From positions 56,305 to 120,304 of the forward strand of contig JBIKWJ010000001.1 of the NCBI GenBank assembly GCA_044356325.1: a DNA stretch of 64,000 nucleotides, in the 5' to 3' direction. The DNA comes from Minisyncoccia bacterium. Lineage in GTDB: Bacteria > Patescibacteriota > Minisyncoccia > SW-4-49-11. The position numbers and the translations under genes were made by a program. The notes below the pieces were generated by a model. The model ran no database searches. It was not told where the DNA came from and saw nothing but the letters and a program-made list of their open reading frames with translations. Shown here one piece after another: positions 1-64,000 of this stretch (the first letter of the stretch is position 1; the number at the start of each line of letters is the position of its first letter).

Positions 1-1128
1 ACGGTCATCCTCCATTGAGTCACCCAATTCACTACGTCGCCTTTCATACGGGGTATGATCAGCAATGTAGATCCCGTCTGCTCGATTCGGCTTAACTCGA
101 ATCACAAAACGATCTCGACATGATCCCCGATGGCCGGGAACTTCGAGCGAATCAATCGCTGTATCAGGAGACACATCTCCAATACCGCACCAGAGGAAGC
201 CCTCATATGCGATCTCAGGAACACTCCCATCATTGGGGGTATCAAGTGATATAAGTCGATAACCACTTCCTGATAGAGCGTAACGATTCGCTGCATCCAG
301 CGCATTCATATTCTTCTGCCCTTGTTTGATTCGAACCACATCGCTATTTTCAGCGAAGCAGAAAATCGAACCAATTGAATCAGGAAAAGGAATTATTGCT
401 GGTATAGCGAATGTACCCACTTTTTCCTCGGGGATTGGGTGGGACACAATAATCTTGAACACAACTTCTTCAAGATAGTGCTTGAACTCTTCCATCACCG
501 TAGCGGTGCGGAAGAGTGTGGGCTCATCTCCCTCGGGATCGTACTCGCGATTGAGGTCGTTCGTATGAACCAGAAGCGGCGGCCGACGACCCGAATGAAT
601 ATGAGTCATCTGGGACAACTTTTCGGAGTCGTCAGTAAGAGCGGCGGTCAAAAAACCGATCGCTTCAAACCATGCCCCTGCCGTTGTTTGGCAGTCACAG
701 CCACCCTTGTACTCGAGGTACAACTTCGGCTCACCGCTGAGTTTACTGTTGACCTTCGAAGCGTTCATAAAGAGATCGCGGTCCCGCTCATAGTCGTCAC
801 CGACATAGAGATAGAAGGTTGGGCCTGACTCGTCATCATGGACGAGAATCATCTTCTGTGGAATCACGATTTCGGTTACAGCAGCTGTGTCATTCCAATG
901 ACCATCTGGCATAGTACGCTGTACGCGGCAAAACCAGAGTTTGAAATCCTGACCCTCAATCCGTGAAACTTTACGAAACTTTTGTTCTCCACTCCCATAT
1001 TCATGAAATTCCACAGTGACACCGGGAACTTGCCAATGGCGTTTCTCAAGCTCGCGAACAATTTGCTCGCAAACAGAATCAAATGGGAATTGAAGAGTAT
1101 TGGGATAAAGAAATTGCATCGTTTGCAT
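1..1128 (-). CDS. Hypothetical protein, 5' part only (runs off the window start). GC content about 52% against about 30% for the rest of the window, so probably foreign DNA.
   Basis: I translated the minus strand by hand from the ATG at 1126-1128 (MQTMQFLYPNTLQFPFDSVCEQIVRELEKRHWQ...) and found more than 370 codons with no stop, continuing past position 1. The ORF track omits it only because there is no stop inside the window. The plus-strand ORF 439..828 is antisense to it. No family recognised. Confidence 0.5.
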   Translation of the reverse strand, partial: MQTMQFLYPNTLQFPFDSVCEQIVRELEKRHWQVPGVTVEFHEYGSGEQKFRKVSRIEGQDFKLWFCRVQRTMPDGHWNDTAAVTEIVIPQKMILVHDDESGPTFYLYVGDDYERDRDLFMNASKVNSKLSGEPKLYLEYKGGCDCQTTAGAWFEAIGFLTAALTDDSEKLSQMTHIHSGRRPPLLVHTNDLNREYDPEGDEPTLFRTATVMEEFKHYLEEVVFKIIVSHPIPEEKVGTFAIPAIIPFPDSIGSIFCFAENSDVVRIKQGQKNMNALDAANRYALSGSGYRLISLDTPNDGSVPEIAYEGFLWCGIGDVSPDTAIDSLEVPGHRGSCRDRFVIRVKPNRADGIYIADHTPYERRRSELGDSMEDDR

Positions 1129-1200
1129 GGGACTGCTCCTTTGTAATTGGTTTTGTGAAGGTGTAATCCTCAGGCAAAATAGCCTAAAGAATGCAGTACT

Positions 1201-1229
1201 TATATACCATATATTTCTATTTTTGTCAA
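1201..1229 (-). promoter_or_regulatory. Sigma70-like promoter for the GC-rich gene.
   Basis: On the minus strand: TTGACA (complement of plus tgtcaa at 1224-1229), a 17 nt spacer, then TATATA (plus 1201-1206). Shares the motif ctattgacaaa with two other promoters in the window. Confidence 0.4.
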
Positions 1230-1253
1230 TAGCTATTATCAAGTATTACTAAT

Positions 1254-1296
1254 TGCGGAGAGAAAGGGATTAGAACTCGTCGCAAATGGGATTTGC
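1254..1296 (-). repeat. Partial duplicate of the tRNA-Ser 3' end (about 25 nt) fused to the hairpin gcaaatgggatttgc. Looks like an att-site remnant.
   Basis: Plus-strand tgcggagagaaagggattagaactc is close to the 3' end of the intact tRNA-Ser at 1521-1545 (tgcggagagagagagatttgaactc). It is followed by gtc and then the perfect inverted repeat gcaaat-ggg-atttgc. Confidence 0.5.
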
Positions 1297-1520
1297 TCCT
1301 TGAAACCACCTCAGTTTCCTCAATACCCCTACAACCCCATCTCGGACACCCACGGTTTCCGACATTCGGAGCAAGCACCTCACTGCCTTCCTCTCTAGGG
1401 GTATTGATTACATCCTCCACGGGAAACTACCGTTTCCCGACCCCTTCCCTGACTTCAAATCTCTCCCAACTGCTACACATAATATAAAAAATTGGGGATA
1501 TACCCCATTTTCTATATTTG

Positions 1521-1609
1521 CGGAGAGAGAGAGATTTGAACTCTCGATAGGTTTGACCCTATACTGCGTTTCGAATGCAGCGCAATAAACCGGACTATGC
1601 GATCTCTCC
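1521..1609 (-). tRNA. tRNA-Ser (anticodon CGA), type II with a long variable arm.
   Basis: Reverse complement is GGAGAGATCGCATAGTCCGGTTTATTGCGCTGCATTCGAAACGCAG...GAGAGTTCAAATCTCTCTCTCTCCG. The 7 bp acceptor stem pairs GGAGAGA with TCTCTCC, the anticodon loop is TTCGAAA, and the T-loop is TTCAAAT. It is followed on the minus strand by the weak hairpin GGGGtatatCCCC and a T-run. Confidence 0.8.
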
Positions 1610-1689
1610 AATAGTATGTATTATGGTCTATTTTTGTGATTATTTCAAGATAATGATAAGATATACAGATAGTATAAACTCATATTTTT

Positions 1690-1899
1690 ATGTCATTCCA
1701 AGCCTATCTTGACAATATTTATACCAAAACAGGTAAAACTCCTGAAGATTTTCGTAAATTAGCCAAAACCAAGGGATTATTTACCCCAGAGACCAAGGCT
1801 ACGGCCATTATTAATTGGTTACATGAAGATTTTGATTTGGGGCGTGGTCATGCTATGGCTATTGTAGCTACTTTTAAACAATTTCATAAAGAACAATAA
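1690..1899 (+). CDS. DUF4287 family small protein.
   Basis: A 69 aa ORF, MSFQAYLDNIYTKTGKTPEDFRKLAKTKGL..., matching my recollection of the DUF4287 N-terminal signature. It sits in an AT-rich context with a -10-like tataaa upstream. Confidence 0.5.
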   Translation: MSFQAYLDNIYTKTGKTPEDFRKLAKTKGLFTPETKATAIINWLHEDFDLGRGHAMAIVATFKQFHKEQ

Positions 1900-1941
1900 A
1901 GAAACAAAGCCCTCCTTATTTGGAGGACTTTGTTGAGAGAT

Positions 1942-2268
1942 TTACCTCACAAAAATATATATCCATTTACAAAGCAGGATAATAAGCCCAACCACTTGGA
2001 CCACTTGGACAGTTGGATTGTACTGGTAACTACTCATTCCAGTATAAAGACTCCTCAATCTCTTCTCTAAACGATATAGAGTAGAATTGGCGAAGATAGC
2101 GAGAATATAAAGAAAAGTCAATGCTAATAACACTGCAAAAGATTCGTTAGCCTTGAAAAGGCTTGTTACTGCTGCTACCATGACTATTTGTCTAGTTAGC
2201 CTAATTTTCTGAGGCCGAGGACTCAGAACACGAAAGTCACTGATTTGTGTATTAGAAAGTGCTGTCAT
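1942..2268 (-). CDS. Hypothetical small membrane protein.
   Basis: A 108 aa ORF with hydrophobic segments and no recognisable family. Confidence 0.3.
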   Translation of the reverse strand: MTALSNTQISDFRVLSPRPQKIRLTRQIVMVAAVTSLFKANESFAVLLALTFLYILAIFANSTLYRLEKRLRSLYTGMSSYQYNPTVQVVQVVGLIILLCKWIYIFVR

Positions 2269-2394
2269 CTTTAGCAGATAACAAGGAACATTATGATAAT
2301 AATATATTTTTACAATAATTGCAAGTATTTTATGGAAAAATCTTGCCCTCTATAGCCTCTTATGATACTATAATATATATATATAATACTTATT

Positions 2395-4224
2395 ATGAGT
2401 GAAAAATTATCTCTAGATACCAAAAGACATACCGGTGCACATATTTTAGCAGCTGCAGTATATGAAATGTTCCCAGAAGCTCAATTTGGAGTAGGTCCTA
2501 CTACTGAGAATGGATTTTATTATGATATTCTCCTTCCTCGCACTCTTATCCCAGAGGATTTGCCTTTGCTTGAGGATAAGATGAAAGCTATTATTAAGGC
2601 AAATTTACCCGTTGAGAGAGAAGAAATGGCTATTGATGATGCTATTGATCATTTCCGACAGGCAGGGCAATTATTGAAGGGTGAATTATTACAAGATCTC
2701 AAAACTCATGGGACTACCAATTTCTCTGAAATATATGGAGAAGGTGAAGCTGTCCCTCACGAGAATGAAGTGGCGACAGTAAGTGTATATAAAATTGGGA
2801 ACTTTGTAGATTTATGTCGTGGCCCTCACATTGAGACTACGGGTCAATTAGATATTACGGCTTTTAGTCTAGATAGTATATCTGCTTCCTATTTCCGTGG
2901 AGATCAAAGTCGTGAGAGTATGCAGAGAATTTATGGAATATTATTCCATTCCAAAAAGGATTTAAAAGAATTTTTGCATAATAGAGAAGAAGCCAAAAAG
3001 CGAGATCATCGTGTATTAGGGAAAAGTTTAGGTTTATTTACTTTCTCAGAACTCGTAGGTTCAGGGCTTCCTCTTTATACTCCTGCTGGAACAACTCTCA
3101 AAAATAATATTGCAGGATTATTACGGCAAATTAGTAAAAAATATGGCGCTGAAGAAGTTTCTATTCCTCATATTGCTAAAAGAGAGCTTTATGAAATTAG
3201 TGGTCATGCTCAAAAGTTTTCAGAAGAACTCTTAACGGTACATAGTCATTATCAGCAAGATTTTGTATTAAAACCCGTAAATTGTCCTCATCATACACAA
3301 CTATTTGCTTCTGAGCCTCGTAGTTATCGCGATTTGCCTATTCGGTATATTGAATCCACTATGCAATATCGAGATGAAAAGCCAGGACAAATTGGAGGAC
3401 TTACTCGTACTCGAGGATTTACCGTAGATGATGGACATACTTTCTTAGCTGTCAGCCAGATTAAAGATGAGGTGAATTTACTTATCAAAACTATTTCAGA
3501 CTTCTATAACAGTTTTGGATTATGGGAGAATAAATGGGTTTCTCTTTCAGTAAGAGATTATAGTGATTTATCTAAATATACTGGAGTACCTGAGGATTGG
3601 GATAAGGCTGAGGAAATGCTAGAGTCTATTGCTGAGGAAAATGGTCTACAAGCCCAAAAATGCGAAGGAGAGGCTGCTATTTATGGACCAAAGCTCGATT
3701 TTATGTTCTATGATGCTCTTGGCAATGAGAGACAACTTGCGACAATACAATTAGACTTTGCAACTCCTAAACGATTTGAACTCGAATATATTGATGAGGA
3801 AGGAAATGCACAAACTCCGGTGATGATACATAGAGCTATTCTTGGTTCTTATGAACGATTCCTTGCTATTCTGATTGAGCATTATGCTGGGCGATTTCCG
3901 TATTGGCTAGCTCCAACTCAAGTGTCGGTATTAACCGTAAATGATTCAGATGAAGTCTCTGAATATACCAAGAATATTATTGAACAATTAGATGAAGTGG
4001 TATTATCTTCCCCTCTTAAATATAATGAGCTACGGTATATTGTAGATAATAGCTCTGAATCTCTTGGCAAAAAAATTCGTAATGCAGAATTACAAAAAAT
4101 CCCTGTGATTATTATTGTCGGTCCAAAAGATATAGAGGCGAGTCAAGTAAGTGTCCGCACTCATAGCGGTGAGAGCAAAATTGCTTTGTCTGAATTACAA
4201 AAATTCCTAGAAAATTTTGAATAA
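2395..4224 (+). CDS. thrS: Threonyl-tRNA synthetase.
   Basis: 609 aa. Contains the class II ThrRS motifs HRVLGKSLGLF and FELEYIDEEGN...PVMIHRAILGSYERF, plus a C-terminal anticodon-binding region. Confidence 0.9.
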   Translation: MSEKLSLDTKRHTGAHILAAAVYEMFPEAQFGVGPTTENGFYYDILLPRTLIPEDLPLLEDKMKAIIKANLPVEREEMAIDDAIDHFRQAGQLLKGELLQDLKTHGTTNFSEIYGEGEAVPHENEVATVSVYKIGNFVDLCRGPHIETTGQLDITAFSLDSISASYFRGDQSRESMQRIYGILFHSKKDLKEFLHNREEAKKRDHRVLGKSLGLFTFSELVGSGLPLYTPAGTTLKNNIAGLLRQISKKYGAEEVSIPHIAKRELYEISGHAQKFSEELLTVHSHYQQDFVLKPVNCPHHTQLFASEPRSYRDLPIRYIESTMQYRDEKPGQIGGLTRTRGFTVDDGHTFLAVSQIKDEVNLLIKTISDFYNSFGLWENKWVSLSVRDYSDLSKYTGVPEDWDKAEEMLESIAEENGLQAQKCEGEAAIYGPKLDFMFYDALGNERQLATIQLDFATPKRFELEYIDEEGNAQTPVMIHRAILGSYERFLAILIEHYAGRFPYWLAPTQVSVLTVNDSDEVSEYTKNIIEQLDEVVLSSPLKYNELRYIVDNSSESLGKKIRNAELQKIPVIIIVGPKDIEASQVSVRTHSGESKIALSELQKFLENFE

Positions 4225-4226
4225 TT

Positions 4227-4817
4227 TTAATATTGTAAGAATACTCCGATAAGAATCAAAACAAATCCCACACCCAAATTAACATAAGGTTGTTTGGTAT
4301 CAATTTTTGCACCTAATTGATGTAATTTATCTTTTATACTATTTATAATTTCATGTTTTTCGGTGATTGCAATGAGCCAGAATATAAGGATGGGAATATG
4401 AAAAGCAATATTGAGTCCGGTATTAGCTATCACTCTATAAATTGTCTTATCGAATAAAATATTAATTTGAATAGCTAAGAATACATATTCTACTAGAGCT
4501 GGAAAATCTATAAAAGGAGCTATAATTCCCATTAAAAAAGGTAATGTCCCATAATATTTGGGATAAGTTTTAACTTTATCTAATTTAGGTTTTTTAGGAA
4601 TTATGGAATACAATAGCAAGATAACTCCTATCAGTATCAAGACATAACTATTGATAAGCTTAATATGATTTTTTATAGCATCAACTTCCTCTTTCAAACC
4701 CCAAATAATAACTCCAGAAATTATAAAATGAATCAAGAATAACCCCACCAAAAACCAAAACATATTTTTGGCAGATTTAGAATGTGCCAAATAATATAAA
4801 CTTAATATAACTGTCAT
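4227..4817 (-). CDS. Polytopic membrane protein, unknown function.
   Basis: 196 aa with multiple hydrophobic helices. Confidence 0.4.
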   Translation of the reverse strand: MTVILSLYYLAHSKSAKNMFWFLVGLFLIHFIISGVIIWGLKEEVDAIKNHIKLINSYVLILIGVILLLYSIIPKKPKLDKVKTYPKYYGTLPFLMGIIAPFIDFPALVEYVFLAIQINILFDKTIYRVIANTGLNIAFHIPILIFWLIAITEKHEIINSIKDKLHQLGAKIDTKQPYVNLGVGFVLILIGVFLQY

Positions 4818-4830
4818 ATATTTTTATATA

Positions 4831-6213
4831 TTAGAATTCTCCAAAAGTTTCACTATTGAGATAGGCTCCAATATCCTCAATATCTATTCTCAGTTGTTCC
4901 ATAGTATCTCGATGTCTGATAGTAACAGTTCCCTCAGATAAGGTCTCATAATCTACTGTTACACACCAAGGAGTACCAATTTCATCTTGCCTTCGATATC
5001 TCTTTCCTATTGATCCGGCCATATCCATATCCGCAAGTATCCCCTTTTTACGAAGATTCATATAGATTTCTTTTGCATTTTCAGCGAGGCCATCTTTTTT
5101 CATCAATGGGAGTATAGCAATTTTATATGGAGCAATATGATAAGGGAATTTGAGTACAATACGAGACTCATCACTTCCTGTAACTTTCTCCTCATTATAA
5201 AATTCAAACAGAGAAGATAAGAGAAGTCTATTTACTCCTAGAGAAGTCTCAATCACATAAGGGAAATATTGCTCATTGGTCTCGGGATCGCGATATCTCA
5301 AATCCTTACCACTAAATTTACTATGTTGTCGGGTATCATAGTCAGTACGATTATGAAGACCTTCTAGTTCTTTGAATCCCACAGCTCCAAATTCATAATC
5401 TATATCCCAAGCATCTTTTGCATAAAATACGAGTTTTTCATGTTGGCGAAATTTGATATGCTCAGTATTATACCCCAGATACTCTGTATAGAATTTGTAG
5501 CGATAATCTTTCCAGAATTCATACCATTCATCTTCCTCTCCTGGTTTTACAAAAAATTGTAAATCTATTTGTTCAAATTCACGCGTACGGAAAATATATT
5601 GTTTTACGGTAATCTCATTACGAAAAGCCTTACCAAGTTGCGCAATACCAAATGGTAATTTGCGTCGGCTCGTCTCCTGTACTAATTTCCAATTAACATA
5701 AATATTCTGACAAGCCTCCCCTTTTAGATAAGCAACAGTAGAGTCATCGACAGTTGCTCCAAGATGCGTTTGTACAAGGAGATTGAATTGTTTTACTTTT
5801 GTGAGGGGATTACCATCGGGAGAGAGAATTTTATTGTCCTCAATAACCTTATCTGTCTCTTCTGGAGAAAGACTATCTGCATTATCCATAATACCAGCAT
5901 CCTCAATCAAGTGGTCAGCCCGATAGCGTTTATGAGTAACCGTATCCTCTACCAAAAGATCCGCAAATCCTCCAATATGACCACTTGCTTCCCAAACTTT
6001 AGGGTGAAGGAATATAGCTCCTTCAATTTCTACCACATCATCGCGATAAGTCACCATATAATCTCGCCAGGCTTGCACGAGATTGTCTTTTAATAATTTT
6101 CCAAGAGGTCCAAAATCATAAACCGAAGAATATCCCCCATAAATCTCAGATGAGGGGAATATAAATCCATTGCGATGAGCATATTTTACAATTGTATCCA
6201 GTTTTGTTGACAT
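4831..6213 (-). CDS. glyQS: Glycyl-tRNA synthetase (alpha2 dimeric type).
   Basis: 460 aa. The N-terminus ...GFIFPSSEIYGGYSSVYDFGPLG... is typical of class II GlyRS. Confidence 0.9.
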   Translation of the reverse strand: MSTKLDTIVKYAHRNGFIFPSSEIYGGYSSVYDFGPLGKLLKDNLVQAWRDYMVTYRDDVVEIEGAIFLHPKVWEASGHIGGFADLLVEDTVTHKRYRADHLIEDAGIMDNADSLSPEETDKVIEDNKILSPDGNPLTKVKQFNLLVQTHLGATVDDSTVAYLKGEACQNIYVNWKLVQETSRRKLPFGIAQLGKAFRNEITVKQYIFRTREFEQIDLQFFVKPGEEDEWYEFWKDYRYKFYTEYLGYNTEHIKFRQHEKLVFYAKDAWDIDYEFGAVGFKELEGLHNRTDYDTRQHSKFSGKDLRYRDPETNEQYFPYVIETSLGVNRLLLSSLFEFYNEEKVTGSDESRIVLKFPYHIAPYKIAILPLMKKDGLAENAKEIYMNLRKKGILADMDMAGSIGKRYRRQDEIGTPWCVTVDYETLSEGTVTIRHRDTMEQLRIDIEDIGAYLNSETFGEF

Positions 6214-6276
6214 AAAGCAATCTAAATTTGAATTATTGTATTTATTATAGCAAATAACTGTGTTCTTGTGAATAAA

Positions 6277-6843
6277 TTACCCCCAATTACCCTCTTCAAT
6301 ATTATCTTTATCTTCTAGGATATCTTCTATAGAACTGAGCAGTTCTTCTTTTTTCTTTTTGACTGCAAGTGCTATTAAGTCTCGCATACTATTAGCATCT
6401 TGTATAAGCATTGAACTTGCATGTTGCCTGTGATATACACCTCCCGCTCGGAGTACATCAGGATAGTCTTTGATACAAATGGTGGGTACAGATTCAAATT
6501 CCTCAATTTCAAGTATGAGAAGTCGTTTATTTTCATATTCTATAGTTTTGATAGTATATCGGGGCAATGGGTCAAGATAATTACTAATATATTGATCAAT
6601 CCAAGTTCTATCTACACTTTCTAAATCTTCAGTACTGAGTCCAGATATCTCTTTTTTATCTGATACTCCAAATATCAACATTCCCCCATTAGGCATATTA
6701 GATATAGCAGCTATATGCTTGGCAAGTTTCACCTTGCGATACTCATCAAAGGTATGCCAATTGAATTCTTGCTTGAAGTCTATATGATTGTCTTCATATC
6801 CTTCGGTGATAACTTTTTGTAATAATTCGGGGGTGTATTTCAT
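6277..6843 (-). CDS. AlbA_2 (Schlafen-like, putative nucleic-acid-binding) domain protein.
   Basis: 188 aa. The motifs IDFKQEF...KHIAAISNMPNGGMLIFGVSDKK match the AlbA_2/divergent AAA_4 signature. Confidence 0.55.
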   Translation of the reverse strand: MKYTPELLQKVITEGYEDNHIDFKQEFNWHTFDEYRKVKLAKHIAAISNMPNGGMLIFGVSDKKEISGLSTEDLESVDRTWIDQYISNYLDPLPRYTIKTIEYENKRLLILEIEEFESVPTICIKDYPDVLRAGGVYHRQHASSMLIQDANSMRDLIALAVKKKKEELLSSIEDILEDKDNIEEGNWG

Positions 6844-6915
6844 ATAATGTTATATTACATTATATATAGTATATCATATTGACCGTATTGATGATATATA
6901 AATATTTTTATACAA

Positions 6916-7602
6916 TTATTTTTTCACTTTCCCAAACTTTAACTTCAAAATTCCAAATAACAACTCAAAGCTAGTTAATACGTTAACATTACTTGTACCA
7001 TTTTTTCTCGCATCAAATTGTATTGGGATTTGGCTAATTTGATAACCCTGATTTTTGGCTTTATATAAAAACTCATAATCAAAACCCCATGGAGTTGGGT
7101 TTAATATTATATCATTCAGAATTTTTTTCTTAAAGACTTTCATTCCTGACTGAATATCATAAGGGAGTCCAAGCAATATTTTACCAAATACTTTTGCATA
7201 TATTCTACTCAGTAGTTTTCTATACCATTTTATATTCTGTACCACCCTATTAGCTACTACAATATCATAATCTTTCATTTTGAATAACATATCATAGAGT
7301 AATTCAGGGGGATATTGCAAATCGGCATCAATCATTGCTACTACCGAGTATTTAGCTTTGATAAAACCTTCTAATAATGACTGTGCCTTCCCCTTTTCCC
7401 CTTTTTTAAGTAATATCTTTAAAGGATATCTCCTATTTAACTTTCTTAATATATCTAATGTTCTATCTTTAGAAAAATCATCAATAATAATAATTTCATA
7501 TCTCACTTTATTTTGAGTCATATTAATATGAATTCTCTTTATTAATTCTTTTACATTTAACTCTTCATTATAGGTTGGAATAATAATAGATAAATACTTC
7601 AT
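6916..7602 (-). CDS. Family 2 glycosyltransferase (Dpm1-like).
   Basis: YLSIIIPTYNEELNV...EIIIIDDFSKDRT and ...AMIDADLQYPPE are DxD-type GT2 motifs. The start is more likely the internal Met MKYLSIIIP than the track start at 7671. Confidence 0.8.
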   Translation of the reverse strand: MKYLSIIIPTYNEELNVKELIKRIHINMTQNKVRYEIIIIDDFSKDRTLDILRKLNRRYPLKILLKKGEKGKAQSLLEGFIKAKYSVVAMIDADLQYPPELLYDMLFKMKDYDIVVANRVVQNIKWYRKLLSRIYAKVFGKILLGLPYDIQSGMKVFKKKILNDIILNPTPWGFDYEFLYKAKNQGYQISQIPIQFDARKNGTSNVNVLTSFELLFGILKLKFGKVKK

Positions 7603-7603
7603 A

Positions 7604-9091
7604 TTATAATTTAATCTTATACTGATATAGAGTGAGACCGGGAGAGAATTTTCTCTCAGCGACCTTTTCAAAATTATTATCTAAATATGTTTTAAATTCT
7701 TTTTCATAACCTTGATCATAAGATAAGATTACATACATATATTGATGACCTTCTTTAATCCTATCCACTTGTGTTGAAATGGTATTACTATTAAATTGAG
7801 GTATTGATGATATTTTACTTCTATCCCAAATTGGGAATGTCTCTACTTTAGTAATGCCCTGATAATAATACTCAAATGGATATATAATAAATGGTGCGGA
7901 CAACACAATTACATCTCTAGCAGTCGCTTTGGCTGTTAGATACATACTAATATCTTCAAAATTTTCTTTTACTGGAGTATTGGGGTTAGAAATCTGGAAG
8001 AACAAAGATAATCCTATTACAAGTATGATACCAATATACAAAATTTTCATTTGTCTTTTAAAATAAGTCGTAATTATATAGATAATGTATATATATAAGA
8101 ATAAAGAACTTACAATAAGATATCTAGATAAGAATATTGGTCTTAAATAACTTAATATAAAAGCCAATCCTACTGGAATTAACATTTGAAATAGAACGAA
8201 GGTATTAAAAACCGAATAATTTAATTTCCTTTGTAATGTAGTAAATATAATAATTACAATAACTGGCCAACTGGATAAAATAATACTATTAATAATATCC
8301 GGCTGAAAACCAAATATATATTGAGAAAATATATTGAATAAATCAACTGAACTAGGAGCATTCAAAATAGGTTTGGTATTAGCTGCTGAGCCTAGATTAA
8401 TAACATAATATATCCAAGGAGCAATAGCTAAAATTAGAATAATACCAACTATGATAAACTTTTGAAACAAATTTCTTGAAAATTGCTTATAATTTGTTAT
8501 ATAAAACAAAGCATTAGATAACAAGAATAGCCAATAAAAATAATGTGTATATATACCTAGTATTGCAGTTATTATAAAGCCAATCCAACTAATTCTCTTA
8601 TCTCTTTTTAATATATCTATAAAAAATATACTATTTAATACTGCTAATAGTAATAATAAACTATACATTCTCGCTTCATTAGCATGCCAGCTTATAAATG
8701 GAGATAATATAAATATAACAGTAGTCATTAATCCAATTTTTGTATTATATAGCTTACTAGCCAAAACATATACAAAAGGAATTGAAATGATAGATATAAA
8801 TAGAGATAAATACCTAGCAGATATAATAGTATTATCAAATATAGCTTGCCAAAAATGGAGAATTATATGATATAAGGGGACATGAACATCTCGTCCTACT
8901 ATATCTAATATTTCTGACACACTATGACTAACTTGCCAAATACTTTGAGCCTCATCAAGTCTAATACTATTGAAATATATAAAGGGAATAGAGATAATAA
9001 TACTAATGAGTATAAGGAATATTAACCATATGATAGTATTGAGACTCCATATTTTTTGATCTTGTGATACATTCATAAATAGTTTATACAT
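7604..9091 (-). CDS. GT-C superfamily membrane glycosyltransferase (ArnT/PMT GT39/GT83-like).
   Basis: 495 aa and highly hydrophobic, with more than 10 helices. It has the first-loop DE motif (NSIRLDEAQSIW) and is adjacent to and co-oriented with the GT2 genes. Confidence 0.55.
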   Translation of the reverse strand: MYKLFMNVSQDQKIWSLNTIIWLIFLILISIIISIPFIYFNSIRLDEAQSIWQVSHSVSEILDIVGRDVHVPLYHIILHFWQAIFDNTIISARYLSLFISIISIPFVYVLASKLYNTKIGLMTTVIFILSPFISWHANEARMYSLLLLLAVLNSIFFIDILKRDKRISWIGFIITAILGIYTHYFYWLFLLSNALFYITNYKQFSRNLFQKFIIVGIILILAIAPWIYYVINLGSAANTKPILNAPSSVDLFNIFSQYIFGFQPDIINSIILSSWPVIVIIIFTTLQRKLNYSVFNTFVLFQMLIPVGLAFILSYLRPIFLSRYLIVSSLFLYIYIIYIITTYFKRQMKILYIGIILVIGLSLFFQISNPNTPVKENFEDISMYLTAKATARDVIVLSAPFIIYPFEYYYQGITKVETFPIWDRSKISSIPQFNSNTISTQVDRIKEGHQYMYVILSYDQGYEKEFKTYLDNNFEKVAERKFSPGLTLYQYKIKL

Positions 9092-10662
9092 TACTGATCT
9101 ATAGTTAATTTGGATACTACTGCTGGAACTGCTTCAAAAGACTTTTCATTCTCAATTAATATATTTTTTTGTTTTAATGGTAATGAAGCTTGTAAAAATG
9201 GAATCATAATCATAATATTTAATACTATCCAGGTACCATTCGCAAATAATGATGCGGTGACACCACTATGAGAAAGATAATACGTTATTCCAATTAAAGA
9301 TATCAATATATATATAATATGTGGCCAATTAAGATGAATAAAATTACCAGAAACTTGAGTCTTAGAAGTGATACTAAATCCATTTTTTTGACCAGTCAAT
9401 ACTGCGATTAAAGCTTGAATATGAATCATAAAAGAACTCATTGAGAAAGCTAGCCCTTTAAAAGAATAGGTAAAATTACTACTTCTTTGTAATATATACA
9501 TAACTAGATAAATATATGGGATAAAGATTAGAGCAATAATCATACTAGAATTTATCAATGGGACATTCCCAGTGAATAAGAATATAAGTGGTAAAATCAT
9601 ATTCAAGAGGAATATGACACCAGATAAATAATAGCTAGCTGAGGATAAATATTGTAATTTTTGAGAGAAAGATAACCCCCTATTGAACAAGGGATTATAT
9701 TTGAATATTATTTCTAAACTACCTCTTGCCCATCTAAATTGCTGCTTATAATATGACATAAAATCTTCTGGAGCAAGTCCCTCTGCTAATACCTCTTGTA
9801 TATATACAGATTTCCAGCCCTTTGAGTGGACAAATAAGGAAGTGAGAAAATCTTCTGCAATATTAGTCTCACACATTCCACCAACCGCCATAATTGCCTC
9901 TCTTCTTAATACCATATTAGTACCACACATAAAAACCGAGTTAGTTTTATTCTTACCCTTACAGATAGCTCCAAAAAATAATTCTTGTTGTCTCCAAGCC
10001 CCTTCAGTGACAAGATTCTGATTATGATTCTTATAATATTGTGGTGTTTGCACAAAACCTACTTTCGAATCAATAAAATATCCCATAGTTTTCTGTAAGA
10101 ACTCTTGATCCGGTACATGATCTGCATCGAATACCACAAAGAATTCACTTTTTGTTTGCTGTAAAGCATTATTTATATTACCAGCCTTAGCTCCATGTGG
10201 AATTTTCCTTGTAATACAGTTGACACCCAAGTCTTTAGCTAATTTTTTAACTTCTCGCCAATTATCTTTTTTAGCTACAAAGCCATCATTTAATACATAA
10301 ATATTAAATTTTGGATATACCATATTCTTGGCCGCAATAGCGGTTTCCTTGATGATTTCAATTGGTTCTCCTGCCACTGTGATAAATATATCTACTTCTG
10401 GAGAAAAGTTTTCATCATATATATTATTACTTTGAGTGTCCCAAACTGTAATAATATACGTAATTATTTGCCATAAATGAAATATTTCTCCTACAATCAA
10501 AATAGCATATAACCAATAATTACTAGGTGCTATAAAAAATGTAATAAATATAAAGTAAATAAGCGATATTAATGCCACTCCTATGAGTAATATTTTAGAG
10601 GCTTGGGTATTTTGTAAAAATATTTTACGTGGATTATCATTCATAGACATATAATTATTCAT
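9091..10662 (-). CDS. Processive family 2 glycosyltransferase (cellulose-synthase-like, BcsA/PgaC-type).
   Basis: 523 aa. Contains the D, D, D motifs (VVFDADHVPD) and the hallmark QxxRW (QQFRWARG), with N- and C-terminal transmembrane helices. Confidence 0.8.
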   Translation of the reverse strand: MNNYMSMNDNPRKIFLQNTQASKILLIGVALISLIYFIFITFFIAPSNYWLYAILIVGEIFHLWQIITYIITVWDTQSNNIYDENFSPEVDIFITVAGEPIEIIKETAIAAKNMVYPKFNIYVLNDGFVAKKDNWREVKKLAKDLGVNCITRKIPHGAKAGNINNALQQTKSEFFVVFDADHVPDQEFLQKTMGYFIDSKVGFVQTPQYYKNHNQNLVTEGAWRQQELFFGAICKGKNKTNSVFMCGTNMVLRREAIMAVGGMCETNIAEDFLTSLFVHSKGWKSVYIQEVLAEGLAPEDFMSYYKQQFRWARGSLEIIFKYNPLFNRGLSFSQKLQYLSSASYYLSGVIFLLNMILPLIFLFTGNVPLINSSMIIALIFIPYIYLVMYILQRSSNFTYSFKGLAFSMSSFMIHIQALIAVLTGQKNGFSITSKTQVSGNFIHLNWPHIIYILISLIGITYYLSHSGVTASLFANGTWIVLNIMIMIPFLQASLPLKQKNILIENEKSFEAVPAVVSKLTIDQ

Positions 10663-11911
10663 AAGCTTCTTTTATATCTTGCTCAGATAAAGTAGCAAAA
10701 TAATTTGGAAGTAAATCATTATATGTAGCAAGTCCAAACCAAGCCCAGTTACTATCATAATAACCTAATGGATATCTCCATTTTTGAGTGTCTCTATTGT
10801 ATAAAGGTAATAGTTTTTGTTCATATATATCCTTTGCAATATCTGGATTAGCAATTACAAAATAACCGATATTAGCACCAATTACCGCTGGAGATGAACC
10901 CTTATCCAATATTCTCCCATCATGAGAGTAGGTATTATAAATATTTTTATCTGAATTCCAAATAGATAATAAGAAATTATTCTTTTCAAAATAACTTTTT
11001 GCCCTACTATCTTTATACCATGAATAATCTAGATATAGCCGCCACATAACCCTATGTGCATCAAAACTATAATTAGTTGTGATATCACCATTTTGAGATG
11101 CCGTCAGTAATCCCGTATTTCTATCTAGGAGCACCCAATCTGTTGGTATTCCAGCCGAATTTTGCTTGTCTAAAGGAAAAGCTGAGGATGTTATAATTAC
11201 CTCATAAGAAGTATTTATAACTCCTTGCCAATCATGAGATTTATCTATATTCGAGAACATTCTATATGCATAGGGAGCATAATAAGATGGGTTTAATAAC
11301 AGGGTATTTGAATTATATTTTTCGATATCATTAGCGGTAATATATGGCCTATTATCAACCATAACTACACTTTCATTCCAAATAGCTTTAATAATACTGT
11401 CAGCTTCCAAAAGATATGTAGAGTTACCCCAACGAGCATAAGCAAATAACAAAGCCATAGCTATATCTGTATCTCCATCTGTAGCAGAATTATCACCACC
11501 TATTTCATTAAGAACTCCATAACTACCATCTTCTTTTTTACCAAATACCCAAGCAAATAAATTATTACTCTTCCACAGATTATCTTTTGTCCATTGCCAA
11601 CTTTTATCAAAAGTTTCTTTATCATCTTGCCAAACTGCTCTCAGCATAGTATAACTTTGACCTTCGGAAGTAGTAATATCATTCCTCTGCCGGTCTAAAG
11701 TTCTAAAAGATGAATCCTCAATATAATCATCTTTATAATTCTCCCATAAAGATTCTAACATAGCTTTATTTGAAAATATATAATTATTTTGAATGGATTT
11801 TTCCTTAACAAAAGATGTATTGCTGAGACCCATGAATAAAATAATCATTAAAAAAGCAAATGCACCTATCCAAATTGTTTGATTGAGTATACTTAATATA
11901 TTGTTTATCAT
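10655..11911 (-). CDS. Glycoside hydrolase family 8 endoglucanase (BcsZ-like), membrane-anchored.
   Basis: ATDGDTDIAMALLFAYARW matches the GH8 active-site signature A-[ST]-D-[AG]-D-x2-[IM]-A-x-[SA]-[LIVM]-[LIVMG]-x-A-x3-[FW]. It has an N-terminal transmembrane helix, and its stop overlaps the start of the GT2 gene. Confidence 0.8.
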   Translation of the reverse strand: MINNILSILNQTIWIGAFAFLMIILFMGLSNTSFVKEKSIQNNYIFSNKAMLESLWENYKDDYIEDSSFRTLDRQRNDITTSEGQSYTMLRAVWQDDKETFDKSWQWTKDNLWKSNNLFAWVFGKKEDGSYGVLNEIGGDNSATDGDTDIAMALLFAYARWGNSTYLLEADSIIKAIWNESVVMVDNRPYITANDIEKYNSNTLLLNPSYYAPYAYRMFSNIDKSHDWQGVINTSYEVIITSSAFPLDKQNSAGIPTDWVLLDRNTGLLTASQNGDITTNYSFDAHRVMWRLYLDYSWYKDSRAKSYFEKNNFLLSIWNSDKNIYNTYSHDGRILDKGSSPAVIGANIGYFVIANPDIAKDIYEQKLLPLYNRDTQKWRYPLGYYDSNWAWFGLATYNDLLPNYFATLSEQDIKEAYE

Positions 11912-11968
11912 TGCTTATTTCTATAATAGATTACTGTTAATAAAGTTACATAGTCAAAACTAGCACAC

Positions 11969-12005
11969 TACTTAACTTTTGTCAAATGTTGACAAAAGTT
12001 AAGTA
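11969..12005. promoter_or_regulatory. Perfect inverted repeat with 17 bp arms, a candidate operator upstream of the GH8-GT2 operon.
   Basis: tacttaacttttgtcaa-atg-ttgacaaaagttaagta. It contains TTGACA in both orientations and lies about 60-100 bp upstream of the 11911 start codon. Confidence 0.45.
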
Positions 12006-12039
12006 GACATTATGACAATAATTTTATATATAATCTAAA

Positions 12040-12077
12040 ATAAAAAAAGCAATATTTTGATATCAAAATATTGCTTT
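12040..12077 (-). terminator. Rho-independent terminator for the 12174..13541 gene.
   Basis: A 15 bp perfect hairpin aaagcaatattttga-ta-tcaaaatattgcttt followed on the minus strand by a T-run. Confidence 0.5.
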
Positions 12078-12173
12078 AAAATACAAGATTTAAGTAATTA
12101 TATAGTGAAAATATCCTCTATAAATTTCAACCAAATATCTTCCTTTTTTCTCTGATAATGTATAAATTAAAAA

Positions 12174-13541
12174 TTAGTAAGCGACTGGTCTTGGCATTGG
12201 AACTGGTAAAATATTAGTAAATCCAGATTGAAAAAATAATAAATACAAAGCCAATATAATTACAAACCAAATAAATTGTAGAATGATAATTGACAATAAA
12301 TTACCCCAACCCTTTCTCAAACCAACCATAATAGCTGGTGCGAGGAGAATGAGAGCATATAATAGAGTTGTGATGACTGAAATCAGAGAGCTGAATGTGG
12401 GATCATAATATATATATTGCCATACATTATTATAATTCAAGACTCTTAATATAAGACTTATAATAATGACTACAATAACTGCTCCCAGACTAATTAAAAC
12501 ATTATTCAAATCAAATAAATGAATAGAATTTTTATTGGTAATATTCTGCTCCTTATTTTGTGTTTTGCGAGAGTCATCCGAACTTTTTTTAGGTTTAGAA
12601 TTGATATATTTTGAAATGAGATAAATCAATACAATAATCGCAGCAATCACGAGAATTGTATTGATAATTTCATTGAGATAAAGCCTCAACCAATTCTTGG
12701 CATATTCTCCTCTGACATTAAAACTCTCATTAGGAGCGAGACTTTTACCCTCTTTTATAATTGCTCCATAAGAGCCAATATTACTAACTACCCTGTCTAA
12801 TTCCCTACTAGATACAGCTGATGAATCTCCTAATTTAGCCATAGGCATAGTCCCAGCACTTTCATTATAATTGACCGATGATTGTTTGCCTTTGATAAAT
12901 AAATCACTATCTACATCTACTGCTACTTTCGTTGATTGTATTCTGGAATTTACTCGTATAGTCTCAAAATTGAATTTATATAAACCAAAAGTATTATCTA
13001 CATAACCCTTAGAAGCATAAGAGATAATAAGAGCAGTAGATTTGGAAGGCTCGACTGAATTAGGCAAAGTTAAATTATAAGTATTTCCCGTTTTCGTATA
13101 TTTGATTTTAGTATATTCAGCTGATTGTCCTGAGCCATAGTAATAATAATCTTGCCCATAATCTGGGTCACGATATTCCAAACACTTATTAGGTTGAGTA
13201 TTATAATCATATCTTACACATTCTGGAGGTAATTTCATCTGATACATTATCATCTCATAAGGATCAACTTTTGGAATTTCAAAACTAAAGTCGCTGAGAG
13301 CCTGTTCCTCTCGATTAGGGATAACTATTTTAGCATAGGTAATAGCCTCACCATTACCACGAAAAACCACACTATAGGAATGTTTTTGCCCAAATAAAAG
13401 TGAGTTGGAAGTATCAGAGGGTATAGGTGGAATAGGATACAGAGCAGGTCTTGATTCAGCAAAAACAACTCCCCCAAAATTAGTTAAAAAAAGACCCAGT
13501 ACTAGTACTAAAGCAATAGATTTCCTTATTATTTTATACAT
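12174..13541 (-). CDS. Secreted, membrane-anchored hypothetical protein.
   Basis: 455 aa. It has an N-terminal signal peptide (LVLVLGLFLTNFGGVVFA), a large extracytoplasmic domain and C-terminal transmembrane helices. Confidence 0.45.
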   Translation of the reverse strand: MYKIIRKSIALVLVLGLFLTNFGGVVFAESRPALYPIPPIPSDTSNSLLFGQKHSYSVVFRGNGEAITYAKIVIPNREEQALSDFSFEIPKVDPYEMIMYQMKLPPECVRYDYNTQPNKCLEYRDPDYGQDYYYYGSGQSAEYTKIKYTKTGNTYNLTLPNSVEPSKSTALIISYASKGYVDNTFGLYKFNFETIRVNSRIQSTKVAVDVDSDLFIKGKQSSVNYNESAGTMPMAKLGDSSAVSSRELDRVVSNIGSYGAIIKEGKSLAPNESFNVRGEYAKNWLRLYLNEIINTILVIAAIIVLIYLISKYINSKPKKSSDDSRKTQNKEQNITNKNSIHLFDLNNVLISLGAVIVVIIISLILRVLNYNNVWQYIYYDPTFSSLISVITTLLYALILLAPAIMVGLRKGWGNLLSIIILQFIWFVIILALYLLFFQSGFTNILPVPMPRPVAY

Positions 13542-13660
13542 ATTTTTATTTAGTAATTTAATACTGAATATATAATAACATAAATTTAAAAAATTATCTC
13601 AAATTTAGGAAAAGCAAATATTCTCAGAAAAAAACTTTTACAAATAATATAGTAGTGATT

Positions 13661-14005
13661 TTATTCGTTGTGATTTTGATTGACTTTAAAAGCAATAATT
13701 TTCTCAATCAACTCATAAGGAATGGGTTTATCGAGAGGAAATTGTACTGACCCCTTACCTTGTTTGTATTGGGATAAGTCTTGCGCAAATTCTGTATGAG
13801 CTCTAGGATTGGCATATAATCCAATATGATGTTCAAAGGCGGCAAAATATACCAAAGGTTTATGATTGAGTTTAAAAGCAGGCATTGCATAAGAAATACT
13901 CTCCTCAGCCTCTGGAGCTAAAGTCTTGACCAAATCATATAGCTTATTCAAGATGATTTGTGTTGATTCAGGGAATTGTGATATATATTCAGCTATAGAA
14001 TTCAT
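13661..14005 (-). CDS. DUF1801 (YdhG-like) domain protein.
   Basis: 114 aa with the YdhG-like pattern ...SYAMPAFKLNHKPLVYFAAFEHHIGLY.... Confidence 0.5.
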   Translation of the reverse strand: MNSIAEYISQFPESTQIILNKLYDLVKTLAPEAEESISYAMPAFKLNHKPLVYFAAFEHHIGLYANPRAHTEFAQDLSQYKQGKGSVQFPLDKPIPYELIEKIIAFKVNQNHNE

Positions 14006-14040
14006 ATATTGTTAATTTACATTATATATAGTATAGCATA

Positions 14041-14460
14041 TGAATAAGGTGAGAAAAATCCTAGGTAAACTAGGAGTTATGTAGGGGCGACCTTGTAGTC
14101 GCCTGCACTATTATGTCCTCCTTTCTACATACGGTAGACAAGTGGAGGGGGTGGCCGTCAGGCCAGAGGTGGACTAAGCTAAATTCCCCTCTTGAGGGGT
14201 ACCGTCGTTAGATGGTGGGGTGGAATATTTTTGTAACTTGAGTTTGTGCCCCCCTTCGCCTGCCTGCGGTAGGCAGGGAGGGGGAAGCCTGAAAGACGGG
14301 GGTGGATAGAATCAAAACTAAAGTATATTTGATAATCATATTGAATTTGAGAATATAGGTTTTTAATTATCCACACCCACCGCAAGCGGTTCCCCCTCTC
14401 CAAAGAGGGACATAAGACAGGCAACTGAAAGGTCACCCCTACGAAATGCATAATTTACAA
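14041..14460. repeat. GC-rich interspersed repeat, copy A (composite and degenerate MITE-like element).
   Basis: GC-rich insert in AT-rich DNA. It shares modules with the other copies: gtaggggcgacctt, ggtggccgtcaggccagaggtgga, cctgcctgcggtaggcaggga, ttcccctcttgaggggtaccgtcg and aaggtcacccctac. A hairpin ccccgtaatttacgggg plus T-run follows at 14476-14505. Confidence 0.6.
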
Positions 14461-14503
14461 TTGCCAACTACACCCCACCCCGTAATTTACGGGGTGTTTT
14501 TCT

Positions 14504-14920
14504 TTATATAGACTTGAGGAAGCGCTCAATATCAGGATATCTCTCGCTGAACATAAGATATACAGTTTCTGGCTTCTCTACCTCACCAATTAATATCAGT
14601 TTTTTATTAAGACCAAAAGCAACCCCAGCCTCCATATGAGCAGCAAGTCCACAAGGGAGTAACATTACAATAGTATCAGCATTCTTGAGTCCGGCCATAT
14701 CAGTTTCGAAATGATCAATATGAATGGGATCATTCCAAAAATTGGTATGAGATTCCAAAATATTCATTTGTTCCTCCCAAGGTAAATCAGGAGTGTCTGG
14801 AGTTGCTGGTATATCAAGAAAATTATAACAGCTATAGCCTTTGGATTCTATTCCATCTACAAGAAGCTGAATATTATCAGCATTCCGTGTGCGCCCTATT
14901 ACCATATAGTCTGTTTGCAT
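14504..14920 (-). CDS. Nucleoside 2-deoxyribosyltransferase-like (NDT/LOG/SLOG superfamily) small protein.
   Basis: 138 aa. ...IVMLLPCGLAAHMEAGVAFGLNKKLILIGE resembles the NDT motif, but the position corresponding to the usual catalytic E of the FE pair reads G. Confidence 0.35.
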   Translation of the reverse strand: MQTDYMVIGRTRNADNIQLLVDGIESKGYSCYNFLDIPATPDTPDLPWEEQMNILESHTNFWNDPIHIDHFETDMAGLKNADTIVMLLPCGLAAHMEAGVAFGLNKKLILIGEVEKPETVYLMFSERYPDIERFLKSI

Positions 14921-14957
14921 ATTATTTTTCTCTATCTTTTAGAAAAATTATTTAGGT

Positions 14958-15290
14958 CTATTTTCTAGAGCACCATGTATAACTATCAATACATCTCAAT
15001 GTATTGGGTTCAGAGTCATCAGGACAAATTTTTTCACTAAGAGGGGTGCCTTTTTCATAAATAAGTGAGTTGGCCTGCTCAGCATCATTGACTGAAGATA
15101 AGCAACAACCTGATTCTTTACATTTATTTCTAAAACTTTCATAATATGCTTTTGATTTGGGTTCTATTTTTGTCTGTTGATTAGAGAGATTATTTTCTAC
15201 AGTTTTTTGGTTAATATTAATATAGATAAACAAAATAATACCTATAATAGCTAAAAGAATCGATAATGATATTATATAAATTTTTTTCAT
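14958..15290 (-). CDS. Small Cys-rich secreted or membrane-anchored protein.
   Basis: 110 aa with an N-terminal hydrophobic anchor and 7 Cys in the C-terminal half. Confidence 0.35.
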   Translation of the reverse strand: MKKIYIISLSILLAIIGIILFIYININQKTVENNLSNQQTKIEPKSKAYYESFRNKCKESGCCLSSVNDAEQANSLIYEKGTPLSEKICPDDSEPNTLRCIDSYTWCSRK

Positions 15291-15342
15291 AGTTTTATTA
15301 TATAGATTTATCTTATATCATACAAGACTATATACTTATTTG

Positions 15343-15380
15343 TGCGCAGAAGAGAGACTTGAGTCGCAAATGGGATTTGC
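15343..15380 (-). repeat. Partial duplicate of the tRNA-Leu 3' end fused to the same hairpin gcaaatgggatttgc seen at 1282-1296.
   Basis: Plus-strand tgcgcagaagagagacttgagtc is close to the 3' end of tRNA-Leu at 16485-16507 (tgcgcagaagaggacttgaacctc). It is followed immediately by gcaaatgggatttgc. Confidence 0.5.
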
Positions 15381-15451
15381 TATATAGTGTCTAGAATAGC
15401 CTAAAATAGTATATAAAAAAAGGTTTTCCATATTAAATTACTAGCTTACAA

Positions 15452-16342
15452 CTAGTAACTATCCCTCGTATATACCCTTTTTCTAAGTTTAAAAATCATC
15501 CCCGGGAAATTGTATGTTACTGTACCATCTCTTTCTATTTTAAGCCTGAGTGACTCTTTAATCTCATTGGATAAACTATCTGTATATTCAACCCACATTG
15601 ATTTGCCTAAATCTGTCATTTCTTTAGTTCGCATATAGGTTATAGTACCTTCAAAATTATCTATTTCCTCAAAGCAAAACCCAGCTTCATAAAACCATTG
15701 CTTTAATTCTTTTAATTTGGCAAAATACCGAGGGTATTTTTCTGTATCAATACTTTGATATTGTCCTGAGGCTAAATCTTTGATATTTACAATATCATTG
15801 AGAGCATTATGAGTAATATCAGTGGTAATATATGTTTGTAGAATAAATGTACCATTAGAGACTAAAACCCTATTAATTTCTTTTAAAGCTTTTATCTGAA
15901 GTGTTTTAGGCAAATCATATATAGCTGATCTGAGAAAAATACGATCAAAACTTTCATTGGGAAATGGTATATCAACAACAGAAGCTTGGATTTTTTTTAA
16001 TTCTTTTGGCGACATATTTAGCATACCTTGGCTAAAATCAAGTACATAATTTTGACATCTTGGAAAAAGCACCTTTAACCGCTTTGATAATAATGCAGTC
16101 CCACACATTACTTCAAGTATCTTCTGCCCATCTTCAATTTCTGATATTTCAATAATTCTAGGTATTAAGTCATCTCGACGAGTACCTTCATAGGCTTTCC
16201 CATTCCATTGGGAAGCAATCCTATCATAGCGCTTTTGAAGCTGAATATTTATAATGGATGAAACTTCATCTTTGATATTACTTTTTCTTTTTTTGAGTTT
16301 TTCTGAAATTAGAATATTTGTAGAATTATTAAATTTACTCAT
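15452..16342 (-). CDS. Class I SAM-dependent methyltransferase.
   Basis: 296 aa. Motif I is ILEVMCGTALLS, and a post-I acidic residue and the motif ...DRIFLRSAIYDLP... are present. Confidence 0.7.
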   Translation of the reverse strand: MSKFNNSTNILISEKLKKRKSNIKDEVSSIINIQLQKRYDRIASQWNGKAYEGTRRDDLIPRIIEISEIEDGQKILEVMCGTALLSKRLKVLFPRCQNYVLDFSQGMLNMSPKELKKIQASVVDIPFPNESFDRIFLRSAIYDLPKTLQIKALKEINRVLVSNGTFILQTYITTDITHNALNDIVNIKDLASGQYQSIDTEKYPRYFAKLKELKQWFYEAGFCFEEIDNFEGTITYMRTKEMTDLGKSMWVEYTDSLSNEIKESLRLKIERDGTVTYNFPGMIFKLRKRVYTRDSY

Positions 16343-16484
16343 ACTACAAAATTAAACTACTAATTTAAAATAATTATTTATCATTATAAAGATTTTATCA
16401 TAATTTTAAAATTTTTATAAAATACTACGTCTAATAATAAAATATACCCTTAAGGATAAATCCTCAAGAGCATATTTTCTATAG

Positions 16485-16573
16485 TGCGCAGAAGAGGACT
16501 TGAACCTCCACGGTACTTTGTATTTTCCCACAAGCACCTCAAGCTTGCGTGTCTACCATTCCACCACCTGCGC
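16485..16573 (-). tRNA. tRNA-Leu (anticodon GAG), type II.
   Basis: Reverse complement is GCGCAGGTGGTGGAATGGTAGACACGCAAGCTTGAGGTGCTTG + a long variable arm + GGAGGTTCAAGTCCTCTTCTGCGCA. The anticodon loop is TTGAGGT. Confidence 0.8.
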
Positions 16574-16607
16574 ATTTGAGAGGTTTTAGACTCTCAGGAA
16601 GCTGATA

Positions 16608-17021
16608 TTATTCAGCTGAGGTAATTTGTTGTTCTGGAGTATCTTCTACTACTGGAGCTGATTTTGTTGACTCTGTAGTAATAATTTTCTTTGCTCGCTC
16701 TTTTAGACGATATTTCTTTCCTATTGCTTCTCTTAGATAAAAGAGTTTAGCTCGGCGAACTTTATTATGCTTAAGGATTTCAACTTTTGCAATATTAGGA
16801 GAATATATAGGGAAAATTCTCTCTACACCTATTCCGAGAGATACTTTTCTGACGGTGAAAGTAGCAGAAATACTCGTTTTAAGATGTTTTGCAATTACAA
16901 TACCTTCGAATATCTGAATTCGCTCTTTTGTTCCTTCAATAACTTTTTGATGTACTCGAACAGTATCCCCTATTTGTATAGGTTCAAATGGTAATTCTGT
17001 AGGTGTTGCTGCTGTACTCAT
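16608..17021 (-). CDS. rplS: 50S ribosomal protein L19.
   Basis: 137 aa. ...[33 protein letters not shown]... is conserved in L19. Confidence 0.85.
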
Positions 17022-17059
17022 ATCATTGTCTTATATAATCTCCCTATAATGTGTTGGGG

Positions 17060-17133
17060 TGGGCGATGTAGGATTCGAACCTACGACCCTCTCGGTGTAA
17101 ACGAGATGCTCTAACCAACTGAGCCAATCGCCC
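17060..17133 (-). tRNA. tRNA-Val (anticodon TAC).
   Basis: Reverse complement is GGGCGATTGGCTCAGTTGGTTAGAGCATCTCGTTTACACCGAGAGGGTCGTAGGTTCGAATCCTACATCGCCCA. The acceptor stem pairs GGGCGAT with ATCGCCC, and the anticodon loop is TTTACAC. Confidence 0.8.
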
Positions 17134-17172
17134 CAAGTATTAGAATGAATCTTCTTATAGCGAAGCTCATCT

Positions 17173-17249
17173 TGGTAGCGATAGGAGGGATCGAACCTCC
17201 GACCTCGGGCTTATGAGTCCCGCGCTCTAACCAGCTGAGCTATATCGCC
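17173..17249 (-). tRNA. tRNA-Met (anticodon CAT). It is the elongator type, or possibly the Ile2 lysidine type. CCA is encoded.
   Basis: Reverse complement is GGCGATATAGCTCAGCTGGTTAGAGCGCGGGACTCATAAGCCCGAGGTCGGAGGTTCGATCCCTCCTATCGCTACCA. Confidence 0.7.
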
Positions 17250-17273
17250 AATTAAGAGAAAGATACATCTTTG

Positions 17274-17345
<72 letters not shown>

Positions 17346-17496
17346 AATTTATATAACGCTTTAACATTATGACATATTCTTGAAAATAATGCAAGAGTTA
17401 GGGAAGGTGAATGATTAAAGCCAGTTAAACAATGTTAGTTTTCCAGATTGAAACAAAGACTAGATCGTAATACCCCATAACCTAATGCAAATATTT

Positions 17497-18045
17497 CTAG
17501 CAAGAAAGTTGTATCACTTGGGGGCTGATCCACAGGTGATTTCTTATACTAATAATAGCTTTGGATAATTTTTTTGATTCAATTTTTCTTATTTTTCCAT
17601 CATCTGGATCAATAATTTCATAAAAATCATCAATTTTTTTATTTACAATTATGAAATGTGGGTAATGATATTTGTAGTATAATCCCCAGTCCTGATTCCA
17701 GAGATGAAATCTATCAAGATAGAGTATTATAGGTTTTTCTAGAATTTTATCAATAAAGTTTAATTTTATTTTTTCTTGAGTTAAAGAAATTTGTTTGGGT
17801 AGATTCATCTTCTTAACAAAATCAAAAAATATTTGCGAATCCACATACCAATCAATTTTAACTTTGAAATCTTTAACAATTTTTTCCAGATGACCTCTCG
17901 CAATATTTTCTCGTTCGTACTTCAAGGAAAATATTAGTAGCTCAAGTTCATATTTGTCAGGTATTTTTTGATGTTTTTCTTTCTCTAAAAGAATCATCAA
18001 ACATTTGGCTAAACAAGTTTCGGGATGTTTTTGCTTAAAACTCAT
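17497..18045 (-). CDS. Stand-alone C39-like (papain-fold) cysteine peptidase domain protein.
   Basis: 182 aa. The Cys motif ETCLAKCLMIL fits the C39 pattern D-C-G-A-A-C-L-A-M-I. The His motif HFIIVNK and the downstream EIIDPDDGK (C39 DPA.G) are also present. Confidence 0.45.
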   Translation of the reverse strand: MSFKQKHPETCLAKCLMILLEKEKHQKIPDKYELELLIFSLKYERENIARGHLEKIVKDFKVKIDWYVDSQIFFDFVKKMNLPKQISLTQEKIKLNFIDKILEKPIILYLDRFHLWNQDWGLYYKYHYPHFIIVNKKIDDFYEIIDPDDGKIRKIESKKLSKAIISIRNHLWISPQVIQLSC

Positions 18046-18232
18046 AATACATAATTATAATAGCCTTATTAAATTATCACAGACACTAAAAATTCTACTT
18101 AATTTCATAAAATATCCTTATAAGAATATTATACCTTTTCTTTATTTTTCACAAGTACAATGATTTAATTTGTTTGGATAATATTAGCTATGTTATAATA
18201 AATTTAATCTTATTCATAATTACCTAAAATAT

Positions 18233-18667
18233 ATGTCTGAAAGATTTCTCCCCTATGCTGCAGTTTGGGTAATTGTTTACAATGAAAAGCAAGAAATATG
18301 TCTATTAAGAAGATTTAATACGGGGTATATTGATGGGACTTATACCGTACCTGCGGGACATTTGGAGGAAGGTGAGAGTTTACAACAAGGAGCTCATCGT
18401 GAAGCTCTCGAGGAGGCTGGAATTACTATTACAGATAGTAAACTTGTACATACTGCCTATCGTGAGAGAAGGAATGACAGAATTTATATTGATGCATTCT
18501 TTGAAGTGTTAGATTATCAGGGAGAAGTCTATAATGCTGAGCCCAATAAATGTGATGAGGTGATTTGGGTATCTAAAGATAATTTACCCTCTGCTATAGC
18601 TCCTAGCTTGAGATTTGCTCTGGAGGCTATATTCCGAGGGGAGATTTATTCGGAATATGTGGAGTAG
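18233..18667 (+). CDS. NUDIX hydrolase.
   Basis: Nudix box GHLEEGESLQQGAHREALEEAGI. Confidence 0.8.
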   Translation: MSERFLPYAAVWVIVYNEKQEICLLRRFNTGYIDGTYTVPAGHLEEGESLQQGAHREALEEAGITITDSKLVHTAYRERRNDRIYIDAFFEVLDYQGEVYNAEPNKCDEVIWVSKDNLPSAIAPSLRFALEAIFRGEIYSEYVE

Positions 18668-18675
18668 TTAGAAAA

Positions 18676-18806
18676 GCTCAGTCCACACCCGTCACTTCGT
18701 GCCACCCTCGCCAGCGAGGCCTGCCTGCGGTAGGCAGGGACAGTTATTTATGTCCTCCCTTGGGGGAGGTGTCCCTCCCATATTAATATGGGAGGGACGG
18801 AGGAGA
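18676..18806. repeat. GC-rich interspersed repeat, fragment B (inverted relative to copy D).
   Basis: gctcagtccacaccc...cgccagcgagg...cctgcctgcggtaggcagggacag...gggagggacggaggag is the reverse complement of the internal part of copy D (52650-52800). Confidence 0.55.
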
Positions 18807-18878
18807 ATAATGAAATTATTTACAATATACTCTTTTTGTGATATAAATTGGTAGTTGTCTACCCTTGAGGTGGTTTCA

Positions 18879-19115
18879 ATGTCTAAGATTATAGTCTTTA
18901 AGATCCTGTGTATTTCACCTTACCAGATTTATGTCTTTATCAAGAGTCTTACAGATACTGTTGATGAACCTTTAAAAATTGATATTGATCCAAGTGATGG
19001 AGAATTAAGATTTTTCACAGCCCTTCAAACAATTATTGACGATACAGATATTCCTCTAGATATACGACTACAGGCGGAAGCAATGTATGACTCTGAATTT
19101 CTCAGGCATTGCTAA
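18879..19115 (+). CDS. Hypothetical small protein.
   Basis: An ORF of about 79 aa from the ATG at 18879 (the track start at 18855 is a TTG start). No family recognised. A strong terminator follows it. Confidence 0.3.
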   Translation: MSKIIVFKILCISPYQIYVFIKSLTDTVDEPLKIDIDPSDGELRFFTALQTIIDDTDIPLDIRLQAEAMYDSEFLRHC

Positions 19116-19145
19116 CACCCCAATCACTTCCATCAAAAACAATCC

Positions 19146-19171
19146 CCAGCCCCTAAGGGCTGGTTTTTTTC
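19146..19171 (+). terminator. Rho-independent terminator.
   Basis: ccagcccctaagggctgg followed by ttttttt. Confidence 0.6.
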
Positions 19172-19199
19172 ACAGAGGAAACCTTCAGTTGCTTGTATA

Positions 19200-19802
19200 T
19201 TATTTCCTATTCTGAAAAGCAGCGATGAGGGTGTCTTGATCAACATATTCGAGCAAGGTGCCATTGGCAAGTCCCCTACCGAGGCTACTGATATTACCTT
19301 TGAATGATTTGAGTTGTTGGCGAATATATTGGGCGGTTCTATCTCCTTGTGCGGTGGGGCTAGTGGCGATAATAATATCTTGTATATCCTCTGTCTTCAT
19401 CCTCTTTAATAATTCTGGTATATGCAAATCTTCTGGTTGTGATCCTTTGAGTGGGTCTATTACTCCTCCGAGCACATGATAGCGTCCATGAAACACTTCT
19501 ATTCTCTCTATTTGCAATATATCTTCAGCATATTCTATAATACAAATACTGCCTATATCCCTTACACTATTGCTACAAATAGAGCATATATCCCCTTCTG
19601 AGGTATTAAAACAAATTTGGCATTGTTTGATTAATGACTTAATATTATGAATTTCTTTGGCCAATTTAGTAAGATATGTCTGCTCTTGATTAATAAGCCA
19701 ATAGGCATAGCGGGTAGCAGTTTTGCGACCTACTCCTGGTAATTGACGAATATCTTCTATTAACTCCTTGACTGATTCAGGAGGTGTTATTTTACGATTC
19801 AT
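19200..19802 (-). CDS. recR: Recombination protein RecR.
   Basis: 200 aa with a helix-hairpin-helix (LPGVGRKTATRYAYWL), a C4 zinc finger (CQIC...CSIC) and a Toprim domain. Confidence 0.9.
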   Translation of the reverse strand: MNRKITPPESVKELIEDIRQLPGVGRKTATRYAYWLINQEQTYLTKLAKEIHNIKSLIKQCQICFNTSEGDICSICSNSVRDIGSICIIEYAEDILQIERIEVFHGRYHVLGGVIDPLKGSQPEDLHIPELLKRMKTEDIQDIIIATSPTAQGDRTAQYIRQQLKSFKGNISSLGRGLANGTLLEYVDQDTLIAAFQNRK

Positions 19803-19804
19803 AT

Positions 19805-21202
19805 TTATTCATTGTTGTTGTTTTGCTGATGGCGATAGTCAAGATTAATAAAGGTTGCATATTCTTTTTTGAATCCTAAGGTTACTTTTCCAATAGGTCC
19901 ATTTCGCTGTTTGGCTATATGAATTTCAGCTATACCTTTACGCTCTGTATCAGGGTTTTCCCGCTCTTCACGATAAATGAATAATACCACATCGGCATCT
20001 TGCTCAATAGATCCTGATTCTCTAAGGTCAGATAATCTTGGGATTTGTGGAGAGCGGCTTTCTACCGAACGAGATAACTGGGACAGGGCTACAACGGGGA
20101 CATTGAATTCTCGGGCAAGAGACTTCAGGGATCGAGAAATTTCGGATACTTGCTGTACCATATTGTCATTCTTGACACTAGATTCCATCAATTGAAGATA
20201 ATCTACCACTACAAGTCCTAACTCATCTACTTCGGCGAGAATTCTTCGCAATATAGCTCTCATTTTCATAACACTACTTCCTGGGCTATCTTCTATGAAT
20301 AGCTGAGACTTTGATAGAGAGTCAAGAGCTGGAGCTAATTGTTCAAAATCTTGAGGATGAAGTTTTCCTGTTTTCATCTTGAATAAATCTACGCGAGCCT
20401 CGGAGCTAATAAGTCTATCCACTACTTCTTCTTTTGACATTTCAAGACTAAAGAATACCGCTCCTTTACCAGAAGTAATAGCTACATTTTTTATAATTTC
20501 TAGAGCAAGAGAGGTTTTTCCTACCGATGGTCGAGCAGCTAGAATAACAAGATTAGAAGGTTGTAATCCTCCAAGAGCATTATCGAGAGCATCAAAGCCT
20601 GTCTTGACTCCCTTCATCCCAATTCCATTATTATGGACATCATCAATACGGTCAAAAGCATCGTGAAGAGCATCACTCATTTTGACATATTCCTGCTTTA
20701 CCACTTTTTGAGCTACACTAAATACTGCCTGTTCTGCCTGATCAAGAACATGATCAATTTCTTGTGTTTCATCAAATCCGAGTTCTACAATTGAGGAACC
20801 AACCGCAATCAGACGTCTTAATGTTGATTTATGCTTTACGGTATAGGCATAATGTTCAATATGAGCTGAGGATGGTACTAAATCTACAAGATGAGCTAAG
20901 TATTCCTCACCCCCAACTTTATCTAATTCTCCAATTAATTCTAATTTATGGCTAACTGTTAATAAATCTATAGGTTCTTTGCGATTAAATAATTCAATCA
21001 TCATCTGATAGATAGTCCCATTTTTCTCATGATAAAAATCATCTTGAACAAGAATATCTACAATTTTAATCAAAGAATCTGATTCTATTAAAATTGCACC
21101 CAAAACTGATTCCTCCATATCCACTGCTTGCGGAGGAATTTTATTATGAAGTACTGGCTTTTTATCTTCATATTTCTTTGCTGATTTTTGTATAGCTGCC
21201 AT
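19805..21202 (-). CDS. dnaB: Replicative DNA helicase DnaB.
   Basis: 465 aa with Walker A ARPSVGKTSLALEI and RecA-like helicase motifs. Confidence 0.9.
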   Translation of the reverse strand: MAAIQKSAKKYEDKKPVLHNKIPPQAVDMEESVLGAILIESDSLIKIVDILVQDDFYHEKNGTIYQMMIELFNRKEPIDLLTVSHKLELIGELDKVGGEEYLAHLVDLVPSSAHIEHYAYTVKHKSTLRRLIAVGSSIVELGFDETQEIDHVLDQAEQAVFSVAQKVVKQEYVKMSDALHDAFDRIDDVHNNGIGMKGVKTGFDALDNALGGLQPSNLVILAARPSVGKTSLALEIIKNVAITSGKGAVFFSLEMSKEEVVDRLISSEARVDLFKMKTGKLHPQDFEQLAPALDSLSKSQLFIEDSPGSSVMKMRAILRRILAEVDELGLVVVDYLQLMESSVKNDNMVQQVSEISRSLKSLAREFNVPVVALSQLSRSVESRSPQIPRLSDLRESGSIEQDADVVLFIYREERENPDTERKGIAEIHIAKQRNGPIGKVTLGFKKEYATFINLDYRHQQNNNNE

Positions 21203-21207
21203 AATAT

Positions 21208-22893
21208 CTACATTTCATCTAAAGGCTCTATTGTCAAAAGATTTAATCCTTGTTTTAATATACCATTTACTCGCTCTAATAGATATAAGCGATTATTTTT
21301 TATTTTCTCATCGCTTTCTTTCAAAATAGGGGTCGAATGATAATAAGAATTCAATAATTCTGCTAATTCATACAAATAATGAGCAATATGAGATGGATCA
21401 TATTCTCGAGCTGAATAATCTCTGATTTCACTAAATTTAGCTAATTTGATAATGATTTGACCTTCAATATCATTAAACTGTACTCCTTCCTCATAATAAT
21501 ATGGGTTAGCTTTTTTTAATATGGAATTAATTCGAGCATACGCATACAGAATATAGGGCCCAGTTTTACCTGTTAGGCTAATGGAGGATGAAATATCAAA
21601 GACTATATCTTTTTTGGTAGAAATTGCTAAAATATAATAGATATAGCTAGCTCGAGCAATAAGCTCAATACGACGAGTTTGTTCTTCTTCTGATAATACA
21701 CTGTCTTTAAAATAGATTTCTCTTACATTATCTTCTATCTCAGCAATAAGCGGGTCTGCATTGACTATAGTCCCCTTTCTAGAACTCATTTTACCCTCTG
21801 GAAGCCTGAATAGTCCATATCCAATATGATATAGCCCTTCTTGTTTTATTCCAAGCTGTTTAGCTATTGCAAAATTTTGCTGGAATTGAAGATTTTGTGA
21901 GAAATCGGTAATATAAATAATCTTATCAGCCCCATAACATTTTGACTTCTCTGAAAGTCTATATTGTAATAAAAATAAATCTTGAGTAATATAAAGAGCA
22001 GTCCCCTGGGAACGTAAAACAATTTTATTCGGTAATCCAAATTCTTCTAAATCCGCATAAATATAACCATCTGTTGGATGTTTTTTGAATACACCTCGAG
22101 CAAGACCATCTTGAACAATATCTTTACCTTGTTTATAAATGTCTGATTCATATATGTCTTCGTCAAAAGAAGTTCCTAGTTTGCGATAGGTTATTTGCTG
22201 TCCTTCTATGACCCAGTTTCTCAGCTTAAGCCAAATATCATACCAATATGTATCTCCTGATTCCCATTTGCTTAATATTTCTTGTGCTTCATCGATAAAT
22301 TCAGGGTTTTCCTCTAGTTTATTCTCAAATTCAATATACAAATCTCCTGCATAATGATCAGATTTACCAGTTGGGATTTCATCCTTATGAAATTTATCAT
22401 AAATCAGCATCATTTTGGCAACCGCAATACCTCTATCATTAATGATTTCCGTTTTAATAACTTGATGCCCCTCGGAAGATAGAATTCTATATAATGATTC
22501 CCCTAAAGCAATATTACGAATATGTCCTAAATGAAGAGGTTTATTGGTATTAGGTGAGGCAAATTCAAGGGCAATTTTTTTCTTAGTAGTTGCTTGTGTA
22601 AGTAAGTTGTCCCCCACATGCCACACTAAATATTCTAATTTAATAGTGATATTGACATAGGCATTTACTATGGTAACAGATTTTATATACTCTATATCTT
22701 TGAGTTTTTCTTGTAACTCAATAGCTATATCTTGAGGTGATTTTTTGAGAATTTTGGCAAAAGCAAAACAAGGAATAGCTAAATGCCCAAATTGAGAATC
22801 AGGATATTCAAACTCAATTCTGATATCCTCATCTATTAGTAAAAATACTCGGATTTGCTTTTCTAAATCCTCTCTAATCTTCTGTAACTGCAT
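21208..22893 (-). CDS. argS: Arginyl-tRNA synthetase.
   Basis: 561 aa with the HIGH motif PLHLGHIRN and a KMSKS-like motif KMSSRKG. Confidence 0.9.
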   Translation of the reverse strand: MQLQKIREDLEKQIRVFLLIDEDIRIEFEYPDSQFGHLAIPCFAFAKILKKSPQDIAIELQEKLKDIEYIKSVTIVNAYVNITIKLEYLVWHVGDNLLTQATTKKKIALEFASPNTNKPLHLGHIRNIALGESLYRILSSEGHQVIKTEIINDRGIAVAKMMLIYDKFHKDEIPTGKSDHYAGDLYIEFENKLEENPEFIDEAQEILSKWESGDTYWYDIWLKLRNWVIEGQQITYRKLGTSFDEDIYESDIYKQGKDIVQDGLARGVFKKHPTDGYIYADLEEFGLPNKIVLRSQGTALYITQDLFLLQYRLSEKSKCYGADKIIYITDFSQNLQFQQNFAIAKQLGIKQEGLYHIGYGLFRLPEGKMSSRKGTIVNADPLIAEIEDNVREIYFKDSVLSEEEQTRRIELIARASYIYYILAISTKKDIVFDISSSISLTGKTGPYILYAYARINSILKKANPYYYEEGVQFNDIEGQIIIKLAKFSEIRDYSAREYDPSHIAHYLYELAELLNSYYHSTPILKESDEKIKNNRLYLLERVNGILKQGLNLLTIEPLDEM

Positions 22894-22896
22894 ATT

Positions 22897-23985
22897 TTAA
22901 AATAGCTTGATAATATCTTTGACTGTAACCAATAACATTAATAACAATAGAATACTATATCCGACTAGATGAAATCTATTCTCCACTGCTTGGCTCATAG
23001 GAGATTTTTTAATCCACTCTATAATTACAAATACGATTCTCCCTCCATCAAGAGCCGGTATAGGCAATATATTGAATAATGCTAAACTGGTACTAATAAG
23101 CCCTATAAAGGTAATTATATAAGTAAGTCCCAAATCTTGAAAATCTCCTACAACTTGTACGAGTCCCACTGGGCCCGTAACCTCTGCCCCTGGTGGAAGT
23201 GGGGCTCTCGTGAATATACTTGCTATCATTTGTCCAAGCATAGAAAGAGTGGTAATGACAATAACATAAATTCTTACAAAAGCTAATTTGAATGATTCAA
23301 AAAATGATAATTTTTGTAATCCAGTGAGTTCAATAGTAATACCGGTAGCACCCTCTCCTTTTGGAGGATTTTCTCGAGGGGTGATATTTTTGGTAATAGT
23401 CTCTGACCCACGACTTATAACAATATCTATAGATTTACCAGCATTGGCATTAATAATATCTGAAACTTCTGATTGAGTTACAACTTTAATACCATTTACG
23501 GATTGAATTTCATCTCCAAATCTCAAACCAGCTTTTTTTGCTGGGGAGTCTTCAGCTACACTAGTAATAAGTGTTGTGATATTACTATATTTGCCAGAAT
23601 TTATATCAGATTTATCAATTTGTACTTGAGTTCCGAGCATACCCACAATAGTAAAAGCAACTACTGCAATAATAATATTCATTATTACTCCCGCTGAGAG
23701 AATAGCAATTCTTTGCCATGGTTTTTTGGATGCAAATGACTGAGGATTATCTCTATTATCCCCCTCTTCTCCTAATAATTTTACATAACCGCCTATAGGA
23801 AGTGCATTAATATTGTATTCTGTGTCACTGTTCTTCGGCTTAAATCCCCAAATTTTAGGAGGCAGTCCAAATCCAAATTCTTCTACCTTAACTCCATTCC
23901 AGCGAGCTACAATAAAATGTCCAAATTCATGACCAATGATTACGATTACGAGTATTCCAAAAAATAATAAAAGTGTTATGAGCAT
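22897..23985 (-). CDS. rseP: Site-2 (M50) zinc metalloprotease RseP.
   Basis: 362 aa with HEFGHFIVA (HExxH), a PDZ domain, a C-terminal LDGG motif, and multiple transmembrane helices. Confidence 0.85.
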   Translation of the reverse strand: MLITLLLFFGILVIVIIGHEFGHFIVARWNGVKVEEFGFGLPPKIWGFKPKNSDTEYNINALPIGGYVKLLGEEGDNRDNPQSFASKKPWQRIAILSAGVIMNIIIAVVAFTIVGMLGTQVQIDKSDINSGKYSNITTLITSVAEDSPAKKAGLRFGDEIQSVNGIKVVTQSEVSDIINANAGKSIDIVISRGSETITKNITPRENPPKGEGATGITIELTGLQKLSFFESFKLAFVRIYVIVITTLSMLGQMIASIFTRAPLPPGAEVTGPVGLVQVVGDFQDLGLTYIITFIGLISTSLALFNILPIPALDGGRIVFVIIEWIKKSPMSQAVENRFHLVGYSILLLLMLLVTVKDIIKLF

Positions 23986-23986
23986 A

Positions 23987-24541
23987 TTAAATAGTTAAAA
24001 TTTGTTGTTCTTTTTTCTTAGATATTGTTTCTAATTCAGCTTGATACTCTTTGGTATATGTATCAATTTGTTCAAAGTCTTTATATTGTTCATCCTCAGA
24101 AATTTCTTTATTTTTCAGTTGATTTTTGACTGTATTGCGAGCTTCATCTCTTACTTGCCTTAAGGCTGTCTTGAATTCTTCTGCCTTATGATTTAATTCT
24201 TTGACAAGAGCAAGTCGTCGCTCTTCAGTGGGTACAGGAATTACAAGCCTAACTCCTGCACTCTCAGAAATAGGATTAAGTCCTAAATGAGTAGCTTGCT
24301 GTATAGCTTTTTCAATTCCTGCAATACTTGATTTATCCCATGGACTGATCAAAATAACTCTTGGCTCTGGTATACTGATTGAGGCAATTTGTTTGATAGG
24401 GGTAGGGGTTCCATAATAATCAACAGTAATACTATCAATCAAATCAATACTAGCTTCTCCCGTACGCAATGATTGTATATCTTTTTGAAATGCTTCAATG
24501 GTTTTTTGGAATTGTTGTTTAATCTCTGGAGTATTTAGCAT
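23987..24541 (-). CDS. frr: Ribosome recycling factor.
   Basis: 184 aa of typical RRF sequence (...RTGEASIDLIDSITVDYYGTPTPI...). Confidence 0.9.
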   Translation of the reverse strand: MLNTPEIKQQFQKTIEAFQKDIQSLRTGEASIDLIDSITVDYYGTPTPIKQIASISIPEPRVILISPWDKSSIAGIEKAIQQATHLGLNPISESAGVRLVIPVPTEERRLALVKELNHKAEEFKTALRQVRDEARNTVKNQLKNKEISEDEQYKDFEQIDTYTKEYQAELETISKKKEQQILTI

Positions 24542-24548
24542 ATATATC

Positions 24549-25628
24549 TTAATTAGTTCCTAAATATAGTATATCACTTTTTTCTTTATCTATTAAGAGA
24601 GTAGATATATTCTTGATAGTGGAGGACAAATCACTCGTATTCCAACTCTCTCCTCTATTAGAGGATGTATATAATACAGATCCCACAGTATAATATATCA
24701 CATTAGAGTTGGAGCTACTTATAGAAATATTATTTACTGGTAAAGATAGGTTTGGAGTAAGTATACGAATATTTTCCCATGTTTTTCCGAAATCTCGGGT
24801 TCTAATTAATTCTCCCGTACTACCAATATATATTTCTTTTGAGTCACTCGGGTTTATTGCAAATGAGGTGATTTGAGATCCTGTGACGGCTCTTTCTCTC
24901 AGTTTTGGAGTAGAAGCTTCAAAAGTAAATCCTCCATCTTGGCTTACAAATAATTGAGTAAGTCCAATAGCTGAGATAATATCTGGATTATTTTGATCTA
25001 GAGAAAGGCCTAATGTTGTATCCTTAAAATTATATGCCAAAACCCAATCTAATCCTTTATTATAAGACTTTAACAATACTCCACTTGATAATAATCCATA
25101 GACAATATTATCATTTTTAGGATTTACCCGAATTGACACAAAAGCTGTACCACTTTTAGGCTCAGTATATGCTTCTGGCCAACTGGCGTCTTTAGATCCA
25201 TTTGTAGTTCTATATAATCTCGCTCTTTTTGAAGTAATAGCTCCAATATATATATCATTACTATTATTAGGATTTACTGCAAATGTATTCCCAATAACTG
25301 GTGAATTAAATACAATATCCCAACTTTCTCCCCAATTAGAACTTTTAAATAGTCCTCCTGTATTAGTGAAGGCAAAAATATCATTTCCAGCACCATATTT
25401 GAGGTCTATAGCATTACGGCTAAGATTAATTTTATTATCTCCATTTACTTTCGATATCGGATCAAATGTACGACCTCCATCAATAGATTTCCATACTGCT
25501 CCTGTTACCCGAGCTTGTGAATTATTATTTGAGGAAGGAATAGAAATAGGAGAAGAATTATTCAAAATAATTCCTGCTACAATTAATATCCCGACAAGTA
25601 TAGTAAGTGGTATAATTAAAACCTTCAT
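24549..25628 (-). CDS. Secreted BNR/Asp-box repeat beta-propeller protein (Ycf48/sortilin-like).
   Basis: 359 aa with a signal-anchor and repeated S-x-D-x-G-x-T-W/F-like boxes: DGGRTF, NWGESW, NKGLDW, QDGGFTF, RDFGKTW, NRGESW. Confidence 0.5.
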   Translation of the reverse strand: MKVLIIPLTILVGILIVAGIILNNSSPISIPSSNNNSQARVTGAVWKSIDGGRTFDPISKVNGDNKINLSRNAIDLKYGAGNDIFAFTNTGGLFKSSNWGESWDIVFNSPVIGNTFAVNPNNSNDIYIGAITSKRARLYRTTNGSKDASWPEAYTEPKSGTAFVSIRVNPKNDNIVYGLLSSGVLLKSYNKGLDWVLAYNFKDTTLGLSLDQNNPDIISAIGLTQLFVSQDGGFTFEASTPKLRERAVTGSQITSFAINPSDSKEIYIGSTGELIRTRDFGKTWENIRILTPNLSLPVNNISISSSNSNVIYYTVGSVLYTSSNRGESWNTSDLSSTIKNISTLLIDKEKSDILYLGTN

Positions 25629-25631
25629 ATA

Positions 25632-26474
25632 TTAAGGGTGTATAGATAATAGAAATTGCTCAATTGCAAGGGTGTTTTTTCGATTACTAAATAATAATGT
25701 TTTTTTCAAAGTATCTAATTCTTTCAATGCAGTATAATGCCATTCTAGAGAGTTTATGGTAATAATTTTATCTAACAATTCTCTCAAAGATTCGGATAAT
25801 CTAATATTAGTATATCGTGTCTTATCCGTAGTTGCAAGTATACATAACCAATGAATACTTTCCCAGATGAATATTACTAATTCTATAGGATACTGATCAA
25901 TATCCTGAGTAAATGCAAATATTTCTAATGATTCTTTTTGAAGTATACCGATATAAGATATCCACAAATTATCTATAAGCTGTTTTAATTCGATATTTTG
26001 CTCTATTTCTAAGACTAAATCTCTATGCCCTAAATATATATCTTTTGCGATATCATTATCTATATATACCGATAAACATCGAGAATATATCGTTGGTAAT
26101 AATTGATGATATACACCTAAAAGAATAATAATACTATGTTCTCCTGGCTCTTCAATTAATTTTAATAATGCATTCTGTGCTTCTTTATTCAAAAAGTCAG
26201 CATCTTCAATAACACAAAAGCTATATTTACCGTATAAAGGTGAATTATAGATATTTTGCTTTATACTCTGTATATCCTTTAGACCTAAACTTGATGAAAC
26301 CGGAGATTTAGAAACCCAGGTAATATCGGGCGAGTTGAGAGGGATATAATGTTGTATAATATCTTGTGTAAGAGATTTTTGTCCAGATTTATAACCACCC
26401 TCAATCAAAAAGGTTTGACTATGATGATTATCAATATGTTCAAATATAAGGTTTTTTGCTTGATTATATATCAT
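25632..26474 (-). CDS. holB: DNA polymerase III delta-prime-like clamp-loader subunit.
   Basis: 280 aa. ...SFCVIEDADFLNKEAQNALLKLIEEPGEHSIIILL... matches the delta-prime box. Walker A is degenerate (GGYKSGQKS). Confidence 0.55.
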   Translation of the reverse strand: MIYNQAKNLIFEHIDNHHSQTFLIEGGYKSGQKSLTQDIIQHYIPLNSPDITWVSKSPVSSSLGLKDIQSIKQNIYNSPLYGKYSFCVIEDADFLNKEAQNALLKLIEEPGEHSIIILLGVYHQLLPTIYSRCLSVYIDNDIAKDIYLGHRDLVLEIEQNIELKQLIDNLWISYIGILQKESLEIFAFTQDIDQYPIELVIFIWESIHWLCILATTDKTRYTNIRLSESLRELLDKIITINSLEWHYTALKELDTLKKTLLFSNRKNTLAIEQFLLSIHP

Positions 26475-27585
26475 TGTTATGAGTAGTCGTAACGGTATTA
26501 ATATATGTTTTTATCTCTTCAATAAATCGTTTGGTGCTGAATTTCTCTGCATGACAACGAATAAAGGCTGTATCATAGGTTTTTTCTGTAACTCTTCGTA
26601 CTCCATCTGCTAATAACTCTACTATTGGAGCATCAAAAAATTCTCCTGTCTTACCCTCGATAATAGTCTCCAAAGCTCCCCCTTCTCGGAGGGCCAATAC
26701 GGGTTTTCCTGCTGCCATTGCTTCAACAGGAGCAATACCAAAATCATCGGATCCCGCAAAAATAAATCCTCGACAATTTTGATAATATTCTACCGTAGTC
26801 TCATCATCCAAAAATCCTTTTATCTCTACATTTGATTCGGCTAATTTTTCTAATCTTTGGCGTTCTGGACCATCCCCAATAATTATAAGCGGAATTTTTA
26901 ATTTGTTAAAAGCTTCTACTGCAATATCTATATTTTTGTAAGGAGTTAATTGGGAAACAATAAGAAAATAATCTTTATGTGATTTTGTGGCTTTAATTCT
27001 ATTCACATCTACCGGGGGATAAATTACTACTGAGTCTTTGCGATAGTACTTTTTGATACGCGATTGAGTGAGTTTAGAATTTGCAATAAAATAATCTACT
27101 CTGTCAGCCGCCTGTCTATCCCATTGACGTAAATAATGAGTTAAAAGGAGAATTAAAAAATTTCCCATATTTCCTTTTTCTTGTTGTTTACGATAAGAAT
27201 GAAAAGCATTCCAAATAAAGGTGGATGGTGCATGGCAATAGGAGATATGGATAGCCTGAGGCTTGGTAATTACTCCTTTTGCAAAAGAATTAGAACTTGA
27301 GATAATAAGATCATATTGACTTAAATCAAATGACTCCACAGCAGATGGCAAAAAAGGAGCCAAAAATTTCACTCTTGACGTTAACCAGTTAGGAAAATTA
27401 TTGACAAAACTGGTATACACCTTATCAGGTGGAAATACCTCCCCTACTTTAGCCTCATTATATAATAAGGTATATATATCTGCTTCAGGGTATATATCTG
27501 ATATATGTTTTAATACTCGCTCAGCTCCTCCAAGACGAGTTAGATATTCGTGAATTAAAACGATTTTATTTTTCTTTTTACTCAT
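26464..27585 (-). CDS. GT4 family (group 1) glycosyltransferase.
   Basis: 373 aa with the C-terminal ...FAGSDDFGIAPVEAMAAGKPVLALREGG... E-x7-E region. Confidence 0.75.
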   Translation of the reverse strand: MSKKKNKIVLIHEYLTRLGGAERVLKHISDIYPEADIYTLLYNEAKVGEVFPPDKVYTSFVNNFPNWLTSRVKFLAPFLPSAVESFDLSQYDLIISSSNSFAKGVITKPQAIHISYCHAPSTFIWNAFHSYRKQQEKGNMGNFLILLLTHYLRQWDRQAADRVDYFIANSKLTQSRIKKYYRKDSVVIYPPVDVNRIKATKSHKDYFLIVSQLTPYKNIDIAVEAFNKLKIPLIIIGDGPERQRLEKLAESNVEIKGFLDDETTVEYYQNCRGFIFAGSDDFGIAPVEAMAAGKPVLALREGGALETIIEGKTGEFFDAPIVELLADGVRRVTEKTYDTAFIRCHAEKFSTKRFIEEIKTYINTVTTTHNNDI

Positions 27586-27586
27586 A

Positions 27587-29062
27587 CTATTTTTCTCTCT
27601 TCATTAATGGGAAGGCGGTAGTTTCTCGAATTGGTTTTTGCATCAAGACACTAAATAATCTCTCAGAATAAGCAAATCCACAAGTTGGAGGAATTCCATA
27701 TTCTAAAGCCTCTACAAAATCTCTATCTATCATCATAGCTTCATCATCTCCCTGCTCTCTCAGATCTTGTTGTTCCTCAAATCGAGCCAATTGATCAACT
27801 GGATCATTGAGCTCTGCAAATCCATTGGTTAATTCAGAGCCATAGGCTATAAGTTGAGCTCTAAAAGTTTGATCTGTATTTTCATGTTTTCGTTTAGCTA
27901 GCGGAGACAATGCTACAGGGTGATCCGTAAGCCAAACAGGCTCTATACATTTTGGTCGAGCGGTTTTTTTATAAATCAAATCAACTAATCTTCCATATCC
28001 ATCTGTTTTATTATAATGTAATCCTAAATCATCAGCTAATGCTCGTAATTTTTCTACCGTATCATATTCTTGCAATGAGATATTAGCAAATTTCTCTACA
28101 AATGCATAATAGGATAAGCGTGGCCAATTACCACTCCAATCAATAATCTTATCTTTATATGTTAATTCTAAAGTATCAAAAGTATTTTGAATTACATATT
28201 TAATTAATTGTTCAGAAAATTGCAACATTTTCTCAAAATCTAAATAGGCCCAATAAAATTCAAATTGAGTATATTCTTGTAAATGCTCATCATCTATACC
28301 TTCATTACGATAATTTTTATCTATATCGAATACTCTCTCAAATCCTCCTGCAATATATCGTTTTAAGAATAATTCTGAACTAATTCTGAGATAAAAATCC
28401 TCATCTAAAGCATTATGATGAGTTGAGAATGGAGTCGCCTCAGCTCCGCCTGTAGTATGCTCAAGGGTTGGAGCTTGTAATTCCAAAAAATCATACCGCA
28501 ACATATATTCTCTTGTTGCTTGCCAGAATTTGCTTTTCTTTCTAAATATCTCTCTGACTTCAGGATGAAGTTTCATATCAATATATCTTTTACGATATTT
28601 TATTTCTATATCATCTAATTGCTCAGGAAGAGACCGTAAGGATTTAGTCAATATCCGATATTCAGACACAAAAACACTAGGCTCCCCTCTTTGAGATAAA
28701 TCTAATATTCCCGTAACTTGAATATAATCTCCTCTATCTACCAATTCCTTAAAATCCTCAAATATTAATGAGCTTGATTCTAATAAATCAGATTTAAAAA
28801 TAAATTGAAACCCCTCAGGTAAAGAATCATCCTCTACCGTAGTGAATCCAATTTTTCCTGATAACCGTAATGATTTGATATATCCTGCTACCGTCACACC
28901 TGTACCTTTGAGAGCTTCAAATTTTTCACTTAATTCTCGCAAAGTCATATCTCTTTTGACCTGTTCAGTATAAGGATTATTGCCCTTAATTTGCAATAAT
29001 TTAGATTTTTCTATACGATTATTACGCTCAACTTCAATAGCTGTAAGTGTAGAATTTACCAT
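27587..29062 (-). CDS. lysS: Lysyl-tRNA synthetase (class II).
   Basis: 491 aa with class II motifs (FLELQAPTLE, ...YRNEGIDDEHLQEYTQFEFYWAY...) and an N-terminal OB-fold anticodon-binding domain. Confidence 0.8.
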   Translation of the reverse strand: MVNSTLTAIEVERNNRIEKSKLLQIKGNNPYTEQVKRDMTLRELSEKFEALKGTGVTVAGYIKSLRLSGKIGFTTVEDDSLPEGFQFIFKSDLLESSSLIFEDFKELVDRGDYIQVTGILDLSQRGEPSVFVSEYRILTKSLRSLPEQLDDIEIKYRKRYIDMKLHPEVREIFRKKSKFWQATREYMLRYDFLELQAPTLEHTTGGAEATPFSTHHNALDEDFYLRISSELFLKRYIAGGFERVFDIDKNYRNEGIDDEHLQEYTQFEFYWAYLDFEKMLQFSEQLIKYVIQNTFDTLELTYKDKIIDWSGNWPRLSYYAFVEKFANISLQEYDTVEKLRALADDLGLHYNKTDGYGRLVDLIYKKTARPKCIEPVWLTDHPVALSPLAKRKHENTDQTFRAQLIAYGSELTNGFAELNDPVDQLARFEEQQDLREQGDDEAMMIDRDFVEALEYGIPPTCGFAYSERLFSVLMQKPIRETTAFPLMKREK

Positions 29063-29063
29063 A

Positions 29064-29825
29064 TTATAATTGTGTTAATATTTCGGCTCCATTATCTGTG
29101 ACCAAAACAGTATGCTCAAAGTGAGCGGACAGAGACCCATCATCAGTATATACCGTCCAACCATCATCAGCATCAGTAAACACATCATCCGACCCAATAT
29201 TAATCATTGGCTCAATTGCAATAGTAAGCCCTGATATTAATTTCACTCCTGTTCCTGGCCTTCCATAATTTGGAATATTAGGCTCTTCATGAAGACTATG
29301 CCCCACTCCATGTCCAGCATAATCTTTCACAAGACCATATCCAAATTGATTAATATATGACTCTACCGTATAACCAATATCTCCTGTTGTTGCTCCGGCC
29401 TTAACGGCTTTAATTGCTTTATGTAAAGATTTTTTGGTTCTTTCCAATAATAATCTTGACTTTTCTGGTAATTCTCCCATACCAAATGAAATAGCACTAT
29501 CTACCACAAGCCCCTGATACCTTAACCCACAATCTAAGGAAACAATATCCCCTTCTTGTACAATAGTATTAGTATTAGGAACTCCATGAATAACTGCATC
29601 ATTGAGAGAAACACAAATAACTCCAGTAAACCCATGATATCCTAAGAATACCGACTCTACTTTCTTTTTATCAAAAAATTCTCGTGTATATATATCAATT
29701 TCATGAGTACTAATACCTGGCTTTATTTTTTCTTCTTGTAGCCATATCAAAGTCTCAGCAAGGATTTTGCCTCCTTGCCTCATTGATTCTATTTCAATGG
29801 GAGTTTTAGAGTGTAACTGTGACAT
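29064..29825 (-). CDS. map: Methionine aminopeptidase type I.
   Basis: Metal ligands are in the conserved context (DIVSLDCG, GHGVGHSLHEEP, AIEPMIN, EHTVLVT). The start is probably the internal Met (MSQLHS...) abutting adk. Confidence 0.85.
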   Translation of the reverse strand: MSQLHSKTPIEIESMRQGGKILAETLIWLQEEKIKPGISTHEIDIYTREFFDKKKVESVFLGYHGFTGVICVSLNDAVIHGVPNTNTIVQEGDIVSLDCGLRYQGLVVDSAISFGMGELPEKSRLLLERTKKSLHKAIKAVKAGATTGDIGYTVESYINQFGYGLVKDYAGHGVGHSLHEEPNIPNYGRPGTGVKLISGLTIAIEPMINIGSDDVFTDADDGWTVYTDDGSLSAHFEHTVLVTDNGAEILTQL

Positions 29826-29826
29826 A

Positions 29827-30399
29827 TTATTGTAAAGCTTTGAGAATATCTGCTGAAACCAAGTCCATAGATTGATTTCCATCAACAACAATTAACTTTC
29901 CCTTTTCTTTAAAATATTCAATTGCAGGTACTACTAATTCATTATGAGTATCTAGGCGCTTTTGAATATGTTCTGGCTTATCATCTTCACGATGTAATAA
30001 ATCTAATCTTTCTGATAATCTAGCAATAGCAACATCGTCAGGAACATCAATATATACAACATAATATTCTCTTTCAAACCAAGTTAATACTTTATGTACT
30101 ACGATAGCTTCTTCACGAGAGCGAGCAGCTCCATCCAAAATAATTCCTTGACTGGGATTGGAGTCATTAATCATATAATCCACCAATACATAGCTTGGAA
30201 TCCAATAGGGTAAAAATTCTCCATTATCTATGAGTGAGCCTACTTTTTGAGATAAAAATCCCTCTTGATTTGCTATTCCACGAAAAAATTCTCCATAAGG
30301 AATAGCTTCCATACGAAGTTTTTGCTTCAAAATACCACTTTGAGTACCTTTCCCAGATCCCGGCTTACCGATCAAGATAAGAGCATCTACTTTTTTCAT
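29827..30399 (-). CDS. adk: Adenylate kinase.
   Basis: 190 aa with P-loop ILIGKPGSGKGTQ. Confidence 0.85.
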   Translation of the reverse strand: MKKVDALILIGKPGSGKGTQSGILKQKLRMEAIPYGEFFRGIANQEGFLSQKVGSLIDNGEFLPYWIPSYVLVDYMINDSNPSQGIILDGAARSREEAIVVHKVLTWFEREYYVVYIDVPDDVAIARLSERLDLLHREDDKPEHIQKRLDTHNELVVPAIEYFKEKGKLIVVDGNQSMDLVSADILKALQ

Positions 30400-30485
30400 A
30401 AGAGTAATATAAAACTATTTTCTTTCATATTATCATATTATTTCAATAATTTCTACTATTTTTGTCCTTATGCTATACTATCCCT

Positions 30486-30890
30486 ATGAAATATATTCGT
30501 TTTATACCAGCTATTATTATTCTAGGGTTTATTTGGCATTGGTCAAATCAGCCGGGACTTAAATCTGAATATATGCCTATTATTGATTTTTTCTTGCGTA
30601 AAGGAGCTCATACATTAGAATATTTTATTCTATATTTAGCGTTATTTTGGGGATTTTTATCTCAAAAATTTTCTTCTCTCTCATTATCTCGAATACATTT
30701 TATTCATATCAAAGCATTTATCCTAGCATTTCTTGCAACTCTTCTTGATGAATGGCATCAAACCTGGGTTTCAGGAAGAGAAGGTAAACCTCTTGATTTA
30801 CTATTTGATTCCATAGGGTTTTTGATTGCCTATATTCTCATTTGGGTAATATGGGTTTATATTGCAGATAAAAAACATATTCACAAATAA
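30486..30890 (+). CDS. VanZ-like family membrane protein.
   Basis: ...ATLLDEWHQTWVSGREGKPLDLLFDSIGF... is the VanZ-like signature, with 4 transmembrane helices. The ATG is at 30486; the track start is at 30462. Confidence 0.6.
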   Translation: MKYIRFIPAIIILGFIWHWSNQPGLKSEYMPIIDFFLRKGAHTLEYFILYLALFWGFLSQKFSSLSLSRIHFIHIKAFILAFLATLLDEWHQTWVSGREGKPLDLLFDSIGFLIAYILIWVIWVYIADKKHIHK

Positions 30891-30918
30891 AAAAGCCCCC
30901 AATATCGGGGGCTTTTTT
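30890..30918. terminator. Bidirectional rho-independent terminator between the vanZ-like gene and dnaK.
   Basis: aaaaa-gcccccaatatcgggggc-tttttt. Confidence 0.65.
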
Positions 30919-30935
30919 ATTTTGAGAAAAATAAT

Positions 30936-32870
30936 TTATTTCTTCTCTTCGAACTCAGCATCTTTTGGAGCTTCGGCATTAGATCCAGCTTCTTCTTGTT
31001 TTTCATCAGCTTGTCCATGATCATGACCTGAATGAGCATCAGCCTCTCCTTGTGGTTGAGCTGCTTGCTCTGCCTGATATAACTGAGCTCCTACTTTTTG
31101 AGAAATAGTTGATAACTTATCTAAAGCTTTCTGAATATCTTCTTTGGAATCTTTATCTTTGACTTCTTTTAGAGCATTTACTTTTTCAGTTAGAGTTGTG
31201 TCATCTTCTGGCTTAATCTTATCTTTGCTGTCTTTTTGCATTTTTTCAGTAGCATAAATCAAAGTATCGGCTTGATTACGAATTTCTATTAATTCTTTTG
31301 CCTTTTTATCTTCTTCTGCATGAATTTCAGCATCTTTAGTCATTTTCTCAATATCAGCATCAGACAACCCAGATGAGGCTTCAATTCGAATAGACTGTTC
31401 TTTATTGGTTGCTTTATCCTTAGCGGTAACTTTTAAGATTCCATTAGCATCAATATCAAAGGTAACTTCAATTTGAGGAATACCTCTTGGTGCTGGAGGA
31501 ATACCGTCTAGAATAAATCTTCCCAAAGGCTTATTATCTTTTGCAAATTCTCTCTCTCCTTGAACAATATTAATATCTACAGATGGTTGATTGTCGCTCG
31601 CTGTAGAGAATATTTGTGATTTTGAAACAGGTACGGTAGTATTTCGCTCAATAATTTTAGTTGAAACACCTCCCATAGTCTCAATCCCGAGAGAAAGTGG
31701 AGTAACATCTAAAAGAAGCACATCTTTAACATCCCCTTGTAAAATCCCTCCTTGAATACCAGCTCCAATAGCAACCACTTCATCGGGATTAATACTTTGA
31801 TTAGCATCTCTTCCAAAAATTTCTTTTACAAATTCTTGTATTGCAGGCATTCGAGTTTGTCCTCCTACTAGAATAACTTCATCAATATCAGCCTTAGTAA
31901 ATCCAGCATCAGCAAGGGCTTTCTCACAAGGAGCCTTGGTTCTCTCAATTAAATCTCTTACTAATTCTTCTAGTTTGGATCGGGTAAGAGTAATATTGAG
32001 ATGTTTTGGACCATTAACATCATTAGCAATAAATGGAATACTAATTTCAGTTTGTACTGAAGTAGATAATTCAATTTTTGCTTTTTCAGCAGATTCTTTT
32101 AATCTCTGTATAGCAAGACTATCTCCTGACAAATCAATTCCTTGATCTTTTTTGAATTCAGTTAAAAGATAATCCATTATTTGTTGATCCAAATCATCTC
32201 CTCCAAGATGAGTATCTCCATTGGTAGCTCTTACTTCTATGGTATCTTCTGAAACTTCAAGTACAGAAACATCAAATGTTCCTCCTCCAAAGTCATATAC
32301 CACAATTTGCTGATCTTTTTTCTTATCAAATCCATAAGCAAGAGCTGCTGCTGTAGGTTCATTGATAATTCTTTTTACATCAAGCCCTGCAATTTTTCCA
32401 GCATCTTTGGTAGCTTTTCTCTGAGCATCATCAAAATATGCCGGGACTGTGATTACCGCTTCTGTAACAGGAGCTCCTAGTTTTGCTTCAGCATCAGCCT
32501 TTAACTTTTGCAATACAATAGCTGCAATTTCGGCAGGTTGTTTCCAGTCTTCTCCAAGTTTAATTTCAACTCCTCCATTAGAAGCTTCTCTAATTTCATA
32601 AGGTAATAAAGCTTTATCTTTTTGAACTTCTTCATCAGAAAATTTACGTCCAATAAGTCTCTTGGCTGAGAAAATGGTGTTTTTAGGGTTAACAACACCT
32701 TGTCTTTTTGCTACAATTCCCACTAGTCGCTCTCCACTTTTAGAAACAGCAACTATAGAAGGAGTAGTACGACTTCCTTCAGCATTTTCTAAGATTTTAT
32801 GTGATCCTCCCTCAATAACTGCTATTGCAGAATTGGTGGTTCCAAGATCAATACCAATAATTTTACTCAT
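30936..32870 (-). CDS. dnaK: Chaperone DnaK (Hsp70).
   Basis: 644 aa with [14 protein letters not shown] and [10 protein letters not shown]. Confidence 0.95.
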
Positions 32871-32933
32871 ATATTCATATATTAATTTTTACTTTTTTAT
32901 TATACACCTATTAGCAGTCTATTGTCAAGAGTG

Positions 32934-33707
32934 CTAAATATCTATCGAAAAAGCTTTTTTTGCATTATAATCTAATATTTCTGTTAATTTTTGTATATCA
33001 ATTTGTCTTAGTTCAGCAACTTTATTTATGGTATACAGTACAAATACTGGGGTGTTTTGTATGCCTCTATGAGGAATGGGAGTTAGATAAGGAGCATCTG
33101 TTTCTACTAGCAATTGATTTTCTGGGACTATTTTTACAGCCTCTTGTATAGATACAGCATTATTAAAGGTAATAATACCTGAAAAAGAAAAATATATTCT
33201 ATGAGATAATGCGTTAAACTTATATACCCAATCACTTGTTCCCGTAAAACAATGTAATATAATAGTTAAATCCTTATATTCTGATAATACCTGAAAGGTT
33301 TCTTCAAATGAGTCTCTCGTATGAATAATGAGGGGTTTACTAAATTCCAATGCAAGCTCAATATGTAATCTGAATAATACTTCTTGCTGAACTCTTACTT
33401 CTTCAGATTTATGATAATAAAAGTCAAAGCCAGTCTCTCCTACTGCAATAATAGGATTTGTTTGTAAGAGCATATTCAAATCTTTTCGAATAGCATTAAT
33501 ATCTATTTGGTCATATTCATGCGGATGTACTCCAATTGCAGCATACAAAAAAGAATATTGAGAGGCTAATTGTATCGCTTTTTTACTATCCGCAATACTT
33601 GTACCCACTAATATGGCTTGTATTGAGTTTTTTTGTAATGACTGCAATAATTCCTCTCTATTTGCATCAAATTCTTGCGAATGAATATGACAGTGAGTAT
33701 CAAACAT
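32934..33707 (-). CDS. tatD: TatD-family metal-dependent DNase/hydrolase.
   Basis: 257 aa with MFDTHCHI, ...AIGVHPH... and ...ETDAPYL. Confidence 0.8.
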   Translation of the reverse strand: MFDTHCHIHSQEFDANREELLQSLQKNSIQAILVGTSIADSKKAIQLASQYSFLYAAIGVHPHEYDQIDINAIRKDLNMLLQTNPIIAVGETGFDFYYHKSEEVRVQQEVLFRLHIELALEFSKPLIIHTRDSFEETFQVLSEYKDLTIILHCFTGTSDWVYKFNALSHRIYFSFSGIITFNNAVSIQEAVKIVPENQLLVETDAPYLTPIPHRGIQNTPVFVLYTINKVAELRQIDIQKLTEILDYNAKKAFSIDI

Positions 33708-36487
33708 TATTTAGGAATTTTATTTGTAGTGGTAATATTCCCCGAAGTGTCTGTTGTTTTAATCCAAAAGTTAAATGGTCCTGCCCCAAGAGGTGGTTTA
33801 TAGGTGTATGAATAGGTTTTAGGTGCTATAGTTGGTTTTTTAATGAGATTTAGTTGACCAATTGTATCATCCCAAAATTCAACCTGAGCTACTCCCTGTA
33901 TATCAGTAATATTAGCAGATAATACAAATCCTGACACCCTATCTCCTGTAACACTAAAACTTTCAACAACTGGGCTAATAGAGTCTAATTTAATATTAAT
34001 TTTAACACTTGCCTCTGATTTATTGAGGTAAATGTCAAAAGCTCTGACTGTAAGAGTTTTCTCACCCCCAGATGGAGCAATTACAGTTTGATTAACAGTA
34101 CCTGACTGTGATGATAAAACAGCAACATCATCTAGATAAACATCTACTTGTTTTACTCCCTGAACAGCATTTACACGAATATCTAATGGAACACTATTAC
34201 CCGTAATAACAGTACCATTACTTGGACTATTGATAGTAATTTGTGGTTTATTGCTATCAGTATACACACTATCTTTATCATCTGGAATATTAGTAATATA
34301 TCCTTTTGACCTTGCCCAAGCAAGTACTGGCCCCTCCCAATTATTAAATTGAGGATCTTCTTGTGGTTTTTTTGGCCAAGCTCCAAGAATATCATCTAAT
34401 TTTACATAATATAATTCACTGTGTACTGTTTTAACTTCTTGCTCTTGTATAAGTTCTGGTGGGGTACTATCCGTTGCAATTTTTCCTGTTGCAGTATTAA
34501 TTTTAAATTTTTGATTATATTCAAATCCACCTGTATTTACCATAGGTTTATTTCCCTTTTTAATTTCTGGCTTCGTGAATTTACCTGGAGTTCTTCCAGC
34601 TGCAATAGCTTCTCTCATAAATCTATTCCATATTGGAGCTGCCACCACTGAACCATCAGCCCCATTTTTCATTGGCTTATTATCATTGCGACCGACCCAT
34701 ACCCCAGCAACTAAATTTGTTGTATACCCCACTGTCAAAGCATCTCTATATTCTTGACTAGTACCAGTTTTTGCAGCAATATCTATACCTGGAATACTAA
34801 GATTATTGGTAAATCCAAATACAGGAGACCTTGCATTATTATCTGATAAGATATCAGTAACTTGTCTTGCAACATTGGTATCTAATCCTTGCTTTTCTTT
34901 TTTCTCCCATGAATATAATGTATCTCCTTTATTATTAGTTACTTTCATTAATGGATTAATTGCATTAAACTTTCCATCATTAGCAAAGGCAGAATATGAT
35001 CCAAAATGTTCTATTAATTTAAGTTCCGCTCCACCAAGAGCCATCGCAAGTCCAGATTTTCGTGATGCCGAATAATCGGTGATACCAAGCTCCCCACCTA
35101 ATTTAAGAGTATCTTTAATTCCTGCCAAATAAAGGGCTTTTACCGCAGGGACATTCAAGGAAGTTGCTAATGCTCTTCGCATAGTAACTGGCCCATTAAA
35201 TTGTAAATTAAAATTTTTAGGCTCATATGCTGGAATACCTGGATTGGTTTCAAAATTAGTTAATAAATCAAATACATATGAATCTGGATTATATCCCTTT
35301 GTAAAAGCTTCTGAATATACCAAAGGTTTAATTGAGGACCCTGGTGATTGTGGAGTGGTTAATACATTCACATTACCGTCTGCTTTGGTATCAAAATAAT
35401 CTTTTGACCCTACCATTGCCAAAATATCTCCATTAGATGGGTCTATGGCTCCAAGGGCAGCATTTTGAGTATCATATCTACCACGAGTCTTTTCTATTTC
35501 TTCCTTTACTGTCTTCTCGGCAATTTGCTGCAAATTCCAATCAAGAGTAGTTTGAACTTTTAACCCACCCTGATCTAATACCTCTTCTCCAAATTGCTCA
35601 GCTAATTTTTCACGCACATAAAATACAAAATGAGGAGCTTTGATATTTTGTGCAAATGGTTGTATTTCTAATTTTTGATCTTTTTGATTATTATAAGTAT
35701 CTGCAGAAATATAATTCTGCTCTTTCATTTTTAATAATACTAATTGTTGACGAGATTCTAATTTATCAAAATTAGATCCATAAGGAGAATAATAAGTTGG
35801 TCGCTGAATAATAGCTGCGAGCACCGCAGCCTGATAAGCCTCTAATTCACTTGGTTTTTTACCAAAAAAAGTTTGTGAAGCGGCTTCCACCCCATAAATA
35901 TTACCGCCAAAGGGAATTTCATTTAGATAAAATGCAATAATTTCATCCTTTGAATATTTTTGCTCAATTTGAATAGCCAAAATAGCCTCTCGTACTTTTC
36001 GTATAAGAGATCTATCATTTGTTAATAAAGCATTTTTTACAAATTGTTGAGTAATTGTAGATCCTCCACCACCAACACCTTTTCCTGTAATATTCTGAAA
36101 AGCTGCTCGCATAATAGCTGTTGGCCTCACTCCATGATGTTTATAAAATTCTTGATCTTCAATTGATATAAAAGCTTGTTTTAGTATATCTGGAATTTGA
36201 TCAGCTGGAATAATAGTACGATTCTCATTACCTGAAACCTCATATAATAATTGCTCCCCCGTTCTATCATAAATTTGTGTAGATTGAAAAACTTTACGAT
36301 TATCAAGATTAACAACACTTGGTAAATCCTTAGCTACATACGCATAAATAATAATAAAACTGACTATAGCAAAAATCAGTAACCCTAATGAGATTCTATA
36401 TGTTATTTTTACCCATTTTTTACTCCAAAATGAAGGCTTTGTATGAATAGCTTTTTGAAGATGATGAGATTTGTGTTTTTTTTCCAT
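33707..36487 (-). CDS. mrcA: Class A penicillin-binding protein (bifunctional glycosyltransferase/transpeptidase) with a long C-terminal beta-rich extension.
   Basis: 926 aa. GT51 motifs are EDQEFYKHHGV and GGSTITQQ. Transpeptidase motifs are SPGSSIKP (SxxK) and KTGTS. The C-terminal roughly 250 aa is Ig-like and repeat-rich. Confidence 0.85.
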   Translation of the reverse strand: MEKKHKSHHLQKAIHTKPSFWSKKWVKITYRISLGLLIFAIVSFIIIYAYVAKDLPSVVNLDNRKVFQSTQIYDRTGEQLLYEVSGNENRTIIPADQIPDILKQAFISIEDQEFYKHHGVRPTAIMRAAFQNITGKGVGGGGSTITQQFVKNALLTNDRSLIRKVREAILAIQIEQKYSKDEIIAFYLNEIPFGGNIYGVEAASQTFFGKKPSELEAYQAAVLAAIIQRPTYYSPYGSNFDKLESRQQLVLLKMKEQNYISADTYNNQKDQKLEIQPFAQNIKAPHFVFYVREKLAEQFGEEVLDQGGLKVQTTLDWNLQQIAEKTVKEEIEKTRGRYDTQNAALGAIDPSNGDILAMVGSKDYFDTKADGNVNVLTTPQSPGSSIKPLVYSEAFTKGYNPDSYVFDLLTNFETNPGIPAYEPKNFNLQFNGPVTMRRALATSLNVPAVKALYLAGIKDTLKLGGELGITDYSASRKSGLAMALGGAELKLIEHFGSYSAFANDGKFNAINPLMKVTNNKGDTLYSWEKKEKQGLDTNVARQVTDILSDNNARSPVFGFTNNLSIPGIDIAAKTGTSQEYRDALTVGYTTNLVAGVWVGRNDNKPMKNGADGSVVAAPIWNRFMREAIAAGRTPGKFTKPEIKKGNKPMVNTGGFEYNQKFKINTATGKIATDSTPPELIQEQEVKTVHSELYYVKLDDILGAWPKKPQEDPQFNNWEGPVLAWARSKGYITNIPDDKDSVYTDSNKPQITINSPSNGTVITGNSVPLDIRVNAVQGVKQVDVYLDDVAVLSSQSGTVNQTVIAPSGGEKTLTVRAFDIYLNKSEASVKINIKLDSISPVVESFSVTGDRVSGFVLSANITDIQGVAQVEFWDDTIGQLNLIKKPTIAPKTYSYTYKPPLGAGPFNFWIKTTDTSGNITTTNKIPK

Positions 36488-36515
36488 AGCTATATGTTAA
36501 AAATATATAGACTTT

Positions 36516-36857
36516 TTATGATACAGCCTCTTCAGCTTCGGGCAATATATCTAATCTTCGCTCATCTATCTCTTCTCCCGTATGAATATCTCTTCCATAT
36601 GTTCCCGCTTCAATCCGAGCCAAAGCCTTATCAATTTTTACCAAAGTTTCCTCTAAAGTCCCCTCTATGAGAAGATCCCTCTCATAATTCACTTGTTCCT
36701 GGGCATTATCTTCTTCATCTTCACTGATATTATGATATTTAACCTCATAACCACTACCGACACTGTCTTTAACTGCAACAGAATCAAGCTCTGAGGTAAT
36801 TCTTTGTCTTTTTTCAAGAAGTCTATTACGATAGATTTCTAATTTTACTGAATCCAT
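36516..36857 (-). CDS. DksA/TraR-family protein lacking the Cys4 zinc finger.
   Basis: 113 aa. It has an N-terminal coiled coil and a C-terminal ...ALARIEAGTYGRDIHTGEEI... where the usual CxxC pairs are absent. Confidence 0.45.
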   Translation of the reverse strand: MDSVKLEIYRNRLLEKRQRITSELDSVAVKDSVGSGYEVKYHNISEDEEDNAQEQVNYERDLLIEGTLEETLVKIDKALARIEAGTYGRDIHTGEEIDERRLDILPEAEEAVS

Positions 36858-36895
36858 ATTATATATACTAATTTTATACTTACTATTATAGTATA

Positions 36896-37660
36896 TTATA
36901 CCAAAGAAGTAAATACAAGCAATCCCAATAATATACTAATTAATACTATTCTAGCTAATATTTTTTTAGTATTTAATGTTCTTAAATAAATATCTCGAAA
37001 TATGGATAGCGAGAATATCAAAAAAGTAGTTAATATAATTGATTGAGTAAGATGTGTTAATGGTAAAACTCTAAGACCAATAAACAACTCAACAATTATT
37101 ATAGCAAGCATAAGAGACATAATACGATAAAATTGACGATTAATTCCATACATCCATAAAATATATAATGAAATATTTAGTGTAGAAATAAAAGCAATAA
37201 TACTCAATAATATCGGTGATATTGTTCCAATAAATATAGACCCGAATAAAAAGGCATAGGTCGAAAAAGATACAAATATACTTCCAGATATAATAACTTG
37301 ACGCATAAATTCTGAATTTCGATACTCTTTATGAGAAATAATATCTTGTACAAAAAATAATCCTATTCCAAGAGCAATTACAATAACAGTAATAGGTACG
37401 GTGTCCCCTTTTATCACCTGCATAAATAGAATTGATGCAAGAATAAAATGCAAAGGAATTTGATAAGCTCTTATTCTATATCGATATAAAAACACTAAAT
37501 ATGCGACTAAGATACATAATCCTAATATTCCAAATAAACTCAATAGTGGCTGTATCTTTTGAATTGTATAAAGATAAGCGGGAAAAAATCCAATGAGCAA
37601 TATAATATTCCAGAAATTTTTCTGAAATATTATTTGTTGTAACCATTTCACATACTGCAT
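36896..37660 (-). CDS. Polytopic membrane protein, unknown function.
   Basis: 254 aa with about 8 hydrophobic helices. Confidence 0.4.
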   Translation of the reverse strand: MQYVKWLQQIIFQKNFWNIILLIGFFPAYLYTIQKIQPLLSLFGILGLCILVAYLVFLYRYRIRAYQIPLHFILASILFMQVIKGDTVPITVIVIALGIGLFFVQDIISHKEYRNSEFMRQVIISGSIFVSFSTYAFLFGSIFIGTISPILLSIIAFISTLNISLYILWMYGINRQFYRIMSLMLAIIIVELFIGLRVLPLTHLTQSIILTTFLIFSLSIFRDIYLRTLNTKKILARIVLISILLGLLVFTSLV

Positions 37661-37663
37661 ATA

Positions 37664-39577
37664 TTATCTCCGAAACTTGATTGATCTTCCTTGTGGCATA
37701 TTGTTTTTTGTAGGTTCTTTAGGTACCATGAGATTTGATTTTACTTCAGATAATAATTCATCTAAAAGTCCATTTACACTTAATTTTTCTTCTTGGCTTG
37801 AGACATGTAAATCTTTTAGGAATTTTTCTTTGATTAAATATTCTGATTCTCCATAAGCAGAAGTTGATCTACTAAATACCTCTTTTAATTTTTTTGCCAT
37901 TATGGGATTTACATATTCTACGGGCTCAGTAGTAGGGATATCTTGCTTCACTTCTGGAATAACTTCTTCTTTTTTCTCCTCTACTTGTGTGGCAGTATCA
38001 GCGAGTTGGGTGGATACAGGAGGAACAATCTCCTCCTTAGGTATAGGATGATTTTCTATTTTCTCATCTATTTTGGGAGTAGCATCTATAGACTGTAATG
38101 GTAGTATAGGAGCGCTATTAGTCGTATCTTTAGATATAGGATTTTCTTGCTCTGATTTTGGATAAACTATAGGATTAGGTTTATTTGATGCATTATATGA
38201 CTTTGATTTATCATTATAGGGTTTAGAATAAGCTCTAGATTTGTTATCTCTGTCTGATGAAACTTTTGCTTGGGTCTCTGAAGATTTTTTAGTATCTATA
38301 TTCTCAATATGAGCTCCTCTCAGTGAAGATTTAACATTTCCATATGTTTGACGAGAAAATTCAATGATTTTGTCCCTATTGGATATCAACTCTGGCTCTG
38401 GATCAGGTAATGTATCCGCACTAAAAGGCTGACTTGTAGCTCCATCTATCATAAGTTTCAAATATACTTTCCATTTTGGAAGATTAACCAAATCCTCAAT
38501 AGTAAGAACCGGGCTAAATTCTCTCTCCATAAATTCAGCATCAGCAGCCCCAATCCTAAATACAATAGTAGTTCCCACATTTCCAAATACGGCACCTCTT
38601 ACAATTTCAGATAATTGCTCTACATATTGATGAGCTAATATAAGACTTAATCGATATTTGCGAGCTTCTGATAATATTTCCGCAAAAGAATCCGTAGAGA
38701 AATTTTGAAACTCATCAATATAGGCATAAAAATCTTGTCGCTCTTCTTCTGGTATATCAACACGACTCATAGCTGCAAGTTGCATTTTGGTAATCATCAT
38801 CGCTCCGAGTAATTGAGCTCCCCCCTCACCCACAGCTCCTTTAGAAAGATTCATAATCAAAATTTTCTTTTGATCCATAATTTCACGCAAATTAAAAGAA
38901 GATTTAGCCTGTCCAACAATATTACGTATAAGAGGAGAAGAAGTAAATTGTCCTACTTTATTTTGAATTGGTGAAATAGCCTCAACCAATAATTTATCCG
39001 TATATCCATCAAATTCATTAAGCCAAAATTGCTTTAATACAGGATCATGCATTTTATACACAATATTAGCTCGGAAATTCTTATCTACGAGAATACGCAT
39101 AATATCAAGCAAAGTACTTTCTTCATTTTCAAGCAAAGTCAATATGGTATTACGAAGAATATATTCAAGTCTTGGCCCCCAAGAATCAGCCCAAATTTTC
39201 TTAAATACTCCTACCAAACCATCGGATACAATATGTCTTTGATTTTCTGGCACATCACCAAGCACATTAAAAGCAATAGGAAATTCTAAATCTTGTGGAT
39301 TAAAATACACCACATCTTTTATACGATGTTCTGGAATATAATCAAGCAAGGCATCTGCTATATCTCCATGGGGATCAACAAAAGCAAACCCTGAACCATT
39401 TCTAATATCAGACACCGCCATATTGAGAAGTAATGAGGTTTTACCCATACCTGTTTTTCCAATAATATGCATATGTCGACGCCTATCATCTCGCTTAATA
39501 CCAAAAAGTCTTCCCTGACCATGAAAATTAGTCTTGGCAATAATGGTGATATCTTTATTTGTTTGATTTTCACTCAT
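37664..39577 (-). CDS. Soluble VirD4/TraG/TraD-like coupling-protein ATPase with a long low-complexity C-terminal tail.
   Basis: 637 aa. Walker A is HMHIIGKTGMGKTSLL and Walker B is YAYIDEFQNF. It also has the TraG/VirD4-type RKYRLSLILAHQYVEQL motif. It has no N-terminal transmembrane helices. The C-terminal roughly 230 aa is Ser/Lys/Pro/Asn-rich. Confidence 0.6.
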   Translation of the reverse strand: MSENQTNKDITIIAKTNFHGQGRLFGIKRDDRRRHMHIIGKTGMGKTSLLLNMAVSDIRNGSGFAFVDPHGDIADALLDYIPEHRIKDVVYFNPQDLEFPIAFNVLGDVPENQRHIVSDGLVGVFKKIWADSWGPRLEYILRNTILTLLENEESTLLDIMRILVDKNFRANIVYKMHDPVLKQFWLNEFDGYTDKLLVEAISPIQNKVGQFTSSPLIRNIVGQAKSSFNLREIMDQKKILIMNLSKGAVGEGGAQLLGAMMITKMQLAAMSRVDIPEEERQDFYAYIDEFQNFSTDSFAEILSEARKYRLSLILAHQYVEQLSEIVRGAVFGNVGTTIVFRIGAADAEFMEREFSPVLTIEDLVNLPKWKVYLKLMIDGATSQPFSADTLPDPEPELISNRDKIIEFSRQTYGNVKSSLRGAHIENIDTKKSSETQAKVSSDRDNKSRAYSKPYNDKSKSYNASNKPNPIVYPKSEQENPISKDTTNSAPILPLQSIDATPKIDEKIENHPIPKEEIVPPVSTQLADTATQVEEKKEEVIPEVKQDIPTTEPVEYVNPIMAKKLKEVFSRSTSAYGESEYLIKEKFLKDLHVSSQEEKLSVNGLLDELLSEVKSNLMVPKEPTKNNMPQGRSIKFRR

Positions 39578-39586
39578 AATACTGAA

Positions 39587-40867
39587 TTACTCATTGATAA
39601 TAGGAAGTCCCATAGGGGGATTTGCTTTTTTAGCTTGTACTCTTTTAAGAGTTGATGTAGTAATTGCTCCTCCTGGAAAATGAAAGATAGTTGTTAATTC
39701 CTCCGTATTAAAAATAAATTTTGTACTTGCAATTTTGCGTTTAATATAACTATCTAACATTAATATTTTACGAAGACGTTCTTTGCCACGAATAGGTCTA
39801 TTAAAAAAATTACTTACTATAGTTATACTATCTTCATTAGGTTTAAAAGAATTAAGCGTAGAATCATTAAATTGCTTTAAACTACCAAGTAATGCTTTTG
39901 GTTGATTTGGGTTGAATCGAGCTTTTGGAGCTACATATACAACTCTTAAAGCTGTTTTAAATCCTGATTTTGTCATACTAAGTTCAATAGTTTCTATGAT
40001 TTTTTGTTTACCTGGGGTAAGATTTTGATTTACTCCAAATTTTTGTTCTTTTGGAGTAGGTGCTGATGGGGCTTTAACAATACCAAATGAAATAAATTCA
40101 ATGATAGGAGCTATATAGATATCTAAGAATGTTCTCTTATCTTCAAAATCTCGATCCAGTAGCTTATCTAATTCTTTTTTACTCACCTTATTCCAGGTAT
40201 CCTCAAGAGGCTCAATAGGTAATTGCATCCATAATTGCTCATCTGGCTCTATCCCAGCCATTACTTCTAATACCTGAGACAATGGATCATTGATATTAGC
40301 ATCAATACTCGGGTCAAGGAATTGTTGATAGGTACGAATTGGGTAAGCATCATTTTTTTCCATACCAAGATCTACCCCAAAAAGATCATATTCAACCTCT
40401 AATGTATCATTAGTAAATCCTTGGGTATAATCAGAGACCTCTATTATTTCTACCTCCGGAAAAGCCCCATATATGCTATTTTCTACCATTTTGCGATATT
40501 TGACATGAGTTCTGATGAGAAAGTGAATATCTCCTCCAATTGATACAATTTCAAGAGAAAACATATCTGGAAGAGCTCCTTCTATATTTTTTTCCCACCA
40601 AGAATAAGAAGTTTGCCCCCCATGTAGGGTAGTCAAAAATTGCTCCATTGATTTAGGCGTTTTTTCTTCTCCTTTTTCTAATACAATTTCAAGTAATACA
40701 AATTGCAAATTATTACGAATCCAATTCCCTCGAATAAAATCAAAATAAAATGTTCTCAGTATAGTCCACAATATTATTGGAAGCCAAATCCACCAAAAAG
40801 ATAGAATAAATTCAAAAATAAAAAATGCCTGATTTGTGTTTACATAAGATAAAGTATCACTAGGCAT
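39587..40867 (-). CDS. Membrane-anchored protein of unknown function, a likely partner of the ATPase.
   Basis: 426 aa. The N-terminal hydrophobic hairpin (FFIFEFILSFWWIWLPIILWTIL) is followed by a large soluble domain. It is separated from the ATPase by a 9 bp gap. Confidence 0.4.
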   Translation of the reverse strand: MPSDTLSYVNTNQAFFIFEFILSFWWIWLPIILWTILRTFYFDFIRGNWIRNNLQFVLLEIVLEKGEEKTPKSMEQFLTTLHGGQTSYSWWEKNIEGALPDMFSLEIVSIGGDIHFLIRTHVKYRKMVENSIYGAFPEVEIIEVSDYTQGFTNDTLEVEYDLFGVDLGMEKNDAYPIRTYQQFLDPSIDANINDPLSQVLEVMAGIEPDEQLWMQLPIEPLEDTWNKVSKKELDKLLDRDFEDKRTFLDIYIAPIIEFISFGIVKAPSAPTPKEQKFGVNQNLTPGKQKIIETIELSMTKSGFKTALRVVYVAPKARFNPNQPKALLGSLKQFNDSTLNSFKPNEDSITIVSNFFNRPIRGKERLRKILMLDSYIKRKIASTKFIFNTEELTTIFHFPGGAITTSTLKRVQAKKANPPMGLPIINE

Positions 40868-40922
40868 ACATTTGTGTCTATTATATGTATCAAGTATATC
40901 AGGAAATATTTTGTTCGTCTAC

Positions 40923-42065
40923 TTACAAAGTTGTCTTTTGTAACAAATCAATAAGCCTAGTATTAAGCTCTTTGCCAGCTGTATGTATATCCTTGTCTGA
41001 GGCATAACTATATACCAAGACTCCTTCATCATATTCACCATCCAAATCTGAAAGAAAATGAGCCATATCAAGTTTAGGGAAATCTAGATACCCTTGTTTG
41101 GTACTATTCCCATTATCAAGGAGAATATGAAGTCCCAAATTATCACTCGGTAAATAAGATAGTATTGTTCGGTATATCAGAGGTATATCCTTAGCCTTAG
41201 TATGAGTTTTAGAAAAATCATGGGGAAAAAGCTTAGAATACGCGTAGCGATGTTTTACTCCCTGAATAGTGATTTCCATCCACTCTAAATGAGCTAGAAT
41301 ACGGCCAATAAGTAATCTCTGACTATCTGTAATAAGACTATTAAGAGCATTATCAATAGCGGTATAATTAGCTCCTAATTCTCTCATCTCAATAATTGCT
41401 TTATCTACTGCTAATGTACGAGATGATAATAATAAAGAGAATAACAGGGCATTACAAATATTTTCATTCCAAGCATTGGGATAATACGTTTTAATATAGT
41501 CAATAATAATCTCAGCATTAGAATTATAGGCTGAATTATATATTGTTTTTTCAGAATAAGGATGCTTTATATCAAAAGCTGATATAGCAAGAGAAGGTGT
41601 ATCAATCAATATATGGGGATAATCTGTAAAATATTGCCCTAATTGAGTCCAGTTTTGTGTATCTAATGTTACTACCAAATCATAAGAATATTTGCCAGGA
41701 GTAATAGTAACTAATTCTGATTGGAATTTTTCTGAAGGTGAATTGAGATAAATTCTAATCTCAGAATCCGTTCTATCATATTTGAGAGATTCAATAGGAT
41801 ATTTGGTAGTATCAATAGAAATTACTGACTCTACAGAACCTTGTAATATTGAGGTTATCATACTAGTATCAATCATAGTCAATACTTGCTGTATATGAGT
41901 ATATGAGGATATAATACTCACTTGTTTTCCCTCAGATTGTAATAAAGAAGCTAAGGCTAGGGCTGAGCCCAATATATGTATTCCATGAATTTCTGGAATC
42001 GGAATTACAATTGACTGAGCATTTTGTAATGTCTCATGCATTAATGTCAAATCTGATACAGCCAT
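40923..42065 (-). CDS. DHH-phosphoesterase-superfamily-like protein (degenerate, probably non-catalytic).
   Basis: 380 aa. The N-terminal ...GIHILGSALALASLLQSEGKQVSII... resembles the NrnA/DHH motif I region, but the canonical DHH and GGGH motifs are not evident. Confidence 0.3.
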   Translation of the reverse strand: MAVSDLTLMHETLQNAQSIVIPIPEIHGIHILGSALALASLLQSEGKQVSIISSYTHIQQVLTMIDTSMITSILQGSVESVISIDTTKYPIESLKYDRTDSEIRIYLNSPSEKFQSELVTITPGKYSYDLVVTLDTQNWTQLGQYFTDYPHILIDTPSLAISAFDIKHPYSEKTIYNSAYNSNAEIIIDYIKTYYPNAWNENICNALLFSLLLSSRTLAVDKAIIEMRELGANYTAIDNALNSLITDSQRLLIGRILAHLEWMEITIQGVKHRYAYSKLFPHDFSKTHTKAKDIPLIYRTILSYLPSDNLGLHILLDNGNSTKQGYLDFPKLDMAHFLSDLDGEYDEGVLVYSYASDKDIHTAGKELNTRLIDLLQKTTL

Positions 42066-42123
42066 ATAATATCCCTATATAAAGACTTATTATACCAAAA
42101 TACTTATATATAGTCAAAAATAT

Positions 42124-42417
42124 TTGTGAGATGGGGAGATAGTAGACCAAACAGATTACTATACATTGCTAGCCTAAGGACCCTAGCTTGTCACAAAAAT
42201 TGTCCTCCTTTGCCTGCCTGCGGTAGGCAGGGAGGAGGTGGCCGTCAGGCCGGAGGTGGATAGAGTTCAAGTTTGTATATTATCCACCCCCGCCTTTCAG
42301 ACTCCCCCCTCCAAAGGGGGATAAAAGTAATAATTCTTTTGTTACGACAACATATGCTACCTTAAGGTCGCCCCTACACAAATCTCATTTTGTCTATGAT
42401 GTATCTCATCTTATTCA
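42124..42417. repeat. GC-rich MITE-like element, copy C.
   Basis: Nearly identical to copy E at 57708-58003. The right TIR is ...gtaggggcgacctt...tgtctatgatgtatctcatcttattca and the left TIR is tttgtgagatggggagatagtagacc. The core contains ttgcctgcctgcggtaggcagggaggaggtggccgtcaggccggaggtgga. Confidence 0.7.
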
Positions 42418-42427
42418 AGACAATCTC

Positions 42428-42745
42428 CTAAGCTTGCCTTAATAAATCTCTTATTCCCTGTATAAATTCAGATAATTCTTTATCTAAATTTACATTTTGT
42501 ATAGTGTTCTCTGAATCCAATGCAATTTGTATTATGGATTGATTATTAATAGTAATATATATATATCGTTCTCTTACAAATAATGCCCGAGGATATGATA
42601 TCAGAACAGGAATATAATTGTTTTCTGTATTTACAAAATTAATGATAAAAGATCCATATTGCAATAATTCTTGTGCAATAAATTCATAGCTATCTATATG
42701 ATTATAGGCTTCTCCATAATGTGGTGAGAGATTTGCTGAATTCAT
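42428..42745 (-). CDS. Hypothetical protein.
   Basis: 105 aa with no recognisable family. It is the last gene of a three-gene minus-strand cluster. Confidence 0.4.
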   Translation of the reverse strand: MNSANLSPHYGEAYNHIDSYEFIAQELLQYGSFIINFVNTENNYIPVLISYPRALFVRERYIYITINNQSIIQIALDSENTIQNVNLDKELSEFIQGIRDLLRQA

Positions 42746-42748
42746 AGT

Positions 42749-43372
42749 TTAGAATTTACTAATAAGGAAATAATATAAGGCTGGTTGATAGTTTTCCGCC
42801 CATTTACGAGCTTGAGATTCACCATCACTATCCGCGGGAAAACAATTCCCCATCAAGCGATAGCAATAATCTTGTAAACTTTTGCTATAGGTATATAAAA
42901 CAGGTATTGCAGATTGTTGAAATAATGGCATTGCATAATAACGGTCCCCTATTTTGATATTATGAATAAAAGGAGTTTTGATGGCAAGTAAAATCATTTT
43001 AATAATTCTTGTTGCCATACCTACATCTCGAGTTTTGGTTTTACCCATAAAATAATTCCCATTTTGTAGTAATTTTTCTTCTCCGTTAGAATGGGCATAA
43101 CTCCGAATATTGGGCTCAATTCTAGAGTCCATATAGGCATAATGATCTAACATTGAAGGCTGAGTATATTCATTCTCTTCATGGGGAGGTAATAATTCAA
43201 ACACTTCTGTATGTTTTTTGACTACAGAAGCTGGAATTTGAACCATTCCATATGGCTTAACTTTTACATAAGAATCCAAATCTCGCATATATTCAATAAT
43301 ATCTCCACGGCGTAAATATGTCATGGTATGAATATATTCGAAATCTTGATTGAGTTTATACCTATCAGCCAT
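42749..43372 (-). CDS. Hypothetical protein.
   Basis: 207 aa, soluble, with no recognisable family. Confidence 0.4.
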   Translation of the reverse strand: MADRYKLNQDFEYIHTMTYLRRGDIIEYMRDLDSYVKVKPYGMVQIPASVVKKHTEVFELLPPHEENEYTQPSMLDHYAYMDSRIEPNIRSYAHSNGEEKLLQNGNYFMGKTKTRDVGMATRIIKMILLAIKTPFIHNIKIGDRYYAMPLFQQSAIPVLYTYSKSLQDYCYRLMGNCFPADSDGESQARKWAENYQPALYYFLISKF

Positions 43373-43373
43373 A

Positions 43374-43592
43374 TTATGTTAACAAAAGTATAACTTGAGT
43401 AAGTACAAGAGATGCCCCAATACTCCATATACCCATCACAATAAAAGAAAAACTTCTCAGCTCACCTTTTTCATTTGGAGACATTTGTTGAATAAATCCA
43501 GTACTTACCAATACAAACATAGTAGCTATCGTACTGGTAACTGCTATTGATATCAGGGACAATGCCCATACTTGTATAAATTCTGTCGCCAT
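43374..43592 (-). CDS. Small membrane protein with two transmembrane helices.
   Basis: 72 aa with two hydrophobic helices. It is the first gene of the cluster and sits downstream of a consensus promoter. Confidence 0.4.
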   Translation of the reverse strand: MATEFIQVWALSLISIAVTSTIATMFVLVSTGFIQQMSPNEKGELRSFSFIVMGIWSIGASLVLTQVILLLT

Positions 43593-43648
43593 AGTCTCAA
43601 GAGCTGATTATTAAGCGTCCTCCTGCCATATGGCTTTGAGAACTATTA

Positions 43649-43677
43649 AATATATCATATCCATATTATTTTGTCAA
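43649..43677 (-). promoter_or_regulatory. Sigma70-like promoter.
   Basis: On the minus strand: cta-TTGACA, a 17 nt spacer, then TATATT. It shares the ctattgacaaa motif. Confidence 0.45.
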
Positions 43678-43744
43678 TAGAAAATTACAAGTAAAATGAC
43701 AAAAGTTGTCAAATAAAAAAGATGTTGTATGGTACAACATCTTC

Positions 43745-43990
43745 AAAGGTGAGCAGAGATTTAGGCAGCTTGCATTTCTTCAGATGGAATACAAACTTCC
43801 TCGATATTCTTAATAATATTTTCATTGTCAAAGTCTCTAGGGCTAAATAACGTATAAACCTTATTTCTCAAAGAGTCCCTAGATAAAATCTGAGGAAGAG
43901 GGAAATGCCTATTAATAACATCGTGAATATCTGTATCTCATAATATTTTTTTAGTATTGAAATGAGCGATAATTTCTTCTGAACTAGGGA
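43745..43990 (-). pseudogene. Small ORF interrupted by an in-frame TGA, a paralog of the gene at 44136-44339.
   Basis: The minus strand reads ATG ACA CTA CTC AAA ATC CCT AGT TCA GAA GAA ATT ATC GCT CAT TTC AAT ACT AAA AAA ATA TTA TGA GAT ACA ..., and the same frame then continues for 58 more codons to TAA. The N-terminus MTLLKIPSSEEI resembles MDNKIIVPSEEI of the neighbouring gene. Confidence 0.35.
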
Positions 43991-44031
43991 TTTTGAGTAG
44001 TGTCATTTGAATTAATGAGTACCACATCAAA

Positions 44032-44060
44032 ATTATATCTATACAGTATATATTTGTCAA
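44032..44060 (-). promoter_or_regulatory. Consensus sigma70 promoter (TTGACA, 17 nt, TATAAT).
   Basis: On the minus strand: ctaTTGACAaatatatactgtatagaTATAATtttga. The ATG of the interrupted ORF lies about 40 nt downstream. Confidence 0.5.
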
Positions 44061-44085
44061 TAGACTACATCTATTTATTATTAAA

Positions 44086-44119
44086 AGAAAAATCGGCTCC
44101 CGGAGAAGCCGATTTTTTA
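44086..44119. terminator. Bidirectional rho-independent terminator.
   Basis: aaaaa-tcggctcccggagaagccga-tttttt. Confidence 0.55.
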
Positions 44120-44135
44120 ATAGTATAAATAAGGA

Positions 44136-44339
44136 TTAATCCTCTGGAACAAGTTGTAATATTCTTTCCAAAATGAGATCTACCTGATCAGGAAACTGGG
44201 TTTTTAGTTGATCTGATAGCCTAGAAACAGACAACTGTAACCCAGCATATTCAAGGAGATGATTCAGATCTTTAGACTCAAGAAAACCGAAATTCGTCCA
44301 CAGGATCTCTTCAGAAGGAACAATGATCTTGTTATCCAT
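44136..44339 (-). CDS. Hypothetical small protein, paralog of the interrupted ORF upstream.
   Basis: 67 aa, MDNKIIVPSEEILWTNFGFLESKDLNHLLEY.... Confidence 0.4.
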   Translation of the reverse strand: MDNKIIVPSEEILWTNFGFLESKDLNHLLEYAGLQLSVSRLSDQLKTQFPDQVDLILERILQLVPED

Positions 44340-44390
44340 TAAAAATCAGGCAATACAACTCTAATATATTATGTATAAAACTGTATTTTG

Positions 44391-45311
44391 TCAAGCTTTT
44401 TTATACCAAGCTCTATATATAATTACCAGTAATGGGGAGGCGATGAATATAGATGAATAGGCTCCAAAGAAAGTCCCGAGGAATAAAGCTAAAGCAAAAT
44501 ATTTGACTGTTGCTCCTCCAAAAAAGAATATAGCTCCCAATACTACCAATAATGATACCGAGGTATTAATGGATCTTGTAAAGGTTTGATCTATACTTTT
44601 ACCTACTGTCTCTTCAAAATTATCTCCTCCATAGCGCCGAATATTTTCTCGAATTCTATCAAAAACAACAATAGTATCATTAATGGAAGATCCTAATATT
44701 GATAATAAAGCGATCACAAATAATACATCAATTTGTAATATTCCACGATAGGAAAGATAGGCAAATACTCCTGTTGGTATTGCAATATCATGAATAAGAG
44801 CAATAATAGCGGTAAGTCCATAATAGCGAGAAGGCACTGGATAGGAAACCCCACGGAATACATAGGTTATAAAAATAATAATCGCAACTAATACAATAGC
44901 AATAGCAATTAAAGCTCGGTTTTTTAGCTCTGATCCAATACTAGAACTAATCAGAGAATTAGATTGTTCTTTTATAATATCAGCTTTTGCAATTTCTTCA
45001 GTATCATATTTTAGTGCAATATCTTGCTTTAATGTAGTATATTGCTCATCATTAATAGGTTCTAATTCAATACGAAATACTGCATTGTCTTGTTTTGTCA
45101 CAATTCTGGGTTTTTGTCCTTTTTCGCTAAGAGCTTTTGTTAATTCCTCAGTTGATAAATTAGGTTGACTCGTAATTTTCCATTCTACTGTTCTCCCTCC
45201 AATAAAATCAGGTCCTAGCCTCAGACCAAATACTACAAGACTAATAATAGAGGCAATTATTAATACCAATCCTATTATTAACCATATTCTTGTATGTCGT
45301 ATAATCCACAT
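44391..45311 (-). CDS. secF: Protein-export membrane protein SecF.
   Basis: Typical SecF transmembrane topology and sequence. The start is probably an internal Met overlapping the secD stop. Confidence 0.85.
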   Translation of the reverse strand: MWIIRHTRIWLIIGLVLIIASIISLVVFGLRLGPDFIGGRTVEWKITSQPNLSTEELTKALSEKGQKPRIVTKQDNAVFRIELEPINDEQYTTLKQDIALKYDTEEIAKADIIKEQSNSLISSSIGSELKNRALIAIAIVLVAIIIFITYVFRGVSYPVPSRYYGLTAIIALIHDIAIPTGVFAYLSYRGILQIDVLFVIALLSILGSSINDTIVVFDRIRENIRRYGGDNFEETVGKSIDQTFTRSINTSVSLLVVLGAIFFFGGATVKYFALALFLGTFFGAYSSIFIASPLLVIIYRAWYKKA

Positions 45312-45313
45312 AA

Positions 45314-46864
45314 TTATTTCTGTAAGGTAATAAAGCGACCAAATTTTGTCTTTAATAACCATTCTTGATATCCAAGTAAAATGATTAATAGCCTACTGAC
45401 GGTAATAGCGGTAAACAAGCTAACACCTATTCCAATAGTAAGTGTTACTCCAAATCCTCTCACTACTCCAGAAGCTAAATAAAACAAGATAAGAGCAGAT
45501 ATTAAGGTAGATATATGAGAATCTCGAATTGATTCCCAAGCTCGCTTAAATCCTTCTTTTGCGCTTGCCTCAAAATCCCTCCCATTAGCAAGTTCCTCCT
45601 TCATACGCTCGAATATCAAAATATTACCGTCCACTGCAATTCCAATACTTACAATAAATCCGGTAATTCCTGCTATTGTCAAAGTAAATCCTAGTATATT
45701 AAATATAGCGAGCACCAATATTGCATATACTCCTAAAGCAATTACTGCAATCAACCCCAAACCTCGATAAAAGAGTATCATAAAAATAGCAACAAATAAT
45801 AATCCAAATCCTCCAGCTCGAATACTTTGATATAATGATTCAGTACCGAGGCTTGCTTGTATAATTTGTTGTGAAGCAATGGTAATTGGTACAGGCAAGG
45901 CTCCTGAATTCAAATAATCAACCAATTCCTTAGCACCTTGAGCAGTAAAGTCTCCAGATATTGTTGCCTGTCCATTAGGTATTTCTTGATTAATTCGAGG
46001 AGCACTCACAACTTGACCATCTAGGACAATATAAAGAATTTTTCCAATATTATCTCGGGTAAATTCAGCAAATTTTTTCTTCCCCTCATCATCAAATTTA
46101 ATACCTACTTGTGGCTGCGCAGTTTGTGGATCAAAAATAACTTGAGCATTATCAAGATTTTGTCCTGTTAATACTGGAGATCCGATAAAATCAAGATTTG
46201 CTAGATTTTCTAGATTTTCTAGATTACCGCTTTGTATCTGCTCTATAATTTTTTGCCTTTCTTCTGGGGGTCTTACTTTATCAAAAAACTCTAAAGTTGG
46301 AGTTTGTCCAATTTGCTTAATTGCTTGCTCTGGATCTTTAATCCCCGCAAGCTCTACTACTAATCGAGTTGTGTCCCCTTGCTCTAAATAAATATGAGGC
46401 TCACTAACTCCAAAAGAATCTACTCTTTGGGTTACAACTTTTTGTAAACTCTCCAAGGCTTGTTTTTGATCAGGCCCTGCTATCCCTTTTAAATCAACAT
46501 CATATACCACTCTTACTCCCCCCTGTAAGTCGAGACCTAATATAAAGGTATTATTTGGTAATGGTGGAATATCTCTTTGAGATAGCCATTGATCAAATCC
46601 TCGAGACTTAAATGGTAAGTTTCCCCATTGAGATAAATTGTCTGAACCTCTATTAATCCCATCAATAAGCTTATTAATTGGCTGTGGATAAATATAAAAT
46701 AATGCAAATAATGTTAGTACAAGAACTCCAATTGATTGTCTTATGATATTTCCTTTTTTGGTTTTCCCTTTAATACAATACCAAATAAATAGTCCTATTT
46801 TATCAAATGGATACCAAATTATTTTCAATATATTTCCCGGTAATCGTTTCAGCCAATTCAGCAT
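45314..46864 (-). CDS. secD: Protein-export membrane protein SecD.
   Basis: 516 aa with a periplasmic domain and a C-terminal 6-TM region. The coding sequence contains a 9 bp x3 tandem repeat encoding NLENLENLANL. Confidence 0.85.
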   Translation of the reverse strand: MLNWLKRLPGNILKIIWYPFDKIGLFIWYCIKGKTKKGNIIRQSIGVLVLTLFALFYIYPQPINKLIDGINRGSDNLSQWGNLPFKSRGFDQWLSQRDIPPLPNNTFILGLDLQGGVRVVYDVDLKGIAGPDQKQALESLQKVVTQRVDSFGVSEPHIYLEQGDTTRLVVELAGIKDPEQAIKQIGQTPTLEFFDKVRPPEERQKIIEQIQSGNLENLENLANLDFIGSPVLTGQNLDNAQVIFDPQTAQPQVGIKFDDEGKKKFAEFTRDNIGKILYIVLDGQVVSAPRINQEIPNGQATISGDFTAQGAKELVDYLNSGALPVPITIASQQIIQASLGTESLYQSIRAGGFGLLFVAIFMILFYRGLGLIAVIALGVYAILVLAIFNILGFTLTIAGITGFIVSIGIAVDGNILIFERMKEELANGRDFEASAKEGFKRAWESIRDSHISTLISALILFYLASGVVRGFGVTLTIGIGVSLFTAITVSRLLIILLGYQEWLLKTKFGRFITLQK

Positions 46865-46888
46865 AGTAATATCAATTTTTATAGGGAT

Positions 46889-47167
46889 TTATGCACCCAT
46901 ACCCATTTCTGCAGCTACTTCTTTTTGTAAATCTTTTTTTGCTAATTCAATAACCTCAACAATAGTTTTTTCTAATTTTGACTTATCTTGTAATAATTCA
47001 TCACTAATTTTTAATTCTTTAATTGCTTGTGTTCCATCAAGAGTAATAGTAATTCCTTTTTCTTCTTTAGTAATTCTCTTTTTTGCTAATTTCTTTTGTA
47101 ATTTTTGCATTTCTGAGAATTGAGAGAACATTTCTTTTGCTTGATTGAAACCATCGAACATACCCAT
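46889..47167 (-). CDS. ybaB: Nucleoid-associated protein YbaB/EbfC.
   Basis: 92 aa, MGMFDGFNQAKEM...ITITLDGTQAIKELKISDELL.... Confidence 0.85.
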   Translation of the reverse strand: MGMFDGFNQAKEMFSQFSEMQKLQKKLAKKRITKEEKGITITLDGTQAIKELKISDELLQDKSKLEKTIVEVIELAKKDLQKEVAAEMGMGA

Positions 47168-47230
47168 ATTGATATATTTTAAATCTTATTATAATATCTA
47201 GTATATCAGATAATTAAATATTTGAGAATA

Positions 47231-48361
47231 CTATTGTTCTAATAATAGTTTTTTATACAAATCATAGGTTTGACTTGCCATTTTCTCCCAAGTAAACATT
47301 TTCGCGCGCTCTAGCCCCTTATCTTTATATTCTTTTGAGAATAAAGGATTATGTACAAAAAATGTAATCGCCTTAGTTATTGCCTCAATATCATAGGGCC
47401 CAACTAAAACCCCGGCATCTCCTACAATTTCTGGAAGACAAGATGTATTGGAACTAATCACGGGAGTATTCAAACTCATAGCTTCAATAATAGGTATTCC
47501 AAACCCTTCATAAAGACTTAAGAATATAAAAGCTTTTGCTTGTTTTAATAAAATAATTTTCTCATCATTGGTAATAAATCCAACAAAAATAACTTTGTCT
47601 GCAATTTCATATTCTGCTATTACAGCATCAATTTGAGTATCATAATTATATCCTTTACCTCCTGCAATGACAAAATACAAATTACTCTCAGGATGAGTTG
47701 TGAGATACTCGGCAAAAGCTTTGAGAGCTGTTGGGATATTTTTACGTGGCTGCAAACTCCCAAGATACAAAATATAATCTTGTTTTAAGGCTTCTCTTAC
47801 CCCTGAGGAAGTATTAATAACCGGTGGAATACTTTGAATATTCCCTCCATTATAAATACTTACTATTTTACTTGCATCTGTTCCAAAAATATTCTGAATT
47901 GCATAGCGAGAATGTTGAGAAACAGTAATAATAGCATCAGCTTTTTTGATTGAAGGAGGAATGAGTATATTCAATAATAAACTATCCTTGAACTGAATAT
48001 GTTCAGGTACAAATTTCCAAGAAATATCATGAATTGTACTAATTAACTTGGTATATTTAGGTAAAAAGAATAATGGGGCAATATATTGTATATGTAATAA
48101 ATCAATATGATATTTTTCACAAGCTTTAGGTAGTAAATATTCTGTCCATAATAATTTCGATTTAGGGAGTAATGGAATAACTTTCCAATTTGATGATAAA
48201 TTTCGTAAATTCCCTACTTGATACCAATCCTCCGTATCAGTGAATAAATAAAAATTATGCCCTGTATCTAATTTCATTAATCCTTTAATCAGCTCAAGAG
48301 TATACACCTCATCTCCCGTTCTATTTTTACCAATTGCCCGTATGTCTATCGCGATATTCAT
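47231..48361 (-). CDS. GT4 family glycosyltransferase.
   Basis: 376 aa with ...FLSLYEGFGIPIIEAMSLNTPVISSNTSCLPEIVGDAG.... Confidence 0.75.
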   Translation of the reverse strand: MNIAIDIRAIGKNRTGDEVYTLELIKGLMKLDTGHNFYLFTDTEDWYQVGNLRNLSSNWKVIPLLPKSKLLWTEYLLPKACEKYHIDLLHIQYIAPLFFLPKYTKLISTIHDISWKFVPEHIQFKDSLLLNILIPPSIKKADAIITVSQHSRYAIQNIFGTDASKIVSIYNGGNIQSIPPVINTSSGVREALKQDYILYLGSLQPRKNIPTALKAFAEYLTTHPESNLYFVIAGGKGYNYDTQIDAVIAEYEIADKVIFVGFITNDEKIILLKQAKAFIFLSLYEGFGIPIIEAMSLNTPVISSNTSCLPEIVGDAGVLVGPYDIEAITKAITFFVHNPLFSKEYKDKGLERAKMFTWEKMASQTYDLYKKLLLEQ

Positions 48362-48363
48362 AT

Positions 48364-50277
48364 CTATTCTTTAAAATCTCTATTCTGATAATACCATTCA
48401 TATACTTTTTTAGTAATAGGTATGGTGGTTTGAAAACTTTCATCTCCCTCTTCTACGAGTACAATCATTGAAATTTTAGGATTTTCCACCGGACCATAGG
48501 ACACAAACCAAGAATTATTTTTCTCTTTACCCGTTTGAGCTGTTCCTGTTTTGCCAGCTGTCGTGAAAGGTAATGTTTGTAATGGATATCCTGTTCCATC
48601 AGTAATGGTTTGCCTCATACCTTCTTTTACTATAGCATAGTTTTCGGGAGAGATGGGTATATTTTGTAATAATTCTTTTGTTTTCATATTTTTTTCACCC
48701 CCATCTTCTCCTTTAATACCACTATATATATAGGGCTTATACAAATTTCCTCCATTAGCTACGGCATTAATTCCATTCAAAATTTGTAAGGGGGTTGCTG
48801 ACATACCTCCTTGCCCAATTGATGTATTATATGTGTCTCCCAAAAGCCAAGATTCATTTTTCGCTTGTTTTTTCCAAGCAGGATCAGCCACATTTCCATT
48901 AGATTCTCCAGTTAAATCTATTTGTGTTCGAGAACCAAATCCATAATAACGATAATACTCAGCTAATTTATCGATACCAAGCCCCTTTTGTTTATTGGGA
49001 ACTCCCCCTACAAAAGTATAATAAAATACATTTACAGAATCTGAAATTGACTTATATACATTAGTAATACCATGAATTTTCCAGTCTGGATAAATATAAG
49101 GTTTATTTGCATCATAAGGATTTTCTACAATTAATTTTCCTAAGGGGTCATTGATTGTAGTATTCGTATTAACAATACCCTCTTGTAATAAACCTGAAGC
49201 TATTATCGGTTTAATTGTTGAGGCCGGCGCATATTCTCCTCCAATACATCGATTCAATAATGGTTTATCTTTATCCTGAATCAATGCAGTATAGTCTTGC
49301 TGACTAATACCCTTACTAAATAAATTATTATCAAAGCTAGGCAAACTAACCATGGCAAGTACTTCTCCATTTTGTGGGTTCATAATAATACCAGCCCCCC
49401 GTGTTAATTGTTTTTGATTCAGTATTTCTTGTATGGAATCCTGTAAAACTTTTTGTAATTCGCTATCAATAGTCAATTGTATAGACTCTCCATTACGAGG
49501 CGATTTCAAAGGAATATCACTATTGCGTGGGTTTTTGAGTCCATATTCCCCTTTCAAAGGGGCCTCATATACTTTTTCTAATCCTAATTTTCCAATACTA
49601 TCATCCCTTACATAACGAGGATTAGCTTCAATATCAGCCTCAGATAATCTTCCCGTATATCCCATTAAATGAGAAAAATAAAAGGAATCTTTATATGTTC
49701 GGGTACTCGACTGTTTAAGCTCAAATCCAGGATATTTTTCTTGACTTACTTCAAAAGTAATTGCTTGTTCTTGTGTTATATTGTCAATTAACATTATTTC
49801 TTTGTCTGAACTCTCTAAAGCTTTCTCTACCAGTACATTATCGAGAGAAAAGAAAGCCTTCATATCGGCAATAATTTGATTTTTTTTCTCTATATCTGTT
49901 GGTAAAGCCTCTCGGTTTAATATTAAAGAGAATACTACCTGATTATAAGCTAAAATGATCCCATTTCTATCATATATATTCCCTCTTAAGGGTTTAATAT
50001 AACTTTGACTTACAATACGCTCTTGTGTTTTTTGTTGATTAGCTGAAGCTAAAAATTGCAATTGAAAAACTCTTGCCCATAATATACCTATGGCAACCAA
50101 AATAAGAATTGCTAAACCTATTAAATAGCGCGAATTATCGAGCCCCGAAATATACAAAGCAGAATTGCCATCTCGATCAAGATATAAGTCTTCTGGAGTA
50201 ATATCACTATCAATTAAATTCTTCATATATTTTATATTTATCAGCAATATACAAGAATATCGTAATAGTGACACCAT
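48364..50277 (-). CDS. mrdA: Class B penicillin-binding protein (PBP2-type transpeptidase).
   Basis: 637 aa with STIK (SxxK), SDS-like and KTGTAQ motifs. It is the last gene of the mreBCD cluster. Confidence 0.8.
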   Translation of the reverse strand: MVSLLRYSCILLINIKYMKNLIDSDITPEDLYLDRDGNSALYISGLDNSRYLIGLAILILVAIGILWARVFQLQFLASANQQKTQERIVSQSYIKPLRGNIYDRNGIILAYNQVVFSLILNREALPTDIEKKNQIIADMKAFFSLDNVLVEKALESSDKEIMLIDNITQEQAITFEVSQEKYPGFELKQSSTRTYKDSFYFSHLMGYTGRLSEADIEANPRYVRDDSIGKLGLEKVYEAPLKGEYGLKNPRNSDIPLKSPRNGESIQLTIDSELQKVLQDSIQEILNQKQLTRGAGIIMNPQNGEVLAMVSLPSFDNNLFSKGISQQDYTALIQDKDKPLLNRCIGGEYAPASTIKPIIASGLLQEGIVNTNTTINDPLGKLIVENPYDANKPYIYPDWKIHGITNVYKSISDSVNVFYYTFVGGVPNKQKGLGIDKLAEYYRYYGFGSRTQIDLTGESNGNVADPAWKKQAKNESWLLGDTYNTSIGQGGMSATPLQILNGINAVANGGNLYKPYIYSGIKGEDGGEKNMKTKELLQNIPISPENYAIVKEGMRQTITDGTGYPLQTLPFTTAGKTGTAQTGKEKNNSWFVSYGPVENPKISMIVLVEEGDESFQTTIPITKKVYEWYYQNRDFKE

Positions 50278-50638
50278 TAATAACTGTATATATAAGTAAA
50301 TTCCAATAATCTTTTGGGATACCGATAATGATCATTTTACTTGTAATTAAAAATACTGTAGCTAATATTCCTTGTACCGCCCAACCTCTATCGAGGAATA
50401 TACTTGCAATATAAACTCCTAATAACCATATTCCATAATACAAAGCATTATGCCACCACAAAGTAATACTGGTTTGTTGCAAGACTAACACAATAATAAT
50501 CAGCCATATCATCACTGTCCAATATTGTTTAGCCAATATATAGATTATTAATGGTCCTAAATATAAAATAGGAACCCATATAAGAGGGACATATATATGT
50601 AAACATAACCCTAATAATATGATAGTTCCAAGGAACAT
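50210..50638 (-). CDS. mreD: Rod shape-determining protein MreD-like.
   Basis: 142 aa with 4-5 hydrophobic helices, positioned between mreC and PBP2. Confidence 0.5.
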   Translation of the reverse strand: MFLGTIILLGLCLHIYVPLIWVPILYLGPLIIYILAKQYWTVMIWLIIIVLVLQQTSITLWWHNALYYGIWLLGVYIASIFLDRGWAVQGILATVFLITSKMIIIGIPKDYWNLLIYTVINGVTITIFLYIADKYKIYEEFN

Positions 50639-50640
50639 AT

Positions 50641-51366
50641 TTATGTCTTTAGAATAAATACTTCTGTCAATTGATAAAAATTAATAGGATAATCAACAAT
50701 AATGCGATGGAATAAATCACCTTCTGAAATATCTTTAATTTTGCCCGCTAATATTCCTGCGGGTATTGTCTCAGTTGGAGTAGTAATAATATTTTGATCT
50801 TTTACAATAGAATCTAATTTAGGTATAGAATCAACCTCTAAAACATTACCATATTCTGATTTCAAAATTCCTTGAGAGGGGCTATCTTTTTGTATTTGAA
50901 TTGCAATTTTACTATTTGCATCATTTAGGAATTGAATTTTACTGGAAAACTCAGATACTTCTTTCACTTGCCCCACCAAATACCCGAGATAAATAGCTGG
51001 TTGATTTACTCGAACTCCTTCTTTAGATCCCACCGCAACAGTGGCGGAGCTACGAGTAAAATCATTATCAAATGTTACAATTTTCGCCTGTATGGGAGTA
51101 ATTCCTGTATCATTCTTGGTTATAATAGCACTTTTTAATAATTCATTTTCAGATTTTAAATATAATAAACTTGCCACTTCTGATTCAAGAGAAGTAATTT
51201 TTGCTTGTAATTGTTCTGGAGATTCATTGAACTGATTTTGTGCAAAAACAGGTTTAATGAGAGGTAATCTTTGCACAATTTTAGGAATAGAGCCTGTTAA
51301 TACAAGAGCTCCTAGTATTAGGAGTATAATCCCCGCTAATATGAGTGATATAGGCTGTTTTCTCAT
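50641..51366 (-). CDS. mreC: Rod shape-determining protein MreC.
   Basis: 241 aa with an N-terminal transmembrane helix, a coiled coil and then a beta domain (...GSKEGVRVNQPAIYLGYLVGQVKEV...). Confidence 0.75.
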   Translation of the reverse strand: MRKQPISLILAGIILLILGALVLTGSIPKIVQRLPLIKPVFAQNQFNESPEQLQAKITSLESEVASLLYLKSENELLKSAIITKNDTGITPIQAKIVTFDNDFTRSSATVAVGSKEGVRVNQPAIYLGYLVGQVKEVSEFSSKIQFLNDANSKIAIQIQKDSPSQGILKSEYGNVLEVDSIPKLDSIVKDQNIITTPTETIPAGILAGKIKDISEGDLFHRIIVDYPINFYQLTEVFILKT

Positions 51367-52466
51367 ATATAACTTTTACCTTTACGCTCAATATCCAATG
51401 GTATTAATAACTCTTTGAGAGAATCTATATCCTCTAATACCATACCAGTACCCCTTACTACTACAGTGAGTGGGTCTGAGGCAATCAAAGTTGGTACTCG
51501 AGTAATATTAGTAATCAAAATATCTAATCCTTTGAGTAATGCCCCCCCTCCAGCGAGAATAATTCCTCTTTCCATAATATCTCCGATAAGTTCCGGAGGT
51601 GTTTCTTCAATAGAGGTTTTGACGGTATTTGCAATTTGCATAATAGAATTTGCCATAGCTTTTCTAATATCAGTATCATTAACAATAATTTCTTTTGGAA
51701 GTCCAGATATAATATCTCTTCCTTTAATTCCCATTTCGAGGGGCTCACTAAGAGTATAGGCAGATCCAATATTCATTTTGACATTCTCAGCTGTACGCTC
51801 TCCAATAGCCAATTTATAATGTGTTCGAATATACCGAATAATATCACTATTCAATTTATCTCCCGCCACTCTCAAACTTTTGGATATAACCACGCCCCCA
51901 AGAGACATAACAGCAATTTCGGTAGTACCTCCTCCAATATCTACAATAATACTTCCTGTAGCTTCTTGAATAGGAAGACGAGCCCCAATAGCAGCCGCAA
52001 TTGGCTCTTCAATCAAATATACTTCTCGTACTCCTGCATTACGGGTCGCATCATATACCGCTCGCTTTTCCACTTCAGTAACCCCTGATGGAATACCCAC
52101 TACCACTCGAGTTTTCCACTGATGAAAAAACCCCCTCTGTGTAACTTTATTAATAAAGTATTTCAGCATTTGCTCTGTTACTTCAAAGTCTGATACCACT
52201 CCATTAACGAGTGGGCGTGTAGCTACGATATGAGCTGGGGTTCTCCCCACCATAGTCTTGGCATCTTGTCCAATAGCAAGCACTTGCCCACTTTTTTGAT
52301 TAATAGCCACAACTGATGGTTCATTGATGACAATACCTCGATTTTTGACATAAACCAAGGTATTAGCTGTCCCCAAGTCAATACCAATATCTTGTCCAAA
52401 TGAGCTCCATATACCCGACAATACTTTCAATTGAGATTTTGATTCAGTCTTTCTCTTCATATACAT
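51363..52466 (-). CDS. mreB: Rod shape-determining protein MreB (actin homolog).
   Basis: 367 aa with GIDLGTANTLVYV and actin-fold phosphate motifs. Confidence 0.9.
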   Translation of the reverse strand: MYMKRKTESKSQLKVLSGIWSSFGQDIGIDLGTANTLVYVKNRGIVINEPSVVAINQKSGQVLAIGQDAKTMVGRTPAHIVATRPLVNGVVSDFEVTEQMLKYFINKVTQRGFFHQWKTRVVVGIPSGVTEVEKRAVYDATRNAGVREVYLIEEPIAAAIGARLPIQEATGSIIVDIGGGTTEIAVMSLGGVVISKSLRVAGDKLNSDIIRYIRTHYKLAIGERTAENVKMNIGSAYTLSEPLEMGIKGRDIISGLPKEIIVNDTDIRKAMANSIMQIANTVKTSIEETPPELIGDIMERGIILAGGGALLKGLDILITNITRVPTLIASDPLTVVVRGTGMVLEDIDSLKELLIPLDIERKGKSYI

Positions 52467-52597
52467 TATATTGTATATGATATTGAGTATTATGTAAACC
52501 TATATATTTTATACTATGGGAAACACTATATTTTGTTCTTATTTATATTATAATTAAAGTTCTAATATATTGATTTTATGATGAAACAGAGTTTGAA

Positions 52598-53009
52598 TAA
52601 GATGAGATACATCGTAGACAAAATGAGATTTGTGTAGGGGTGACCTTACAGTCGCCCGCAAGTCCTCCTCCGTCCCCTCCTATACTTTAGTTTGGGAGGG
52701 GACACCTCCCCCAAGGGAGGACAATAAAACTGTCCCTCGCTGGGCGAGGGTGTCGACGAAGTCGACGGGTGTGGACTGAGCTAATTCCCCTCATTGAGGG
52801 GTGTATCATTAAAAGGCCTATATTCTAAAATATAAATTTATTTTGAACCTATCCACCCTCCCCCTACGGGTACTCCCTCCTAAGGGAGACAAAAGCTCAA
52901 GCTCAAATATATCACAGGCGACTGATAGGGTGCCCCTACATAAGAACAATAGTGGAGGGATAAACCCTCCGCTACGAAAGTATAATTTGTCTACGATCTC
53001 CTCATCTTA
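52598..53009. repeat. GC-rich MITE-like element, copy D (the best-preserved copy, with roughly 27 bp TIRs).
   Basis: Left end tgaataagatgagatacatcgtagacaaaatgagatttgtgtaggggtgacctt. The right end, reverse-complemented, is tgtataagatgaggagatcgtagacaaattatac. The element is about 55% GC in a roughly 30% GC genome. Confidence 0.7.
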
Positions 53010-53086
53010 TACAGAGTTTTGACAAATAAAAAAAGCCCCACACGAATGCAGGGTTCAAAGAGCTTTAGCTGTGAATAGCAGGCAGC

Positions 53087-53488
53087 TTATGGAGTTTGTG
53101 GGAAATATCTATACTCATATCTTAGGTCAACTACATATACTGCATAATACTGATTCACTTTTGAATCAGAAATTTGCAGAATTCTAGCTAAATTAGAAGG
53201 TTCCTTGAGTTCTGCGGATATTGTACTAGAACCCGCCTTAAGATAGTGTACCCACACATAACAAACTTGTTCTCCGCAAAACTTTCTTAGCTCTGTTATA
53301 GTCATAGGCTTAGTATATGCCCATCCCTCAGGTGGTTCAAGATATCCTTCTTCCCATCCCTGAACAAAGAAGCTATCTTCCTGGGATGGTAAGAACGTAG
53401 GTTCTTGAAAGAGAAGGCTACATCCACCCAAGAGAAGTAGGCCAGCTACTAAGGCAGCCCGAACAAGACTAGAAAGTGAAGTTCTCAA
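53087..53488 (-). CDS. Small lipoprotein with elevated GC content (about 42%).
   Basis: 133 aa with a signal peptide plus lipobox (LLLLGGCS). Confidence 0.45.
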   Translation of the reverse strand: MRTSLSSLVRAALVAGLLLLGGCSLLFQEPTFLPSQEDSFFVQGWEEGYLEPPEGWAYTKPMTITELRKFCGEQVCYVWVHYLKAGSSTISAELKEPSNLARILQISDSKVNQYYAVYVVDLRYEYRYFPQTP

Positions 53489-53571
53489 AGGACTACCTCT
53501 GAAGTTTACAAAAAAACTATATCATATTTTTACAACTTTACCAAGCTTAAATAGCAAATATTTTATATGTT

Positions 53572-55878
53572 TTAGTGAATAGCCTCTCTATATCTCATTA
53601 TCCCAAGATATCCCCACCAAATAATATTTAAGATTATAGCAATACTAAACCATATATTTTCGCGGGACCACTCAGCAAGGATTTTATACCACTCAGTTCT
53701 CTCAACTCCCTCAATAAGCTGCGCTTCTCCTTTTAGTTTAAAACTATTTAAGTCCTGATATTCGGATTTTGTTGTATTATTATTCTCAATATTTGAAGCT
53801 ATACTTATATCCTTTTTGATATCTGATACTTTGGCTATTTTGACAGCTGGTATTACGCGAATTTGTGAGCTATTCCATGGAATAACACGTATTTCTCCAT
53901 CATATATTTCAGTAAATCCTGTAATCGCAATAGTATCCCCTTTTTTCATCTTGGGCTTAATTATGGTATCAGAATATAATTTAATAGGAGCTGTATATTT
54001 ATTATTAGATAGCACTAATTTAGTTTTAGTATTCGTATCCAATATCCCATTTACTTTGACTAGTTTACCCCAATCATCAGTATTCATAGTTTTGATATTT
54101 TCTGGCTTTATAGTAATTTTTTGAGTATCTATAATACTAATATCCTCTCTGGATACGGTTTTCAGATATTGTTGCGTATCAGTATTATGCCATTCTGATT
54201 TTATTCTCACGATATCCCCTTCTTTCAGACTTGGAAAACGCTTTTGTCTATCATATATTTTGATAATTCTATTATTATTCTGTATATAAAAACTGCTATC
54301 ATTAAGCGTGCTCGGTGGAATAATAATTTGCCCCTGTAATTCTAATAATTCTCCATCTTCAATTGATATGATATCCTCAATACTATCAATAAATCGATAA
54401 TTTTTACTTATGTCATCCATTGCTTCAGTAAATATATTGGGGGCACTCGGAGTAAGGGTATTAGTCCAACCCCAATTTTGTAATAGCGGTATATATGATA
54501 AACCTTTTTTCGCCTTGGTATAGGAGGTTGTAGATTGGATTTGATTATAATTATCGATTAGAGTAATAGTCTCACCTGTATTATTGAGAGATATTTTAGT
54601 CTCATCTTGATTCCAGACTCTATATCCTTTGGCAGGGATAATACCTGACAATATATAGCTTTTCGCTAAATCAGATAATTTCCAATCCGTTATATCTATG
54701 TCCTTATCTGTGGTATTATTAAGCTCAATAAATTCAACTCCCTCTAAGGGATAGGGATAAATTTCTGATAGAATAATGCTCCCTATACTATACTTGGGTA
54801 ATGAAGGCTTAATTGGTGTAGGTGCGGGTATTACTATGGGTGTGGGAGTTGGTGGAATAATAATTGGAGCAATATTAGGCGCATTAGGTGAGGGAATAGT
54901 ATTCCAAATCCAATTATTGTCAATTAACATATAACTTGAGCCTTTTTGAGAATCTTTCATACTATAATCTACTTGTGACTGTATAGTATTATTGGGGTCA
55001 GATAAAATAACTGAATCACTATCATTATTAAGAATAATACTAAGCCCATTCCCATCTTCTAATAACAGAAACCCTTTAGCTGGAATAATTCCTGATAATG
55101 TCTGTATTGCTGATCCACTATTTGGGATATCATCTAATTTCCACCCACTAATATCTATATCTTTATCGGTGATATTAGTGAGTTCTACAAATTCATTTTT
55201 CCCCTCAGCAGGATTTGGGTAAATTTCAGATATAATCACACCCCCATATACAATGGGAGGAGATGGAGGTGTTACGGGAATGATATTAAGAGGAGATAAA
55301 GGTTTTATTTCCCAAGAAAAATTACTAACTTTATGCAGAGACTCTCCCTGGTTTGTTGTCGCTGGCCATTTCCCAGAAAAATTGACCGAGTCTATGGTAA
55401 TACCCTTATCATTACGAAGCTCTATATAAGCTCCCGCCGTATTACTAAGAGATCCAAAATTAGTACTTGTTACATTAATAACTTTGTTGAGTGGCGTGAG
55501 GCTAGTTTGGGTAGTTACAATTTTGCGAATCACAATATAATCTGAGATATTACCAGTAAGGGGAATAATTTTATCACCCGCTCCAGATACTATTCTCAGA
55601 GACCAGCCTGTTAATGTGATTGGAGTATTACTAGTATTCTTGAGCTCAATAAACTCATCATTAGGGTCAGTCACAGTATCATCAGACCATATGGTATAAC
55701 CGGTATAATTAATTTCATTAATTTCCACCTCCTGAAAAGCAAAAGAAACTTGGGGGGAGAACAAAAATAGCCCCAATAAAAGGGCTATTTGATTAATTCT
55801 GAGGAGATTTGTTTGTATTGTCCGGGTCATTACTATCTTTGTTTGGATCTTGTTTATTGGGATCATAAGTATATGCAT
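53572..55878 (-). CDS. Surface protein with three lamin-tail-domain (LTD) repeats and a C-terminal membrane anchor.
   Basis: 768 aa with a repeated signature: INEINYTG...DEFIELKNTSNTPITLTGWSL, ISEIYPNP...EFVELTNITDKDIDISGWKL and LSEIYPYP...EFIELNNTTDKDIDITDWKL. A C-terminal transmembrane helix is present. Confidence 0.6.
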   Translation of the reverse strand: MHILMIPINKIQTKIVMTRTIQTNLLRINQIALLLGLFLFSPQVSFAFQEVEINEINYTGYTIWSDDTVTDPNDEFIELKNTSNTPITLTGWSLRIVSGAGDKIIPLTGNISDYIVIRKIVTTQTSLTPLNKVINVTSTNFGSLSNTAGAYIELRNDKGITIDSVNFSGKWPATTNQGESLHKVSNFSWEIKPLSPLNIIPVTPPSPPIVYGGVIISEIYPNPAEGKNEFVELTNITDKDIDISGWKLDDIPNSGSAIQTLSGIIPAKGFLLLEDGNGLSIILNNDSDSVILSDPNNTIQSQVDYSMKDSQKGSSYMLIDNNWIWNTIPSPNAPNIAPIIIPPTPTPIVIPAPTPIKPSLPKYSIGSIILSEIYPYPLEGVEFIELNNTTDKDIDITDWKLSDLAKSYILSGIIPAKGYRVWNQDETKISLNNTGETITLIDNYNQIQSTTSYTKAKKGLSYIPLLQNWGWTNTLTPSAPNIFTEAMDDISKNYRFIDSIEDIISIEDGELLELQGQIIIPPSTLNDSSFYIQNNNRIIKIYDRQKRFPSLKEGDIVRIKSEWHNTDTQQYLKTVSREDISIIDTQKITIKPENIKTMNTDDWGKLVKVNGILDTNTKTKLVLSNNKYTAPIKLYSDTIIKPKMKKGDTIAITGFTEIYDGEIRVIPWNSSQIRVIPAVKIAKVSDIKKDISIASNIENNNTTKSEYQDLNSFKLKGEAQLIEGVERTEWYKILAEWSRENIWFSIAIILNIIWWGYLGIMRYREAIH

Positions 55879-56431
55879 TATGTAATTCTACAGTTCTATT
55901 AGCTTCTGCAAATTTGAGAATAATGTCTTTGGCCTTATATGGGTACGGCACATCATCAAAGAATAAAATTTTCTGATCCGCGCCTGCAGTTTGTACCCGC
56001 ACATCACCAAAATTCAAAATACTTGCAAAAAATCCATTTACAATAACTTCTATATCTTGTACATTACCAATATCCGCCTCGGATAGCTTACGATGAAAAA
56101 AATCAATTTGATCAATAGTAAGAACTCTTTGATTCGTCACAATATAAGCATCCAGATAATAATGTGTCCAGGTCAAAAATGCGGTATAAAAGATAAATAG
56201 AATAATAAGCATAATTACAAAATCAAATACAGTAGCTAAAAATGGCTCTTGTAATACTGGGATAGTATTAGGTAAGTATATAGATAATACAAATGTTACC
56301 AATAATAATATAGCACTGAATATATAAGGAGCAATAAGCAAAAATATAGATCTTCTAAAGACAATTTTTACAATTTCCCCTTGATGCTGACCTTTGAAAT
56401 GAAGATTTTTCCCCGTAACTCTATCAAACAT
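55793..56431 (-). CDS. Membrane protein with a bacterial PH (YdbT/bPH_2-like) domain.
   Basis: 212 aa with two N-terminal transmembrane helices followed by a PH-like domain. A C-terminal Asp/Asn/Lys-rich tail overlaps the LTD gene. Confidence 0.45.
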   Translation of the reverse strand: MFDRVTGKNLHFKGQHQGEIVKIVFRRSIFLLIAPYIFSAILLLVTFVLSIYLPNTIPVLQEPFLATVFDFVIMLIILFIFYTAFLTWTHYYLDAYIVTNQRVLTIDQIDFFHRKLSEADIGNVQDIEVIVNGFFASILNFGDVRVQTAGADQKILFFDDVPYPYKAKDIILKFAEANRTVELHNAYTYDPNKQDPNKDSNDPDNTNKSPQN

Positions 56432-56435
56432 ATAC

Positions 56436-56639
56436 TTAATTTATATTAATAATGGCTTGAAGATTTCCATATAATAGCCCTAATAGTATAATACTTCCTA
56501 TACTATAAGCTATGGTTGTAATAATAGCAGTTCTCGTATTGAGTCCAAAAGCAAAAATATGATATAACATCACAATACTCCCTATAATATAAGCTATTAA
56601 TATGGCAAGATAAGCTAGGATAAATAATTGTGCTGACAT
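56436..56639 (-). CDS. Small membrane protein with two transmembrane helices.
   Basis: 67 aa, hydrophobic. Confidence 0.35.
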   Translation of the reverse strand: MSAQLFILAYLAILIAYIIGSIVMLYHIFAFGLNTRTAIITTIAYSIGSIILLGLLYGNLQAIININ

Positions 56640-56643
56640 ATAA

Positions 56644-57651
56644 TTATGTTAAAGTTTGAGTTGTGGGAGGGATTTTACCAAAATATTCATAACAAAGTTT
56701 CGTCACCATACGACCTTTTGGAGTTCTTTGTAATAATCCCTGTCTCATAAGGAATGGCTCATAAATCTCCTCTATGGTCACAGTCTCCTCAGCGGTTGAA
56801 GCCGCCAAAGTCGAGAGCCCCACTGGTCCCCCATTAAATATATTCATAATAGTCTCTAAGATTTTACGGTCTCCTGACTCTAGCCCTTGCGCATCCACAT
56901 CTAAGAGCTCAAAAGTCTCATCTATCACTGACCTATTGATAATTCCATTATTATGTACTTCTGCATAATCTCTCACTCGTTTGAGGAGGCGATTTGCGAC
57001 ACGCGGAGTATGACGACTTCTAATTGCAATATGGCGATATACTTCTGGTGAATCTGCTTTTACAGATAGAATATTACTAGAACGCTTTAAGATATCAATA
57101 ATATGATCTTGCGTATAAAAATCAAAACTATAAATATTACCAAAACGACTACGGAATGGTCCCGATAGAGACCCAAATTTGGTTGTGGCACCAATCAGAG
57201 TAAATTTCGGCAAATCTAGTCTTAGAGTTCGAGCAGAAGGTCCCTTACCGACAATAATATCCAAGACAAAATCCTCCATAGCCGAATATAATATTTCCTC
57301 TAATGTCTTAGACAAACGATGAATTTCATCAATAAACAGAATATCTCCCGCCTCTATATTGGTAAGAATTGAGGCTAAGTCCCCAGCCTTCTCGAGAGCA
57401 GGCCCAGAGGTAACTTTTAAATTAGACCCCAGATACTTGGAAATAAGATAAGCCAAACTCGTCTTACCAAGTCCAGGAGGACCATAGAATAAAAGATGAT
57501 CCAAGGGCTCTCCTCGCTTCTGAGCTGCCTGAATAGAAATGGAAAGGTTTTTTTTAATTTGATCTTGCCCAATATACTCTTCAAAAGTCTGTGGTCGCAA
57601 ACTCTGATCTATACTACTATCTTCCTGTATTTCTTTTGATGATGTAATCAT
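56644..57651 (-). CDS. ruvB: Holliday junction branch-migration helicase RuvB.
   Basis: 335 aa with ...FEEYIGQDQIKKNL...LLFYGPPGLGKTSLA.... Confidence 0.9.
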   Translation of the reverse strand: MITSSKEIQEDSSIDQSLRPQTFEEYIGQDQIKKNLSISIQAAQKRGEPLDHLLFYGPPGLGKTSLAYLISKYLGSNLKVTSGPALEKAGDLASILTNIEAGDILFIDEIHRLSKTLEEILYSAMEDFVLDIIVGKGPSARTLRLDLPKFTLIGATTKFGSLSGPFRSRFGNIYSFDFYTQDHIIDILKRSSNILSVKADSPEVYRHIAIRSRHTPRVANRLLKRVRDYAEVHNNGIINRSVIDETFELLDVDAQGLESGDRKILETIMNIFNGGPVGLSTLAASTAEETVTIEEIYEPFLMRQGLLQRTPKGRMVTKLCYEYFGKIPPTTQTLT

Positions 57652-57707
57652 AGATTACGATACTTATATACTATTATTATAGTATATTTTTAGAGTTTTG
57701 TATAGAT

Positions 57708-58003
57708 CTGTATGAGATGAGGAGATGGTAGACACAACAGATTACTATACATTACTAGCCTAGGGTCCCTAGCTTGTCACAAAAATTGTCCTCCTTTGCC
57801 TGCCTGCGGTAGGCAGGGAGGAGGTGGCCGTCAGGCCGAAGGTGGATAGAGTTCAAGTCTTTATCTTATCCACCCCTGCCTTTCAGGCTTCCCCCTCCTA
57901 AGGGGGACAAAAGTAATAATTCTTTTGTTACGACAATATATGCAACTGTAAGGTCACCCCTACACAAATCTAATCTTGTCTACGATGTATCTCATCTTAT
58001 TCA
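57708..58003. repeat. GC-rich MITE-like element, copy E.
   Basis: Left TIR ctgtatgagatgaggagatggtagaca. The right end ...tgtctacgatgtatctcatcttattca is the reverse complement of the copy D left TIR. The internal sequence is almost identical to copy C. It begins 4 nt after the stop of the 58007 gene and ends 57 nt upstream of the ruvB start. Confidence 0.7.
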
Positions 58004-58006
58004 TAT

Positions 58007-58834
58007 CTATTCTTTTAATTGTATCTCGTATATTTGTGGCCAGAGTTTACCAGTTATGAATACGGTATTGGTACTGGCTTTATAGGCGATACCATTTAAC
58101 TGAGCTATATTGGGGTCTTTCTCTCGTATTTGTGAGACGATATCGGACAAATCTAACACCCCTATTATTTCACCATTATCAGGATTAATTTTGACAATTT
58201 GATTAGTCTGACAAATATTGGCGTAGATAAATCCTTTGATATACTCAAGCTCATTGAGAGAATACTGAGCTATATCTCCTCTTTTTACTTCGAGAGTTTT
58301 CACTACTTGGAAATTCTCGGGGCTTAAATAGGTCAATTTATTAGTCCCATCGCTCATAATGAGATTAATCCCATCATTCGTCAATCCCCAACCTTCAGCA
58401 CTGGAGTAAGTAAAAGTATTGATCTCTTTAAATGTCTTCGTATCATAGACAAATCCTTTTTGATTCTTATAGGTGAGCTGATATATTTTATTATTGAGTA
58501 TAGTACTTCCCTCTCCAAAATAGATGTTACGGTCAAGTTCAGCTTTGATATCGATATTACCTGTCTGTAAATCTAATGGACCTAATACGGATTGCGTTTG
58601 AGGCAAATAATCTGGAGAGCCAGTACTTTCATACAGAGTGTCTCCATCAAAAAATAATCCCTGAGTATATGAGTTAATATTATGAGAATATTGCTTAATT
58701 ATAGTATAAGATAATGTCTTTCTTGTAGGTATTTGATACTCTAAATATCCTCTATAGCTAATAATACCCCAAAGTGTACAAATAAAAAATATAGCAAGAA
58801 GAATAGCTATTCTTTTGCGATACCAATATGTCAT
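58007..58834 (-). CDS. Glutaminyl-peptide cyclotransferase (plant/bacterial-type beta-propeller QC), membrane-anchored.
   Basis: 275 aa with ...YTQGLFFDGDTLYESTG... and ...FGEGSTILNNKIYQLTYKNQKGFVYD... motifs of the Glu_cyclase_2 family. Confidence 0.6.
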   Translation of the reverse strand: MTYWYRKRIAILLAIFFICTLWGIISYRGYLEYQIPTRKTLSYTIIKQYSHNINSYTQGLFFDGDTLYESTGSPDYLPQTQSVLGPLDLQTGNIDIKAELDRNIYFGEGSTILNNKIYQLTYKNQKGFVYDTKTFKEINTFTYSSAEGWGLTNDGINLIMSDGTNKLTYLSPENFQVVKTLEVKRGDIAQYSLNELEYIKGFIYANICQTNQIVKINPDNGEIIGVLDLSDIVSQIREKDPNIAQLNGIAYKASTNTVFITGKLWPQIYEIQLKE

Positions 58835-58838
58835 ATTC

Positions 58839-59387
58839 TTATTTCTTATCTAATTTCTTGAGAATAGTTTGTAATAATTCTAATTGTTGAGTCTGAATAG
58901 TGTAGAGACTCTTAATTTGCTCATCAAATAATAAATCAATTTTTTGGTGAAGTCCCCTCACCTCAATTTCTGCTTTGAGATTAACAAGATAATCATTTTC
59001 TGCTCTTTTCCTATCTTTTTCTTCTTTACGATTTTGACTCATCATAATAATTGGAGCTTGCAGAGCTGCAATACAAGACAATACCAGATTCATCAGGATA
59101 AATGGATAAGGGTCAAATCTGAATACTCCCGTCATCACAATATTAAATATAATCCAAATAGCAAGAAGAGTGAGAAAACTCATAATAAATTTCCAACTAC
59201 CTCCAAATTGAGCTACTTTATCAGATAAAGATTGCCCACGGGTAAGTGTCTCCATAGGTGGATGGAGAAGATGTTTAAGAATAAGCCTCTCTTCTTTAAT
59301 ACTATCTTCTACAATAGTATTAAGATCTTGTAAATATTTTTTTTGCTCTTCTACAATTGCATTGATTTGTTTTTGATCTGGGCTCAT
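58839..59387 (-). CDS. DUF1003 domain membrane protein.
   Basis: 182 aa with ...GGSWKFIMSF...FRFDPYPFILMNLVLSCIAALQAPIIMMSQNRKEEKDR...NLKAEIE.... Confidence 0.65.
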   Translation of the reverse strand: MSPDQKQINAIVEEQKKYLQDLNTIVEDSIKEERLILKHLLHPPMETLTRGQSLSDKVAQFGGSWKFIMSFLTLLAIWIIFNIVMTGVFRFDPYPFILMNLVLSCIAALQAPIIMMSQNRKEEKDRKRAENDYLVNLKAEIEVRGLHQKIDLLFDEQIKSLYTIQTQQLELLQTILKKLDKK

Positions 59388-59404
59388 ATAATTTGTTATT
59401 AGTT

Positions 59405-59732
59405 GGCTTTATCATTCTCTAAATGCTTTGTTCGAATGCAGGGACTCGGTCACAAGTAATTTACCTGACGGTAAATTCTCGCTACCCCGTCTCGCCGTGT
59501 TCGCCTTGCGCATAGCACAAACTCACACATGGCTCCGACTTTCTCGCCCTGACTAAAGCCAATAAATTGGCTTTATCATTCTCTCGCTTCGCTGTTCGAA
59601 TGCAGGGACTCGGTCACAAGTAATTTACCTGACGGTAAATTCTCGCTACCCCGTCTCGCCGTGTTCGCCTTGCGCATAGCACAAACTCACACATGGCTCC
59701 GACTTTCTCGCCCTGACTAAAGCCAATAAATT
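59405..59732 (-). repeat. Two tandem copies of a 164 bp unit. Each unit contains an 18 nt duplicate of the tRNA-Gln 3' end plus a 9 bp-stem hairpin.
   Basis: Unit 1 (59405-59568) and unit 2 (59569-59732) are identical except for the 10 nt aaatgctttg versus cgcttcgctg. Each contains ttcgaatgcagggactcg, which is the tRNA-Gln 3' end. A third partial unit merges into the real tRNA. Confidence 0.7.
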
Positions 59733-59758
59733 GGCTTTATCATTCTCTCGCTTCGCTG

Positions 59759-59829
59759 TTCGAATGCAGGGACTCGAACCCCAATTGCTGGTGCCAGAAA
59801 CCAGTGTCCTACCGTTAGACGACATTCGA
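59759..59829 (-). tRNA. tRNA-Gln (anticodon CTG).
   Basis: Reverse complement is TCGAATGTCGTCTAACGGTAGGACACTGGTTTCTGGCACCAGCAATTGGGGTTCGAGTCCCTGCATTCGAA. It has the U1:A72 pair typical of tRNA-Gln, and the anticodon loop is TTCTGGC. Confidence 0.75.
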
Positions 59830-59882
59830 TTTACAACTGTTAGTATACCTTATTTAGGCATAGTATTCAAGAATACTAAATA

Positions 59883-60701
59883 CTATTGAGCTTTTTTACT
59901 CGTTTTTGTTTTGGACTTAGTCTGAGATTTTTTGGGTTTTATTAATGTTTGCCCAATGGTAAGAGTATAGGGAGCATCTATATCATTTGATTTAGCAAGT
60001 TCTTTCCAACTTATATCAAAAAATTCAGCTATTGTTTCTATAGTATCTCCAACCTGCACAATATAATCATTTTCCGTACTTTCTTGATCTGGAATATGTA
60101 ATATTTGTCCCTCTATGAGACTATAGGGAGCAGTTATATTATTAACTTTAGCAAGAGTTTTCCAATCCAATCCGAATTGCTTTGCAATGCTATCAATAGT
60201 ATCCCCTATTGATACTATGTGTTCAGACTTAGATATAATATGAGTACTATTATCTAAATTCAGATGTAAATCAAGGGCAATAGATTCAATAGATGATTCT
60301 GAAATAGTAGTTACTGATATTTCATTTGACTGTGTCTGATCTATTAATTTTGTAGAATTTTGTGTATGAGTCAATGGAGCTGGAATAATAGTAATTCTTG
60401 GCTCTACTAGTGAATCCGGATGAGCAAGATGTCCTGGGAATACTTTTATTTTTTGCCCAGATTCCACTGAATATGGAGCTTTTATTTTATTCACTCGAGC
60501 CATAATTTTCCATGGAAGCCCTAATTTCTCAGATATACTTTCTAAATCCTCATCCTCACCTACAATATATTCCTCAGTCCATAGACGACGATATCTATAT
60601 CTCAATAATACTCGTAAAAATACAAATAACCCGAAAACAATCAAAAGGGCAATAAGAATGACTAGCTGTATATTGGTATCTATATCTGTATAATATATCA
60701 T
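59883..60701 (-). CDS. Membrane-anchored protein with three LysM peptidoglycan-binding repeats.
   Basis: 272 aa with an N-terminal transmembrane helix and three roughly 45 aa LysM units (YIVGEDEDLESIS..., HIVSIGDTIDSIA..., YIVQVGDTIETIA...). Confidence 0.75.
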   Translation of the reverse strand: MIYYTDIDTNIQLVILIALLIVFGLFVFLRVLLRYRYRRLWTEEYIVGEDEDLESISEKLGLPWKIMARVNKIKAPYSVESGQKIKVFPGHLAHPDSLVEPRITIIPAPLTHTQNSTKLIDQTQSNEISVTTISESSIESIALDLHLNLDNSTHIISKSEHIVSIGDTIDSIAKQFGLDWKTLAKVNNITAPYSLIEGQILHIPDQESTENDYIVQVGDTIETIAEFFDISWKELAKSNDIDAPYTLTIGQTLIKPKKSQTKSKTKTSKKAQ

Positions 60702-60790
60702 ATGTTATTTTTATTCATTATATCATATTTCAACCTACTCTATATAAGTTATCCACAATTATACTGTTTATTGGTTCAAAAATTTTTTAT

Positions 60791-61405
60791 CTATACTTCT
60801 CTTTGAATATAATCATAGACTACACTTGCTAATTCCTCTGGATTATGAACAATAGCCATTGGAGATTGGCTCTCTAGCCACTCTTTATCATGAAATCCCC
60901 AAGAAACTGCAATGGAGGGTATTCCTTTATTAAAAGCCTCTATCAAATCTCCCACGGTATCAGTGATAAATAAACATTCCTCTGGCAGAATAGTATACTC
61001 ATCTAATATCATTTGGAATTTTTTTTCTTTTGAAAAATGGGTATTACAGCCTAGTATTTTATCAAAGCACCCATTATATCCTCCAAGCTCTAAAAAATGC
61101 ATAATATTTTCATCCGAATTACTAGAAATAATATGCAAGTCATATTGTTGACTCAAATTATGTATGATATCTTTTAATTCAAAAAAATGTCCTATATGAA
61201 ATTCTTCTTTTTGAATACGGAAAAACTCTAATTGCATTGATTTATCAAGAACTAAAGCACTACTTCCATCAAATACATTCCCTCTAAAATGATCTTGGAA
61301 TTGTTTCTCTGTAATAGAATCATTTAATCGTTGAAAAATACTCACTGTCATCTCATATGTATCCGCTATTACTCCATCAAAATCAAAAATTATTGCCTTC
61401 AACAT
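60791..61405 (-). CDS. HAD-superfamily hydrolase (beta-phosphoglucomutase-like subfamily IA).
   Basis: 204 aa with motif I AIIFDFDGVIADT. Confidence 0.7.
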   Translation of the reverse strand: MLKAIIFDFDGVIADTYEMTVSIFQRLNDSITEKQFQDHFRGNVFDGSSALVLDKSMQLEFFRIQKEEFHIGHFFELKDIIHNLSQQYDLHIISSNSDENIMHFLELGGYNGCFDKILGCNTHFSKEKKFQMILDEYTILPEECLFITDTVGDLIEAFNKGIPSIAVSWGFHDKEWLESQSPMAIVHNPEELASVVYDYIQREV

Positions 61406-61461
61406 ATCATATTCTTAAAATATACGAGAATAGTATAGCATAGTTCTATTTAAAATTCACC

Positions 61462-61540
61462 TTCTCCCTATGGGTTACCTACCGCAGGCAGGTCGATAAA
61501 TTGAGTGGTGAACTGTGTAGTAGGATGAGGTGGAAAAACT
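61462..61540. repeat. Short fragment F of the GC-rich repeat family.
   Basis: Contains cctaccgcaggcagg, the reverse complement of the shared cctgcctgcggtagg core, embedded in GC-rich sequence. Confidence 0.35.
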
Positions 61541-62038
61541 TTATCTCACCAAACTCTCTATATAATTCTCTCTATTTTGTATGGACAAAATAACCTGCCC
61601 AACTACTCCGTCCATTGCTTTTTTGATTGCTATATCCTCAAAATGCACTATTTCTAAATGTAAACTTTTCAGGAAATTTTCTCTTATTAGATCATATTCC
61701 CCTTTATCATTATGACTATCTCCATCTATTTCGAATACTAAACCTAATTCAGGGATCAAAAAGTCTACAATATAATTTCCTATTATAACTTGTCTATCTA
61801 TATCATAGCCTAATAGTTTTTTGTCCTTAAACGCAAGCCAAAATAATACTTCTGACAATACACCTGCTTGCCTTAATTCTTTTGCTTTAGTTTTAAGTCT
61901 GGGATTCTTTGGTAATTTAGAGTAATTATATTTCCACCCCGTCTTTGTTTCACAAAGCCACCCCTCAAGAGGGGAATTTTTTAATTTCATAATTTTATTA
62001 TATCTCAAATAAAGTATATCATAAGTTTTATTATACAT
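61541..62038 (-). CDS. DUF559 (Vsr-like endonuclease fold) domain protein.
   Basis: 165 aa. ...LRQAGVLSEVLFWLAFKDKKLLGYDIDRQVIIGNYIVDFLIPELGLVFEIDGDSHNDKGEYDLIRENFLKSLHLEIVHFEDIAI... matches the DUF559 pattern. Confidence 0.6.
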   Translation of the reverse strand: MYNKTYDILYLRYNKIMKLKNSPLEGWLCETKTGWKYNYSKLPKNPRLKTKAKELRQAGVLSEVLFWLAFKDKKLLGYDIDRQVIIGNYIVDFLIPELGLVFEIDGDSHNDKGEYDLIRENFLKSLHLEIVHFEDIAIKKAMDGVVGQVILSIQNRENYIESLVR

Positions 62039-62059
62039 TATATAAAACTATGTTTAAAG

Positions 62060-62325
62060 GTGGAATTTTGGTCTTGCAACATTCCCCTCTTGAGGGGTAC
62101 CGTCGGTAGACGGTGGGGTGGAGTATTTTGCAACTTGAATTTCTGTCTCCCTTCCTGCCTACCGCAGGCAGGTGGAGGGAGTACCCGCAAGGGGGAGGGT
62201 GGATAAAGTTTAATCTACAAATCTTATGTAAGAATTTTAATCTAATTATATTGTGCTAGCAATCCACCTCCGGCACGTTGTGCCACCTCCTCCCTGCCTA
62301 CCGCAGGCAGGCAAAGGAGGACAAA
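62060..62325. repeat. GC-rich interspersed repeat, copy G (rearranged, no TIRs).
   Basis: Carries the ttcccctcttgaggggtaccgtcg...ggtggggtggagtatttt module shared with copy A. It has two copies of cctgcctaccgcaggcagg. Its terminal section is the reverse complement of the copy C/E core (ttgtcctcctttgcctgcctgcggtaggcagggaggaggtgg). Confidence 0.55.
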
Positions 62326-62392
62326 ATAAGTATCATTAAAATATCTCCCTTTTGAAAGAATGGCCAGAGGGGGATTTTTTAGCCCCATAATT

Positions 62393-62905
62393 TTATACTT
62401 TTGACCTAATTTGATCTAAATAGGTATTCAATGCTTTATAAAACTTGCCATTGATTGTTAAGTCTTCCAAAAATGCTTCCTCATAATTATCAAAATTCAT
62501 TATATCTGCACTGGCACTGACATCTAATATTTCAATCGATTTTACAGCTGGTTTAGTATCTGAGATTCCATCCCAAGAATTTATACTGAATATTCTAGTA
62601 AGCCCAATATCCCAAGTAGGATCTAAGATAATCCATTTATTATTTATCAAGACCTCTAGCCAAACATGTTCTCCACTATCATTATGTTCAGCTTTCATTA
62701 CCTCCTCTGGAATATTTAACTGACTCCACAAAAATGTACATATTCTATATCTACATTCTAAACATTCTGCTTCTAATAACTTTTTTAATAATTCAACTTT
62801 ATACAAACAACTCCCGCCATGCTCCCCCCCCTTTGTCTCATCCAAGGCTAAGGGTATTCTATAAGGTATATCTCGAACTTGATTAAAAATTTCTATTAAA
62901 GTCAT
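62393..62905 (-). CDS. Transglutaminase-like cysteine peptidase domain protein.
   Basis: 170 aa with the putative triad context GGSCLYK ... GEHVWLEV ... ILDPTWD (Cys, His, Asp). It overlaps the upstream gene by 4 bp. Confidence 0.5.
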   Translation of the reverse strand: MTLIEIFNQVRDIPYRIPLALDETKGGEHGGSCLYKVELLKKLLEAECLECRYRICTFLWSQLNIPEEVMKAEHNDSGEHVWLEVLINNKWIILDPTWDIGLTRIFSINSWDGISDTKPAVKSIEILDVSASADIMNFDNYEEAFLEDLTINGKFYKALNTYLDQIRSKV

Positions 62906-63471
62906 AATGTGATTTTCTTTATTATAATATCATCGGGGTCAAGATATAATCTGCCTATTCTATAATCAGCATAACCTTCTGGTCTGTTATTATTCACGGC
63001 ATATTTACCTTCTGGAGGATTTGGTATATTATGCACAGTTTTGAATTGGTTATATAACATTACACTTCTATCTAAGTTATAATGTTCATGATAATAACTA
63101 GCTGGACCTTTTATCTGATGATGTACAAAGACTTCCCAATTAATTTGGTCTGGTATAAATTCTATATATGGACCATGGTCTCCATAAACCACTCTCTCAT
63201 AGCCTATAGCTAAAATTTTTCCATTTTTATCATAAAATATAAATTCATTTGACCCTTTTTCTGGTAAATTATATTCTTTTTCTATCCTCTGACGGTCTCG
63301 CTCACGATTAGGAGTATCTACTGTAGACTTCCATTTTGTAGATTTTGGCAACATTTCGGGTAAATCCATCCCAACCGCCTGCCAAGACTGAGATAATAAT
63401 TTATCAAATTCCTCTTTAGATGTATTTTCTAGCTCAATGTAGAATTTGTGTGGATTTGGAGTATTTTCCAT
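62902..63471 (-). CDS. Hypothetical protein, translationally coupled to the transglutaminase-like gene.
   Basis: 189 aa with no recognisable family. Confidence 0.4.
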   Translation of the reverse strand: MENTPNPHKFYIELENTSKEEFDKLLSQSWQAVGMDLPEMLPKSTKWKSTVDTPNRERDRQRIEKEYNLPEKGSNEFIFYDKNGKILAIGYERVVYGDHGPYIEFIPDQINWEVFVHHQIKGPASYYHEHYNLDRSVMLYNQFKTVHNIPNPPEGKYAVNNNRPEGYADYRIGRLYLDPDDIIIKKITL

Positions 63472-63601
63472 AACAATATTACAATATAATTATTTCATAT
63501 AATATAGCATATTTTAGACAACATAATAAATGGTTATTATATTTTGTAATATCATATCGTTTTATAGACCCCATAATAATACATAAGTTTGTAAGTGTAT
63601 A

Positions 63602-63630
63602 TTGACATTTTTAATAATTTATGATATAAT
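63602..63630 (+). promoter_or_regulatory. Consensus sigma70 promoter.
   Basis: TTGACA (63602-07), a 17 nt spacer, then TATAAT (63625-30). Confidence 0.5.
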
Positions 63631-63645
63631 TGTTTTCGTAAAGTT

Positions 63646-63978
63646 TTGAGGCACTTCAAGATGTATTCAAAAGAGCCCATCGGTAATTTGGACGGTATGT
63701 CCGAAGAACCATTGGGGAACCTTGATCACAGACCAAGCCAACATGAAACTCTGAGGGAGGTGCTCAGCGAAGGGCCATGCACACCTTATGAGTTAGCCCA
63801 GAAATTGTGCTTTAAACCTGGATTCCCCGATTTTAAGATGACCCAAACATGGTTGTCACAATTTCTGGAAATTGAGATCCCAAACGAGTATACAGGTATT
63901 GTCGTTCTCATAGGAGATTGGGTCCGAGTAGCTACAGTTACTCGGGCTATTCTCCTTCAGGATCGTCCACAGGATTAG
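63646..63978 (+). CDS. Hypothetical protein encoded in a GC-elevated segment (about 47%), with an internal duplicated motif.
   Basis: 110 aa by the track, or 105 aa from the ATG at 63661. It contains EPIGNLDG and EPLGNLDH repeats and is driven by the consensus promoter above. Confidence 0.35.
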   Translation: MRHFKMYSKEPIGNLDGMSEEPLGNLDHRPSQHETLREVLSEGPCTPYELAQKLCFKPGFPDFKMTQTWLSQFLEIEIPNEYTGIVVLIGDWVRVATVTRAILLQDRPQD

Positions 63979-64000
63979 CCATATGATGAGTAGAAATAGT

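Follow-up and report, generated by a model that had tools for sequence, protein, structure and literature searches.

Copies of a MITE lie just upstream of genes in the window that we analysed, a stretch of 64,000 nucleotides, and their placement is probably explained by insertion in a fixed orientation, 5 bp ahead of -35 boxes, in a compact genome of the CPR type. The window is AT-rich (~33% GC), and nearly all of its genes lie on the minus strand. A 252,788-nt metagenome contig, Ga0453946_0000001 (JGI 3300042364), contains the window at 100% identity, and the nearest homologues of its RuvB and MreB proteins carry the labels Minisyncoccia, Paceibacterota or Parcubacteria, which makes the source a CPR bacterium. 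The genes named below and the three repeats (copies C, D and E) are as follows.

37664-39577, minus strand: VirD4-like coupling protein (Pfam)
42123..42417, minus strand: MITE copy C, 295 nt, in the same gene-relative orientation as copy E
51363-52466, minus strand: MreB (Pfam)
52594..53013, plus strand: MITE copy D, 420 nt, in the opposite orientation to C and E; its interior has additional GC-rich hairpin modules
53087-53488, minus strand: lipoprotein ORF (lipobox LLGGC)
56644-57651, minus strand: RuvB (Pfam)
57709..58003, minus strand: MITE copy E, 295 nt, 45% GC, running from end B to end A in the gene direction
58007-58834, minus strand: glutaminyl cyclase (Pfam)

A Pfam search with the 380-aa product of gene 40923-42065, which lies downstream of copy C, gave no match; some of its homologues are named nanoRNase/pAp phosphatase by JGI.

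Over 298 nt, copies C and E share 91% identity. The initial annotation had placed copy E between the cyclase stop codon and ruvB, and the measured gaps agree with this: end B lies 3 nt past the cyclase TAG, and end A lies 57 nt from the ruvB ATG. Copy C begins 10 nt past the stop codon of gene 42428-42745, as had been noted, and ends 57 nt, not 59 nt, ahead of the ATG at 42065. The suggested rule that copies sit just after a stop codon and about 57-59 bp before a gene thus holds for E and C and fails for D, an inverted copy whose distances are 127 nt to the mreB ATG and 73 nt to the stop codon of the lipoprotein ORF. Among 13 copies from the window and other genomes, the gap between end B and the stop codon was 0-10 nt in 7, and that between end A and the start codon was 57-78 nt in 8. 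The positions relative to gene ends are therefore far from chance, in other genomes as well, and the suspected non-randomness is real. The downstream genes are mutually unrelated, encoding pilin-like proteins, SAM decarboxylase, ribosomal protein L10, LemA, a glycosyltransferase and tRNA-Pro; since they are so varied and include a tRNA, the essentiality of the genes, which had been pointed out for the window copies, is not the variable that matters.

All three window repeats are bona fide MITEs, that is, non-autonomous TIR transposons, as had been proposed: they have terminal inverted repeats (TIRs), a 5-bp target duplication, no coding capacity and empty orthologous sites. The ends common to all copies are imperfect 28-bp TIRs with TG...CA tips, reading TGT at the start of end A and TGA at the start of end B. 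The end A consensus is TGTAYGAGATGAGGnnATCGTmGACAA, also written TGTAYGAGATGAGG..GTmGACAA, and the end B 28-mer, TGAATAAGATGAGATACATCGTAGACAA, is present in 17 metagenome or MAG loci. Family members were found by an exact 23-mer of end B, which returned 3 loci in species-representative genomes and 14 in metagenomes; complete pairs of end A and end B, 52-505 nt apart, are present in 10 of these 17. Fuzzy searches detected one TIR core per end, and the window-type end B has a partial second AAGATGAGAT 21 nt further in. The TIR stem encloses an interior that is a variable mosaic of GC-rich hairpin modules, ranging from 0 (the 52-nt copy in L012) to ~450 nt.

The target duplication is perfect in copy D and in L001, L013 and L017, each time with a different sequence, and is matched at 4 of 5 positions in L005 and L009. 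It is not recognisable in 7 of the 13 copies, which may be old or recombined. A recombinase "core" in place of a duplication was ruled out, because the 5-mers vary among copies. The terminal features of copies D and E are listed here.

57976..58003, minus strand: end B TIR of copy E, TGAATAAGATGAGATACATCGTAGACAA
57709..57736, plus strand: end A TIR of copy E, TGTATGAGATGAGGAGATGGTAGACACA
58004..58008, minus strand: left part of the decayed target duplication of copy E, AGATA, overlapping the AG of the cyclase TAG (comparison of filled and empty sites)
57705-57708: right remnant of the copy E duplication, GATC (comparison of filled and empty sites)
52589..52593 and 53014-53018, plus strand: target duplication of copy D, GAGTT, a perfect 5-bp repeat

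The copies have no coding capacity: stop-free stretches reach 63-67 codons at most, within hairpin DNA that is GC-rich, and no ORF of at least 60 aa is listed within copy E. No autonomous IS with the same TIRs was found among the 40 loci examined, and scans of viral contigs were empty. The solo-end loci L014, L016, L010 and L015 were checked for an autonomous IS and showed no obvious transposase; the solo end in L014 is next to a 317-aa ORF that, by eye, we take to be VanW-like, L016 has a region that we take to be mutS, and L010 and L015 contain small ORFs. An Rfam search of the whole window at the gathering score gave no match for the element, and one of the element at an E-value threshold gave only chance-level miRNA matches (E ~1); a known structured RNA family was rejected because no Rfam family matched. 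The family of C, D and E is one of non-autonomous DNA transposons of Parcubacteria/CPR genomes.

We compared the promoter regions downstream of the copies with those at orthologous loci. The following promoters were predicted.

57676..57704, minus strand: ruvB promoter TATACA-17-TATAAT (promoter scan), beginning 4 nt beyond end A and found also in L021-L023
42089..42117, minus strand: promoter of gene 40923-42065, TTGACT-17-TATAAT with an extended -10 (TGg), 11/12 matches in the scan, 5 nt beyond end A
52470..52498, minus strand: native mreB promoter TTTACA-17-TACAAT (promoter scan), conserved in L037-L039; given for context, outside the element

Orthologous ruvB loci were obtained through close RuvB homologues. 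In three of them (L021-L023; RuvB 98% identical), the cyclase and ruvB genes are still adjacent, the spacer is 56 nt long and the element is absent. Their sequence reads ...AAAAGAG TAG ATA TATACA-17-TATAAT...ATG, and the window reads ...AAAAGAA TAG ATA [element] GATC TATACA-17-TATAAT...ATG. Similarly, the element is absent from seven loci that encode a protein 88-91% identical to the 380-aa product (L030-L036), where the spacer is 65 nt; these empty sites contain TTGACT or TTGACG-17-TGnTATAAT, with the hexamers conserved and the spacer sequence diverged. The -35 hexamer in the empty sites starts 3 nt (ruvB) or ~12 nt (380-aa gene) past the upstream stop codon. Because the ruvB promoter is present in the empty sites, it predates the element, and the insertion came between the stop codon and the promoter.

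The initial annotation had supposed that the elements donate or displace the promoters of the genes downstream. At both E and C, the sigma-70-type hexamers lie wholly outside the element, within the 57 nt that lead to the ATG. Scans for -35/-10 pairs inside the elements likewise put the predicted ruvB and 380-aa-gene promoters outside E and C, and these promoters are already there in the element-free orthologues (L021-L023 and L030-L036). The predicted promoters at these two sites are native and intact, neither donated nor displaced; that they work as promoters is suggested by their consensus matches, position and conservation. The "57 nt" is simply promoter plus leader.

We then aligned the sequences that flank end A on the outside in 13 independent copies from ~10 contigs; the window supplied 3 of these termini, and metagenome or MAG loci supplied 10. 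All sites, 14 in total, were ascertained through the exact end B 23-mer and hence represent one sub-family. A -35-like hexamer lies 5 nt outside end A, directly past the duplication; the offset is 4 in copy E and its orthologue in L002. The hexamers at end A are TTGACA (six), TTGACT (three), TTGTAA (two), TTCTCA (one) and TTGTAT (one), and copy E has TATACA, one base nearer. Across the 13 termini, the mean match to TTGACA was 4.77/6 at offset 5 and ~1.7 at all other offsets, and the end B termini (n=20) matched at ~1.7, with no -35 signal. A match of at least 5/6 was found at 8 of the 13 end A termini, against a background frequency of 0.006 (binomial P = 2e-15). By eye, a -10-like hexamer follows 16-17 nt further on at 12 of the 13 sites, and a strict criterion for the full -35/-10 pair was passed by 8 of 13, against a background of 0.0022 (P = 8e-19). 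A 14th case, TTTACA-17-TATATT at L040:4186, comes from the same genome beyond the window. Exceptions are the solo end B in L010 and the copy truncated by the locus edge in L003, where end B, not end A, adjoins the -35-like hexamer. The possibility that the TTGACA hexamer is part of the element was rejected, because a variable 5-bp duplication separates it from the TIR and because empty sites contain the hexamer.

Copy D has the hexamer without a promoter.

53019..53024, plus strand: copy D TTGACA hexamer, abutting the end A duplication, with no usable -10 and aimed into the terminator of the lipoprotein ORF

This TTGACA lies in a spacer of ~200 nt. Copy D lies 92 nt ahead of the real mreB promoter, which is conserved and untouched.

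In the mechanism that we propose, an unseen transposase would mobilise the MITEs in trans. Insertion proceeds by a 5-bp staggered cut of the target, and integration would occur in a fixed orientation, such that a TTGACA-like -35 hexamer begins one duplication (5 bp) beyond end A. In these streamlined genomes, a spacer between genes holds barely more than a promoter and a leader, ~56-65 nt, so that the -35 starts 3-12 nt past the stop codon. With so little room between the preceding gene and the -35, an insertion at the upstream edge of the -35 would fall just after the stop codon and ~57 nt before the ATG, and the downstream promoter would be left intact. The TG...CA tips and the 5-bp duplication are features that we take to fit IS3-like or Mu/Tn7-like DDE enzymes. 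The evolutionary rationale is likely that of a safe haven, the sole harmless insertion point where intergenic DNA can barely be spared. It is possible, and we suggest it tentatively, that the transposon homes base-precisely to promoters by reading the -35 box, perhaps through a sigma-region-4-like helix-turn-helix, which would suit ultra-compact CPR genomes.

Random insertion followed by selection, with survivors only between the stop codon and the next -35 box, could yield a similar placement, and the tolerated window is truly narrow, as native gaps between stop codon and -35 are tiny (3 nt for ruvB, ~12 nt for the 380-aa gene); MITEs are in general described just as intergenic (PMC10969869). 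The offset of 5 was held, however, even where the gap on the end B side is 42-367 nt (L001, L004, L005, L009 and L013), the association is restricted to end A, which is not expected from selection for harmlessness, and copy D lies beside a non-promoter TTGACA. From this exact phase despite free spacer beyond end B, the signal at one end only and the position of copy D, we infer that the base-precise association reflects target choice by the transposase, most simply direct reading of TTGACA(A), and we regard selection among random insertions as improbable.

The transposase could instead be tethered by promoter-bound RNA polymerase or a sigma factor, in analogy to Ty3 and TFIIIB. The correctly spaced -10-like hexamers at nearly all end A sites would agree with this, and the tolerated -35 variants (TTGTAA, TTCTCA and TATACA) look more like promoter degeneracy than like a strict binding site. 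On the other hand, copy D, whose duplication is perfect and presumably recent, lies at a TTGACA that has no usable -10 and faces a terminator. Holoenzyme bound to a promoter covers positions -41 to -46, so that access to the insertion point within its footprint would be awkward. Copy D favours direct sequence reading over tethering, although one case is weak evidence; overall, we think tethering unlikely.

Two other forms of targeting were considered for the same sites. A guide-RNA mechanism of the IS110/IS1111 type is unlikely, given the TIRs, the variable 5-bp duplication and targets that share the hexamer alone. Targeting of a mimic of the inverted repeat was suggested by the inner TIR motif GTAGACAA, which resembles TTGACAA; here the geometry does not fit, as the insertion abuts the motif and is not ~22 nt off.

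The palindromic cores had also been described as strong hairpins, and the elements as possibly selected as read-through insulators or terminators. The first part stands, with an RNA fold of -111.5 kcal/mol (z = -6.1) and a DNA fold at z = -4.7. In the gene direction, E and C have a bulged GC-rich hairpin followed after 4 nt by TTTTT, and a scan for the terminator consensus found 2 sites inside D, including a terminator-like one at 52750..52734(-); these features, together with the very stable fold, are what a host-selected barrier to read-through into ruvB and other downstream genes would predict. The same scan, however, found 0 sites in E, and the sole match for C (41970..41954) is outside the element. 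The hairpin with its T-tract is lacking in L001-type copies and is not conserved in other genomes, and the interior modules range so widely in length that some copies have none. Furthermore, relatives manage without a terminator between these gene pairs, as the empty sites illustrate, and in the closest ruvB relatives the element has been cut down to a solo TIR. The second part is thus unsupported, and host selection for insulation or termination is very unlikely; read-through may be affected by the element as a by-product.

The orthologous copies at the ruvB promoter in the window and in L002 differ by a GC mini-hairpin of ~20 nt (CCTGCCTGCGGTAGGCAGG), present in the window at 57798-57817 and absent from the corresponding part of L002 (1405-1415). 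In the window it occupies the loop of a CCTCC/GGAGG hairpin, and it occurs elsewhere in both orientations (62154-62172 and 62293-62311). The hairpins appear to grow through insertion into loops.

Several loci retain only parts of the element. In L018-L020 (RuvB 99% identical), only the 28-nt end B TIR is left, fused to GATC-TATACA; this solo TIR is an internal-deletion remnant. Solo 28-nt TIRs were seen at L014:1492-1519, L015:445-472, L016:147-174, L010:9681-9708, L040:4186-4213 and L018:2916-2943. In five of these (L014, L015, L016, L010 and L040:4186), a -10-like hexamer belonging to the neighbouring gene follows the inner TAGACA of the TIR after 17 nt, a geometry that fits a deletion between the TAGACAA of the TIR and the TTGACAA of the neighbouring promoter. 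In such remnants, element DNA may have taken on the role of the -35 box, which is the only sense in which "donation" could apply, and not for C, D or E. Donation of a promoter by the element to the gene downstream, or displacement of that gene's own promoter, is extremely unlikely: the inner TIR does hold the -35-like TAGACA, a possible -35 after internal deletion, but in the full window copies both hexamers are outside the element and are present in element-free relatives with diverged spacers.

Other arrangements were noted upstream of ruvB. The ruvB-promoter copy in MAG CAZPCB01 (L002:1604-1700) is full length, and the gene upstream of it is not the cyclase. A second copy, on another contig of the same MAG (L003:7880-7921), has next to its end B a sequence that nearly duplicates the flank of the ruvB promoter (TTTGTATATATCTA). 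Rearrangement between copies of the element would explain this, as would a chimeric assembly. Other short hairpin inserts (GGGGATAAG...CTTATCC) lie just upstream of the ruvB -35 at L026:2907-2950 and L018:2891-2915. Small elements seem to have landed at this spot repeatedly.

Elsewhere in the window, GC-rich mosaic hairpin elements without intact TIRs of the family lie at 14041-14470, 62076-62340, 18675-18805 and ~1270-1460. They share the MITE-interior modules GGTGGATA..TATCCACC, CCTGCCTGCGGTAGGCAGG and TTCCCCTCTTGAGGGGTACCGTCG. The element at 14 kb opens with a degenerate end B (TGAATAAGGTGAG), and the module at 1.3 kb is also found as cargo in the long MITE copies of L013, L017 and L009. 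A tRNA-Gln gene (59758-59829, minus strand) is followed by two-and-a-bit tandem repeats of 164 nt that are 95% identical (59398-59829); each repeat opens with the last ~18 nt of the tRNA (GAGTCCCTGCATTCGAAC), and in appearance the array is a reiteration of the att-type junctions that a small integrating element would form. On the same contig, ~6 kb past window position 64000, L040 has ~430 nt of gene-free and GC-richer DNA (~3700-4150). It lies on the strand transcribed from the TTTACA-17-TATATT promoter beside the solo TIR, and its end is marked by a strong hairpin and a T-run (GCCCCGGCATTGCGCCGGGGCTTTTGG). This stretch had no Rfam match at the gathering score and is a candidate for an unannotated structured RNA.

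We compared the family with known mobile elements. Tn7-like elements and the Tn5053/Tn402 "res-hunter" transposons have 5-bp duplications and TG(T)...CA tips; each recognises a site and inserts at a set distance from it, always in the same orientation. They are large, encode TnsB/TniA, an ATPase and a dedicated target selector, and carry several transposase-binding repeats at each end. In the family described here, by comparison, one TIR motif was seen per end, and the recognised site is a generic promoter hexamer rather than a single att or res site. Members of the IS3 family and their MITE derivatives, for instance IS150 and IS911, have TG...CA termini, TIRs of 20-40 bp and duplications of 3-5 bp, and IS911 is able to target sequences that resemble its own ends. 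In likeness to this, the inner TIR motif GT(A/C)GACAA of the MITE resembles the target TTGACAA; insertion adjoins the motif instead of occurring ~22 nt away, which does not fit targeting of such a mimic. We know of no IS3 member that homes to -35 boxes.

The safe-haven strategy, in which a recurring neutral landmark near genes is used in a fixed orientation, is shared with other elements. Class C group II introns insert behind terminators, IS1397/ISKpn1 and IS110/IS1111 in REP or attC sites (for IS110/IS1111, PMC11187229), and Ty3 at Pol III start sites. Their chemistry relies on a ribozyme and RT, on DEDD recombinases with guide RNAs, or on retroviral-type integrases tethered to TFIIIB. To our knowledge, none of these elements uses the bacterial -35 hexamer as its landmark. 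Among MITEs, the Correia elements of Neisseria (CREE/NEMIS) are likewise short, bounded by TIRs, located mostly just upstream of genes and rich in strong hairpins. They carry promoter elements within their own ends and duplicate TA. Here, by contrast, the promoter pre-exists outside the element, 5 bp are duplicated and the distance to the -35 is set with single-base precision.

Correia elements have been discussed in connection with promoters (PMC10969869). The BOX, RUP and SPRITE repeats of Streptococcus pneumoniae are modular and intergenic, with nested hairpin modules, and SPRITE is terminator-like (PMC10969869). Unlike these repeats, which have no reported specificity for promoter edges, the GC-rich modules described here lie inside a MITE bounded by TIRs and target duplications, and the GC content of the genome around them is 33%. 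On target preference, a review from 2024 on the MITEs of prokaryotes covers a general intergenic preference and the internal promoters of Correia elements only (PMC10969869), and IS110/IS1111 elements are site-selective through guide RNAs (PMC11187229). Our search of the literature on -35-targeting IS or MITE elements and on CPR MITEs found no counterpart, which is not proof of absence. The anatomy is that of an ordinary MITE, and the target specificity is unusual and apparently undescribed.

These findings indicate that a constant distance of a repeat upstream of genes need not imply that the repeat carries or disturbs their promoters. In uncultivated CPR bacteria, whose transcription start sites are unmapped, the element ends would flag real promoters. 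The cognate transposase would be a possible tool for inserting cargo just upstream of promoters while sparing them. If the specificity is mechanistic, the generic -35 box would be a new kind of target selection in bacterial transposition, and the family would show how a selfish element can persist where dispensable DNA is almost nil.

Follow-up and report, generated by a model that had tools for sequence, protein, structure and literature searches.

Tycheposons of Prochlorococcus stack at tRNA genes, where they are parted by partial tRNA copies and have tandem-repeat junctions (bioRxiv 10.1101/2020.12.28.424599). Serial integration at the tmRNA gene was described for the ssrA-linked islands of Dehalococcoides (PMC3146451), and accretion of ICEs and IMEs, along with cis-mobilizable elements, has also been reported (PMC5704250). 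The array analyzed here, which lies at the 3′ end of tRNA-Gln in a 64-kb stretch of DNA (the window), resembles these tRNA islands in that its units are stacked after an intact tRNA, are parted by copies of the tRNA 3′ end, and are gained, lost or duplicated between strains, with tandem-repeat junctions and decay of old copies. Unlike the islands, its units measure 105–145 nt instead of kilobases, are non-coding, and have no integrase within or near them. The main unit, designated type A, also differs in having a conserved RNA-type fold and in being more conserved than the host genes, and several units begin with a segment complementary to the tRNA-end copy that terminates them.

At the RNA level, the 3′ external transcribed spacer of the E. 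coli glyW-cysT-leuZ operon is an sRNA sponge. Type A would resemble such tRNA-spacer sRNAs if it is a structured RNA cut from a tRNA 3′ trailer by tRNA-processing nucleases; unlike them, it is a copy-variable, exchangeable cassette bounded by tRNA ends. In plant mitochondrial transcripts, tRNA-like structures known as t-elements serve as processing signals for RNase P and RNase Z (PMC1920247). The array also shares with t-elements a T-loop and acceptor 3′ strand that end a non-tRNA segment, a 5′ partner that in several units is predicted to close an acceptor-like helix, and a position co-oriented with and adjoining a real tRNA. Unlike t-elements, the array units contain no complete T-arm and go unrecognized by tRNA covariance models, and the end copy is dispensable in some lineages. 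A relative of t-elements is tmRNA, whose tRNA-like domain is built from both of its ends, 5′ and 3′. REP/BIME and Rickettsia palindromic elements are GC-rich palindromes. Like these and the yeast GC clusters (PMC4478555), the cassettes are short GC-rich hairpins in a genome of 33% GC that appear as indels between strains, and modules of cassette types B, C and D are dispersed. Type A differs from palindromic mobile elements in being restricted to a single locus at one tRNA, in having no terminal inverted repeats, and in its G-U-rich strand bias.

The original prediction of a tandem 164-bp array after tRNA-Gln proved to be real. TRF detected an array at 59403–59776 with a period of 164, 2.3 copies, 97% matches and a score of 706, and both ARAGORN and Rfam (tRNA, 56.1 bits) identified tRNA-Gln, anticodon CUG, on the minus strand at 59759–59829 (lower end given as 59758/9). 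The re-used tRNA segment, thought at first to be 18 nt, measured 19 nt: the 19-mer CGAGTCCCTGCATTCGAAC comprises the 18 nt that end the tRNA (T-loop C56 to the discriminator) plus one base. It occurred three times exactly on the minus strand, at 59758–59776 (copy 0), 59594–59612 (copy 1) and 59430–59448 (copy 2), with an expectation of 0 in 100 shuffles. Unit 1, a type-A cassette on the minus strand at 59594–59757 (covariance model, 205.6 bits), consists of a 27-nt trailer (59731–59757), a 118-nt cargo (59613–59730) and tRNA-end copy 1. Its supported hairpins are P1 (59714–59742), P2 (59701–59712), P3 (59660–59695) and P4 (59612–59650), and both hairpins that had been claimed for the unit were present. 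The non-tRNA cargo is indeed GC-richer than its surroundings (51% versus about 33% GC in the window), with the earlier figures of 120 nt and about 48% GC corrected to 118 nt and 51%. Unit 2, also of type A and on the minus strand (59430–59593), ends in copy 2 and is identical to unit 1 at 164 of 164 positions; contrary to what had been stated, the complete units do not differ in a 10-nt linker. The difference between AGCGAAGCGA and AAAGCATTTA in this block is confined to the partial third copy of TRF, which is the native tRNA trailer AAAGCATTTAGAGAATGATAAAGCCAA (59403–59429, minus strand), the first 10 nt of which are an allele unlike the cassette trailers. AGCGAAGCGA occupies the native-trailer position in four related loci (L003, L004, L042 and L051), and in strains with this allele the direct repeat is 46 nt long.

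We compared about 45 related Paceibacteria loci at the tRNA-Gln(CUG) 3′ end, in which the tRNA-Gln gene itself is essentially invariant. The array states ranged from empty (L019, L027, L039 and L066) and A (many loci) to A-A (the window, L003, L008 and L012), A-B (L001 and L007), A-C (L018 and L030), A-C-A (L061, on one gap-free 155-kb contig) and C alone (L044 and L051). Unit counts thus vary among relatives, with one- and two-unit alleles as well as other cassettes, and type A is patchy in its occurrence. The cassettes at tRNA-Gln are 105–145 nt in size, GC-rich, and unrelated among types. Each is closed off by a copy of the tRNA 3′ end (16–19 nt), with precise junctions regardless of the flanks; for type C the identical core spans 16 nt (GTCCCTGCATTCGAAC), and type A was followed on its right by at least five different sequences, each starting directly after ...CGAAC. 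The two A copies of L061 are 96.6% identical, each being nearest to a different lineage. L041 and L065 combine a decayed terminal tRNA-end copy (5 of 19 positions altered) with intact hairpins, and a decayed copy likewise occurs in L051. The repeat in the window is one allele of a clade-wide cassette array and not a private tandem repeat.

A similar array is borne by tRNA-Ser(CGA) in the window (1254–1609, minus strand), where the tRNA (1520–1609) is followed first by a terminator hairpin and then by a cassette of about 215 nt that is rich in GC. The 5′ end of this cassette repeats the acceptor 5′ strand GGAGAGAU, and its 3′ end holds a degenerate copy of the T-arm and acceptor at about 1256–1286. 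In the related locus L074, a further copy stands after the next, protein-coding cassette. The duplication at tRNA-Gln had been counted as the third instance of its kind; only this one other case was found in the window, and tRNA-Leu, tRNA-Val and the two tRNA-Met genes showed no 3′-end duplication of their own when the window was searched with 16-mers at up to three mismatches.

Type A is a 145-nt non-coding cassette 3′ of tRNA-Gln(CUG) in freshwater Paceibacteria (Patescibacteria), and its four hairpins are kept via compensatory changes. It also contains a fourfold CGAGA motif. In an alignment (A2) of 16 distinct type-A sequences, the 44 core pairs were 99.1% paired, compared with 34–40% in slid controls, and the covariation score was 0.158, compared with at most 0.039. 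Both sides had changed in seven pairs (0–1 in the slid controls), a total that rises to nine once L065 is added; allowing for kinship among the sequences, the compensatory changes represent perhaps 7–10 independent events. Of the 145 positions, 25 are altered in L065, including 15 in paired columns, and 44 of 44 pairs are still intact there, six by double changes; in L056, the tip of P3 is shorter and altered in sequence and is still paired. The pairing bias is that of the tRNA-sense strand, in keeping with transcription: the sense strand was 99.1% paired versus 89.9% for the antisense strand, with 67 G-U cells versus two A-C cells. Hairpins of one DNA strand could, in principle, give similar pairing patterns. 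Type A is 83–100% conserved versus 70–84% for the adjoining protein genes, type A together with the tRNA is 88–90% identical where the flanking genes are 70–84% identical, and the unit length is constant at 164 nt (160 in L056) across species whose genes are just 70–84% identical. With this fold, we regard type A as a candidate structured non-coding RNA.

No described RNA family corresponds to the unit: searches of the locus and the window with Rfam 15, at gathering scores and at E-values up to 10, found tRNAs only. Rfam matches below threshold, to whalefall-1 (14369–14413) and to leader-peptide models (near 30.8 kb), have no bearing on the array. The type-A covariance model matched only the tRNA-Gln locus in 321 kb of related DNA, in agreement with BLAST, and the window likewise contained no type-A copy outside tRNA-Gln. 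The coding potential of the unit is limited to spurious ORFs that overlap the tRNA (59646–59825, minus; 59731–59889, plus). Several other identities were considered and rejected. As a degenerate tRNA-Gln copy, type A would offer, past the 19 nt, just GGGGU and a 4-bp acceptor match, with no likeness to a D-arm or anticodon arm, and the tRNA model is silent. A riboswitch or leader for the next gene was rejected because species vary in what follows the array (DUF1003, Glu_cyclase_2, DUF308 or a convergent gene). CRISPR, TIGR and type III antitoxin arrays were also rejected on their anatomy, as the units are 164 nt long and identical, with no short spacers and no associated protein, and most strains have a single unit.

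A sigma-70-like promoter, TTGAAT-17-TATACT, was located on the minus strand at 59842–59870, about 12 nt upstream of tRNA-Gln; it is a consensus match that is not significant alone. Diverged species retain its −35 and −10 hexamers around a different spacer sequence, and this candidate promoter probably drives tRNA-Gln and the cassettes. Type A is on the same strand as tRNA-Gln, with which it is probably co-transcribed. A DUF1003 membrane-protein gene (58839–59387, minus strand; PF06210) starts 15 nt past the trailer. No terminator-like site was present between tRNA-Gln and this gene, and the DUF1003 gene may therefore be co-transcribed with tRNA-Gln as well.

The reading that we favor, and consider somewhat better than even, is that type A is a structured RNA cassette after tRNA-Gln, placed there by recombination at the tRNA end and duplicated in the window. 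Type A would be transcribed from the tRNA promoter within the tRNA 3′ trailer and act as a structured RNA. The cassettes would be discrete modules, inserted or exchanged by recombination at the repeated tRNA end; their junctions have the form expected of a crossover between a cassette-borne and a chromosomal tRNA-end copy, and the recombining enzyme would be encoded elsewhere in the genome or be a host function. Direct repeats derived from the 3′ part of the tRNA flank the units, 19-nt copies bound every unit, and presence, absence and order vary with precise junctions. The earlier proposal of serial integration at a tRNA-Gln att site was borne out as to the stacked cassettes, the tRNA-end bounds and the precise junctions; the integrase and the larger parent element that it implies were not encountered. 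Pfam searches of 40 of the larger ORFs revealed no integrase or recombinase in the 64-kb window, and no recombinase occurred among the precomputed Pfam annotations of genes within 3–10 kb of the arrays. No free or larger element carrying a cassette or the 19-mer was found among viral contigs and phage records (blastn against the phage records and scans of IMG/VR, with type A, type B and the 19-mer), which leaves a phage or satellite attP origin unsupported. No inverted repeat of the core type was seen at the junctions by inspection. A DNA circle of 124–164 bp is a sterically awkward substrate for integration. The second unit in the window would be recent, the product of unequal crossover or replication slippage at the 19-nt repeats or, equivalently, of an excised unit that was inserted again. 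For two identical units, slippage or unequal crossover, which had also been proposed, is the simplest origin: the units are identical and in register, the 19-nt repeat is already present in the one-unit allele, and one-unit contigs have flanks that are 100% identical.

A rival reading is an assembly artefact, in which the assembler looped twice through a single true unit, a possibility that the original prediction had itself raised. The one- and two-unit contigs are otherwise 100% identical, contigs are broken inside the repeat in L005, L013, L014 and L020, and scaffold gaps lie at the repeat in L003 and L062, all of which would suit an artefact. Assemblers, however, usually collapse tandem repeats instead of expanding them. 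The junction of cargo, tRNA end and AGCGAAGCGA requires reads across two tandem units, because the native trailer differs from the cassette trailer, and independent assemblies, from at least three samples, contain it: those of the window, L008 and L012, which differ in sample and are otherwise 100% identical, and scaffold L003; L061 carries two diverged A copies on its gap-free contig. Same-haplotype assemblies with one unit (L002/L011, L006 and L009) have flanks 100% identical to those of the two-unit contigs. Since the tandem junction recurs in independent assemblies, at least two units are real in some populations, with the exact copy number lying beyond short-read assemblies, and we regard an artefact as extremely improbable. 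Another reading takes the units for inert scars, non-functional remnants of larger integrative elements, such as prophages or islands, that once entered at tRNA-Gln and were later deleted nearly in full, with the tandem due to neutral slippage. Direct repeats of the tRNA 3′ end, stacking, presence and absence, and the decayed copies of L041, L065 and L051 are typical of old integration sites (bioRxiv 10.1101/2020.12.28.424599), and repeats of this sort also enclose a foreign GC-rich gene of 1.5 kb at tRNA-Ser. Scars, on the other hand, sit poorly with a type-A length that stays fixed despite gene identities of 70–84%, with conservation above that of the neighboring genes and with compensatory substitutions, and no parent element was found for type A in the searches described above; the scar reading seems to us quite unlikely. 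We give slightly less weight still, as a poor prospect, to a DNA-level mobile repeat (REP/MITE-like), in which the hairpins would be kept for a transposase acting on single-stranded DNA, as in REP/RAYT and IS200/IS605, and the tRNA-end copies would be target duplications. GC-rich hairpin elements abound in the intergenic DNA of the genome, and the near-identical strain L001 lacks one of about 267 nt that the window contains; modules of cassettes B, C and D recur in these elements, and the mobile GC clusters of AT-rich yeast mitochondrial DNA offer a precedent (PMC4478555). Type A, however, is not dispersed as those modules are: neither the window nor the 321 kb of related DNA contained a further copy. 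Terminal inverted repeats are absent from it, Pfam searches of 40 of the larger ORFs in the window turned up no transposase, and the excess of G-U over A-C (67 versus 2) is more in line with RNA than with DNA. A "target duplication" of 19–46 nt is also far longer than those of known transposons.

A further possibility could hold alongside the favored structured-RNA cassette and concerns how such an RNA would mature. Pairing of the cassette 5′ end with the tRNA-end copy at its terminus would form a helix resembling the acceptor and T-stem, at which RNase P and RNase Z would release the cassette from the polycistronic tRNA-Gln transcript, possibly followed by addition of CCA. Each unit contains the 3′ part of the T-loop, the 3′ strand of the T-stem and the 3′ strand of the acceptor; CGGGG, 36 nt away on the far side of a hairpin, could supply the T-stem 5′ strand, and by inspection CGGGGU[35-nt hairpin]CGAGUCCCUG of type A looks like a T-arm that has taken up an insert. 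Most type-A cassettes contain a 5′ strand able to pair with the acceptor 3′ strand, the predicted closing helix being CGAAGCG/UGCAUUCG. So does type C, with a predicted perfect helix of 10–11 bp (AAUGCAGGGAC/GUCCCUGCAUU, z −5.7 and −6.4), and so does the tRNA-Ser cassette, whose predicted helix GGAGAGA/UCUCUCC equals the acceptor stem of tRNA-Ser. Two substitutions in the decayed copy of L041 keep the pairing (pair 8–155 as U-A, pair 7–156 as G-U), the cassette boundaries coincide with the tRNA 3′ processing site, and CCA is absent from the encoded tRNA-Gln; t-elements are a documented precedent (PMC1920247). Against such a processing role, the Rfam tRNA model detected nothing in the units even at E-values up to 10, the type-A closing helix can no longer form with the trailer allele of L056, AAAGTATTTG, and in L041 and L065 the four hairpins are still constrained despite a decayed terminal copy. 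For type B the fold is not significant (z −1.0). Another way of closing the unit, GAAUG/CAUUC plus CAGG/CCUG, is just as possible, and the closing-helix columns are almost invariant, so covariation is uninformative there. We consider this tRNA-like handle possible but doubtful. Small RNAs with a tRNA-like 3′ end had been proposed from the outset; covariation, strand bias and the lack of a terminator between tRNA-Gln and DUF1003 speak for the RNA part of that idea, and the handle part is tentative. More speculatively, and in our view unlikely, the arrays at tRNA-Gln and tRNA-Ser would belong to an undescribed, integron-like system of Paceibacteria in which integrase-less mini-cassettes, mostly structured RNAs of 105–215 nt and occasionally a gene, are gathered and reshuffled at the 3′ ends of particular tRNA genes. 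The tRNA-end sequence of 16–19 nt would then be a recombination site in the DNA and also, when paired with a matching 5′ segment of the cassette, an acceptor-helix-like handle by which tRNA-processing enzymes free each RNA from the tRNA transcript.

The Candidate Phyla Radiation has tiny genomes with few recognized mobile elements or regulatory RNAs. Type A adds a new, covariation-backed structured RNA candidate in many freshwater Paceibacteria. Gene-free mini-cassettes that are exchanged and amplified at a tRNA 3′ end would extend the model of tRNA-seeded islands down to units of about 100 nt, and the locus raises the question of which enzyme moves them. Cassette order and copy number provide a simple population marker. 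If the tRNA piece also directs RNA processing, a recombination site in the DNA and a maturation signal in the RNA would be tied together at this locus.

TRF analysis of the window returned a single long-period array (59403-59776; period 164, 2.3 copies, 97% matches) next to the tRNA-Gln(CUG) gene (59759-59829, minus strand). On the minus strand, a promoter-like TTGAAT-17-TATACT element is followed by tRNA-Gln, two 164-nt units, the native trailer and a DUF1003 gene starting 15 nt past that trailer; the -35 and -10 hexamers were retained in diverged species, and the interval from tRNA-Gln to DUF1003 was without a terminator-like site. Each unit comprises a 27-nt trailer, AGCGAAGCGAGAGAATGATAAAGCCAA, a 118-nt cargo of 51% GC, and the 19-mer CGAGTCCCTGCATTCGAAC, which corresponds to tRNA-Gln from T-loop position C56 to one base beyond the discriminator. 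This 19-mer was present three times in the window, against zero expected by chance, which together with the TRF result bore out the original prediction of a tandem 164-bp array 3' of tRNA-Gln whose units re-use the tRNA 3' end. The predicted 10-nt linker difference also exists, but only the native trailer, which forms the partial third copy, shows it; the full units were identical at 164 of 164 positions. The difference is allelic: AGCGAAGCGA is found at that position in other strains also, giving a direct repeat of 46 nt there.

Beyond the repeat, the window matched the one-unit contig Ga0453946_0000001 at 100% identity across 12.3 kb and 6.8 kb (L074, L002; L numbers denote related loci or contigs compared with the window). 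The two-unit contigs L008 and L012, which are partial and derive from other samples, were likewise 100% identical to it. Several samples yielded the assembled junction cargo-tRNA end-AGCGAAGCGA, which requires tandem units because, in this lineage, native and cassette trailers are of different sequence. The identical flanks and this junction indicate that the duplication is recent and real, with an exact copy number that is not readable from short-read assemblies.

About 45 loci with the same tRNA-Gln were gathered by exact-protein look-ups of the flanking genes, by an 18-mer scan run once over a metagenome collection and once over a genome collection, and through contigs with homologues of the downstream Glu_cyclase_2 gene. 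The comparison of unit counts across strains, as originally proposed, revealed arrays that vary from empty to A-C-A, where A is the 145-nt non-coding cassette of the window (164 nt with its terminal tRNA-end copy), B is a GC-rich cassette of 116 nt unrelated to A, and C is a third type of ~105-119 nt. The array was empty, with the next gene directly after tRNA-Gln, in L019/L022, L027, L039 and L066-68. A alone was found in L002/L006/L009/L011, L004, L024, L026/L058-60, L038, L042, L047, L054/55, L056, L041 and L065; A-A in the window, L003 (with a scaffold gap), L008 and L012; A-B in L001 and L007; A-C in L018 and L030; A-C-A in L061, L062 and L043+L045 (one MAG); C alone in L044 and L051; and other GC-rich inserts, without a terminal tRNA-end copy, in L033, L036/L069 and L049. 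This distribution is at odds with relatedness: L039, with genes 83-87% identical to those of the window, was empty, L051 (88-93%) carried C only, and type A was present in more distant species (70-84%). In the empty-site genomes L066 (3049-3075), L019 and L027, the Glu_cyclase_2 ATG lies 1 nt past the 19-nt tRNA end (...CGAAC-A-ATG), so tRNA-Gln and Glu_cyclase_2 are almost certainly co-transcribed there.

A tRNA-end copy stood directly after every A, B and C cassette, that of type C being its own variant, GACGTCCCTGCATTCGAAC. One cassette type preceded at least five different sequences, with the join always right after ...CGAAC; such varied right-hand contexts, with only 16-19 nt of common homology, argue for a site-directed process behind cassette placement. 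Type C junctions retained the chromosomal CGA at the left and the cassette GAC at the right, which, judged from sequence, is the exact expectation for a putative crossover between cassette-borne and chromosomal copies within their shared 16 nt. In L061, a gap-free 155-kb contig with the order tRNA-A1-C-A2, the two type A copies were 96.6% identical to each other; A1 was nearest to the L030 copy (97.9%) and A2 was identical to the L043 copy. This gap-free contig, with copies nearest to different loci, shows that stacking is real and that local duplication is not always its source.

Type A, including its terminal copy, was 164 nt long everywhere except in L056 (160 nt), where the tip of hairpin P3 is 4 nt shorter and of other sequence, with pairing kept. 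Across 16 distinct aligned sequences, the four-hairpin core (44 pairs) was 99.1% paired, compared with 34-40% when partners were slid by 1-3 columns; pairs changed on both sides numbered 7 versus 0-1 in the slid controls, and the covariation score was 0.158 versus at most 0.039. The most diverged copy, L065 (82.8% identity), retained 44/44 pairs, six via double changes, with 15 of its 25 differences in paired columns; its addition brought the pairs with compensatory changes to nine, representing perhaps 7-10 independent events because the sequences are kin. Pairing was 99.1% on the tRNA strand versus 89.9% on the other (67 G-U versus 2 A-C cells). When the window was compared with species sharing only 70-84% identity in the neighbouring genes, type A plus the tRNA reached 88-90%. 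Searches for the unit elsewhere, by BLAST and a type A covariance model over the window and 321 kb of related DNA, found it at the tRNA-Gln locus only, and the suggested Infernal search gave it no identity, with no Rfam family matching. Type A appears to represent a new RNA family. It contains four copies of the pentamer CGAGA, mostly in unpaired stretches (window 59594-59757; alignment columns 9, 48, 100, 113, 146), and the tRNA-end copy begins with CGAGU; the pentamer could serve in protein binding or reflect the cassette's assembly history.

The tRNA-Ser(CGA) gene (1520-1609) heads another array (window 1254-1609, minus strand; L074:10660-12560). Next in order come a terminator hairpin, a GC-rich cassette of 215 nt with a core homologous to type C, a promoter with a GC-rich 431-aa gene and terminator, a further copy of the ~30 nt that end the cassette together with the tRNA-Ser trailer, and AT-rich restriction-modification genes. 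The cassette repeats the tRNA-Ser acceptor strand at its 5' end and carries a degenerate T-arm/acceptor copy at its 3' end, and ~30-nt direct repeats, AAATCCCATTTGCGACGAGTTC(G)TAATCCCT, bound the 431-aa gene. This array indicates that tRNA-end-bounded cassettes also occur at a tRNA gene other than tRNA-Gln and that such a cassette can encode a protein. The 431-aa protein is a member of a family found across Patescibacteria; it had no Pfam, PADLOC or PDB match, and its confidently predicted fold had no convincing structural neighbour.

Besides the cassettes, the window has at least seven intergenic elements that are GC-rich and full of hairpins, including those of 50-56% GC at 14098-14446, 18656-18785, 42172-42297, 52617-52908, 57755-57881 and 62058-62336. 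They have modules in common with cassettes B, C and D, among them CTGCCTACCGCAGGCAG, GGCCTGACGGCC, CCTCCCCCAAGGGAGG and GGTGGAT/ATCCACC, and some carry terminal inverted repeats, TGTAGGGG(C/T)GACC...GGTCGCCCCTACA. Elements 42140-42430 and 57652-58010 were ~92% identical across ~290 nt. A ~267-nt element in the Glu_cyclase_2/RuvB spacer (~57700-57970) is absent in the near-identical L001 (7380-7492), where the spacer is 110 nt versus 355 nt in the window, and the inserted segment terminates in an inverted copy of its left-flanking sequence. The elements look like an undescribed MITE/REP-like family. Within one of them (14369-14413, minus strand), Rfam gave a sub-threshold match to whalefall-1 RNA, at 28.9 bits against a gathering score of 37. 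Near tRNA-Gln, a conserved module, GGGAAAGGGGTCGGGAAAAC-GGKA-GTTTTCCCGTGGAGGAAGG...GGAGYAAATCCCATTTRCGAC, was seen in either orientation (L018:~5000-5140, minus; L036:~7230-7390; L044:~3080-3250; L033:~6560-6770); it shares homology with the cores of type C and the tRNA-Ser cassette, and could be an independent RNA motif.

The window (33% GC) encodes core functions (RecR, DnaB, aminoacyl-tRNA synthetases, DnaK, PBPs, SecDF, MreBC and RuvB), and the contigs near-identical or related to it originate from freshwater metagenomes and MAGs labelled Candidatus Paceibacteria, Paceibacterota or Parcubacteria, with one labelled Saccharibacteria. This identifies the window as part of the chromosome of a Patescibacteria (CPR) bacterium and not as phage. 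A VirD4/TrwB-like coupling-protein homologue with weak Pfam matches (37664-39577, minus strand) is flanked by three ORFs (254, 426 and 380 aa) without a Pfam match (region 36896-42065, minus strand); this region could belong to machinery for DNA transfer or uptake and would then bear on cassette movement between cells.

Serial att-site integration, slippage duplication and small RNAs with a tRNA-like handle, the three origins originally envisaged, each proved partly right. Variable stacked arrays and precise junctions favour integration, but neither Pfam searches of 40 of the window's larger ORFs nor the gene tables for 3-10 kb around the arrays turned up an integrase, a transposase or a reverse transcriptase, and neither the cassettes nor the 19-mer appeared in any phage record or viral contig scanned. 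Tycheposons integrate serially at tRNA genes with only a partial tRNA copy between elements, and show tandem-repeat junctions alongside older remnants (bioRxiv 10.1101/2020.12.28.424599); the cassette arrays match this pattern, as they do the accretion of elements at att sites (PMC5704250; PMC3146451), although the tRNA-Gln units, unlike those elements, are ~100-150 nt and gene-free. The tRNA-Gln array would be a variant of tRNA-seeded integration hot spots, and homologous exchange between relatives, with tRNA and repeat as arms, could be a route of cassette spread. For the identical units of the window, unequal crossover or slippage between the 19-nt repeats is the simplest origin, and re-insertion of an excised unit would give an equal product; the A1 and A2 copies of L061 do not fit local duplication. 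The conserved, strand-biased fold speaks for a small RNA. We consider it rather probable that type A is a structured RNA cassette, probably co-transcribed with tRNA-Gln, that would have been installed at the tRNA-Gln 3' end via recombination at the repeated tRNA end, as part of a clade-wide variable array recently duplicated in this strain.

That the tRNA-end copy would in addition be a processing handle, in the manner of plant mitochondrial t-elements processed by RNase P and RNase Z (PMC1920247), is a doubtful extension, because the evidence is mixed. Closing helices that pair the cassette 5' end with its tRNA-derived 3' terminus were predicted for type A (CGAAGCG/UGCAUUCG), for type C (a perfect 10-11 bp AAUGCAGGGAC/GUCCCUGCAUU enclosing three hairpins, one GAAA-looped; fold z = -5.7 and -6.4), and for the tRNA-Ser cassette, whose GGAGAGA/UCUCUCC is the tRNA-Ser acceptor stem itself; in the decayed copy of L041, two substitutions maintain pairing with the 5' strand. 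However, the units were not recognised by a tRNA covariance model, the terminal copy is decayed at 5/19 positions in L041 and L065 with the hairpins still constrained, the 5' partner is absent in L056, and type B lacked a significant fold. Beyond the structured, recombination-installed cassette that we favour, an integron-like array of small RNA genes, with the tRNA end serving as both recombination site and processing handle, appears unlikely.

What the first reader, a model, noticed from the sequence alone, without database searches (positions are those of the whole stretch)
62393..63471. Translationally coupled pair: unknown 189 aa protein plus a transglutaminase-like cysteine peptidase, bracketed by a MITE and a consensus promoter
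The two ORFs overlap by 4 bp (ATGA). The downstream protein has the Cys-His-Asp context of transglutaminase-like peptidases (GGSCLYK, GEHVWLEV, DPTWD). The upstream protein is unrecognisable. Such small transglutaminase-like modules often occur in toxin or effector and immunity pairs or in cell-wall and peptide maturation. The locus sits in an accessory-looking stretch with DUF559 endonuclease, HAD and LysM genes and three repeat fragments. It lies next to a GC-elevated gene (63646-63978) with its own consensus promoter.
Basis: partly seen in the sequence, partly recalled or inferred. Interest (0 to 1): 0.5.

Follow-up and report, generated by a model that had tools for sequence, protein, structure and literature searches.

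The report
Unnamed nucleotide-linked domain paired with thiol enzyme
Two overlapping genes in a tiny symbiotic (CPR) bacterium encode parts that are fused into one protein in sister strains: a transglutaminase-like thiol enzyme and a member of a large, unnamed, strongly conserved protein family otherwise found in uncultured phages and dinoflagellates beside nucleotide- and NAD-handling enzymes.

Summary
ORFs 62902-63471(-), 189 aa, and 62393-62905(-), 170 aa, overlap by ATGA, and both are under purifying selection (dN/dS 0.13-0.29).

The 170 aa protein is a minimal transglutaminase/papain-fold enzyme. Its Cys33-His80-Asp95 triad is invariant, and its family was found only in Patescibacteria, normally standalone.

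The 189 aa protein matches nothing in Pfam, NCBIfam, PHROGs, PADLOC or PDB sequences. It nonetheless belongs to a large family (1228 clusters at 50% identity). That family occurs in uncultured, often very large, phages, including giant multidomain phage ORFs, and in dinoflagellates. It has 16 invariant residues, no cysteine, and only a weak resemblance to the beta-tent fold. Its fusion partners and phage neighbours are nucleotide, NAD/ADP-ribose and RNA-repair enzymes.

The pairing exists only in the window's close Paceibacteria clade. There it also occurs as a two-domain fusion, a GNAT-tipped three-domain fusion, and once with the 189 aa gene broken by a stop. That supports one cooperating cytoplasmic enzyme and argues against a toxin-immunity pair.

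The consensus promoter is on the opposite strand and serves an orphan ORF. The repeats are real, and the locus sits just downstream of the 23S-5S rRNA genes.

Biochemical function is inferred only. Interest is moderate.

The parts
62902..63471 (-). Gene for the 189 aa protein ('A1' domain). Residues 1-49 are an N-terminal strand-helix extension; residues ~50-189 are the conserved core.
   Evidence: ORF. 249 homologues. 1228 clusters at 50% identity. No hit in Pfam, NCBIfam, PADLOC, PHROGs or PDB sequences. AF2 pLDDT 95.9. dN/dS 0.13-0.21.
63166..63183 (-). Codons for the G97-D98-H99-G100-P101-Y102 signature of the A1 family, a candidate active-site motif.
   Evidence: G97, D98, H99 and Y102 are invariant and G100 and P101 nearly invariant in 81 sequences. 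Codons read directly.
62393..62905 (-). Gene for the 170 aa transglutaminase-like (papain-fold) Cys-His-Asp enzyme with a C-terminal helical hairpin.
62807..62809 (-). Codon of the catalytic Cys33.
   Evidence: Invariant in 37 homologues. Codon TGT read.
62666..62668 (-). Codon of the catalytic His80.
   Evidence: Invariant. Codon CAT read.
62621..62623 (-). Codon of the catalytic Asp95.
   Evidence: Invariant. Codon GAT read.
62902..62905 (-). ATGA stop/start overlap, the junction between the two genes.
   Evidence: The same junction is in L050. It is TGA-tt-ATG in L001 and an in-frame fusion in L039, L048 and L051.
63480..63549 (-). Conserved 5' leader and probable promoter region of the pair.
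   Evidence: 92-96% identical to the sequence immediately upstream of the start codon in L039, L048, L051 and L052. Contains the weak minus-strand match ATTACA-16-TATTAT at 63550->63523.
63602..63630 (+). Perfect sigma-70-type promoter (12 of 12, with TG). It belongs to the divergent orphan ORF, not to the pair.
63646..63978 (+). GC-elevated (46%) orphan ORF of 110 aa (called as 105 aa elsewhere), lying between the pair and the 5S rRNA gene.
   Evidence: Only one relative among 5.8 billion proteins. Absent from all related loci. Weak MarR-like match E=0.04.
62060..62390 (.). Two GC-rich nested-hairpin repeat units (REP/MITE-like) between the pair and DUF559.
   Evidence: The core palindrome occurs at 62154 and 62293 and at five other places in the window.
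61541..62038 (-). DUF559 endonuclease-like gene downstream. Syntenic in some relatives but not part of the module.
   Evidence: Pfam E=3e-21. Present in L001, L050 and L067. No match to it was found in L039.

Best explanation
The two genes encode the two halves of one cytoplasmic enzyme. The upstream 189 aa protein (called A1 here) is an uncharacterised, probably catalytic, domain that recognises or processes a nucleotide-, ribose- or NAD/ADP-ribose-derived group. The downstream 170 aa protein is a thiol enzyme with a Cys-His-Asp triad that hydrolyses or transfers an amide- or thioester-linked acyl or peptidyl group on the same substrate. In sister strains a GNAT acyltransferase is added at the N-terminus, which points to a substrate carrying a free amine.

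The A1 domain most likely entered this Paceibacteria lineage by horizontal transfer. In phages it sits in giant multidomain ORFs and in nucleotide-metabolism gene clusters. In this lineage it was joined to a resident Patescibacteria transglutaminase-like gene.

Shown: gene structure, coupling, fusion in relatives, purifying selection, the catalytic triad, the fold class of the thiol enzyme, and the family distribution and domain and neighbour associations of A1.

Inferred: that A1 is an enzyme, that its ligand is nucleotide-derived, that the two halves act on one substrate, and the direction of transfer.
For: Physical link:
- ATGA overlap.
- In-frame A1-transglutaminase-like fusions: P0002/P0003 (321 aa) and L051/L052 (361-codon stop-to-stop ORF).
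- GNAT-A1-transglutaminase-like fusions of 537 aa in L039 (a Paceibacteria MAG), with the same fused ORF in L048 and a contig-truncated copy in L049.
- A1 lies next to the transglutaminase-like gene in every close relative recovered.

Both halves are functional:
- dN/dS is 0.13-0.29.
- The identical protein is on at least 10 contigs.

Thiol enzyme:
- C33, H80 and D95 are invariant.
- The model is confident.

A1 is enzyme-like:
- 16 invariant and 15 nearly invariant positions, rich in R, D, E, H, Q, N and Y, across phage, bacterial and dinoflagellate members that are only about 40% identical.
- pLDDT 96.

Nucleotide, NAD and RNA association of A1:
- Fusions to DUF4326, YpsA-type SLOG/DprA, NADAR, adenosine deaminase, AlkB-type 2OG oxygenase, cold-shock domain, DCD, tRNA_edit, pseudouridine synthase and HIRAN.
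- Immediate phage neighbours are nucleoside 2-deoxyribosyltransferase-like proteins, DHH/DHHA1, RlaP, GMP reductase/IMPDH, a cytidylyltransferase-like protein joined to a dephospho-CoA-kinase-like domain, dCMP deaminase and NADAR.
- PMC9503650 and PMC7824862 place DUF4326, SLOG and NADAR fusions in ADP-ribose-derivative processing by phages.

Both proteins are soluble, with no signal peptide or membrane segment.
Against: - The association with the transglutaminase-like gene is confined to one narrow clade. It is absent from 23 distant transglutaminase-like loci and from all phage A1 loci. It may therefore be a recent, lineage-specific invention whose logic cannot be read from the wider families.
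- In L001-L003 A1 carries an in-frame TAA, and G100 is replaced by S, while the transglutaminase-like gene is intact. The thiol enzyme can therefore persist without A1.
- Phage neighbours are heterogeneous. No partner occurs in more than 4 of about 29 loci.
Confidence: 0.4

Rival explanations
1. Toxin/effector plus immunity pair. The transglutaminase-like protein is a toxic deamidase or peptidase and the 189 aa protein neutralises it, or the reverse.
For: - Small overlapping gene pair in a variable, repeat-rich region.
Against: - The partners are fused in frame in several relatives.
- PADLOC gives no credible hit.
- There are no secretion signals.
- A1 is pseudogenised in L001-L003 while the transglutaminase-like gene stays intact and conserved.
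- Transglutaminase-like homologues are normally standalone with no recurrent neighbour.
- A1 occurs in hundreds of phage and eukaryotic contexts without any transglutaminase-like partner. Its conservation pattern looks like an enzyme, not a fast-evolving immunity protein.
Confidence: 0.07
2. Cell-wall or peptide-processing module. The thiol enzyme is an endo-isopeptidase or amidase like PeiW, and A1 is a non-catalytic substrate-binding domain. This would fit the nearby LysM protein.
For: - A LysM protein lies 1.7 kb away.
Against: - Neither protein has a signal peptide or membrane anchor.
- The LysM, HAD and DUF559 genes are not kept next to the pair in L039.
- All A1 associations are with nucleotide, NAD or nucleic-acid enzymes, and none is with wall enzymes.
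Confidence: 0.12
3. The window carries a recently frameshifted, decaying copy of an ancestrally fused gene. The 'pair' would then be a pseudogene in progress, and only one half, or neither, still works.
For: - The 95%-identical relative L048 has a fused GNAT-A1-transglutaminase-like ORF. The window differs by frame at the junction and lacks the GNAT segment.
- A1 is clearly broken in L001-L003.
Against: - The split form keeps a clean ATGA stop/start with an ATG start.
- The more divergent L050 (78-86% aa identity) has the same junction.
- The split form is identical on at least 10 contigs from several samples.
- Both halves show dN/dS of 0.13-0.29, and all invariant family residues are intact.
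Confidence: 0.1
4. A1 is a nucleotide salvage or metabolism enzyme with no conflict role. Its link to the thiol enzyme would serve the CPR bacterium's scavenging of host-derived nucleotides or cofactors.
For: - Phage neighbours include salvage-type enzymes: nucleoside deoxyribosyltransferase-like, dCMP deaminase, GMP reductase/IMPDH, and a cytidylyltransferase-like protein joined to a dephospho-CoA-kinase-like domain.
- There is a dinoflagellate fusion to adenosine deaminase.
- From general knowledge, CPR bacteria lack much of de novo nucleotide synthesis.
Against: - Presence inside giant multidomain phage ORFs with DUF4326, SLOG and HIRAN fits counter-defence better than housekeeping. These ORFs resemble the injected 'polyvalent proteins' described in PMC5512222.
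- The gene is dispensable in L001-L003.
Confidence: 0.2

Closest known systems
Transglutaminase-like / papain-fold thiol enzymes (Pfam PF01841 Transglut_core; structural neighbours PeiW/PeiP, LapG-type BTLCP, arylamine N-acetyltransferases)
Beta-tent fold domains (Mis18/Yippee, MsrB, cereblon CULT, Mss4, RIG-I C-terminal domain, DUF427)
   Different: The window protein has no cysteine at all, and no cysteine is conserved in the family, so the fold's usual zinc site is absent. A1 has an extra N-terminal helix and a long conserved loop (residues 143-174). There is no sequence similarity. The similarity is too weak to claim homology.
Phage ADP-ribose/NAD-derivative-processing domain sets (DUF4326 rhodanese-phosphatase, SLOG/YpsA, NADAR, Macro) and phage polyvalent proteins (Iyer et al., PMC9503650, PMC7824862, PMC5512222)
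   Same: A1 lies in the same polypeptides. Examples are DUF4326-A1-YpsA in a 2266-codon (stop-to-stop) phage ORF, YpsA-A1-HIRAN in a 2189-codon ORF, and NADAR fusions. It also sits in the same kind of phage gene clusters.
   Different: A1 itself is not named in the text searches I ran on the three papers I could read. It is in none of the libraries searched. The window's version is chromosomal in a CPR bacterium and is joined to a thiol enzyme, a combination not seen in phages.
Type II toxin-antitoxin or effector-immunity gene pairs
   Same: A small two-gene operon with overlapping stop and start, in a variable region.
   Different: The partners fuse into one chain. No known toxin or antitoxin family matches. 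Either partner occurs widely without the other.

Membership tests
Transglutaminase-like superfamily (PF01841 / papain-like clan) | Catalytic Cys, His and Asp in that order, conserved across the family | tested here: met
   C33, H80 and D95 are invariant in 37 homologues. Codons verified.
Transglutaminase-like superfamily (PF01841 / papain-like clan) | Profile match at or above Pfam's gathering score | tested here: inconclusive
   The window protein scores 20.7 bits against a cut-off of 23, E=5e-4. The fused relative L039 scores 23.3 bits, and 12 of the 15 closest homologue clusters carry a precomputed PF01841 hit.
Transglutaminase-like superfamily (PF01841 / papain-like clan) | Papain/transglutaminase core fold | tested here: met
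Beta-tent fold families (Yippee/Mis18, MsrB, CULT) | Two CxxC-type pairs forming a structural zinc site | tested here: not met
   The 189 aa protein has no cysteine, and no cysteine is among the conserved columns.
Beta-tent fold families (Yippee/Mis18, MsrB, CULT) | Clear structural superposition on the two-sheet 'tent' | tested here: inconclusive
Toxin-antitoxin / effector-immunity pair | Match of either partner to a known toxin, antitoxin or defence family | tested here: not met
   PADLOC gives only a KwaB match at E=0.017, and Pfam and NCBIfam give none.
Toxin-antitoxin / effector-immunity pair | The two partners are kept as separate adjacent genes wherever either occurs | tested here: not met
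   Fused in L039, L048, L049, L051, L052 and P0002/3. A1 is pseudogenised in L001-3. 23 distant transglutaminase-like loci lack A1 and 30+ phage A1 loci lack the transglutaminase-like gene.
Toxin-antitoxin / effector-immunity pair | Toxicity of one partner relieved by the other | not testable with these tools
   Needs expression experiments.
Phage polyvalent-protein / NAD-ADPr-processing domain repertoire | The domain occurs as a module inside giant multidomain phage proteins and fuses to DUF4326, SLOG or NADAR | tested here: met
   This holds for the A1 family: L015/L016, L020, L034, P0167, P0168 and P0198. The window's own copy is not in a phage.
Phage polyvalent-protein / NAD-ADPr-processing domain repertoire | Activity on NAD/ADP-ribose derivatives | not testable with these tools
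   Needs biochemistry. Only contextual inference is available.

The most novel reading that the evidence does not exclude
A1 is the founding member of an undescribed enzyme superfamily. It would be a zinc-less derivative of a beta-tent-like fold with a GDHGPY..E / PNPP / NR.EGYADY active site. It would act on nucleotide- or ADP-ribose-derived molecules or nucleic-acid ends. Phages would use it in injected polyvalent proteins as a counter-defence activity, and dinoflagellates would have acquired and expanded it. This CPR lineage would have captured it and welded it to a thiol hydrolase or transferase, and in some strains a GNAT, creating a new multi-step pathway for a conjugated nucleotide.
Probability: 0.25. 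Interest if true: 0.7.

Novelty: new variant of a known kind. Interest (0 to 1): 0.45.

Why it matters
The thiol enzyme on its own is an ordinary member of a known superfamily. The value lies in its partner, a compact and exceptionally conserved domain.

- It has 1228 clusters at 50% identity and is in no curated library searched here.
- It has no solved relative.
- It sits inside giant multidomain phage ORFs next to domains now being linked to evasion of NAD- and nucleotide-based immunity. It is also spread through dinoflagellate genomes.

The Paceibacteria locus offers natural split, fused and GNAT-extended versions of the same module. That gives a ready-made handle for working out what the domain does and which chemistry it is coupled to. 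If it is an enzyme of nucleotide-signal or ADP-ribose processing, it would add a new activity to the phage counter-defence repertoire. It would also be an example of such a module being domesticated by an episymbiotic bacterium.

Tried and rejected
Searches with the 189 aa protein that found nothing:
- Pfam, NCBIfam, PADLOC, PHROGs, PDB sequence profiles, and tblastn against 50,697 deposited phage genomes.
- BFVD gave one uncharacterised relative from an uncultured phage.
- A full-text search for the motif YGDHGPY found no paper.

Resources I could not use:
- The AFDB50 fold library was unavailable.
- Burroughs & Aravind 2023 on the rhodanese-phosphatase superfamily and DUF4326 is not held. 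It might name this domain.

Ideas considered and dropped:
- The ARPP domain of PMC9503650 as a candidate identity. It is defined by a conserved Cys and Gln, and A1 has no Cys.
- A conserved partner for distant transglutaminase-like genes. None recurs.
- Transglutaminase-like genes near phage A1 genes. None was found, even at E=10. A C93-like peptidase 2.4 kb from A1 in one very large phage contig is a different family.
- Programmed -1 frameshifting across the junction to remake the fusion. There is no slippery heptamer between the upstream TAA in the transglutaminase-like frame and the TGA (read).
- A non-standard genetic code in the window. ORFs are long and contiguous under table 11. Two distant homologues, however, clearly use TGA as a sense codon at conserved Gly positions.
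- The first genome scan with the full alignment failed for lack of a conserved block. It was repeated with a subset.
Full report
**1. What is in the sequence**

They are 62902-63471 (189 aa) and 62393-62905 (170 aa), sharing the four bases ATGA. The surrounding genome is AT-rich, about 31% G+C.

The closest matches to the thiol enzyme are MAGs of Candidatus Paceibacteria, Gracilibacteria, Magasanikbacteria, Parcubacteria and Peribacteria. The window is therefore a Patescibacteria (CPR) chromosome, most likely Paceibacteria.

The identical 189 aa protein is on at least 10 metagenomic contigs of up to 252 kb. On those contigs the pair lies just downstream of the 23S and 5S rRNA genes, on the same strand. 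Only an orphan ORF on the opposite strand separates them.

Downstream lie GC-rich repeats, then DUF559, HAD, LysM, tRNA-Gln, DUF1003, a glutaminyl cyclase-like gene and RuvB. This is chromosomal housekeeping context, not a prophage.

**2. The 170 aa protein**

- Pfam Transglut_core matches weakly: E=5e-4, 20.7 bits against a 23-bit cut-off.
- Of 45 homologues, 44 are full-length at 38-99% identity and one is a weak outlier at 30% (E=1e-5). None of them is annotated.
- C33, H80 and D95 are invariant in the 37 homologues aligned.
- The AlphaFold model is confident (pLDDT 94.9).

It is therefore a minimal thiol hydrolase or acyltransferase of that superfamily. It carries a family-specific C-terminal helical hairpin.

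The family appears restricted to Patescibacteria. Two homologues (L061, L062) have in-frame TGA codons at conserved glycine positions, so the family reaches the code-25 lineages.

**3. The 189 aa protein ('A1')**

It matches nothing in Pfam, NCBIfam, PADLOC, PHROGs, PDB sequence profiles or deposited phage genomes. It is not an orphan, though. There are 249 homologues in the 90% clusters and 1228 representatives at 50% identity, 759 of them below E=1e-10.

The conserved core is about 140 residues (50-189).
- Invariant: R56, E71, G97, D98, H99, Y102, E104, Y140, Q142, V146, P153, G166, Y167, A168, Y170 and Y176.
- Nearly invariant: T50, N55, D59, N151, P152, R163 and D169, among others.
- This level of polar conservation across members only about 40% identical suggests an enzyme.

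The model is very confident (pLDDT 95.9). The best PDB matches are beta-tent fold proteins: Mis18/Yippee 6.8, DUF427 5.8, MsrB 5.6, CULT 4.8, Mss4 4.6 and the RIG-I C-terminal domain 4.2. All are weak. A1 has no cysteine, so it lacks the zinc site of those families. I treat the beta-tent likeness as a lead, not a membership.

**4. Where the A1 family lives**

*Uncultured phages.*
- 28 IMG/VR loci carry it.
- One is a T4-like phage with a gp15-like tail-completion protein and a T4 portal.
- Others are 278-464 kb contigs of short, mostly unannotated genes, a contig with rIIB, and a contig with Tad3 and Volactin.
- In three phage lineages A1 is a module inside giant multidomain ORFs of the kind described as polyvalent proteins in PMC5512222 (sizes are stop-to-stop codon counts):
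  - DUF4326-A1-YpsA SLOG (2266 codons; L015/L016).
  - YpsA SLOG-A1-HIRAN (2189 codons; L020).
  - a 3416-codon ORF (L034).
- P0198 (2771 aa) again has A1 followed by HIRAN.

*Dinoflagellates.*
- Members come from Symbiodinium, Durusdinium, Effrenium, Fugacium and Polykrikos.
- These share the N-terminal strand-helix extension (residues about 9-35) with the CPR version.
- One is fused to adenosine deaminase.
- An AlkB-type oxygenase fusion (P0173) comes from short metagenome contigs whose organism is unknown.

*Other fusion partners* among 64 multidomain members are NADAR, cold-shock domain, DCD, tRNA_edit and pseudouridine synthase.

*Immediate phage neighbours* fall into recurrent arrangements:
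- DHH/DHHA1, then a nucleoside 2-deoxyribosyltransferase-like protein, then A1, then PolB (4 loci).
- RlaP, then an unknown 210 aa protein, then A1 (4 loci).
- Single cases with GMP reductase/IMPDH, a cytidylyltransferase-like protein fused to a dephospho-CoA-kinase-like domain, dCMP deaminase and NADAR.

Iyer et al. place DUF4326, SLOG and NADAR fusions in phage processing of ADP-ribose derivatives (PMC9503650, PMC7824862). A SLOG-type phage anti-Avs protein has homologues fused to DUF4326 (bioRxiv 10.1101/2025.06.06.658234).

The theme is consistently nucleotide, NAD/ADP-ribose or nucleic-acid ends. No single partner is universal.

**5. Is the pair a unit?**

Within the window's close clade the two parts are always together, in four states:
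- Separate with an ATGA overlap: the window and L050.
- Separate with TGA-tt-ATG, and with A1 broken by an in-frame TAA in three independent samples: L001-L003.
- A1 fused in frame to the transglutaminase-like domain: a 361-codon stop-to-stop ORF in L051/L052, and P0002/P0003, called as 321 aa.
- GNAT-A1-transglutaminase-like fusion: 537 aa in L039, the same fused ORF in L048, and a contig-truncated copy in L049. The GNAT match is E=1e-9.

DNA alignment bears on the GNAT segment. The window's leader (63480-63549) matches the sequence just upstream of the GNAT start codon in L039 and L048. The A1 coding sequence resumes after about 549 nt. The GNAT segment is therefore a clean cassette gain or loss at the N-terminus.

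Both halves are under purifying selection. dN/dS is 0.13-0.21 for A1 and 0.21-0.29 for the transglutaminase-like gene.

Their divergence from each relative is discordant. L051 is 87% identical in A1 but 69% in the transglutaminase-like part. L050 is 78% and 86%. This suggests recombination inside the locus.

Outside this clade the link disappears. None of 23 more distant transglutaminase-like loci has A1 within 5-6 kb or any recurrent neighbour. No phage A1 locus has the transglutaminase-like gene.

**6. Interpretation**

Repeated in-frame fusion of two adjacent, selected genes is the classic sign that they work together on one task. It argues against a toxin and its neutraliser. So do the lack of any defence or toxin-antitoxin family match, the lack of export signals, and the survival of the thiol enzyme where A1 is broken.

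My best reading (confidence 0.4) has three parts:
- The pair is a bipartite cytoplasmic enzyme.
- A1 handles a nucleotide-, ribose- or ADP-ribose-type group.
- The Cys-His-Asp domain cleaves or transfers an amide- or thioester-linked group on the same molecule. In some strains a GNAT adds amine acylation.

Candidate substrates would be aminoacyl- or peptidyl-nucleotides or ADP-ribosyl conjugates. That step is pure inference. The rivals and their weights are listed separately.

**7.

- The 'MITE' is a real dispersed family of GC-rich nested hairpins.
- The 'consensus promoter' is real but sits on the + strand. It drives the 46% G+C ORF at 63646-63978.
- That ORF has a single relative among 5.8 billion proteins and is missing from every related locus.

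**8. Novelty and score**

The thiol enzyme is a new small family within a known superfamily. A1 is, as far as I could check, an undescribed domain family of wide distribution. I could not read the one paper most likely to mention it. The specific A1 plus thiol enzyme (plus GNAT) combination is lineage-specific.

I rate it a new variant of a known kind, namely multidomain nucleotide-centred enzymes of phage-host conflict or salvage. Interest is 0.45, carried mainly by the A1 family rather than by this locus.

Noticed in passing
window 63646-63978 (+), promoter 63602-63630: Orphan 110 aa ORF at 46% G+C in a 31% G+C genome, with a perfect TTGACA-17-TATAAT promoter. It is wedged between the 5S rRNA gene and the pair. 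Only one relative exists among 5.8 billion proteins, and it is absent from all related loci. It has a weak MarR-like winged-helix match (E=0.04). It could be a strain-specific regulator, or not a protein gene at all.
   Followed up: partly
window 59398-59776, next to tRNA-Gln 59758-59829: Two full copies and one partial copy of a 164-nt tandem repeat (95% identical). The last unit runs into the tRNA-Gln gene. This may be a footprint of repeated integration or excision at the tRNA.
   Followed up: no
window 14259, 18720, 42213, 57799, 61474, 62154, 62293: Dispersed GC-rich palindrome CCTGCCTACCGCAGGCAGG inside longer nested hairpins. The copies at 42213, 57799 and 62293 share about 100 nt. It is a REP/MITE-like family in an AT-rich CPR genome. 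A second palindrome, TCCCCTCTTGAGGGGT, also occurs inside the 5' end of the DUF559 gene.
   Followed up: partly
L061 5058, 5127, 5436; L062 5127, 5286, 5400, 5439: Homologues of the transglutaminase-like gene carry in-frame TGA codons at positions where the family has conserved Gly (for example IN-G-KFY). These contigs therefore come from code-25 lineages (Gracilibacteria or Absconditabacteria), and standard gene callers split these genes.
   Followed up: partly
L067 3892-7184 and 7298-7405 (beyond the window's right end): The 23S rRNA match spans 3293 nt against a 2925-nt model, so the gene probably has an insertion or intron. No 16S gene lies directly upstream; a 194 aa ORF is there instead. 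Unlinked 16S and 23S genes are common in CPR.
   Followed up: no
L039 2862-4776 versus window 63472-63650: In the Paceibacteria MAG, the sequence matching the window's 63534-63651 lies 3 kb upstream of the fused gene. A Nudix-like gene, a second GNAT and a membrane protein are inserted between them. The region downstream of the rRNA operon is therefore a hotspot for gene gain and loss.
   Followed up: partly
L006 1722-3030: In one distant lineage the transglutaminase-like gene is tightly packed between a cytidylyltransferase-like gene (5-nt gap) and a 107 aa ORF (4-nt overlap). Cytidylyltransferase-like genes also flank A1 in two phage loci (L013, L028). This may be coincidence.
   Followed up: no
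L029 4072-5764: Three tandem paralogues of an unknown 187 aa protein lie immediately upstream of a phage A1 gene. That A1 gene is itself extended by an unannotated 200 aa C-terminal region.
   Followed up: no
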